NCBI GenBank assembly: GCA_900617105.1
Contig: UYFQ01000406.1
Location: 1 to 50,992 of the forward strand
Direction: 5' to 3'
DNA length: 50,992 bases
Source of the DNA: Hydrurus foetidus
Lineage: Eukaryota
Shown: piece by piece, positions 1 through 50,992 of the stretch
How positions within the stretch are numbered: position 1 is the first letter of the stretch
How the letters are laid out: each line of letters starts with the position of its first letter
Notes under the pieces: model-generated
Database searches by the model: none
What the model was told of the DNA's origin: nothing
Seen by the model: the letters and a program-made list of their open reading frames with translations, nothing else
Program-made: the position numbers and the translations under genes

Positions 1-600
1 CGTTTGTTGCGATTATCGTTATTGTATTGACGTTGGTTAGTATCGTGGCGTTGACGGTTATCGTAACGATTACCGTCATCACCGTCTTCGCTGCCACCCT
101 GTTGATTCGGAGTGGGCGGATAGTCGCCCGTTGCATCTCCTTCAACGGGGTTATTCCGACGAGTTGAGTTGTCGTAACTGTCGAGGCCCCGACGACGGAG
201 AGATCGTTGCGGGGGTGAATCTATACGGTGGCGAGGGTAGTATCGCCGTCGTCATCATCCCGGTCAGGGCTGCCATTATGGCGTGTTTGTTGACGGTAAG
301 CGTCTGACGAACGCAACGTGACATTGTCATGTTGTCGCGTTGCGTGAACGTCGTCGTTGTCGTCGATATTACGACTAGGCGGCGCCTGATTGGAACTGTT
401 TGTAGGTCCCAGTATTGTTACTGGGAATACCGGTCGATCAGTTCCCTCAGACGCCGCTGCTACTGTCGGCGGTGCTGGTGTCGACTGAGTTTTTGAAACA
501 GTCGTCGCTGCCGGAATTAATTGAGTGGTTATTTCGGCGAGCGACGGCGATATCTCCGAGGAGTCGTCGGATAACGGTATCGTTAGATGACTTATGTCAT
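1..600 (-). pseudogene. Low-complexity gag N-terminal region (frameshifted)
   Basis: Minus-strand reading is open in two pieces (..SDDSSEISPSLAEITTQLIPAATT.. and ..PPTPNQQGGSEDGDDGNRYDNRQR..) with a frame change near 245. It lies directly downstream of the LTR and leader. Confidence 0.45.
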
Positions 601-887
601 GACAATTTTAAATAGCGGGAGTAGCCAAAAAAAATTTGCAAGGGCTTCGCCTCATGCCGTTTGGATGAAAATCAAACAGGCAGTTAGGAGAAGCAGAATA
701 AGTCAAGCAGGTTCTGGACGGATGAGTGAATCAATCCGGACAAAATAAGTCGGGATTGGGAGACTTGCTCGACAAATAACGAGAACGGCGTGGAAGACCA
801 AGCTATCCACTGACGTCAGCCAAGCAAAGCTTGTGGCGAGAGATGGGCAGAAGTTAACGGAGTTAACTCTGCACAAAAATTTGGGTC

Positions 888-1230
888 TGCTGAGATGAAA
901 CTCAAGCAACCACAAGGCAGCCAAGTATCGGGAGAGAAGTCTCAACCCGAGAGACTAAGTTTACGGCAACCAGACCTCGGAGACTTGCTCGCGATAGTAA
1001 GAATTGCTCGCAAACGAGAATGTCGAATAGAATTCGAGATTATCCAAGCAGGTAATCGGCATGGGATTGCTGAGATGAAACCCGAGCAACCACAAGATAG
1101 TCAGGTATCGGGAGATTCCGAGTGACTAAGTTACGGCGACCAGACTTCGGAGACCTGCTCGCGATAGTAAGAATTGCTCGCAACGAGAATGTCGAATAAA
1201 AATTCGAGATTCTCCACGCAGGTAATCGGG
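888..1230. repeat. Two imperfect ~180-bp tandem units in the family C leader
   Basis: GCTGAGATGAAAC..GCAACCACAAG at 888 and 1068; GCTCGCGATAGTAAGAATTGCTCGCAA at ~987 and ~1157. Confidence 0.85.
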
Positions 1231-1320
1231 CGAGTTAGGGCAAGCAGGGTAGTATAGAGGATGGCAGCTTAGAGTAGGAGGATGGGTCTAAAGAAGAGAA
1301 ACCAAAGGAAGTAGATCTAC

Positions 1321-1527
1321 TGTGACCTTGGAAGGCAAAAGAGAAGGGAAGTCTAAAGGCTAAAAGGAGCTAATTAGTTAGGGATGCAACAGAAGGTACG
1401 CTAGTAACTTCTGCAAAGCAGCACAAACTAGCTAGTGACTGATAGTCGTGGCTGTGAACACGAAGGTACTAAGGTGGAAACAGCATCTAATCGGCTGAAT
1501 GGGGTAGCAGACCCTGAGGGAGCCACA
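1321..1527 (-). repeat. 5' LTR, gypsy family C
   Basis: TGT...ACA termini; near-identical to 44579-44786. Confidence 0.9.
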
Positions 1528-2091
1528 CCTGTTAAGGATGAAGGAAGAACTTCCTGTCGACCAAAAGACGTCCTTAGACTAATCTGATGTCGCTAGCAGT
1601 GGAACCGGTGTCCAAATTGCTATTGAAGAACTCCTTAATTTCGAGTTGGGAAGCCTCTCGCGACTTCGACTAGAAACGAACTTTTGAAGACACCTTTCGG
1701 AGGGTTTCAAGCAGGAAGCGGCTACGCCAAACTCCAGTAAACTTAAACTAAGTTCTCGGAGCTTCGGGCTCAACGAGAAAACGACTCCTCGGAAGTCGTG
1801 GAGTGAATCTACTCCTTTGGAAGTCTATCTAAAGTTTGGGACAAGTAGATAGGTAGAGAAAGATACGAAGAAGGATGAGCGGGAATAGCGCTATTATGGC
1901 TCGGGATGGGAAAGGAAGAGGCGGAAGACTAGAAGTGGTAGTTAGTTACAGCTATGGTGCTAGAAGCTAGGGTTAACTTCTACGTGGAGGCTGTAAGTGG
2001 CTACGACGATACAACAGACTGTAGTGTACGGTGGGTAGTGTACCGTAGTACTATCCGGTAGGATCGGGACCTTCGACCCGTAACTACCACA
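1528..2091 (-). mobile_element. Gypsy family A 5' LTR (1895-2091) plus proximal leader
   Basis: Reverse complement closely matches 46081-46640 (LTR and leader of the plus-strand family A element). Confidence 0.9.
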
Positions 2092-2417
2092 TCATCGAAT
2101 ATCTATAAATGTAACCGTTACTAAATACCTATCCTTTTATGAGATGTTTTGACTCGAATACAATCGGATTAAAAGCAAATTTTAAAAGAGTGTGAATTAT
2201 CGTTTCGTTTCGCATATATATAACTGTCGTGTCATCGAATATCTATAAATGTAACCGTTACTAAATACCTATCCTTTTATGAGATGTTTTGACTCGAATA
2301 CAATCGGATTAAAAGCAAATTTTAAAAGAGTGTGAATTATCGTTTCGTTTCGCATATATATAACTGTCGTGTCATCGAATATCTATAAATGTAACCGTTA
2401 CTAAATACCTATCCTTT
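2092..2417. repeat. 140-bp tandem repeat, ~2.3 identical copies
   Basis: Unit TCATCGAATATCTATAAATG... starts at 2092, 2232 and 2372. Confidence 0.95.
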
Positions 2418-2487
2418 TTTGAGTTCTTCTGAAGGTGATAGTAGGAGTGCTGGCCGGCAGCGGTGGCCGACTACGAAAACATCTCAT

Positions 2488-2592
2488 TGGCCGACTTTCG
2501 ATGGCCGACTTTCGATGGCCGACTTTCGATGGCCTACATCGATGGCCGATGGCCGACTTTCGGTGGCCGACTCTCGATGGCCGATGGCCGAC
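2488..2592. repeat. 14-bp/7-bp minisatellite (ATGGCCGACTTTCG)n
   Basis: Repeated TGGCCGACTTTCGA and TGGCCGA units; explains several spurious ORFs at 2401-2739. Confidence 0.9.
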
Positions 2593-2987
2593 AATATCAC
2601 CATTGGCTGACTGGCCGGGCCGAAGTGAGATATGGCCCCGGCCACCAGCCCTAAGAATGACCCTATGGTAGGCGAACCCAGAACGCAGATGCAAACGGTC
2701 CGCGGCGGTTACGCTTTTGTCTTCGTCTACAGAAAGCATGTCGAAGCTCGAGCTCGGAGTCTGAACTGAACTGAACTTACAACGACTTCGTTAAGAAGTC
2801 TGGTCACGAATAAAGAATTCACTATCCCACAACAACCATGAGGCTGCAGCCGCAAACACCGCCACTACACAAAAATATTTGCATGACCATGCGAATCTGG
2901 ATGACGAAAGCCAATTATCTCTACCTAACTAAAAAGGAATAGCTGAAATACATAAATTGCAATTCTACATCTACTATTGCTTCTGCT

Positions 2988-5900
2988 ATGCTGAGCTCAA
3001 ACGAAGCTTACAATTCAAGCCTTCCAAATGTGCCAGGCATGCTGACACACAAAGATTCTTGGGTCTATGTAAGTCAACTTCCAGTCATCGAAGGAGCGAT
3101 TCTGGGCTATAACTGATTGTGCAATAACGCTTTTCAACGATGTACAGCGGAAAATAGACGGATTTAAGAAAGCTAATAAGCCTCACGACTCCACAATGTT
3201 GAGCTGTCGATATGCAACGGCATCGCCCTATGATAGGCAGAATAGTCATCCTCGGCCAGCTACTGCCTCCATTATACCAGATCGCACTTCGACTCTCATT
3301 CCTGTACTGGAGCAACAGCATGGATTCCATCTGCGAGAATCATCAAGTGGGTACTTTATGCCAATGATGATGCAGACCGGAACTTTCTTCAACAGTCGCC
3401 CACAGACAGCATCATCAGCGAATAGAAGGGTGAACACCATAGAAAGAACAGGTGGACTAAAGTTTCAAGAAGCCCAAACGGTCCCCTATGAGACGAGGAA
3501 CATTGCGAACGTAGCACCCTTTGTTGAAACTGAAAAGGTTGTTGCCCGATTCTATGGATACTTTAAATTCGATCGAATTTTTGACCTGGACAGCGTTCTC
3601 GGCCCTGCCGGAGTAAACGCAGCAGACTGCAGATACATCACTATCTTGTTCTTCATGGAAGACAATACCTGTGAAATCATCGAAAAAAGGCAACTGAATT
3701 CGGGTGAGCTGATTTGCTGTAGGTGGTTGTATTTGTGTATAAGCACCGAAGCGCACATGCTCATCCGCTGCACATCACGACAGGTATTCAAGGTGGTCTG
3801 TTCTTCGCGAGGGGGAAGACGATGAAGAGCTGCGGGTCACCCCTCCTGATCAGGGATCTCGCTCCCGGCAACATCGTGAATATCTTGGGCAGAGAGATCT
3901 TTGTTTCTGATGCTGATAAGTTTACGAGGGATTATTTCAGGTATTGGATAACGCAAATCCCCCTCAATGCAATTTAATTGGTGGGTCCAATCCAATCCTG
4001 AACACTAGATCAATTTTATTCAATCCTCTCCTTTCGTTAGGCGGCAATTGCTGCTGGTGCTGCCCCCTGCCCTCACCGGACCCGACCCCATGCGCCTCGA
4101 TCAGAGCGCGCAGCAAGCAACCGGACTGGGATTTCAGCGCACCAACAACCTGTCAAAAAACAATTTTGGTGTTCGGTCAAGTGATTATTTGCACAAGAAA
4201 GCGGACAACGAGATAAGCAGAAGGTTCCTAGACTTTGACGGCAGATCTCTTCGTTTCATTTGCATAGACGCTCCCGGCTCCAAGCAGGCCAGCATTGCCC
4301 CAGACGCACAGATTGTAATCAATGAGACAACAGGCGAATACGAGCTCATAGTGGAGCCCTCCACAAAGAAATTTGTTTTCGAATATTTTTTAAGCGACAG
4401 CAGTATAGAGATACGCATTCAAAAGGGCAGGAGCAACATGAATCTGGACAACTGGCTGCTCTTGAAAAAGTGTTGTCTGCCGTGCAATTGGGAGGACGTG
4501 CAAAGAGGCGTGACTCCCTTGTACTTCGACCCGTCAAACCTGAGGGTGGGGAGCGTGGTGGACGTATACAGTAGGAAGTTTCTCTTATTGGAGTGCGATC
4601 AAGCAGCCAGTGAGTATTACCGCGCACAAGGCATCCCCCAGGAAATTGTCAAATTGGTGACTGTGGAGGAGCACATCGTGCATGAGATCCCCAGACAGGG
4701 GGACGGGTTCCTCCCTATAGGGGGGCCCGAAGATACCCTCTCAACCGTGTTCGGTCAGCCTCACGTGTCCAAGATGGACAAGAAGTCGAAGTCGATTTCT
4801 AAGAGTCAGAGCAGGCAGTTGCGCTGCAAGATCAAGATTATGTCCAAGAGCAGCATCGACAGCTCGAGGCCTCTTCAACTGATATTCTATCTTGCTGACG
4901 ACTCTCTGCAGATATACGAAGAAGTGGTGCGCAACTCAGGTATTGGTGGTGGCAACTATCTCAAGAGGGGTCGCTACATCAACAGTCTGCCCCCTTCAGG
5001 CGAGGAGCCGAGGAGGTTTAGGCCCACGGACATATTCCTGGGCAACGTGTTCTGCATCAACGGACAGGAGATGCAAGTCGTCAACATGGACCTGGGCACC
5101 TTGCAGTATTGCGAGGCCAACGCTTCAGACTATCCCATGAGCGACACATTCAAGATCATGCTCCGTATGGAGGAGCTGATAACACGATCTCGCCTGGACC
5201 TGCGAGAGAGCTTCATGGCACTGGACTCCTGCCAGGAAGGATGGCTGAACGAAGCGATCTTCGTGTCAGCCTTGGATAGGTGGGGACTCACGGCACAGCT
5301 GAATGATCAGGAACTTATATCCATTCTCAGGCGCTTCCAAGTGGCAACATCCACCTCTTCTTCTTCCTCATCAGATCGATATTTGTACAACGAAATGTGC
5401 GACCTTATTTCCCACATCCACGTCTCTGAAAACGGTCAAACGAAGTCAAGGGGGCTGTCAGTAGATGGCCTCCACAACCTGCTGAGAACACTCCGGGTAA
5501 AACCCACTCAGTGGCGCAGAGCAATCCGCAAGGAAGGCATCAGCCATGACGGCTACATCACTGTCGCTAACCTAACTGCATTGTTGCATAAATGTTCCGT
5601 GTTCTTGACAAAGGAAGTCAAGGAGCTCTTACGGGAAAGCTACTCCACCTTTCCTCCCAGCAGCAGTGGGGAGGAGATGAAAGACAACGGAAGTGGCGCA
5701 GTTAGACAAAGAGGTGTGTCCTCATCAAAGATTGTGGAGAAGTATACAGCGCGCGTGCTTGGTGTGAATGCGAAAGTCACCTCGTCTAATCTGCCGAAGG
5801 GCTGCAATCTCGGGGCTACTAGACGGCTCCTGTCGACTCACACAGCGACAGCAGCAGCTGGAGGGACGAGCTCTCGTGTGGACCTCAGGTCACAGCTCCG

Positions 5901-6304
5901 TCTGACTCAGTCGCTGTCACAGTCACTGCCGAGGGGTGCAGCTGCTACTGCCGGTGATGCCCTCCTAGGAACTATGTTGCTCAGCCGTATTGAAAGTCCA
6001 GAAGTGGGAAGCACACAGACTGCACTCTAAGCTGCCATCGTGCACAGGAGGCAGCAACTCATGAGGTGAGCGACTAACTCCTCCGCCGACTTGCATATCC
6101 CACCATTTATATGCATGTTGTTGCTTCGCATTTACTGTGCACGATGTTCTCTCTGTCGCAAGGTCCGTGCTGCGGTCTGACCGACAGGACATTAACAGCT
6201 GGGCAGAGCCAGAGTCGGTCGCTGAAGACGAAGGTGATGACAAGACGGACTTCATTAATTACGAGCTGCTTTGCAACGACATTTATGTTTGCGATTGGGC
6301 CTAA
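2988..6304 (+). CDS. EFHC1: EFHC1/Rib72-like axonemal protein (three DM10 domains plus EF-hand-like region); exons 2988-3068, 3148-3703, 3784-3940, 4041-6065, 6163-6304; in-frame TAA at 6028-6030
   Basis: N-terminal SLPNVPG; DM10 motifs (ILFFMEDNTCEIIEKRQLNSGIQGGLFFARG; YFLSDSSIEI; IFYLADDSLQIYEEVVRNSGIGGGNYLKRGRY); four GT-AG introns with consistent phases. EFHC1 versus EFHC2 cannot be resolved by eye. Confidence 0.85.
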
Positions 6305-6686
6305 TGACTCAAAAGAAGTGTGCGCGTGCGTTACTTGATGCTCTTTAATTGGCGTTAGTAACGAGAGGTGCTAGTAAAGAAGTGACACATCAACTTCTCA
6401 TCGTCTGATTTAGTCGGCGCAGCTCCAAGCGGATTCTTCTGGATCGTGCGTAAACGTGTGTTAATAACTTGTAATTGCTGATCGGTGAGTTGACTGTTGT
6501 CGTATTATAGAACAGGGCAGAACGGAGCAGAGTGACACTGCAAGAACTCATCCGATCGTAGGGAGAGATAAGTTCAGAAGCTGCAGATCGATAAAAGCAG
6601 TCGAGGGACTCACTGTCAACAAATTTGTCAATGGTTCCTGTCTGTGAGCAGCACAGCACTCTCCTTCCTCTCTCGATTTAACCGTC

Positions 6687-7626
6687 CTAATTCTTCGTAG
6701 TTGAAAGTCGATAAGTGAAAGAGCCACAGGGGGTAGACACATCCTTCAGCAGCTGAACACCTAAGCAGTCGTACAGATGGAATTTCAGGCCAAGTGGAGA
6801 TTTGACACCTTTTTTCTTCAGCTCTTTTTCGGAGATTTCTTTATAGCGAGTGTTCTTTATCATGCCCTGGATATACATGCGCCAAACGAGAATCAGAGAC
6901 AACCCCAAGTTATTTCGAGTTTGAGAGCATTGTTACCGTGATGTCCTTCCTGGTCGAATAGATCCACTGACGCAACGTACGCAGTATGGGGTGCGAGAAC
7001 CATAATACTTTGGAAGTGCTTGAGAAGTTGTCAGTTCTTCTGCTCAAGAATCCAACGGCAATCAGTTCTTCGACATTTTCAGGAGATAAATGTGGATCAG
7101 ACTTCGAGTTTTTTCCCGCGCTTCCGCAGTTTCCCCTGCTAGAAGAAACTGGGGAAACTGCGAGCAATTCAGATTCAAGAATACTCAACTTTTCAAGGTA
7201 TCTGTGAGCGATGGGAATGAAGCGTTGGAGACTCAACCGCAGAGTGCTGTGCGCTGGTGCTGAGGCTGACATTTCAATCAAGTCAGATTTATAGTCCTCG
7301 GATGACATCAAAAATTGTGACTCCTTGATAGCTGCTGCCGAATTTAATTCAAACTGCAGCAGCCTTATGCCACCGTTTCTCCGCAAGAGCAGGATTTCAG
7401 AGTCGACAGAAGTCTTGTTGGAAAGAACTGAATAAATCTGGTGTACCAGTGCTCCCTTACAAAGACGGTGAATGATTTGACACTGAATGATAAGACTGAC
7501 AGCGGCCTCAGTATCAGTTATGTTGTAGTCATAGTCATCGTCGTTTCCTGCTTCATCTTTCGCGGTGATGCTGCTGTTTACAATATCCGCGATTTTCCTT
7601 TTTGTTCCGCACAAACTCATCGACAT
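6687..7626 (-). CDS. STK19: STK19-like protein; exons 7626-6937 and 6866-6687
   Basis: Motifs HQIYSVL..KTSVD, LIAVGFL..R, WFSHP, YKEISEKEL, LGLKFHLYDCLG..L..VSTPCG; phase-0 GT-AG intron 6936-6867. Confidence 0.85.
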
Positions 7627-7728
7627 TGAAAGTTGCCAGTAGAAGTATCACGTTACTTAAAATTAAATGTGAAGGACTCAACAGGGCGGCGCAGTCTTGG
7701 ATTAATTAATCAGGTCGGATTGGATTTC

Positions 7729-9128
7729 TGTTGGATATAGCATATTATAGCTATCCCTATGGGGACAATCCCTTTGGGGGAATTCCCTTTGGGTAATATC
7801 ATTCAAGCCCAAGTGGAGGAGCGAGGGTAGCGCTCACAGACCCGAGACCATCACTCAAACTGTACTGAAAGTTGCAACTGATGATGACTGTGAACAGCCA
7901 ACTGTAGCTAGTATAGCTAGCCATGAACTGCTATGTTTTGACACAATGAGCGCTTCTAATTAAAAGAGACTATATGGCTGTGTGCCATTATACCTACACT
8001 AGAGTGAGCTGTTGAAGCGACCTTGGTCGACTAGCTGAAAGCAAAGTGTGTTCTAAACGAATCACTGCTATCAACCAGGTGCTTTGACTGGATCCAGGAT
8101 CCAAAAGACAGCCTTATTCCAAGATAATTAGAAGCCGCTAGCTAGCTCAGAATGAGTCAGCGAGGCGAGAAAGGCGCTGCCCAATCGAAATCCGAGAAGG
8201 GTGAAAAGTGCGAAAGTTCAGCAATCGCAGATGGCTTGAGGCCAGAAAGTTTGCCTGAGATAACCCACAACGGGTGGAAAGAGTGGGACGACACCATGTT
8301 GAAACTGAAAGAGTACATGAGAATCAACTTTCAGGACCTCCAGACCATATGTCCAGACCCCATGCTGCTCACTATTAGACCTGCCTACAAGGTTTACGAT
8401 TTCAAACCGCCCAACTTCACATTGCTGGAATCCTTCACTGAAATCACGGATCCGGAGGGATATCGAGCAAAGATGATGATGAATGACATCAATACCGACA
8501 GAGCATTAGTGAACAAAAGGAGAATGCAGCAGATGAATGACCGTGAATCGGCATACCGACTGATTCGTACGATGTGTTCATCATCGCTCAACGCGATTCT
8601 GACAGTAAAAGCGGAATTCATAGCAGTCGAACTCGACGATTCACTTAAACTACTCGAAGTTATCAAGTCAGTTGTTACATCAAGATGTGATGGCAATCAG
8701 GAATTTGAGCGGTCCCAGGCCCTACGAGACTGGTACACGCTGACTATGAGTACGGGTGAAGACATCGTACCGTACGGACGACGTGCGGTCAAGCTTTTCG
8801 ATCGACTCGCTGCAACAGGAGTACCAGAAGCGCAGATTCCAAATGCTGTCCAACAAGCGACAAAGCTAATTGAGGGGTTGAGTAGTACCTCACAGGTCTA
8901 CCATGACTACAAAAACTACCTCAGCAATTATTTGGAGTGTAACAAGATCGACATTTATCCGAAGACCCTCATGGAGGCTATTAATGGAGCAACAAGATTC
9001 CATCGTGGGGTGAAAGGTAGTGCATTGCAATCAGCGATAGTGACTCACCATACGGCACTTGCAGCAAAAAACCTCACGAAACCGGGCGGTCCCCCAAAGG
9101 GCGAAAAACCACCCGCTAAAGAAAAGGC
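7729..9128 (+). mobile_element. Ty1/copia element 5' part (putative LTR ~7729-8077 plus gag), truncated by a gypsy insertion
   Basis: TGTTGGATA...TATCAACCA bounded segment followed by a gag-like ORF. LTR limits rest on the termini only; no second copy seen. Confidence 0.6.
8152..9128 (+). CDS. Copia-type Gag (truncated; the last ~15 codons of the listed ORF come from the inserted LTR)
   Basis: AYRLIRTMCS, LKLLEVIK, L.MSTGEDI..Y, IEGL and YPKTL.EA motifs typical of copia Gag. Confidence 0.7.
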
Positions 9129-9410
9129 TGTGACTCGGATGGGCAAAGAAGAGGGGAAAGACTGGAAGAGGTAGTTAGTTACAGCTAAAGGCTAGAAGCT
9201 AGGGTGAACTTCTACGTGGAGGCTGTAAGTGGCTACGACGATACAACAGACTGTAGTGTACGGTGAGTGGTGTACTGTAGTACTATCCGGTAGGATCGGG
9301 ACTTTGGACCCGGAACTACCACACTACCCCCACTTATCCTTCTTTCTCAAAGAAAATCTAAACTACACTAAACTATGGCGAAACCCCCGTTTCTTTATAC
9401 CAATATTTAA

Positions 9411-9832
9411 GAGTCACTGTCCCCAACCGTGCTCTTTTCCCCACTCAAAACGTGTTTTTTGCTTACACTCAATATTCAAAACGCGTAAAAAGTTGCAATT
9501 TAACTTTGTTTTTCAACCGGAAAGAAGATTCTGAATCGTGTTGTATAGATCTTGTAGACTGACCACAATTTGGCTCGGATGTTATCCGGCGTATTCGATT
9601 TCTGAAAACGTTTTCCGTGAAAACAATATTTTCCCGAAAAAATTTCAACCCAAATTGTGGTCAGTCTACAAGAAAATTTTACTGTGAGCACGAGGGTCAT
9701 CGACTCGAGACCCAATTCGTGGAATTGGTAATTTTATTGCGAATTGAAATTTGGGTGGCGATTTTTGGTTTGGGTGTGTTTTTCATTTTTTGTACGTACG
9801 AAAAAAAAGAGCACGACAGGCGACAGTGACTC
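9411..9832. mobile_element. 422-bp non-autonomous TIR element with TTAA TSD (Kolobok-like)
   Basis: TTAA|GAGTCACTGTC ... GACAGTGACTC|TTAA; absent from the sister 3' UTR at ~13010-13020. Confidence 0.85.
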
Positions 9833-10103
9833 TTAACTAATAATATACATGATTACGGAAAACCGAAAATCAAAAATATGTACAATATTTAACAACGCGA
9901 AAGTATATACGAAAGAAATTACGAAGGGGTTTCGGAAATCGTGAGAAAGATAAGGATAAGGGAGGATGTACAAAACAGAATCGTTCTATTGTACGAGGGT
10001 CAAACGTAATTATGTCAGATTTTTACTGATTAAAAAACCATAAAAATCCCTCGTGAGGGCAAAAATTAGGCCAAAAAATCTTCAAAAGATATTACGTTTG
10101 AGC

Positions 10104-12732
10104 TCAAACCTCGGTGGTTGATCCCTCAATATTCCTGGGAACAAAACACGACATGTTTTTGTTCCTCAGGTATACATGGAGTGCATCACAGAGCCGGAGA
10201 TTCTTCCAAGGCTCCCATGTATTATGTGAGTCATCATAGTTGAGCCATTTAACATGGAACGACATCGTAGTCGGTTTCTTTGAATCACCTGAGTGATTAA
10301 GAACTTTCTCAACGAAATACTCCATGTAATTGCGACGTGCTGTATCAGCAGATAAGCCCATCGAAGGGTCATAATTGAATATCTTAAGATTCGTTACATG
10401 TACACTATTGTGTTTATGTGTAATTAAGTTCGCGAGAACATACTCGGATCCTTCAAAGGATACAACACGGAAAGGGCCTTTCCATTTAGTGTGTAATCGA
10501 GTTGGAGGGTGTTCTTGTTTTACCAAGACATATGACCCTATAGGGAACACTGTCAAACCGGATGTCGACTTTTTGTGTTTTTCATCACCTTTTTGAAGTG
10601 AGTCGATTGCTGCATCGAGGACTTTGTCCTGTATCTTGATAAAATCAGCAATGTATGTTGAATTTGAAGATGATACTATCGGTAACAAATGAGGTGTTAA
10701 AACCCCTCTATTCAAATCAAGTTTATCCGCGAATAGGATAGATGCTGGACTTGCACCCGTACGTTTATTAACTGAACTATTTATAATTCGTTGTACGAAC
10801 GGAATGCATTTCGCATAATGGACAAGAGACGGTGTATCGAACACCAGTCCTTTTAAACGTCTATTAATCTCTTTATTGACTCGTTCAACAATTGCATTCT
10901 CCTGAGAGGAGTAAGCTAGAGTGAGGTTATGGGTCGTACCCGTAAGATCTAAGAACTCTTTTATGAGATCATTAGCGAAATGGGATCCACGATCCGATCT
11001 TATCATGTTTGGCGAACCAAAACGACCAAAATGTGTTAATAAATTCTCCGCTGCAGATTCGGCAGTAGCGTCCTTACACCAGAACATTTCTGTCCATCTG
11101 GAGAAGGTGTCAATTATGACGAGAATATACCCCTTATCGGGGAAAGGACCCACATAGTCAATATTCAACGTATCGAAGATTGCGTGAGTAGAAGTTGAAA
11201 AATGGGCCGCATTGATGTTCGCATCAATCGCACTCAGTTTTTGACAACATGGACAGTTCCGTATGTATGAACGTACGTGCTGTTTCATATTTTTCCACAC
11301 TTGGTTTAGACTGTAAAGTCGAGTGAGGGTTCGGTCGACACCGTTGTGACCCACAATTGCATTGTGGCACATCTGGATATGAAGTATTTGTTCATCTGTG
11401 GCCGGTTCGATAACCGTTAAAGCCGCCACACTTGTGGAAGAAGATGAAGATGAAGATGATGGTGAACAAACATCTCTGACAATTGTCATCGGTAGAGCAA
11501 TTTCAGTAAGATTTGGACATAAACGTGATAGCGCATCGGCTAATTCGTTATCCGATCCTTTCACAAAATGAACGGTGAAATTGAGTTCTTGCATTGCAAT
11601 GAACCACCGTGCTACCATCGAAGTAGGGTTTTGTTTCATATAAGTCAAATTCATATGATCAGTATGAATAGTGAATTTCCTATCTCGGATAAGGTAATCC
11701 AATTGTTGGCAGCAATAAAAGATAGCGTAAGCCTCCTTTTGTATTGTTGACCAATTAATCTGAGACGCAGATAGAGATTTGCTAATAAAAGCGATTGGTT
11801 TCCATTCGTCATTAACGACTTGGAATAATACACCACCGATTCCATAATCAGATGCATCAGTATACAATCTGATGGGTGAGGTTTCATCGATGAAATACAT
11901 TAATGGACAACGAGATACCGCGATCTTTGTCTCATTGAATGCGTTTGTCCCCTCGAGGGTCCAAAAAATTGGAGAGCGTTTAACCGCCTTTGGGTCCACC
12001 ATCATGTGAAGTGGTTTTACCATTTCCGAGTGAAAAGGAACGAATTGACGGAAATAATTGGCCAAGCCAAGGAATCCCCGTAATGCCGTAACTTCTTTTG
12101 GAAGTGGAAAGTTGAGAACTGTCTCAATCTTTTCTCTCGACATGGATAAACCATCTTTGTCGATGACTCGTCCAACGTATTCGATACGTTTAAGACCGAA
12201 TCGGCATTTCTTTGCTTTGAGTTTAAGATTTTAAAGTCTAAATCTCTCAAAGACTTTCCTCAAGTTCAAAAGAAACTCTGCTTCGCCCCGGCCATATACA
12301 ATGCAATCGTCGAGATACATCTCGCAACAGCTGTATATGAGACCGTGAAGAACCGTTGTCACCATCTGCTCTTGAAAGTAAGAGGGGGCACGACAAGGGC
12401 CAAAAGGCATTCTTGTGAATTGAAACACCCCCATGAAACATATAAATGCCGCATAGATTCGGTGGGGTGTATATAAAGGAGCTTGATGGTAACCCGCGGT
12501 TAAATCCATCACCCCATAAATATCCGGTTTTCGATTACCGATCCTCTCAAAGAGGTGTTTGATATTTGGTAGTGGAAAGGAGGCCGGCTCAATGCATTCA
12601 TTGAGTGCTCAATAATCGATGCAGGTTCGATATGTATTGGCTGTCTTATCTACCATTACAGGATGACTGTAGTACGCAGCGTTCGACCTCTCGATCACAC
12701 CATCCTCCAACATTTCTTCGATAGAAGTGCTG
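10104..12732 (-). CDS. Gypsy Pol: RT (YLDD, frameshifted upstream of 12143), RNase H, integrase, chromodomain
   Basis: MDLTAGYHQ, YLDD, YTDASDYGIG, EAYAI, ADALSR, HH-CC zinc finger, IDYVGP/SDRG/VER catalytic motifs, KWKGPF, VKWLNY..NTWEP. Confidence 0.95.
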
Positions 12733-14100
12733 TGTGACTCGGATGGGCAAAGAAGAGGGGAAAGACTGGAAGAGGTAGTTAGTTACAGCAGCTGTATGCT
12801 GGAAGCCAGGGCGGAATTCTCTACGTGGAGGCTGTGGGCGCATACGACGATACAACAGACTTTGTAGGTATGGTGAGTAGTAACGTAGTAGTGGAAGTCC
12901 GGTAGATCGGGACCTCGGACCTGAATCTACCATTGACTACCCCCTTTATGACCTTTCTTCAAAATCTGCAAACGCTAATAAACTATGGCGAAACTCGCTC
13001 TTTCGCCAAATATTTACTAATAATATACATGATTACGGAAAACCGAAAATCAAAAATATGAACAATAATTTAAAATGCGAAATATATACGAAAGAAATTA
13101 CAAATGGGTTTCGAAAATCGTGAGAAAGATAAGGATAAGGGAGCATGTACAAAACAGAATCGTTCTGTTGTACGAGGGTCAAACGTATTATGTCAGATTT
13201 TTACCGACTAAAAACCATAAAATCCCTCGTGAGGGCAAAAATTAGGCCAAAAAATCTTCAAAAGATATTACGTTTGAGCTCAAACCTCGGTGGTTGATCC
13301 CTCAATATTCCTGGGAACAAAACGCGACATGTTTTTGTTCCTCAGGTATACATGGAGTGCATCACAGAGCCGGAGATTCTTCCAAGGCTCCCATGTATTA
13401 TGTGAGTCATCATAGTTGAGCCATTTAACATGGAACGACATCGTAGTCGGTTTCTTTGAATCACCAGTGCGACCAAGAACTTACTCAACGAAATACTCCA
13501 TGTAATTGCGACGTGCTGTATCAGCAGGTAAGCCCATCGAAGGGTCATAATTGAATATCTTAAGATTCGTTACATGTACACTATTGTGCTTATGTGTAAT
13601 TAAGTTCGCGAGAACATACTCGGATCCTTCAAAGGATACAACACGGAAAGGGCCTTTCCATTTAGTGTGTAATCGAGTTGGAGGGTGTTCTTGTTTTACC
13701 AAGACATATGACCCTATAGGGAACACTGTCAAACCGGATGTCGACTTTTTGTGTTTTTCATCACCTTTTTGAAGTGAGTCGATTGCTGCATCGAGGACTT
13801 TGTCCTGTATCTTGATAAAATCAGCAATGTATGTTGAATTTGAAGATGATACTATCGGTAACAAATGAGGTGTTAAAACCCCTCTATTCAAATCAAGTTT
13901 ATCCGCGAATAGGATAGGTGCTGGACTTGCACCCGTACGTTTATTAACTGAACTATTTATAATTCGTTGTACGAACGGAATGCATTTCGCATGATGGACA
14001 AGAGACGGTGTATCGAACACCAGTCCTTTTAAACGTCTATTAATCTCTTTATTGACTCGTTCAACAATTGCATTCTCCTGAGAGGAGTAAGCTAGAGTGA
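12733..14100 (-). mobile_element. Second family A-like gypsy 3' fragment (3' LTR 12733-~12936, integrase C-terminus and chromodomain with a stop)
   Basis: Near-duplicate of 9129-10924 without the MITE; premature TAA at 13481-13483; ends abruptly at ~14100. Confidence 0.9.
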
Positions 14101-15706
14101 TGACGTGGCTGCTGTCTTTGACAATGATTCCCATAATCTGATGGATAGTCATGTTGAAGAACAGCCACATGTAATTATTCGTGAAGAATTTTTGCATGAT
14201 CCATCTGTCCTTCCTTCTCATCACCTCAACGTAAGTGTTATCGTGCAGGATAAGGAAAGGACTGGCCCAGCAAGCGAGCTGCGAGCCGTTGGAAGAGCCG
14301 TGTTGGACACCGCGAACTACTCGGAGGATTTTACTTCTTTTACGATGTTAGAAAAACTTAATGCTACTCACCTATGTTACCCCGCTCCTACAGCTATCAA
14401 TGTTTGCAGCGGCCTCGATGGTCACTGCTATTTAAATAATGAAATTTGCGATTTGAAATCCTTTTTCATTCTTACGATGGCGAATGCCAGAGCATCAGCT
14501 TACCCATGAGGGTAAATAGAAAAACCGAAATTGAAATTTTGTTTAGCCGTAAAACGGTAAATAAATATGATTTTTGGTCTTTAACTCCGTTTGCTTTCGG
14601 CATATTGCCAGAACTTAGCGCGGAAAACAAAAAGAAAAGCGATGCGCGCAAACGCGAATTCGATAAGAAAGAAGTTTTGTTGAAACTTGATCCCATGTAT
14701 CAACATAAGTATATGCGTCGTATGATAGCGTTGGGTGCCGAACCAGATACAGCCGAAGTCGAGTCTATCACGCCTCACTACGACAAGCTGAAATATCCAG
14801 GCGGTAAACCTGCCTCTAAAAAGAGGGTAACATATGGAGTACAAGAGTACCCATATAAGAAGAGCGTATTGCTTGGTCAATCTTCTTCGAAGAGCAACGT
14901 CTCCTGTGTCCATACAATGTCGACATGTAACGATACCCAAAAGGATATTGAGGGAGTAGCTACCCAAAATTCCTGTGATGATGTAAGTTGTGAGCGACTG
15001 AATAGTGTCACTCCTATTCTCGCAAAACGTACGGGTGATACACCGCACCTAGGTGGCGACCAGATTCCCACCCCTACAAACACTTCTGAGGACTCTGATA
15101 CCCCCGACTATGTCACTGAGCCTTTATGGCCCAGTGGTGTCGCACTCTCAGTTGACGAGATTGACGATGGCAAGATAGATACGTTTGCCCCCTTCTTGGC
15201 TGAGAAACCTAGTCAAGATGACTTGCCCAAAGGGCCAGAGGATTTCCTCAACGAGATTACCTTTGAAGGAGATGAAAGCTTTCAAAGGAAGCTCCGAGAG
15301 CTCTGTTCTGAATATTCAGACATCTTCAGTGATCAATTAGCTGAGAAACCAGCGTCACTTAAACCTTTTGAGATTAACATCCCACTTGAGTTGTGGGAAA
15401 AAGACGAAAACCGTACGCCGGTACGTCCCCAGTCATCGACTAAAGAGGCTGCTCTTAAGGAGAATCTCGATGAGATGCTTGCGTCGGGGGTTATAGAGCG
15501 GTCAGATGCTGCTTATTACAGTCATCCTGTAATCGTAACTAAGTCACCCGGTAAATTTCGAACCTGCATCGATTACCGGCCACTTAATAAGTGCCTGACT
15601 AGCTAGCTAGCTGCAGCCTACTTCCAGAAGTTACCTAGCTTCTAGCATAGTTGTAACCTAAGCATCACCTACTCGTCTACCCGTCTTCTTCTCCATCAGG
15701 ACTACA
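14101..15706 (+). mobile_element. Gypsy family E fragment: protease and RT N-terminus, internally deleted, joined to the distal half of a 3' LTR (~15600-15706)
   Basis: VLDTANYSEDF protease and YYSHPV..RTCIDYR RT start. 15610-15665 resembles the family A/B LTR core (CTGCAGC..AGAAGTTA.CTAGCTTCTAGC..TGTAAC) and ends in ACA at 15706. Confidence 0.8.
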
Positions 15707-16846
15707 CCCTGACGTTGCTAACGCGAGTTCTCCTCTATCCCTCATTTGATGAGTATAATGATTGCTGGGAACTTGCGAGTTCTCTGTCCATCCTCCTCCT
15801 CTTTTCATCTCGCACTCCCCCATTTCGTTAGCAATTACGTGGGAGCTAAAACCGCTACGTAGTGATTTATTCGAGAAATTCTCAGAAGGAAGGCCCATCT
15901 CGGCTACAGTACTCTTGATAGCTGTTTTAACATCCTTCCGAATGACAGTTTCCTTCCTTCCTACCGCGCTATATCTCGACAACAACTCATCGTCGCACTG
16001 AACTCCAGAGTGCAACATCCACTGGATCAGATCATTTAGAACGGGGTTTTCGATAGTGCTTCGTCGGGCTAGATGTTTTGGGTGTCGCACTACTGATTTA
16101 ACCTTACCGGATGTTTTGGACGACAGGAAGTAGAGATCACAGGACAAAATATTCACCTCTGTCACTCCTGGCTGATTCAAGAACTGTGCCACGGCGGGAC
16201 CTCCTTCAATTCTTCTTTTTGCTGATGTAATCGGATCAGCAGCAAGGAAGAAGCAGTGTTTTGCTCGAATGCAATGATCTGGTCCATTTTTCCCGTCCTT
16301 CTTTGTAATCTTTCCAATTCTCGGGCCTGAATCAAATCCTAGCGCGACCGCGAGCCAAATTGCGCGGTCGTCGATGTCGGGTACTACCCATGATTTTTCC
16401 TCCCAATATTTCGTCCTCATTGCTAATACGATGTCGAGGCAGACTGGGAGTATTGCTTTCTTTGATCGTTGTTCTTCAAAGTCTCTTGCCTCTGGAATTG
16501 TTCTCCCAACGGCCGCCCGGCCTCTTGATACCACTGCCAGTTTAAAGAACTCCCTTGAAACTCCTTCTATGTCGAAGAAGTATGTGATTCCTGTTACGAG
16601 CCTCTTGATCTGTTCTTCCCTCAGCCCGAAGTTAAGATACAGGTACGCCATATAAAGGACGATACGCTGCCCTTTGTCGTTGTCGTTGTTCATGCGTTCG
16701 AGGAAATATCCTGGAAAGTTGTTTTCCAGGGTTTCCAGATATTCTCTCCATTTCTTGATCCCTGATAGATAGCTTTGCGCTGTCGACATTGAGACACTCT
16801 TCGATAGAAATGTTTTGAGCAGATCTCTCTCACTATCCGTGATCAC
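15707..16846 (-). CDS. Tyrosine recombinase (C-terminus clipped by the gypsy LTR at 15706)
   Basis: GPR (catalytic R), SKT (K), KSLRSG (HxxR position), GGW, HY (catalytic Y). Confidence 0.9.
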
Positions 16847-16964
16847 AGAATCTTCATCTTCGTCGAAGGTATCCTGTTGGTGATCGATGTTCCACTCTGT
16901 GATAAGTGAATGTAATGTTATATCGGTGGAGAGGATGATGTGTGTTATGTGTATGAGAGAATGA

Positions 16965-19259
16965 TTAGATCTGAGATTGCAATACTTCTTTTATTTCAAT
17001 CCAGAAGTTGCGGAAATCCTTCTCGTCAACTATCTCTCTTCTAGGATTGCATAACGCTAGAATTTCTTTTTGCTTGTGAATGTTAATTTTCTTCGGTTTG
17101 TCCAACTTAGGATCTTTGAGAAGGAGAACTTCTATTGTTCCACCGCGGGAGAGAAAGTCAGTTCGCCAGTTGTCTTCAGCAGATAAGTGAGTTATCCCAC
17201 CGACTGACACGCCACTTATGATTCCTTGCAGTATGAAAACCGACGCGGCGTTACTGATAAGGATGACCTTGAATTTTTCTGTGGACGCCCAGCTTAACGC
17301 TGTTATAGAGTCACCCCTTAAATGAATACTCTTCGCAGTTACACCCAATTCTCTTAGACCTTGAATTCCCAAAACGAGTCCAAGGAATTCAGCAGAATTT
17401 TAATACTTGGCTTCTGAACCGAAACCGAGACTTGAGATATCTACTGCACAACTTCCGATCAGTGTTTCACGTAAAGCACCTGGCACGCAGTATAGAATGC
17501 CAATTCCTTGTAAGGAAGCATCGAATTCGATAACTAGTGTTGGAACGACCGATCGGAAGGATATCAGTGATCGTGAGAATCGATCACAGCACACAGCTGT
17601 GAGCCCCAGAAGAATTCTAAAAAACCAGATGACATGCCGAGCTGGCGGGCTGATCAGAAACGATGTGTATTGTCCTCGACCGGTATACTCTCTGTAAAGA
17701 ACCATCACATATGGTTTCATGTACACATTGATTTTTGAGCAGCGCGATGCGAGTGATGCGAGTTTCTGCATTGCAGAAACTTTGATTGTATTGTCGAAGT
17801 CAACGGACATAAACGCATACAGTGTGCGATATGTATTCCTTGGCGATAGAGTAACGAGACCTTTATCGAGGTCGAATTCGTAGCCAATTGCGACGACGTT
17901 TCGACCGAACTCAGTTTTCTTGTGCTCGACTGCGTTATCCCCCAATAGACTGCAACATACTTTGTTTGTTGCGTCGATATCGGAGTTGACATTGTTCTTA
18001 CGAGTGACGATTATTATGTCGTCAACATGCATTAACGCTTTTCCGTTTATTTTGTAGCTTAGTTCATGCAAGATTGCACGATTCAGGACTTGAAATGCTG
18101 CTGACGTTCCTGTCCAGCCGAAGATACCGCATAGGAAGAACATGACTCTGTCATTGCTCATTTCCATTCCAAGATGTTTGATGTCATTTGCCTCGAATTC
18201 AATCAATGTAAAGGCTTGTTGAAGGTCGAGCTTGCACAAAACTAAATCGTTGGTGTCGAATGTGCTATCTGATCCTTGTTCAGATATACTGAAATCGGTA
18301 ATGAGAAGACATATGTCTTTCAGCGTTGGATGTTTTATCTGTCCCCACAGCTCGTCTGATGCAGTCTTTGTGTATTCGGAGTTCAACGGTTCGTTGCTCA
18401 ATTCACGACCACCGTCAGAGCAATCTCCTATAGGTCTTCCCTGAACCTTCCCCTGTTTCTCTGTCCATGATAGAGGGCTTAGGTGCAGTCCAGGGATCGA
18501 TAGTGCGGTTTCTTTTGTAAGAATGAAAGCTAATCCTTTCTGGTGGAAATTCTCGAATAATAGTCGATTGACTGCACTTTGCACCGTCACGTATTTGCGA
18601 CGTAATGGGGGAAGTATCCCTGATCCATTTGGACAGAATCCAGGGCGTAGTAGCAGCGGCATTCCTTTATCCGCTAATTGAAGTAATCGATTACGCTCTG
18701 GATTATCTGGGCGCGTTGCATTCTCTATTCGTTCACGGTTGAGTCTGTATGGCGATAATTGTTTCTTCCTTCGTTTAGCCATGACTGTGAGGTCCCTTAT
18801 TCAGGAACAGAATAACGCTTCGTCATTCTTCACAATGTCCTTGTGGATTTCGAAATTGTCGGCCCATATATTTGCTGCTCGGATTGAGTATACTTCGTCA
18901 GCTAAGTGATAAGCTGTTTCAGCGATATCCCAAAGTTTACTGCGATGTGATTCTGTAGCTTCACTCGGGAAAAGTTCAGATAGTCTCTCAAATGTATCGG
19001 TTATTTGTCGGTTGTAGAAACTCGACGTAGTTGATTGTTTTTGTTTCACCTCTGGTGTTTCTATGTTTTTAGGTGTTAGGACATTGTCCATTGAGTCCAA
19101 ATGTTTATTGAGTCCTCTCTTAGAGTTATTGCTCGTGTCTTTTAGTATCACTCCTTGAGTGGGTCCAGCGACAGCAACGATGGATGTATTTATTAGTTCG
19201 GTCGATTTTAGAGATAGGGGCAACGCAGGCCGCGGCCCGAGCTGCGACTGCCGCCTCAC
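16965..19259 (-). pseudogene. DIRS/Ngaro-type RT plus RNase H, frameshifted near 18790 and 17400
   Basis: SPL...RPIGDCS, KLDLQQAF, FGWTGTS, HVDD, GYEFD; RNase H EFDAS, AEFLG, RGDS, NWRTDFLSR. Confidence 0.9.
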
Positions 19260-22200
19260 TTAATTCTCTGATCCTCTTCACTGTAATCGATTTGATAGCT
19301 TTCGTCATTTCAATACGTGTTATTTTTTCGATTTTTTTATGCTTATTTTTACACCTTTCGGATATGCATTTTATTACTACCCCTGATGCCGACAGTACGC
19401 CTAACTGCCCAGCAATATGATAAGGACAGAGAGGGATGACTTCTACAACCGCTTTCTTTTTCTGATCGGGAGGCAGTGTTGTAGGAGTTAGTAATATTTT
19501 TCGGTATGTCCCTTCATTCGAATAGAATTTTGAGTGGGGTTGCCGTTCCCAATTTCCAGTGGGAAATATTCCGCGCGCCAGGTCAAGTCCGACTTTGAAG
19601 TGGTGTTGAAATAGTTGTGCACACTTCTCAGTTGTTTCCATAGTCATAGTGTCGAACACTATTGGCCGCTTCTCGTAGTGGATGTCAGCGTAGAACTTGC
19701 TGAGTAGTATCTCTAATTGGATATCGACATATAAGTCGTCGAAATTTTGGTAGACAATTTCTTCCTCCTCGAAGGCTGTGATGACTTCTGCACAGCATCC
19801 TCTGTAGTGTGCTCCATAGAAAACCGTGAAAACTTGCTCTATGTTTCGCAACGCTGCTATGAAGAGAACCCTTCCTTGTCTGGAGGATTCTTTTTTCCAT
19901 TGCGGTCGGGGGAAATGGAGAAAGGGAGTCGAGGGAGAGTAGGCTTAGTTACAGGGTGCTAGGCTAGAAGCTAGTTAACTTCTAAGTGGACGCTGCAGAT
20001 GGCTACGACGATACGACAGCCTAACTGTAGTGTACAGTAGTAGTACCCGGTAGGATCCAGTAGAGTCGGTACCCGGTAGGATCGGGACCCTGGACCCGGT
20101 ACTATCACATTACCCCCACTTATCTTTCTTTCTAAAAAAATCTAAGGTAAATCTAAACTAAATCGAAACCCCCGTTTCTTTGCAAAACTTAATCTAAGCG
20201 AAAAATAAGTTATTGACAAATTTACAAAATAGAAAAATTTGAAAAATAAAATATAACAAAACAAAATAAAACATAATAAATGTTACATAAAAATATTTAC
20301 AGAAAAAAAGTAGCAGAGAAGTGGGGTTCGATGTAGAAAGATAAGGTGGGGTTGTACAAAACAGAAAAGTTCCGTTGTACGAGGGTCGAAAACGTAATTA
20401 TGTCAGATTTTTACTGACTAAAAAACCATAAAAATCCCTTAGAGAAGGGCAAAAAATTAGGCTAAAAAATCTTCAAAAGATAATACGTTCGAACTCAAAC
20501 CTCATCGGTTGATCCCTCAAGATTCTTGGGAATAAAACGTGACATGTTATTATTCCGCAAGTATACATGGAGTGCTTCACAGAGCCGGAGATTCTTCCAA
20601 GGCTCCCATGTATTATGTGAGTTATCATAGTTGAGCCATTTAACATGGAACGACATAGATGTCGGTTTCTTTGAATCACCAGTGTGACTAAGAACTTTCT
20701 CAACGAAATACTCCATGTAATCGCGACGTGCTGTATCAGCAGGTATGCCCATTGATGGGTCATAATTGAAAATCTTAAGATTCTTCACATGTACACTATT
20801 GTGCTTATGTGTAATTAAGTTCGCGAGAACATACTCGGATCCCTCAAAGGAGACAACACGGAAAGAACCTTTCCATTTTGTGTGTAATCGAGTGGGAGGG
20901 TGTTCCTGTTTTACAAGAACATATGACCCTATGGGGAACACTGTCACACCTTGTGTGGACTTTTTGTGTTTGACATCACATTTCTGAAGAGAACCGATTG
21001 CTGCATCGAGGACCTTGTCCTGTATGTCGATGAGATCTGTGATGTATGTTGAATTCGAAGATGTCAACGTGGGTAATAGATGAGGTGTCAAAATACCCCG
21101 ATTCAAATCAAGTTTATTGCCGAATAAAATCGAAGCAGGACTTGCATTTGTTCGTCGATTAACTGAACTGTTAATGATGCGTTGAACAAATGGTATGCAT
21201 TTAGCATAGTGTTCAAGGGATGGTAAGTGTCTATTCACTTCTTTGTTGACCCTTTCTACAATGGCATTCTCTTGTGAGAAGTAAGCCAAAGTGAGATTAT
21301 GGGGTGTCCCCGTAAGGTCTAAGAACTCTTTAATGAGATCATTAGCGAAGTGGGATCCTCTATCGGATCTAATCATATTTGGCGATCCGAATCGACCAAA
21401 ATGAGTCAGTAAGCATTCACTTGCAGACTGAGCATTAGCATCCTTACACCAGAACATTTCTGTCCATCTGGAGAAGGTGTCAATTATGACAAGAATATAC
21501 CCTTTATCAGGGAATGGGCCAATATAATCGATATTTAATGTATCGAAAATAGCATGTGTTGAAGTTGAAAAATGAGCAGCGTTGATCTTCGCATCAACCG
21601 CGCTCAATTTCTGACAGCATGGGCAGTTTCGTATGAACGAGCGTACGTGCTGTTTCATATTTTTCCACACGTGGTTAAGACTAAATAGTCGAGTGAGGGT
21701 ACGGTCGACACCGTTGTGACCAACAATTGCATTGTGGCACATTTGAATGTAAACATTCTGTTCATCTGTCGGCGGTTCAATAACCGGTAAAGCCGAAACT
21801 GTGGAAGATGACGATGAAGAAGATGATGATGAAGTATCACCATCGGACCTGATTGTCTTAGGCAGAGCAATTTCGGTAAGGTTCGGACATAACCGTGACA
21901 GAGCATCGGCAAGTTCATTATCTGTCCCCTTGACAAAGTGTACGGTAAAATCAAGTTCTTGCATTGCAATGAACCACCGTGTTACCATTGAGGTAGGGTT
22001 TTGTTTCATATAAGTCAAATTCATATGATCAGTATGAATAGTGAACTTACGGTCTCGAATGAGATAATCGAGTTGTTGGCAACAGAAAAAGATAGCATAA
22101 GCTTCTTTCTGTATTGTCGACCAATTAATTTGTGTTGCCGAGAGAGATTTGCTGATGAAGGCAATTGGTCTCCACACGGTGTTGACAATTTGGAATAGTA

Positions 22201-25200
22201 CACCACCGATGCCATAGTCGGATGCATCAGTATATAATCTGATGGGTGAATCATCATTGATGAAGTACATTAAAGGACAACGCGATACCGCGATTTTAGT
22301 CTCATTAAATGCTAAAGTCCCCTCGGGGGTCCAATATATGGGGAACGTTTAAGTGCCTTTGGGTCCACCATCATTTGAAGTGGTTTGACAATGTCCGAAT
22401 GAAACGGTACAAATTGACGAAAATAGTTGGCTAAGCCAAGAAATCCACGAAGGGATGTTACTTCTTTAGGAAGAGGGAAGTTGAGTACTGTCTCAATCTT
22501 CTCCTTAGACATGGATAAACCATCTTTGTCTATGACTCGTCCCACGTATTCGATACGTTTGAGACCGAATCTGCATTTCTTTGCTTTGAGCTTAAGATTT
22601 TTAAGTCGAAATCTTTCAAAACGCTGCGCAGATTCTTGAGAAACTCTGCTTCGCCCCGGCCATATACAATACAGTCATCGAGATACATCTCGCAACAGCT
22701 GTATATGAGACCGTAAAGGACCATTGTCACCATCTGCTCTTGAAAGTAAGAGGGGGCTCGACAAGGGCCAAAAGGCAATCTCGTGAACTGAAACACCCCC
22801 ATGAAACATATAAATGCGGTATAGATTCGGTGGGGTGTGTACAGAGGTGCTTGGTGGTAACCCGCGGTTAAATCCATCACTCCGTAAATATCCGGTTTTT
22901 ATTACCGATCCTCTCAAAGAGGTGTTTGATATTGGGTAGGGGAAAGGAGGCCGACTCAATGCATTCATTGAGTGCTCGATAGTCGATGCAGGTTCGATAC
23001 GTATCGGCTGTCTTATTTACCATTACAGGATGACTGTAGTATGCAGCGTTCGACCTCTCGATCACACCATCCTCCAACATTTCTTCAATTGAAGTGTGGA
23101 GGTAATGTTCCTTTTTTAGAGGATTGGGGTCGCACTGGTGCGTGGTTCGATGGAACCTCCCATTTCTGTCTTGGCAGATTTATCTCAAACGATTTGAGGG
23201 CAGCAGCTTGCGGGGCTAGCTTATCACTGAAAATATCAGAGTGATGAGAACAGAGAGTACAAAGTTCATTTTTGAAGGCTTTCATCTCCCTAAAAATGAA
23301 TCTAAGACAAAATCATCCGGCCCGTTGGGCGGTACATTTCGGCACGTCTTGTCACGCAAGAAAGGTGCAGAAGTGCCAGTGTTGTCATCGTCAATCTCGT
23401 CAACGGAGAGTGCGACACCGCTTGGCCATACGGCTTCCACGTCATAGTCTGATGTAACAGAGTCCCCAGAGGTATGTGTGAGGGTGGGAATCGAGTCACC
23501 ACCTAGGTGCGGGGTATCACCCGTACGTTTTGCGAGTCTAGTCGTGACACTAGCCAGTCGCTAACAACCCACATCACCACATGGACCTTGGGTAGCTACT
23601 CCCTCGGAACCAACCTGGGTAACGCTACACGTGAACGTTGTATGACAACCTGACCCCACGACTTCCTTGGTTAAAGGTGCGTGCAAAATGGCCTTCTTAG
23701 GTTTTGGCGTTTGGCATAGACCGTATGGCTCTCTTTAACGAGCGAGTTCAGTCTGTGTGATACCCTTCAACAAATCATAGGTTGGGGTGATTGACTACAA
23801 CTCAGGTTCCTCGGGTTCGAAACCCTCGGATATCATACGCCTAGTATATTTGTGCCAATGAAGTGGGTCAAGCTTGGCTATCGCTTCCCTTTCTTCAAAA
23901 CTCGCGCCAACGAGTGTCACATTTCCTTTTGTTCTCAGCACGGAGCTCGTGAGAGATACCAAAAGCAAAAGGTGTCAATGACATGAAATCATAATTATTT
24001 ACAGTTATACGACTTAACAAAAGTTCGATATCCGTGTTCCTATTAACTCGCAAGGTTAACGGGATAGTATGACATTCCCATCATAAGAATGAAGTTTGAC
24101 CTTGGCCAAATTTAGGGATGTGTTGAAGTCAAAGGCAGGATCGAACGAACGAGAGCCTGATGTATGTATATGAACAAATATATGTATGCATATGTATTAT
24201 TCCCTAGAATATCACATTGGTTTGTTCGAGAGTCGTGACAACCAACTGTGGAAAACAATAGGTATGGCGTACTAGAGCCTATATTTCTTCTTGAATATTG
24301 CATAGCAATTTTCTAGCATGAAGCTGCGTAAGATTCCTAGGATCAAATTTTTTTTTAATATTCTTATTTTTATTTTTGAATCATATAAACAGGATCGAAA
24401 CGTACGAGAGCCTATTGAATTCAATATATTCCCGCGGAATATTGTTTTATTTCGCTTCAGCACTAAGCTTTAAGCAACACCAAAACGAAGGTTGTGAGGC
24501 GAAGCCTTTTCCCCTTTTGAAATTGCCTAGCAATTACGCTGAGAAATATCTTTTCTAAATTTTTTTTTTTAAATTGTTTGTGTGCAATCGTCGATTCTGA
24601 CGTTGATTTGATTAAATTACAATCTGAAGAAGAATCTTAAAATCTGCAAAATAACATCTAATTTTGCAAATATACTAATCGATGACCCACCCCTACTGGG
24701 AGTCGAACCCCGAATATTTAGTGGGTGTAGAATCTGTCAAGATATTATCTTTATTCATCAAGATATCACGAACGCGCGCGATTCAAGTGTTCTGCATGTG
24801 CGATTCATGTAACCATGACTAAAGTGCATCTAGCAAGAGGTTTTGACCTTATTTAGGTGAAAAACTGATGAAAATCAGTCGCAAACTACGATGTCGCGCT
24901 GAGTCTATAACTCTGCATGACGATATCGCTTACATCGAGTAATCGTTGCAAACGATTCTCTAGGATACGAGAGACTAATATCCAGAGGGGCGATAGTGTC
25001 CGCCTCCGGATTCTCTGCGTATCTTCTGTCAAAAGACATGCAGAAATCAGCTGCGGTCACAATGATATATCTCTTCGGAGAAATATGATTGTAACTCATT
25101 GAAGACAGAAGCCCCTCGTCAAAAAAAATTTGCGAGGGCTTCGCCTCGTTGGTTAAAAGGGTCCTTTACGCAAGTAACAGCGAATAAGTCGATTTCAACC

Positions 25201-26857
25201 AACTCTTGTTGAGAAAATCTCTTAGGCGTGAAAGCCAATTTTTGAGTGGAGAAAATTTTTGGTGTCCGTAAAGGATGAAGGAGGTAATTCCCACCAGCCA
25301 AAAGAAGTCCTTAGACTAATTTGGTGTCGTTAGCAATGAATCCAATGTTCAAATTGCAAACCGATGAGTTTGAAAGTGTCGAGTGGTGAAGGCTTTCGCG
25401 AATTCAACCAACTACGAACTTTGGAGACACCAATAATGGGTTCCAAGAGGAAAGAGGCTAAGCCCAACTTTCACTAACTTAAACTAAGTTCTTGGAGCGT
25501 AGCTCAGCAAGAATTTCGACTCCGAAGATGTCGTGAGTAATAATACTCAGGTGTTGGAAGTCGTAACTAAAGTTTGGACGAGTAGAGGGAATTAGAGGTA
25601 GTAGAAATTTTCCCGAGGATAATAGATCTATTGTGGTCGGGGGAAATGGAGAAAGGGAGTCGAGGGAGAGTAGGCTTAGTTACAGGGTGCTAGGCTAGAA
25701 GCTAGTTAACTTCTAAGTGGACGCTGCAGATGGCTACGACGATACGACAGCCTAACTGTAGTGTACAGTAGTAGTATCCGGTAGGATCCAGTAGATTCGG
25801 TACCCGGTAGGATCGGGACCCTGGACCCGGTACTATCACACCATACGGATTTTGAAGGTGCTTGCCGCAGATAGTCGTTGAGACTAATAGTGGTTCTATC
25901 GTACTGAGGATATGTTCCTAATAGCACACACTCCAACTTGGTCTTGATTTCAATCACAGGTAGATCTGAAATGTGGCTCAGTTTACCGAGTGTTTTAAAT
26001 GGCGAGTCGGCCGGTAGGTCCGCTGCACTTTCCTCGTATCTCTGGCAATTTGCCATGAAATACTTTGGACTGTAAATTAAGTCCAATACCAACTTGCTGA
26101 ATCTCTCCCAACCCAGTAGTCTGATCATTCCGCCAGTCTTATTCATTCGTTTTACTCCTTCACTTTTTCCCGAGCAAGGTCGGAGAGTTCCATCTAAACC
26201 TGATATTCCGTACTGTCCTATGACCTTCATTTTATCCAGAGAGTCAGAATTACCTGTTTCTGACTGATTTTTTGCCGCTGCTTTCGGCCGCTGCTCGAAT
26301 AATTTAGACAAGGTCGGAGAGACTAACTTAGCGACCGCTTTTCCCATAGCTGTTTCATTGATTCCTATAGGTGTCAAAAAGTTGAAAGGAGTTTGCGCAA
26401 TTATCTTCATCCCTGCTTCGAGTTGGATCTCATCTGGTTCGTGCAAGTATGCTATGACAGTCATTCTTGTTGTCTCGCTCGTTGGTTTCTCGTCAATTAA
26501 AGCAAATACAAAATTGGAGGTAGCTCCCCAATCTGCATTTAGCTCTTTATCTACATTTTTGTTATTCGCTGGTATCATAATAGGTAGACCTTGATTTGCC
26601 ATTGAAGCTGGTACGACTTGGGCGAGAGATTTTTTGAATCTCTCTCCTGCTGCCGTTGTGTACGTTGGGTTGTATAGTGAAGTAGCACTTATCATGTCTT
26701 GCCAGAAGGCAGTAGCATTCACATATTTTGGTCCCAAAGCTTTAGCTGAATCGCGGTCAAACCGAGGCCTCTTTGGCGCACTCTCAACTGATGGTTCAAG
26801 TCCCGACATCAAAGTAAAAGATCGAAAACAATAGTGCGAGCTAAGCTTCGCCAACAA
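19126..26857 (-). CDS. ORF1 (Gag-like) of the YR retrotransposon in two parts, 26857-25841 and 19896-19126
   Basis: Removing the gypsy and one CCAT copy restores the frame (..APSKSVW|KKESSRQGRVLFIAALRNIEQVF..). C-terminal C..C..C..H cluster. Confidence 0.8.
19901..25840 (-). mobile_element. Chromodomain gypsy family B with both LTRs (19901-20109, 25632-25840) and a 4-bp TSD CCAT; gag largely missing
   Basis: 209-bp LTRs with about 3 mismatches by eye; CCAT at 19897-19900 and 25841-25844; PPT beside 20110. Confidence 0.95.
20495..24095 (-). pseudogene. Gypsy Pol (partial protease, RT, RNase H, integrase, chromodomain), multiply frameshifted upstream of 22270
   Basis: Same motifs as 10104-12732; colinear with 48650-50990. 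Confidence 0.93.
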
Positions 26858-27130
26858 TCGATCACGAAACTCGAGATTCTTCCAATGAGAGGTTTGTCAC
26901 TACAGCTCCTCGGCGTCCGAGCTGCTGTAGACCTCTCTGTCCAACTTTCATACGCGAAGGTAAACTACAGTTAACGCGCACAGCTTGTAATGAAAACCCG
27001 TACTCATCCTGAAAAACACGCATCACGTACGTGCACTCCCGCATTCTCCCATTGTGGATTTGGAGTTGGTAAAATTTGCCAGTCACGTGAACACCAGATT
27101 TTCCAGTACACCACGAGAATTTGAGTTTTA

Positions 27131-27290
27131 TTGTGCCGGTCAAAACTAAACGGTGCCGCAGAAAAAAAAATTGCAGCGTATTCGTGTTTTTGACCGCAGA
27201 ATCAAAGTAACAGTTATTTTGACCTCTGTCAAAAACACGAAAAAACCTCCCCGCAAAATAAATTCTCCCGTTTAGTTATGACCGGCACAA
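27131..27290. mobile_element. 160-bp MITE, 23-bp TIRs, TA flanks
   Basis: TA|TTGTGCCGGTCAAAACTAAACGG ... CCGTTTAGTTATGACCGGCACAA|TA (one mismatch). Confidence 0.8.
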
Positions 27291-27304
27291 TACATTCTTT
27301 TACT

Positions 27305-27470
27305 GGGTGTTTCAACCCAACTCAAAAGGTGCGGGTCCAACTCCACGATTTAGATTTTGGAGTCCGAAAACGAAAATGGAGTTGGTAAAAAAGCCCGTTA
27401 AAATTTTACGGGCTCTTTTTACCAACTCCAAAACCCTCAACTCCCAACTCCAACGAGTTGGAATAGGGCC
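27305..27470. mobile_element. Possible degenerate MITE with repeated CCAACTC motifs
   Basis: GGGTGTTTCAAC... versus ...GTTGGAATAGGGCC imperfect inverted ends; multiple CCAACTC/GAGTTGG. Confidence 0.45.
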
Positions 27471-27665
27471 AATTATTTTTGCGTTTTGTGGTATTACGAT
27501 TCAATTTTTGACAGTCAAAATGACGGAAACAGAAATTTTACCGAAAAATTTATCTCCATGGCGTCAGTGTTTCATCAAAAACTGATTAAAGATTCAGATT
27601 CAGCGCAAATTTTAAAGCTAGACTGCTTATTTAGATATTTTCTAATATTTCCACATTCTGAAATA

Positions 27666-28027
27666 CCGTCCGGTGCCCTATTATTTGTATTTTCTATTTC
27701 CGAAATATCATCATTTTTGGACTTCCTGAGAGCAATATAAATTAAACTGTATGACAGTTGTTGCGAAATATTTCTAGTTTTTTTCTTATATTTCAGTAAA
27801 GTGTGATTTTTTGACTTCTCGGTACCGGGGGATCGAAATATTCCAAAATGTGGAAATGTTAGAAAATATCTGAATAAGCAGAATAGCTCAAAAAAGTGTG
27901 CTGAATCCGATTCTGTGAAACACTGAGGCCATGGAGATAAAATTTCCGTTTTCGTCATTTTGAGTGTAAAAAGTGAATCGTAAAAACGTAATACCACAAA
28001 ACGAACAAATAATAGGGCACCGGACGG
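27666..28027. mobile_element. 362-bp Tc1/mariner-type MITE with 23-bp TIRs and TA TSD, abutting an inverted partial relative (27470-27665)
   Basis: TA|CCGTCCGGTGCCCTATTATTTGT ... ACAAATAATAGGGCACCGGACGG|TA; 27480-27665 is an inverted homolog of 27838-28005. Confidence 0.88.
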
Positions 28028-28040
28028 TATAGAGAGTCTG

Positions 28041-28105
28041 TGTTGACGAATCCGAGGTCTGGTGGCCAACGGAAGTACAGTGAGCACAGCGGCGTGAGTT
28101 CGAGA
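28041..28105 (-). repeat. Fragment of copia LTR end (same family as 30292-30613)
   Basis: TGTTGACGAATCCGAGGTCTGGTGGCC...GTTCGAGAT matches 30292-30357. Confidence 0.8.
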
Positions 28106-28720
28106 TCGGGCAAATATATGGGCATACCAAAATCTGGAATATAATACTTTAACGTAGATCTAGTACTATAATCCTGGAAATTTTACCAAAACATGGCTCT
28201 ACTAAAATGTGGATTTTGTACCCTAAAGTAAAGTTCGACCTACTATTCAATGGAAGTCATACTTAAATGTGTGTACAATACTTATTCATAGATTTAGTAC
28301 TATTTAATGTAATCAGTGCCAAAATGTAGATCCCATGCCAAAAATTAGAACCACTGACCTATTTCATGGAACTAATACTTGAGTGCACATGCAATATTAT
28401 TCAGCCAAGTTGTGGATTCAATGCCTTTAATTTGTGACCATTTTACTACTCATTCCTTCATAGATGAACTATTGCGCACTATACAAAAATAGTTGTACGC
28501 TTTACTAATTTCATTTGCTTTGTTCGTCGACATTGACTGAGAAAGAAAAAGGAGCTTATGAAGTCAAAAAATGTTGATTTATTTTCCCAGGTACAGATCT
28601 TGAGAATGGATACAAGATACATTTTCTTGCGGTCTAGGCTGGTGACGATGACGTATGTGAACTCGAATGAGTGGATGTGTATAGTAAAATTGGTGCGTAT
28701 GTGTACTAAACAACGTCTTT

Positions 28721-28860
28721 GAAATTCAACGGCATGAAATTCGACGGCATAAAAATTAATGGCATAAAAATTAACGGAATGAAAATTCACGGCGTGAGAA
28801 TTAACGGCATGAAAATTAATGGCATGAAAATTAACGGCATGAAGAATGACGGCATTGAAG
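28721..28860. repeat. 15-bp minisatellite (AATTAACGGCATGAA)n, ~9 copies
   Basis: Directly visible tandem units. Confidence 0.92.
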
Positions 28861-28947
28861 GAATAAAAGAACATTGAAAGCAAGTTCGAATCGGAGGACG
28901 TCTAGTGTGGTACGTTCTGCATCACAGCTGCAGTTGTGCCAGTAATC

Positions 28948-29556
28948 ATGAACGAATTCAACCCCAATCGCAATCTGTGCATGGTGGCCGCCTTTGTTAC
29001 GCCGATGACAGCGGAGCAATAGGAGTGGATGAGACTCGGCGGAAATGACGCTGGAAAGGTCTTTGAGGATGCGACCGGCATCGATCTGCTTGACCCTGAT
29101 AACGAAGGCGCATGCACGCATGATGTCAGGAAACTCTTCCAATATGTCTGCGAAGAGAATCGTAGGAGGGTGATTAACCTCAAGAACGAGCTCAAGCGAG
29201 TGAACGGAAGGGTGGGCGAGCTCAAGAATTGGGACGTGGCTTCTATCATGAAGACGGTTGTAAACAGGAATGGCCAATATGTACTCATCGGTTTGAGTAA
29301 ACGCCTCAACGATGAACATCCCAAGATCCTGAAGAGAATCCGAGCCGTTGATGAAGAGGAGGCGAAAGCTCTTCAGTATTTGAAGACTGCGGATGGTCTC
29401 CAAAGAATTGACCATGCGGTTGGTGTCCTCATCAATTTGTTATATGATACCGCATGCCGCAAAGTCAGTGTTAAATTTGATATTCTTCACCTAGCTGATG
29501 AAATGTGTGATGTTTCTCATTGCTTCTACATTAACCTTCACAAAGTTAAAGAGTAA
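28948..29556 (+). pseudogene. Unknown protein remnant with an in-frame TAG at 29020; possible papain-like fold
   Basis: Coding-like 175-aa ORF extendable upstream through one stop; N-L-C-M-V-A-A ... D-H-A-V-G-V ... L-L-Y-D. Confidence 0.35.
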
Positions 29557-30291
29557 GCTAAATCAGTCATTTCTAAGGGCCTTCCACAATTCTTCGAAAT
29601 CTTTTGCGACAACGTGTCCCGAATTCAAAAGAGATTCCCCGAAGTTGTTGGTCTGGTTGGTCCACTTGCGAACTTGACACACTCGTAAGTTTCCCCTTTC
29701 CAGATGTCTGGTATGTTTAAACTACTTTTCTCGCAGGCTTTACGGACATTGCTCATCAAGAGTGCTGGAGGCCACATTTCTAGCATATAAAACCCTTCTC
29801 TTGACAGAATGCATTATTTGTTTATCATAGTTGTAAATTCATTTACTTGACTTCGAGTGTGTTTTAGGCTTTGTAGAATAGCTACTGATCGTAACACGCA
29901 GGGTAGCCTATTTATCGTTGCTCGCACGGTGGACATCGCTGCTTGTTTTAGAATCAGGTACTGCTTCATGACAATGATTTTAGAAGATATTGCCGTAAGC
30001 ATTTATGTGCTTCGTAATGTTGTGATAATACTTCTCAGAAAAAGAGGGTTGACAACAAGACATCTTACATATGAAGGACAATTATGTAGTGGGTTCTTTA
30101 TTGAACATCTTATTTACAAATCGAAGCAGGAGTCGTCAAATCGAAGCAGGAGTCGTTACCATCGTCTGCATGTGCTCCCTCCACTTGATCACGTTGTTGT
30201 GCTTCCCATAAAGTAGCATGCATTCTTCTGGACTTTTCACTGCTTCTGGAACACAATTTCGAGGCATTTTAATGCCGAGACAGTCTAATCA

Positions 30292-31720
30292 TGCTGACAA
30301 ATCCGAGGTCTGGTGGCCGACGGAAGTACAGTGAGCACAGCGGCGTGAGTTCGAGATTGTCAAGGCTCGCGATATAAGATCTATCGTATCAGTTGTCACT
30401 TGTTAATTAGACTGTGCTTCATCAGTCAAAAAGGCCGCGAGTCCAAACAATGCATACGATAAGATCTTATTCTACGGTTGCAGTTTGTAGATGCTGTGCT
30501 TACTGATCCATCCGCCATGCGTACGCGTACTTACTCAAAAAAGCGTACTGCAGTACGCTAAGTAACGTAAGTACACAGATCATGTTCGTGTCATATACTC
30601 AGATATATCAACACACCCCTATGGCACTTACACACATCTCACGCATAGAGTTTAGTATGCATGTAACTTCATGTCGATGTCTAAACTACTATCGCATCGC
30701 TCCAACCCGTGATCCCTTTCCTCTCCTCTTGGAATTGCAGCCCTTGCAGTGGCCTGGTCAGTAGATTCGCATACATTTTCTTCGTCCCTAGATGTTGCAC
30801 GCGCGCTTCCCCTGTGTCTACACGCTCCTTCACCCAGAAGTATCTGATAGCGATGTGTCTGGTGCGTTCCGCTGCTGATCGCCCTCGATCTATCAGCGCC
30901 ATGCAGGACATGTTGTCCTGGTATATGGTGACCGGCCCGCATGGGTCTCCCTGTGCCAGGACGAAGTTCCTGATGTGTAAGGCTAGATTGGCAGAATCCG
31001 AAAGCGCTAAAAAACTCCGCCTCCGTGCTTGACTTCGTTAAGATCTGCTGCTTGGACGACTTGCAGTGCACCGCTCCTACCTCTCCAATGACTACGCAAC
31101 TGCCCGTGTGTGACTTCCCGTCTCGGTGCACCCCGTATGCCGCATCTATTAGCACACTCACTTCAATTCCAGACTCTCCAGGTGAGGACACAATTTCCCT
31201 CTCCTTGGTCCCACACACATATCGCATCAGTCGCTGCAGTTTGGTGAGGTCGTCTGTGGTGCATCGGTTCACTATCGTCGCCAGGAACGACACTGCGGTA
31301 AGGCAGTCTGATCTCGCTCTCTTCGCTAAGTACAGCATCTTCGCAACGCATCTGTGAAATGTCACTCTCCGCTCCTCGGTAGCGGTGACGATGTTTGGTC
31401 GCACATCGAATAAACCTTCCGTGGCTGGCGTGCTAGCTCTTTCCGTGATGCCACACTCTCTCAGCATCTCGTCCACGAACCCTGTCATCGTCACTTTGGC
31501 TTTGCCCGGTGTCCTCAGATCGAACACAATCCCTAAGTAGTTCACTACGGGCCCGTTCTTCCTGGTGATTTCTCCATATCTTCTCGTCAGACCGGCCGCC
31601 AACTCTTCTATCATTGGCCGACACGCACTGGTGATCAGTAGATCATCAACGTGAATAGCCACAGTACACTGCACACCATGTTTATTATGTCTGTTGAAGA
31701 CGCAGATGTCGTATACGTTA
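30292..31720 (-). mobile_element. Ty1/copia 3' fragment (RT and RNase H, PPT, 3' LTR 30292-30613)
   Basis: IHVDD, YLG, IDAAY, SSTEAE, RTRHIAIRYF, ANLLTRPL; PPT ATAGGGGTG then TGTTGA...TCAGCA. Confidence 0.9.
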
Positions 31721-32729
31721 GGTGAAATATCCCAGATCAGAGAAGCTTGCTCTCAATGTCGGTATATAACACCGATAAGTGCTAGTTATAGCTGTATATA
31801 ACCATTTGTATAATCAACAATTAGCATGATAGGATATCATAAGTAAACACATTTTGTAGATTGTTATTGGTGTGCAATGTGCACCAAGTCGCTTCCTCAA
31901 TGCCAATTCGTATCACGTATATTGCCATTGTTCCACCATAATAATCACAGCTGTGTAGTATTTATCCGGTACTTGGTACCAAAAGTCTAGCTTTTGGTAC
32001 AAACGTCATATTTACAGTTGGGTAGCTACTATCTCGCCTATACAACAACGCAGATGTAAATCTCCGAGAGCCAGTCAAATTGCATGCGCATGACGTCTGA
32101 GATCTTATTATTGTACGGCAGGTAGAAATGATGTGCAACATGAATTTATGCTTTGTGGCCTCCGTGCCAGTTTCTAATTCATAAAAAGAATATGCTAACC
32201 AAAACTTCCCATCTTCGTTTGGCCATCCACGATATGTCCTCCCAACTTCGTGCCAACGCCTGGCGACTCACATGGTAGCGATTGAAGCTTTCAAGACTTC
32301 AGAGATAGTTTTAAAGAGCCTCCGTCCAAGTTAAAGATGGCGAAAGGAAAGAAAGGCCCAGGGCCATTTTCATTTGAAGATGATAAGGAGCCACCGCAGC
32401 CTCCTATTGAACAAATAATACCTATTTTCCCTCTGACTCCTGCATTAGGAATTGAGGAGCCTCCCATCGGTGTTATAATCGATGAGGAAAGCCCTCAATT
32501 CCGGGTAGCCTTAGATAGAAGAATCGCTCAACTCCAGTTGCTAATAGATGAGAGCCCGATTATAGATAACCCGCTATGGTTAATCGACATCGCGCCCAGG
32601 GCGGATCTGCCGCTAGGCGATTAACCCTCATCTAGGAGCACTGAGATGAGAGCGATTCCCCTCAACCTCCATCCGTCAAGTCCGATACCGTCCGATGATG
32701 AGACGTCCATAAGTAGTAGTAAAATTTCT

Positions 32730-34923
32730 AGTAGATTGAATAACGGGGGAAACCCTCGCAAAAAAGTTTCGTCGGAGGGTTGCAAATTCTCCTTAGGCTG
32801 ACAGCCACACGTTATATCCACCTGCTCAGAAGATAAAACTTCCGCTAATGAGGTTGTGCTTGATGAAGCATTGGCAGATATCTGATCGGGGAATCGTGAA
32901 AACAAATTCAATTCGCGAATTGTTTTTCGTCCGACTATAAGATCAAATTTCAAATCGTTTAAAACATAAGCCGTGATTTGAAAAGTATAATAATAAATCA
33001 GGGCAAAAATAAGAAAGAGTTAAGTCTATAGTGTCAGAAATAGCATGACAATAATTATCTAATCCACTACAAACTTTACACAGTTTCTTTGAAGAGTTAG
33101 AAACGAATTGTGTGAAATTATGATTAGTTATAATGCGGCGATGTATAAAGTTGCCAGCAAAAGAGCCGGTGTCCAGGAGAGTAAAGACTCTATTACTTTT
33201 TTCCAGCATAACCTCCTGTGAGAGGGGAGATATAAAGAAAGGAATAAGTTCTGGATCATCGGAAAGAATAGATGATGAATTTAGATTGCATAGTTGCTCA
33301 CCTTTCTGTTTCTTCGCAGTGTGTGTCGAGTCTGCTGTTGAAGTAGCAGATTTTTACGAAGAAGAAGAAGAAGAAGATGATGATGAAGAAGAGGTTGTCT
33401 TAGGTAAAGCTGGAATAAACTTAGCCTGTGGATCAACTTTCAACAATTGCTTATGACCCTCAGAGTTGATGAAGGGTGTCTGAGTACTATTATAGTACGG
33501 AGACGAAGTGTAGAAACAAGTGGAGACGAAATAGCCAAGTCTCCCACAACCTGTGCAGAGAGGTCTTTCATGTTTGTCAGACTTGTCTAACTGCACAGAT
33601 TGCTCGTTCTCTCGTGGACGTTTTTTGATTTTGTCCTGAGAGGAACGAGCAGGAGCTTTGATTTGGCGAGAGTTATCACCATACAAAGGAGATACATCAA
33701 TAAACCGTAAGGCATCAATTCATTCTCGTAGCTTAGCAAGCTGCGCAAGCCATACGAATCGAAAGTCTTCGATTGTATTGAGTCTTGGCGTTGTATTGTT
33801 AAGACTACGCTGTAACACTGCTCTCCAATTGATGGGTTCGACTGGCAACTTATCGATGAGAATTTCAGTTGCCTGAAGTTGGAGAGCGGGTGTTGCATCA
33901 GGGAATCCATCAACAATATCAGCTAGAAGCTGATCTGTTTTGTCTTCCACTGATTTATCCTTCAGGTCGAATTGAAGTGCGACCTGAGAGACAGTTTCAA
34001 TGAAACTCAGCTTGTCAGTTCGATTGACAGCTGATGTAGGAACTGTGAGATTGAGTTCTCTACAGAACAATTGATTCGACCAATGTTTCCAATTGTTACA
34101 GGAGTCGCGATGATCCGGATCAGTCGCAAACTTACGCTTGAGAAGCGTTGTAAACGATTGATGGTTTGAAACATGGACTACATCAACTGGTTTAAATGGA
34201 GTTCCATTTGAAAGGAGGACCTCCATTATCCGTAGTACTTCCTGACGAGAGGGCACGGCGTTCAACTTAGGAGCTCTCTCACTCGTCTGCACATATTGCT
34301 GGGGTGGTGCCATCGTCCTTGGAATAGGATTCTCAGCAATAGCTGGTGTCGCAGCCGAAGCTGGTGTCGCAGCCGAAGCTGGTTGCAATGACAAAGCAGA
34401 CAACGCAGAAATGACAGGAATATCAACGACAGACATGACCGCAGGCTCCGAATTCCGCTGAGGAATCGGTGCAGACAGGTCGCCGGCGGGGTCCTGAGTC
34501 GCAGGTGACCCAGGAAAATCTGCGTCTCCACCACGATTGTGATGCTCGTCATAGCGTTGTCGGAACGCGACGGCTACAGCACGGGGTTGCTGCTTTCGTC
34601 GAAGGGCGTTGATGGAGGATGTCGTCTTTTCTTGGCGGCGTAGCGCCATAACTTTGACGTGATGGATAAAGTTGGAAAGAGACGAAGGTGAAAGTTGGAA
34701 AGAGAAAAAATTTCTCGGAGGAAACTTCGGTAGGTGACCGAATATCGATATTGTGGTCTGCGGCGGGGCCTAGGACGGAAGGCGAAGTTGGAGTAGGCGG
34801 AGGACGGGAGATAAAGACTTGTGTTAATATCTTACAGTTAAATAGATGAAGGTGATGTGTACGCTAAGAATCTGATGGTACCAATCCTTGTTGGAATAGA
34901 TCATCTTACAGAAAAACTTCACA
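32730..34923 (-). mobile_element. Gypsy family D 5' part (LTR from 34752 to ~34910-34923, gag 34649-~33300, protease), degenerate
   Basis: Gag ORF 33720-34649, knuckle-like CTGCGRLGYFVSTC, protease LLDTGS and DLIVGR. The outer LTR end is uncertain. Confidence 0.8.
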
Positions 34924-35195
34924 GGCAAACTACTGTTAAGTAGGGACGAATGATTAAACTGTTTGATAGAGGTTTGACTAACGGTCGCTGAGAGGAAATA
35001 ACTTTCAAAGCAAAATTGATTTTCAAATTTTCAAATTTTCGAATTTTTACACCCATTTTATCCGGTAAAACCATGAAACAACTCAAAATGAACATCCGTT
35101 ATAAAACACACGCGGTACTTACGCGCACAAGCTATCACGCTGCCATGAATTGTAGCCTGATTTCCCTCAAAAATCTCCACAGATCTAGGTGTTCA

Positions 35196-38106
35196 AGTAA
35201 CGTTCATAATGTTGTACACGTTCAAAATTGATGTACAACACTTTCTCAACTTCTGCCCAAACCTGGTGCCTATCAACCTCTACAATGCCAATTATCTCAC
35301 TCGGTTCTTCACCAATTATCCTCAGACTTTGAAGGAGATATGGTAGTGCGATTAAGATCCAAGTGTCAGCTTGACACGTCGCCAGCAGCAAAACTTCCTG
35401 AGGCCGTTGCAAAAGTGACGAATAAGGAGTGCACTCTGAACAAGGCTGCCAAAGAAGCGGGAATCGACCGGCGACTGCTGAAAAGGTTCGCCATTCTCTC
35501 GTTGACAGTTTGTTAAAACCTCTCATTGACTTGAGGTTCTTGTCCAGGACGCTCGATGAAATTCAGAACGGACCTCCACTGAAAAAGAAAAGGGGGAGGA
35601 AATGCCTCGTCTCAACTGATGTCATCAATAAGAGTAGAGACGTCGCGGAAGAGCGAGATCGCGCAAAAGACTCAGCATCAAGCGCCAAGGAGATTCTGGA
35701 GGATCTCGACGGCCACCGACGGACGGAGCTCGAGAACAACAATCTCAACCGCCATGCAACACTCCGACCACTTAGTACTTCTACCAAGTGGAGATTGATG
35801 CAGGACATTGCTCCTGTCAGAGTAAAATGCGGAGGTCTTCAGTCCACGAGCAGACAGAGAGCCCTACAAGATCCACGGAACGCGCTCTCTTGCGCAGCAA
35901 CTTGGTCTGCGGTGACTGAAGGGGTCAATGATCCCCGACGAATTCACTCTTGGGATGAACTCAGCGTAGAACTGAATGGTTTCGGCCAGAAGAAAAAACT
36001 ATACCTTTCTAAAGTAGGTTCAGCAGCGTTGTCAAAAAGAAATCTTAATCCAGCAACAACAAAAAATCAGGGGAAGAGAAGAACAATTAAATTCGGCATA
36101 AGTGAGTGTATAAAGTTACTCTATGCGCGATGTGACGTAACTGAAAACTATTTGCTCACAAATCGATTCTAAATGCATCAGATACGAACGCTGATGGTGA
36201 AGTTGAATGCACTGTTGTAATGATAAAAGACGACAACTTTACGAAACTCAGACACTTCAAGGTATCGTGCAAGCAAAGAGAATAATATCGCGTGGCAATA
36301 TCAACGCTAAGATCAATTTACTGTTATATTTCAACACAGATCAAGGACTCACTGTACTGTTTCTTGATTCCAACAAATCATGAAGATACAATTCTAATGA
36401 CAAAAATGTGGAAGAAGGCAGTTATTCCGGAAGCTAAAATACGAGTTGCAAAGCTGCAGTCCGAAATTTTGGGAGGGGGTACCATGGACGAAATGCTTAC
36501 TCCACCGGAGCTTACCCCACCCGATATCGCAGCTGCTATTGTGACTGAGGAAATGATTAAGGCAGCGAAAGAGGCATCAGAACTAATATTTACTATGGAT
36601 GGCTGTTGGGCGCAAGTTAAGTCAACGTTTGATGACATCAACGATGCGTTCAACAAGGAAGGATATCAGGGGTACAAGTTTGCAGCAGCATCAACAATGG
36701 TCCAGCAGCCGAACGATGTTGGAAGGATGCATTGTAACATACACAATTACTACAAATCAGACACGTACGCAAGGAAAGAATATCATGTCCCAAAATACAT
36801 GCTACCAATGCGCAAAATACTGCTTGAAAGTGGGCTCGAAGCCTCAAGCTTTCATACCTACTGGAAGGCTCTGGCTCGTCTACCAGAGTACCTCACGAAA
36901 TGCTGCCAGCCATCGGTTGTTCGCGACGGGTATCGCATTGCAGGAATCTGGCCTGTAGATCACGGGAAAATTCTGTCAGGATGGGCGGGATGGGCTAAGT
37001 TAACGACAGCAGTGGCGGACGAGGTACTCTCGAACTTACCTGGTCTAACAGAACTTGCGAGGAAAGGTAGATTACTCGATTCTGAAATCGAGGCCCCCTT
37101 CGAAGGCCTACTCGAATTTGATCCCCTATCGAGAAAGTCTGACGACAGTCCCTGGAATCACATGCGATGCCTCTGGACCAACAACGATGCCGTTATTGCT
37201 GCGTACATTGCAAGGAGTAACAAAGCAGAAGAAGAACAAATCAGAAAAGAGAATGCATTGATGGAGAAAGAGTGGAGATTGGAGTTTCCGCTGGAAGCAG
37301 CCGCAGATGATGCAAGGATTCTACTTAGAGATAATCCAGGATTAGTGGCGATTGCTGCAGTGAAGGTAGCACCAAAGTATAAGTGTAGCAATCCAGGATG
37401 CCTCATTACCGGCACAGCCAAAGAGAGAAAGAATTGGTCCAGCTGCAAGCTGAGCAAGCAAACGAAGTGCCGCCTTCTGTTCTGTCCCGCGGCGTCTTGC
37501 GCTGCAATATTTGCTGATCACAGGTTGATCTGCATGAAGTAGAGATTGTGATATTTAGTTCTCCTCACGTATCATATCATATCATCTTCTGCTTGCATCG
37601 TACTCCTGAGAGTCGCGAATCATTGATAATATCTTCTCAATGACTGGCGAGCATACGATAATGCCAGCACTACTTACGTGTCAATTTGTCAACGCAATCA
37701 ATGATATCCTCAGCCGACTCAATATTTCTAGTCTCGTATTATTATCATAACGGTACCAGAAGCATCTTGTTGACCAGTAACCTGCAGAATCAGAGATGAT
37801 GATATATGAGACCACTTATTATTGAAGCTGCGTGCAAGAGTGAAGTCGACATTGATGCATGTGATGTGCTAAGAAAGTTCAGATAATATTGGGGTTTCAA
37901 AATTATAAAAATTATGAGGGTGACTCACCGAATTTTAGACTACGTGCCACTAACGGCAGTGATCCCAGCTACAATCCTGCTGATTCACTTTTGCTGTCGG
38001 AGGATCTCGGAATTCGCTATATTGTCTGGATATAATTGCACTGCAAGGGTTTCGAGGTTTGAGTTGTACATCAATTTTGAACGTGTACAACATTATGAAC
38101 GTTACT
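35196..38106 (+). mobile_element. 2.9-kb DNA transposon with perfect 44-bp TIRs (pogo/DDE_1-like)
   Basis: AGTAACGTTCATAATGTTGTACACGTTCAAAATTGATGTACAAC at 35196-35239 and its reverse complement at 38063-38106. Confidence 0.9.
35429..37542 (+). CDS. DDE_1/pogo-like transposase with a C-terminal Cys-rich finger; introns 36102-36181 and 36262-36339; start uncertain
   Basis: HSWDE, NTNADG, TMDG, QQPND, GYRIAGIWP; splice phases consistent. Confidence 0.8.
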
Positions 38107-38315
38107 AGAGTGTTTGCGCATTGGAAATTACCGAGACTCTGCGGACCCTGGGTATTTCCAATTCCCCGAGATTTCTCGTGAATATAGCGATCCTGCAATT
38201 TGAAATAACATACGTGCGCATTCGCAGTTGTTGAATCTACAAGACTGCTAAACTTTAATTCAAAATCGCCAACTGTGGACTTCCGTCCTCATAGATGGCG
38301 CATAAATAAGCATAG

Positions 38316-39668
38316 ATGGAGTTTGATTCCATCATCGTCAATCGTCTCCCAATAAAGGAACTATCTGTGAAGCTCAGGAGTGCTGGACAAACAGCTCTTG
38401 AGCTTCTGCAGAGGAAGAGGCATCTTCAAATTTCTGCAATTCTCTTATTTGATCTGATGGACGTGAACGGCGACGATGATGCGTCATCCGACGATGAAAT
38501 AGAGGAAGAGAAAGACGATCTCAAAAATTTCGATGCACTTGGATATGCATATGCGCACAAGGTCTCTCAATGTGATGCTCCGCGTCGTGTGACTGTGCGT
38601 CGCATAGTCAGGAAGGAAGTAACCCTAGACAATTACTCTGATCACGAATGTTGGAACTTGCTTCGCTTCAGAAAAAGTGACATTCTGAAACTGATTTTGA
38701 ATCTAAAGCTACCAGGATATCTTGTATCAAGTGATAGGCACAGATTTACAGCAGAATTCAGCATCATCTTATTTCTTAGGCGTATGGCTTACCCTGGTCG
38801 ACTCACCGATCTCGAGGAGGAATTCGGAAGAGATTACACAACGCTGAGTAGATCAATTAAAACTACTCTTGCATGGATTGACTCTAATCACTCTTTCCGC
38901 ATCAACAATTATCTGCATTTCTGGCTTCCATATCAACAAATATTTGCAAATGCTGTAGCTTCCAAGACTGAAGTACCAGAATTGTATTTCAACGTCAACT
39001 CGTTTCTCGACGGTACTCAAAGGCCAACAACAAGACCAAGTGACGGACCTGGACGGCACGAAGATGCACAAAGACTTTTTTACTCTGGCTATTACAGGTG
39101 ATGTGCCAAGAAATTTACTGCACGTACTGGCTAAATTCTAAAAACTAAATGCATCATTCTGCACAGATCACATGGATTCAAGATGCAGTCACTTATGTAT
39201 CCTTGTGGCATGATTGGGGATCTCTATGGACCCATCGCTTGCAGGCGTCATGATTGTCACCTGTTGCGAAGCAGTCGTCTCCATGACCGATTAAGTGTCA
39301 TGTTAGCAGAATGTCCTGTCGACTACTTATGCTATGGTGATTCTGCTTATCCTATGCTAAGATACATCACCCGTGGCACAAAACGACCTAAGTTTCCCTT
39401 AGTAGCAAATCCTGTGAATGCTGCAAATGCTTTGAAGATGTCAAAAGTTAGAGAGTGTGTCGAGTGGGGGTTCGGCAAGATAGTCAACTTGTGGGCATTC
39501 TTGGATTTTAAGAAAAATCTCCAATTATACTCACAGCCCGTTGCAACTTACTACACTGTTATGGGTTTTATTACGAACTGTCACACTTGTCTTTATGGCG
39601 GTCAAACTTCAACCTTCTTTGAGTGTGAACCACCCACTCTAGAGCAATACCTTGCACCTAACATCTAA
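38316..39668 (+). CDS. PIF/Harbinger (HARBI1-like) transposase; intron 39098-39166
   Basis: LRFRK, LRRMAYP, FGR, FLDGT..P..RP, YSGYYR|SHGFKMQ, YGDSAYP, SKVRECVEWGFG. Confidence 0.92.
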
Positions 39669-40208
39669 TTAAAATTATTTCTCGCTCGGTTCTTCTCTTT
39701 GACAAAAAGCAGTTATGGAAATGGAAATCTTCTTCGTTACTCTTCCGTAAGGAAAATTTGTGCCAGTCCGTAAGGAAATTTTCAGGGCTATAAATACCGT
39801 ACAATAAATTGGATCGGTTGCATCATTTTTTGACGTCTAAAGTTGTAAGTTCATGATGAAGAACTTTGAGATATTTCTCAAAATTTTGCCATGGAATAGA
39901 ACACCCATTCTTCTAATTTAATTAAATTATTTCAATTTTTTGGAACCTAAGCTTTTGGCAATGATCTGATAAAATGACTTAAAAAAGATCGTAGACTGGT
40001 GCTGGTGAAATTTTTCAAGACTGAAACGTAGAACGTAGTGTCATTGCGCTTCTTTATCCCATTATTGTCATCATCTCATCACAACAAAATCCATTAGATT
40101 AATTCAGGAGGGAATTAATCGATTAGAACACCATTAGAACACCGTTTATTTTTTTAAGGAGCCGAGTAAAAGTTTCTGGGCAACGAAGTTCAATTAATCT
40201 GAGTTAAG

Positions 40209-40636
40209 TTACTTCTTAGAGTTCAATGCAGCTAACAGTATTTCAGTCTGACGCATACTCATTTCATGCTGCATTTTACGGGCTTCTCTGTCATCCTCCA
40301 GCTGTAGACGCCGGGCCTCTCTGTTCTCCTCGAGCTCAAGACGGCGGAACGTGCTCTCCTCTCGAAAGGTATCCTCTTTCAACTTCAGGGTCCTCTCAGC
40401 GTGCTCATCTTTTCTCCTTTTCTCGGCGCAGTTCATCTTCTCAGATAAAGCTTTCACGAGAACAGAATCCAAGGAGGTCATCTGTGCCGGCGCGGTCTTC
40501 TCGGATGTACTGCTTTCACAGAGGGATCTCTTCTTGGTGGATTTGGGCGTCACGCGACCATTTTTCGCTTCAGCTTCTTGAGCAGCTCCCTCAGCAGCTA
40601 TCCTGATGGCCTTCTCATCACCTATCACATCGACAC
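40209..40636 (-). pseudogene. C-terminal coiled-coil part of the probable Harbinger ORF2 (DNA-binding partner), cut by a copia insertion
   Basis: Convergent with the transposase; E/R-rich coiled coil ending in an M/L-rich helix; the 5' part is replaced by an LTR at 40637. Confidence 0.6.
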
Positions 40637-41387
40637 TGTCGTAACTAAGGATCAGTTTCCACTGAATGGAAAACTATATCCTTCCTGGGTACGCGCTCCT
40701 TCTGCAGGTTCAACACGTGCGCTAGCAACTTTCCCGGGCTCAAGGCGAAAGCTCTGCTGGTGTGAGTATTAAGGTAATTAACGATGCAACATCGCTTACA
40801 TCGTTCATGGAGACAGGCGAAAAGATCGCGCTGTCCCGCACAGTCAAACATGGTGCACTTTCGTCTTTTTGATGTTCCTGGGTTAAAGGAACCTGGACCG
40901 GTGGAGTAGCGACCACCACACAGCACACGACGTACGAAACGTCATCAAATGTACATACGTAATAACTTATACGGTTACTTAGCTCATTAGTTATTCCGAC
41001 ACACCCCTATGGCGTGAGTCGTCGGGTTGGTGTACGCGAATGAAAACGCAATAGAATTCAAAAATGCTTCGTTTACTTGAAGCTTCACAAATGGTGTATC
41101 ATAACATGATTTTATATTGTAGGGAAGTAGGGTAATGGTGGGGTTGACCTTAATTGTGACGTTAGATAATTTATTGCATGCAGGGTAATATTAGTATCAT
41201 AAGGTCTGACTGATCCGAATGAGCATAGAGTTAAACAATTCTAAAAAGACTTTATGTAACACGCAAAAGATTACACTTAAAATAATTTTCTGACTTGTTA
41301 TACTATCTGATTCCGGAATCGGGTCTTGGGTCTGGGTCCACGGTCCTCGCTCTTTATGTCTCTGTCAGGGTTTTCTTGAGTCGCACT

Positions 41388-41600
41388 TGATGGGGTAGAA
41401 GAAAAGTGATGGAGGGGGGCAGCAGGAATGATGGAGTCTTGGTGTCTTGAGTGGTCAGTCTTCGTCGTGACGCGCGCTGATGGGGTAGTAGAGTCGGATG
41501 TGGGGGCAGTAGGAATGACGGAGTCTTGGGGTCTTGAGTGTTCAGTCTTCAGCTGAAGCGGACAGCGGCGTTGTAGAAGGGTAAGATGGAGGGGGGTAGC
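41388..41600. repeat. ~89-bp imperfect tandem repeat in the copia 3' region
   Basis: TGATGGGGTAG...GGGGGCAG.AGGAATGA.GGAGTCTTGG.GTCTTGAGTG.TCAGTCTTC occurs twice, plus a partial third copy. Confidence 0.8.
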
Positions 41601-41629
41601 ATGTCGGATGGATTCTTCGTCGGTGGGTG

Positions 41630-44578
41630 TTAATTCTTCTTGGACGTAAAATATGGAAATCGTGGGTTGAAATTGGTGCGTACGGGTGTCGGTGCGGAGT
41701 CCGTACGGTCCTCAGTCTTGCATCCATCTGCGTACGTGAGGGTAGGTGGTGAGGTGTTGAGCAGCTCCTTCCTGAGCTTCTTGAACAATTCACCCTGCAG
41801 TGGCTTGGTTAGAATGTCTGCAATCATGTCAGTAGTAGGTAGGTACACAATGTCTACATCGCCTGTACTGATTCTGTCGTGCAGGAAAAAATACCGTATA
41901 TCAACGTGCCGCGTACGTTCGCTGTTCGAGCGACCGTTACGTATGAGCTGTATCGTAGACTGATTGTCTTGATACACTAAGGCGGGAGGTTGAGGGTGTC
42001 CCTGGCACTCCAGGAAGTTCCTGGTCCACAGAACTTGGTTGGCGGAGTCGCTGAGTGCGACTAGCTCGGCCTCCGTGCTGGACTTTGTCATGAGGCGCTG
42101 AGTACCGCTCTTGGCGTAGATCGCTCCCTTCCCAAGGGTGATTACGCTGCCTGTGTGACTTTTCATATCGGGATGTATGGCAAAGGATGCATCGATATAT
42201 GCAATAACATGAATAGGTTCATATACTTCAAATGTTATACCCGTATGCTGACTACCCCGTATGTACTGTATCGTACGGGTCAGCTTGTCGTAGTCGTCCC
42301 TTTGGGGCCTCAGCACTCTCTTTGTCAGGAACGCTACGGCAGTCAGAATGTCTGGCCTCGTCCTCTTACTCAGGTAGAGTAGCTTCGCTGTAATAGAGTG
42401 AAAACGCTCACGCAGATTATCAGGTAAGGGTGAGTCGGATTCATCAGGGATAGTGAATAGATTGGCTCGTGCGGGTGTGTTTGCCGTGCCCGGCATATCC
42501 TTACACCCCTCAATGAGGTCTTGTACGAAGCCTTCCATAGTCATTTTAACGCAGCTTCCTTGCTGAAGTCGAAAGTCATGCCTATGTAATTTAAAACTTT
42601 TCCTCTGTGTTTGGTTAGACCGGGATATATAGTTTCAATTTGTTTTATAACATCATCAACGCGAGATTCACTTGAAGCAGTAATTATCATATCATCAACA
42701 TGAATTACGAGTGATGTTTGTGTGTTATCCGATTCAGTTCGGTTGAATACGCATATGTCATATTCATTAGCAGTATAATTGAATTTGATCAAATCACTGG
42801 ATAGCTTATCATACCATAGTTTAGCAGATTCAACGCATCCATATAAAGCTTTCTTAAGTTTAACAATACATGTTCCATTGTTATTCAGGTATTTGTTATA
42901 TGTTGCATCAATCTTAATTAGTGCAGCAGTCAGTTGTTTATTCAGACGCATGTATACAACATGGTCGCCGGTCAGCGGCATATCACTATTCAGGAATGCA
43001 CCGGGAAGTCAACAGTGGCGACAGCACGCTTCTGTCTAGCAGCAATTGCAGTCAGCATGAATACACTAGATGTGCTAGCAGTAGGTGAGGCGCCATTGTT
43101 ATAAACATCTCTATCTTGTAAGTGCCCACCGGCTACTAGTCTAGATTTCAGTTTTTCAAACATACCATCAGCAGTATACTTTTCTTTCAAGAACATGCTA
43201 CTAGGTATAATGGTGCGTTTTTGTTGTGGGGTGAGGGATTCGTAAGTTACACCTTCCCAAACATTCTTATCACACATTTGTTTCAATTCAGATGTAATGG
43301 AATCAACAGCTATCACCCCTAACTTATTAATTCCCTCATTAACAGTCATTTTGTACAGGTGAGTGTGGTTGTAGAACAGATTACCAACATATTTCTTATC
43401 CCATTTACCAAGTTGGTGATTTCTACCACTTCTTCGTAACACGGGTGAGTTTATAACGGGTGGGTCATATGCAGTTTCAATTATGGTGGCAGGTGGTGTG
43501 AATACTTCAGTGTGTACAGTTACATCAGCAAAGTCATCTTCATCATCACTTATGCCAAATATGTCATCTATCAGTGCTTGATCATATTTAGGTTGGGGTA
43601 CATGCGTGTCATCATGTGTGTCATCATAATAGAGTTCGTCATTATCGTATGTAGTGTCACTCACATATAGTGTGTCATCTACATACTCATCTAATGTGGG
43701 TGGGTGATTTTCATCAGACATATCGAGTTGTGATTCAAGATGTGTTTCGTTATCATTGTGATCGTTATCTTCAATAATCTCATCGGTGTAATCTGCGTTA
43801 GCATTTTCATCGACAGTTTCATATTCAACATCACCAATGTAAGCACTATCATCTTCAACATCGTCATCATCATCGAATACAATGTGACTACTATTCTCAA
43901 AGACAGGCTGTTTAACATTGGCAGTTTTTCTCTTTGAAGCTAATACATTTAAGTGTAATATCACTTCATCAGGCATAGGTAGTACAGTCGCTTTAGTACG
44001 TTTTACAATACGTTCGTTAGCTAACAGCATGTAGTACCATGAACCTTCTAGATTACCGGAGCTCATAAGTGCTATAGCCCCGGCTGTTCTTGGTTTGGTA
44101 GAGTTATCAATGACATCATTATGCACTTGGACATAATCACCAAAACCATGTTTAATCTCCTTATCTACGTCTAACTTTCTTCCAGTTAATTTCTCTCGTG
44201 GACTGATGTGATTAAGTGAGTTACGTGTGGGTGCTAATACAATTCTACTGACTGCATACTTAACTAACCACACTTCTAATTTCTCATTCAATGAGAACGG
44301 TAGAGAATTGACTACTGATCTTACTCTCTCCTTTATGTGTCGTATCTTACGCTCGACTACGGCTACGGCTTCTCCGGCTCCGGTAACGTCTAGTACTATA
44401 CCTCTTAAGCCGACTTTGTTGTGAAACCATTCTGTATTGATTGCACCCTCGCCGTCTACTCGGATCATCTTAACTCTGAATCTGTACTTTACCATGCTTG
44501 CTAATGAAGTCTTTAGGCTGTTCCATATGCTCTTGTGCTCTCGGTTAGCTAACTTGCTAACGTATAGGAACTCGATGG
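41630..44578 (-). pseudogene. Copia Pol (integrase, RT, RNase H) with two frameshifts
   Basis: RVDGE, VERKIR, KSRLVAGG, ALYGCVES, HVDD, RPDI, IDAS, SSTEAELVA, ADILTKPL; INT-RT-RH order. Confidence 0.93.
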
Positions 44579-46080
44579 TGTGACCTTGGAAGGCAAAAGA
44601 GAAGGGAAATCTAAAGGCTAAAAGGAGCTAGTTAGTTAGGGATGAAGGCAGAAGGTACGCTAGTAACTTCTGCAAAGCAGCACAAACTAGCTAGTGACTG
44701 ATAGTCGTGGCTGTGAACACGAAGGTACTAAGGTGGAAACAGCATCTAATCGGCTGAATGGGGTAGCAGACCCTGAGGGAGCCACACTACCCCTACTTAT
44801 CTCTCGTTTTCTCATTTCTCTCTCCCTCTCCCTCTCTCTCTCTTGGTGAGTCTCTAGCTACAGTGTGTAACAAAACAAATATGACTCAAGCGTGAGAAAG
44901 AAAAATGCAGAAAAAGATAATAAAAAATAAAAATAAAAATAAAATACAGAAATAAATGCGTACAATAAATACAGATATTTGTACATGTGAGAGATGGGGA
45001 AAGCGAGAAACGAGAGTGCCTAGATGTGTTGTAACTAAGTGTTCCCCTACACATTTATGTCAGATTTTTACTGACTAAACCTCCTGAAAAGCAACGTAAC
45101 GTTGTAAAAATGAGGAGGAATCTTCAAAAGATAATGTGTAGGTCGTTCCTGGGGAACTTACTTGTCTGTCGGAATTATTTTCGACATGCCGTGAAGGCGT
45201 AGATATGTGTGAAGAGCGTCTGTAAGACGAAGATTCTTCCACGACTCCCACGTATTGTGCGAGTCATCAAAGTCAGTCCATTTGACTAAAAACCGCATTT
45301 GGGTTTTGCGCCTGGAATTACCTTGGTGCTGAAGAATGGAATCGATAAAGAATTCCATATAATCGCGGCGTGCGACATCAGCAGGATCCGTGTGTTTCGG
45401 ATTGAAAACAAATTGTTTAAGATTACTAATATGAAGATGTTTATGTTTCTTCGTAGTTATATCTAACAACGTATAATCAGAATTGTGAATCGATATCACT
45501 TGAAACGGTCCCCGCCACAACGTGTGTAACCGTGTGGGCGGTTGTGTGGTATATCTAGCCAACACATATGAACCTACGGGAAAAACCGTTATATCCTGTG
45601 GACTTGTGGCAACGTGAGCCGCGTCCATTGTGCGCAAAGCAGTTTGTGCTTGGGCAATCAGGGTATCCTGGATGTGATACATCTCACAGACCACTTTCGA
45701 TGCGGAAGTTTCCACTTCCGGTAATTGTGGGAATGGTGACAGTATGCCCGAATCAAGATTGATTTGGTTACCAAACAATAAACTTGCTGGAGAGGCATTG
45801 GTACTGCTGTGAATTGAAGAATTCAAAATGCGCTGTACAAACGGTAAGCAGTTTTTGTACTGGTATACGTCGTTTGTATCATACAGGAACGAACGTAAGT
45901 ACCGGTTAATTTCTTTATTAACTCGTTCAACTATAGCATTCTCTTGTTTAGAGTACGCTAGTGTCAAGTTGTGGGGTGTACCCGTTGACACGAGGAATTG
46001 TTTGATCAATTCGTTAGCAAAATGCGAACCCCGATCAGATCTGATCATTTGGGGTGCACCGTATCTTCCAAAGTGTTGGA
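44579..46080 (-). mobile_element. Gypsy family C 3' part (3' LTR 44579-44786, PPT, integrase-chromodomain 45158-46080)
   Basis: LTR matches 1321-1527; SDRGSHF, VERVN, WRGPF, VKWTDF..NTWES. Confidence 0.92.
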
Positions 46081-49000
46081 TGTGGTAGTTCCGGGTCCAA
46101 GGTCCCGATCCTACCGGATAGTACTACGGTACACTACCCACCGTACACTACAGTCTGTTGTATCGTCGTAGCCACTTACAGCCTCCACGTAGAAGTTAAC
46201 CCTAGCTTCTAGCTTCCTGCTGTAACTAACTACCTCTCTAGCCTTCCACCTCTTCCTTTTCCCATTCGAGCCACAATAGCGCTATTTCCGCTCATCCTCC
46301 TTCTCTTCTTTTCTACCCATCTACTCGTCCCAAACTTTAGATAGACTTCCAAAGGAGTATACTCACTCCACGACTTCCGAGGAGTCGTTTTCTCGCTGAG
46401 CCCGAAGCTCCGAGAACTTAGTTTAAGTTTACAGGAGTTTGGCATAGCCGCTTCCTGCTTGAAACCCTCCGAAAGGTGTTTTCAAAAGTTCGTTTTGGTC
46501 GAAGTCGCGAGAGGCTTCCCAACTCGAAATTAAGGAGTTCTCCACTGGCAATTTGGACACCGGTTCCACTGCTAGAGACATCAGATTAGTCTAAGGACGT
46601 CTTTTGGTCGACAGGAAGTTCTTCCTTCATCCTTAACAGGACACCAAAATTTTTATCACCCAAAATTCGGCTTCGACGCCATAGAATTTTTCTCGACAAG
46701 AGTGGGTTGAAATCATCTCATTCGCTGTTACTTGCGTAAAGTACTCGATACGCGAACGAGGCGAAGCTCTCGCAAAATTTTTTGACGAGGAAAGCTCGTC
46801 CTAGCTTCGCTACAACTCGATTTATATCGATTGCTCATCCTACGATAGGAGATGGAAGACGAGGGTCTACATCCTGAGCCTGAGCCAAATGAGCCAGACA
46901 ACGAGCATGAGGTTGATGAGGAAGGAAACATCCTTAACATCTCACAAAGCTCACAATCGTCAAGCATGGGTTTTCCCCAGACGCTTCAGATCCAGCGTGA
47001 GATATTCATCCTACGGGGAGATTATATTACTCCGCAGGATGCTGAAGAATTCTATGAGCAAGCACAACGCTTACCTCACTTGCATATTAAACAATGCATG
47101 CAACGTCAAGCAATCGATTTGCTTCATGTTAAAATCTTAACTGATCAGTCGACACTGGCAGTTATTACCAATGAGCAACGCCTTAATTGGCAAAACCTCC
47201 TTCCGATAGAGAGTGTTGGCAAGTTGGTAATGCAATACTTTTGCAAGAACAAACAAGGGGATCATACCTTAGCAGAACTGTTTGCTAAGGTCCCCTTCCA
47301 CTATTCTCTTTCCTCCGATGAGGAAGAGTTAGTAACGTACATGGCGTACAAAGAGATCGCCACGGATCACGAACGTGTCCGTCATATCACCGCATCTCAG
47401 CATGCCGAGTTGATAGCGATTCTTGAGAAACGACTCCCTCGAGGGAGCCGAATCTTGGGTGATTACGTCGCTCACAAAGCACGTGACAATGAGTCCCCAA
47501 GACGTGGGAAGTCGCCATGCTGCGCATTATCGCGGTCGTCACGGCGGCTCGCGACGCAATTCACATGAGCAGGAGTTATGGCAACCCTGACATTGTCTAC
47601 TCGTTTCCGAGTACAGCAGTCCCTCCTCCCCGCTCTACTAAAAAGCGGGCGAGCACACTGGCTATCCGTGATGTAGATATCCCAAGTGGGAGTAGCAACC
47701 TGGCGGTACGTTCGACACTTGACGAACCGTTAGTATCCGCTGCCCGGGTTTGTCGCTCATGCGGAAACCCTGCACATATTCTATCAGATTGTACAGTCAT
47801 GTACTATTCCGATACCAACAACGATCACGGCTGTAACTGGTCTGATTCGTTTGTAGGTAAGGCATGGCTGGCACAAGGGGAAGTTATGTGGCAGGAAAGA
47901 CTCATCCTACCTGGGTTCGAAACCAGGGAGAGATTCCACCCTGCAGGGGCACCCCCTTACTTGATGTGCAATAACAAGAAGCACAAGGGTAACCAGGGTG
48001 GAGGTAAGGGGTTCAACCCAAACCAGGGAAACCAAAACCAAGGTTCGGGAAACCGTGGGAATCAAAACCAAGGTAACCAAAACCAAGGTTCCGGAAACCA
48101 CAACAACCAAGGTTACGGAAACCAAAGTAACCAAAACCGCAACCAAGGGAACCCTGGTCCTACGGGCAACCAAGGTGGTGGCAGAGGGTATCAAGGTAAA
48201 AACCCTCGAGGGGGTCGATACAACCCACCCCAAGGGGATAACAACGCGAGCAACGGCTCTGCAAACCAACAAGGTACATATGATCCTGATGTCGATTCAT
48301 CTGATGTCACTGACATGGAACATTCAGTATCATGCATTACTGCATCGGTCATTCCAGCATTTATTCCCGATGAATTTTTGCATGATCCATCAATTCTACC
48401 TTCTGATCATCTCAACGTAACGGTTTTGATACAGGATAAGAATATGGAGCGCCAATCTAGCGTACGACGCGTTGTGGGCAAGGCCGTACTCGATACCGCC
48501 AATTACTCCGAGGATTTTATTTCTTTCACGATGATTGATAAGTTGAATGCTAAACATGACTGTTATAAAGCTTCTAAACCCATTACTGTTTGCTCTGGTC
48601 TCGATGGCCAGTGCTATATAAATAACGAAATGATTGATTTAATTCTTAAATTTCATTCTTATGACGGCGAATGTCATACCATCCCTTTAACGATGCGGGT
48701 TAATAGGAACACAGACATTGAACTTTTACTAAGTCGAAAAACTGTAAATAAATATGATTTTATGTCATTAACACCTTTCGCTTTTGGTATTTCTCCCGAG
48801 CTTAGTGCCGAGAACAAAAGGAAGCGTGATGCTCGTTGGCTCGAGTTTGAAGAAAGGGAAGCGATAGCCAAGCTTGACCCACTTCACTGGCACAAGTACA
48901 CCAGACGTATGATATCTGAGGGTTTTATACCCGACGAACCGGAAGTGGAGTCGATTACACCTACATACGATATGTTAAAGGGTATCACCAAAGCAAGACT

Positions 49001-50992
49001 TTCGAATCGGAGAGAACCATACGGTCTCTGCCCAATGCCAACACCTAAGAAGGCCATTCTGCACGCACCTCTAACCAAGGAAGTCGTAGGGTCAGATTGT
49101 CATACAACGTTCACGTGTAACGTTACCCAGGATGGTACCAAGGGAGTAGCTACCCAAAGTCCATGTGGTGATGTGGGTTGTCAGCGACTGGACAGTGTCT
49201 CGACTGTACTCGCGAAACGTACGGGTGATACCCCGCACCTAGATGGTGACTCGATTCCCATCCTCACACATACCTCTGGGGACACAGTTACATCAGACTA
49301 TGACGTGGAAGCCATATGGCCAAGCGGTGTCGCACTCTCCGTTGACGAGATTGACGATGATAAAACTGATACCTTCGCACCTTTCTTGCGTGACAAGACG
49401 TGCCGGAATGTACCGCCCAACGGGCCGGATGATTTCTTGTCTCAGATTCATTTTGAAGGAGATGAAAGCCTTCAAAAGGATCTCCGTACTCTCTGTTCTG
49501 AATTCGCTGATATATTCAGTGATAAGCTAGCTCCGCAAGCTGCTGACCTCAAGCCGTTTGAGATAAACCTGCCACGGCAGAAATGGGAGGTTCCATCGAA
49601 CCACGCACCCGTGCGACCCCAATCCTCTAAAAGGAACATTATCTCCGCACTTCTATCGAAGAGATGTTGGAAGATGGTGTGATCGAGAGGTCGAACGCTG
49701 CATACTACAGTCATCCTGTAATGGTAAATAAGACAGCCGATACATATCGAACCTGCATCGATTATCGCGCACTCAATGAATGCATTGAGCCGGCCTCCTT
49801 TCCACTACCAAATATCAAACACCTCTTTGAGAGGATCGGTAATCGAAAACCGGATATTTATGGGGTGATGGATTTAACCGCGGGTTACCATCAAGCTCCC
49901 TTATATACACCCCACCGAATCTATACGGCATTTATATGTTTCATGGGGTGTTTCAATTCACAAGATTGCCTTTTGGCCCTTGTCGTGCCCCTCTTACTTT
50001 CAAGAGCAGATGGTGACAACGGTCCTTCACGGTCTCATATACAGCTGTTGCGAGATGTATCTCGACGATTGCATTGTATATGGCCGGGGCGAAGCAGAGT
50101 TTCTTTTGAACTTGAGGAAAGTCTTTGAGAGATTTAGACTTAAAAATCTTAAACTCAAAGCAAAGAAATGCCGATTCGGTCTTAAACGTATCGAATACGT
50201 CGGACGAGTCATCGACAAAGATGGTTTATCCATGTCGAAAGAAAGATTGAGACAGTTCTCAACTTTCCACTTCCAAAAGAAGTTACGGCATTACGGGGAT
50301 TCCTTGGCTTAGCCAATTATTTCCGTCAATTCGTTCCTTTTCACTCAGAAATGGTAAAACCACTTCACATGATGGTGGATCCAAAAGCGGTTAAACGCTC
50401 TCCAATTTTTGGACCCTCGAGGGGACAAACGCATTCAATGAGACAAAGATCGCTGTATCTCGTTGTCCATTGATGTATTTCATCGATGAAACTTCACCCA
50501 TCAGATTATATACTGATGCATCTGATTATGGAATCGGTGGTGTATTATTCCAAGTCATTAATGACTCATGGAAACCAATCGCTTTTATTAGCAAATCTTT
50601 ATCTGCAACTCAGATTAATTGGTCAACAATACAAAAGGAGGCTTACGCTATCTTTTATTGTTGCCAACAATTGGATTATCTTATCCGAGATCGGAAATTC
50701 ACTATTCATACTGATCATATGAATTTGACATATATGAAACAAAATCCTACTTCGATGGTAGCGGTGGTTCATTGCAATGCAAGAACTAGATTTCACCGTT
50801 CATTTTGTTAAAGGATCTGATAACGAACTAGCCGATGCGCTGTCACGGTTATGTCCGAATCTTACTGAGATTGCTCTACCATTGACAATTGTCAAAGATG
50901 ATTGTTCATCATCATCTACATCTTCTTCCACAAGTGTGGCGGCTTTTACGGTCATCCAGACGTACAGATGAACAAAACTTCATATTCAAATG
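46081..50992 (+). mobile_element. Gypsy family A, 5' LTR 46081-46275, ~575-nt leader, gag-pol running off the window
   Basis: TGT...ACA LTR inserted into the family C integrase, followed by gag, protease, RT and RNase H. Confidence 0.95.
46852..50992 (+). CDS. Gag-Pol polyprotein (CCHC knuckle, NQG-rich tract, protease, RT, RNase H), broken by several single-base frameshifts
   Basis: CRSCGNPAHILSDC, VLDTANYS, RTCIDYR, YLDD, YTDAS; gag and protease share one frame (47517-49682). Confidence 0.92.

Follow-up and report, generated by a model that had tools for sequence, protein, structure and literature searches.

The window, by which we mean the whole stretch of 50,992 nt analysed here from the Hydrurus foetidus contig UYFQ01000406.1, carries chromodomain Ty3/gypsy retrotransposons nested in a repeat-rich region, as well as a DM10-domain gene detected by Pfam, and its sequence is also found in contigs from freshwater, biofilm and glacier samples; gene and habitats together would suit a flagellated protist as host. 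Some of these contigs carry an RNA label, though two of them may be DNA, and as contigs they do not reveal RNA ends. Using a comparison of the window with itself we mapped LTRs of about 170–210 bp with TG..CA ends. The gene order gag-PR-RT-RH-INT was read from the RH-INT order of the Pfam matches and a tblastn map, the chromodomain PF00385 is above cut-off in three pol frames (preceded in two of them by matches to RNase H and integrase), and for the homologue P0001 the best relative with a solved structure is Ty3 Gag-Pol (E 1e-71). On the forward strand, family A is present with a 5' LTR of 195 bp (46081–46275, TG..CA) and, beyond it, a broken gag-pol (46849–50992) that runs past the end of the window. 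The following features are on the reverse strand. A second family A copy has an LTR ending in TA (1895–2091), and its internal part is interrupted at about 1528 by a family C element; two 3' LTRs related to family A (9129–9323 and 12733–12932, region 9129–12932) were used as controls, with an RH-INT-chromodomain frame (10104–12230) between their outer ends. Family B is a whole element (19901–25840; 5' LTR 25632–25840, 3' LTR 19901–20109) with an LTR pair 98.6% identical, a polypurine tract ahead of the 3' LTR and a frameshifted RT-RH-INT-chromodomain coding part. Its target duplication (19897–19900 and 25841–25844) has 4 bp, while that of plant chromoviruses is usually 5 bp (PMC6317226 additional file 5). 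Family C consists of a 5' LTR (1321–1527) and a 3' LTR (44579 to about 44787, a further control) which are 97.6% identical, the latter spanning 44579–46123 together with an integrase-chromodomain frame (45158–46123). For family D we found an LTR (about 34752–34923, its start being tentative), a gag (33720–34769) and a protease (about 32950–33350), which both align with the group of the other families; no pol past the protease was detected in the window. A G-rich tract precedes all four 3' LTRs.

Several other repeats share this region. A DIRS-like element lies within the gypsy nest (15677–19944, reverse strand); its tyrosine-recombinase match to PF00589 at 15677–16990 is weak, with an E of 7e-4 that does not reach the cut-off, and a frame judged by eye to be RT-like (17400–18800) gives no match in Pfam. 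At 35193–38109 terminal inverted repeats of 47 bp (98% alike) flank two unannotated frames (35426–36172 and 36286–37542), so that this is probably a DNA transposon, and the forward frame 38316–39101, which has no Pfam match, resembles the start of a PIF/Harbinger-type transposase. Copia-type fragments with weak RVT_2 matches are located at 41630–44627, where the family C 3' LTR breaks the fragment, and at 30652–31752 (both reverse strand); no primer site of their own is visible in either. Tandem repeats are found at 28705–28869 (15-bp array, about 11 units) and at 2081–2432 (140-bp repeat adjoining the family A LTR). The LTRs of families A, B and C contain a small inverted repeat AGAAG..CTTCT (e.g. 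46190–46215), which is kept across families while flanks and loop change, and TGTAA is located 53–98 nt ahead of the LTR end in 32 of the 35 junctions counted (A, B, D and most loci), which we take to be a possible polyadenylation signal like the algal UGUAA.

The original prediction was that in the five 5' LTR junctions of the window a perfect 12-bp palindrome takes the place of the tRNA primer-binding site (PBS), and this proved correct for all of them, the first base of the palindrome being the terminal A of a 5' LTR each time. For family A, the palindrome (46275–46286, forward strand) is composed of this A, the 10-nt core ATAGCGCTAT and a T, and a second one belongs to the interrupted copy (1884–1895). 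Those of families B (25621–25632, core ATAGATCTAT), C (1310–1321, core GTAGATCTAC) and D (34741–34752, core ATATCGATAT) are likewise on the reverse strand. The palindrome was not used to set the LTR end in families A, B and C, where it was taken as the point at which identity to a 3' LTR stops; for family D, which lacks a partner LTR in the window, the end rests on the motif GACCACA, the downstream gag and protease and the near-identical junction of locus L050. As had also been predicted, the 3' LTR ends are different: those at 9129, 12733, 19901 and 44579 run into non-palindromic host sequence, and 15706, which is the end of an LTR fragment, has a non-palindromic flank as well. By way of background, a perfect 12-mer palindrome starts at 36 of 50,981 window positions and a perfect 10-mer follows 28 of 12,842 CA/TA sites, the five junctions included. 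An assembly artefact was considered and rejected, as the junctions are covered by contigs from four independent runs; 1310–1321 and 1884–1895 are also free of variation among the best 40 of 98 supported differences, which is weak evidence against an artefact.

To see the junction in relatives, we started from a protein search that gave 1,164 of them, 120 of which were among the matches listed, and aligned their protease for a locus search. This alignment fetched 44 metagenome loci, and a second collection searched afterwards added 14 (58 in total). In the first collection 27 loci contain 30 LTR-gag junctions, and in all 30 a perfect palindrome of 10 nt comes right after the terminal CA or TA; the other 17 loci start in gag/pol or too near the protease for an LTR, or end in a 3' LTR. 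In the second, four of the 14 loci reach the junction and all four have the palindrome, three of them with a polypurine tract and TG visible upstream. The perfect core is thus present in all 34 junctions found in relatives and in 39/39 when the window is included, in 13 different forms of which nine begin with ATA. Flanked 3' LTR ends, available in L007, L015 (at 6413), L022 and L038, are non-palindromic in all four cases, and three of these served to define where the LTR stops in L015, L001/L002 and L039/L040. The junctions were initially located via the palindrome and then checked by position and by a blind BLAST of LTR ends, with the LTR end being independently fixed for six families only (A, B, C, L015, L001/L002 and L039/L040), which makes this survey weaker than a genome-wide one by LTR pairs, and several locus contigs are collapsed, so that the assignment of junctions to pol is approximate. 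No relatives came up in IMG/VR, whether it was scanned with the pol protein or with the alignments of protease and pol. The loci L045–L058 are eukaryotic retrotransposon contigs inside bacterial MAGs, where they are probably contamination, and L055, at the end of a 137-kb contig, looks chimeric. We conclude that the palindromic junction is real and widespread in these elements.

Length and register had been expected to be constant, and this holds for the inner 10 nt, which are palindromic throughout, and not for the 12-bp form, as the outer A/T pair (−1/+11) occurs in 35 of 39 junctions. Because this pair is absent from the L026 family, the conserved unit is the 10-nt core directly after the LTR rather than the 12-mer. 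The LTR ends in TA instead of CA in 11/39 junctions (L010, L016, L018, L026, L029, L032, L036, L042, L051 and, in the window, the one at 1895 among them), and in the L010 and L036 families the base at +12 has become A, by which the palindrome grows to 14 nt.

Three types of primer are recognised for LTR elements, namely a whole tRNA, half a tRNA and, in self-priming, the 5' end of the RNA itself, the last being scored in a survey of plant elements by an LTR complement to 10 nt or more beginning 0–5 nt after the 5' LTR, and 6% of the elements in that survey have no detectable PBS (PMC6317226). That neither a tRNA nor a Tf1-like mode applies here had been proposed from the window, and the sequence marks of both are missing from 17 representatives: none of the 17 contains a TGG in +1..+8, the mark of a tRNA-primed element, and none has a Tf1-type complement in its LTR. 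Upstream, the longest anchored complement is 3–7 nt by Watson-Crick pairing and 4–8 nt with G-U pairs, compared with 5–8 in controls, some of the loci having a partial LTR. A second arm downstream, as known from the GalEa elements discussed below, matches at best in 5–7 of 9 positions in these representatives, against shuffle means of 5.7–6.9, and no tRNA genes were found within the window. One might still think of host tRNA halves or other host RNAs with self-complementary ends, since half-tRNA priming at the anticodon arm does exist in copia lineages (PMC6317226, PMC10886601). In the plant survey half-tRNA use was seen in these lineages only (PMC6317226), and it would take 13 different host RNAs whose ends are perfect palindromes, often of A and T only, with switches between LTRs that are 90–96% alike. 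Because of these 13 palindromic targets we regard a host RNA primer as the least probable of the explanations weighed here.

For the symmetry itself we aligned 23 of the 39 junctions without gaps, leaving out near-duplicates and one truncated locus. All five core pairs are paired in 115/115 cells with 30 two-sided changes, and the covariation score was reached by none of 500 shuffles, a kind of test that is inflated by kinship. Registers slid along the alignment drop to 32–49% paired. The outer three core pairs are nearly fixed, and the centre takes all four pair types yet stays symmetric. On a pol tree of 30 rows, comprising the window and the loci only (L043 was dropped for short coverage), parsimony requires at least 21 mirror-paired core changes and none that is one-sided; 16 of the 21 fall on the central 4 nt, which would be the loop of any hairpin and nevertheless remain self-complementary. 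The flanks of 15 closely related pairs have diverged at 11% of sites, from which 16.6 core differences are expected; four were seen, all of them mirrored, in L017/L019 (LTR ends 96% alike) and between two L013 copies (90%). The central CG/TA exchange of L017/L019 could be CpG decay on both strands, which cannot explain the GC/TA, CG/AT and GC/AT exchanges or the change between the two L013 copies. Alignment, tree and close pairs all support that the symmetry is kept by paired changes, as had been claimed from four sequences.

A feature acting at the DNA level, either a symmetric protein-binding site or template switches that perfect palindromes, with no link to priming, would be in line with the nearly fixed outer pairs, as DNA-binding dimers read palindromes. 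It fits poorly with a centre that takes every pair type while keeping its symmetry, the flanks show no such perfecting, with pair −3/+13 matching in 3/19, and the missing PBS would be left unexplained, so that we hold this origin to be highly improbable. A further idea, that family-specific palindromes restrict the choice of dimer partners, found little support, because distant branches share the cores ATATCGATAT and ATATTAATAT and most cores differ merely in the middle 2–4 nt.

How the core might pair as RNA was examined by computation. The isolated 12-mer has a hairpin energy of 0.0 kcal/mol in every junction folded and forms a duplex with a second copy at −6.8 to −16.2 kcal/mol; the core is thus computed to pair better with another copy than with itself, in agreement with the suggested pairing of two genomic RNAs. 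In a longer context most junctions are predicted to fold as a hairpin in which an outer stem carries the self-complementary apex and which is convertible to an extended dimer. For family A this imperfect stem (46268–46293, forward strand) would be formed by GAGC at the U5 end and GCTC downstream, and families B, C and D have their own predicted outer-stem pairings with moderate support. The U5 end pairs with +12..+24 at −4.84 kcal/mol, compared with −1.7 to −3.1 for windows further down, and non-cognate partners give −3.93 (permutation p 0.03), although with 6 of 18 families ranking 12th or worse the family specificity is only moderate. From these foldings an outer stem with imperfections, in which the C of CA is often left unpaired, appears plausible, not firm.

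Such a hairpin with a self-complementary apex is also what one would expect of a dimer-initiation or packaging signal in a U5-leader hairpin loop, comparable to the HIV-1 DIS or Ty1 PAL, in which case priming would fall to something else, such as a small RNA of the host, a tRNA that pairs in a non-canonical way or a remote segment of the element's own RNA. Palindromes are described to mediate dimerisation in HIV-1 and have been proposed to do so in Ty1 (PMC3592414). Retroviral DIS come in addition to a PBS according to Donnart et al. (PMC5445492), whereas the palindrome described here occupies the primer-pairing bases themselves in a register to CA/TA that is fixed in 39/39 junctions and that a dimer signal does not need. 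We consider a pure dimer signal unlikely.

The reading to which we incline, with slight preference only, is that two co-packaged RNAs pair via the palindrome and RT/RNase H cuts one of them, a Tf1-like self-priming in trans. The 10-nt palindrome at the primer-binding position would serve as the primer and also as the site to which it binds: the cores of two element RNAs packaged together would pair, the element's own RT/RNase H, whose RNase H domain is detected by Pfam, would cleave one strand after the core, and the 3' end so created would stay paired with the partner RNA at its LTR edge, much as in Tf1 except that two molecules are involved. The Tf1 primer has 11 nt, so the core duplex is about as long, and its cut is reportedly made by RT/RNase H (Levin, in 1996). 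A cut after the 10-nt core would also fit the family without the −1/+11 pair. Plus-strand strong-stop DNA would then copy the primer, and a copied primer must anneal during second strand transfer; with a sense core as primer this can happen only if the core equals its own reverse complement, and hence the symmetry would be required. If a mutation struck one side only, the resulting heteroduplex would contain two mismatches in mirror positions, and their repair could produce a new perfect palindrome in a single round. We infer from sequence that the primer is the sense core of the element itself, and in the same way the steps of dimer formation, cutting and priming.

In a rival version, acting in cis, one RNA might be cut after the palindrome and its 5' piece snap back as a small hairpin to prime on its own U5, with the strong-stop DNA then jumping to a second, uncut RNA. 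As the sense core would be the primer here too, full symmetry is likewise predicted via second strand transfer. The foldings of the uncut monomer often show this hairpin, and hairpin priming has been discussed as ancestral (PMC3601003). After the cut just 3–4 mostly A-U pairs would be left, and with the hairpin energy of the 12-mer at zero these computed energetics are the reason why a partner RNA is favoured over a snap-back, which we judge to be distinctly unlikely. Self-priming in trans has difficulties of its own: the duplex of AT-only cores, at the weak end of the range with just −6.8 kcal/mol, counts against it, it would use up one packaged RNA of the two unless priming is done by a short LTR transcript, and symmetry by itself does not tell priming from dimerisation.

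The closest precedent is the GalEa group of Ty1/copia elements in fungi, in which a Conserved Hairpin Site replaces the PBS (Donnart et al. 2017, PMC5445492). As described there, the place of the PBS is taken by a palindrome that extends over the last A of the 5' LTR (as in 35/39 of our junctions), in the same register and with no LTR complement, and the authors already cite DIS and Tf1 as comparisons (PMC5445492). GalEa elements are copia, and the gypsy domain order and chromodomain place ours outside that clade. Their palindrome has 10 bp (8-nt core) in two dominant sequences and a second arm, a 9-mer, 12–41 bp downstream (PMC5445492), in contrast to a 10-nt core in 13 forms with no such arm above shuffles in the 17 representatives. 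Inner inverted repeats in bivalve TRIMs have been likened to GalEa as well. Tf1, sushi and Tcn1 elements share with ours the chromodomain gypsy type, a tRNA-free site right after CA (PMC4600332, PMC11042837, 10.1101/2022.12.06.519325, PMC6317226), a PBS starting with ATA, duplexes flanking the PBS and a PBS copied onto the cDNA end; for Tf1 itself, a PBS starting ATAAC and the copying of the primer to the cDNA end are described (PMC11042837). Tf1 pairs an LTR-encoded RNA 5' end with a non-palindromic PBS, whereas the upstream complement here is within controls. If they prime in trans, the elements would work like Tf1, yet they lack the 10-nt LTR complement by which Tf1-type elements are recognised. 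Skipper from dictyostelids is a protist chromovirus with neither a TGG PBS nor an LTR complement, for which self-priming has been proposed, and differs by a polypyrimidine tract at the site, the word palindrome being absent from the main text of the report (PMC5006619). The HIV-1 DIS and Ty1 PAL1-3 are short 5'-leader palindromes pairing genomic RNAs, as shown for HIV-1 and proposed for Ty1, and unlike the core they have 6 nt and are found at a distance from the LTR edge, in addition to a tRNA PBS (PMC3592414). Palindromes near the PBS had been suggested for green-algal chromoviruses, a precedent we could not find: the Chlamyvir elements of green algae, algal chromodomain gypsy elements as well, are listed with tRNA-type PBSs (undetermined tRNA 50%, Met 41%, Ile 7%) and no mention of palindromes (PMC6317226 additional file 5).

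Kojima 2024 (PMC10886601) does not mention palindromes either, and we found no report of a palindromic PBS in gypsy elements in the literature searched, mostly by title and abstract and with subscription papers and Repbase notes largely outside. A palindrome replacing the PBS is thus already in print for copia, and judging from this literature the gypsy case with a covarying 10-nt core appears to be new. The chances are about even, in our view, that self-priming in trans is a fourth mode of starting LTR elements, which makes dimerisation and priming one step, regenerates and re-symmetrises its site in each cycle and has arisen in gypsy as well as in copia GalEa elements. The palindrome signature would give annotators a simple mark for PBS-less elements, and short synthetic RNAs together with a single RT would suffice for a direct test of the mechanism. 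In summary, a palindrome that covaries and sits precisely where a primer binds points to a primer type beyond the three recognised ones. If true, self-priming in trans would supply a mechanism for the unexplained GalEa site and would tie genome dimerisation to the initiation of reverse transcription.
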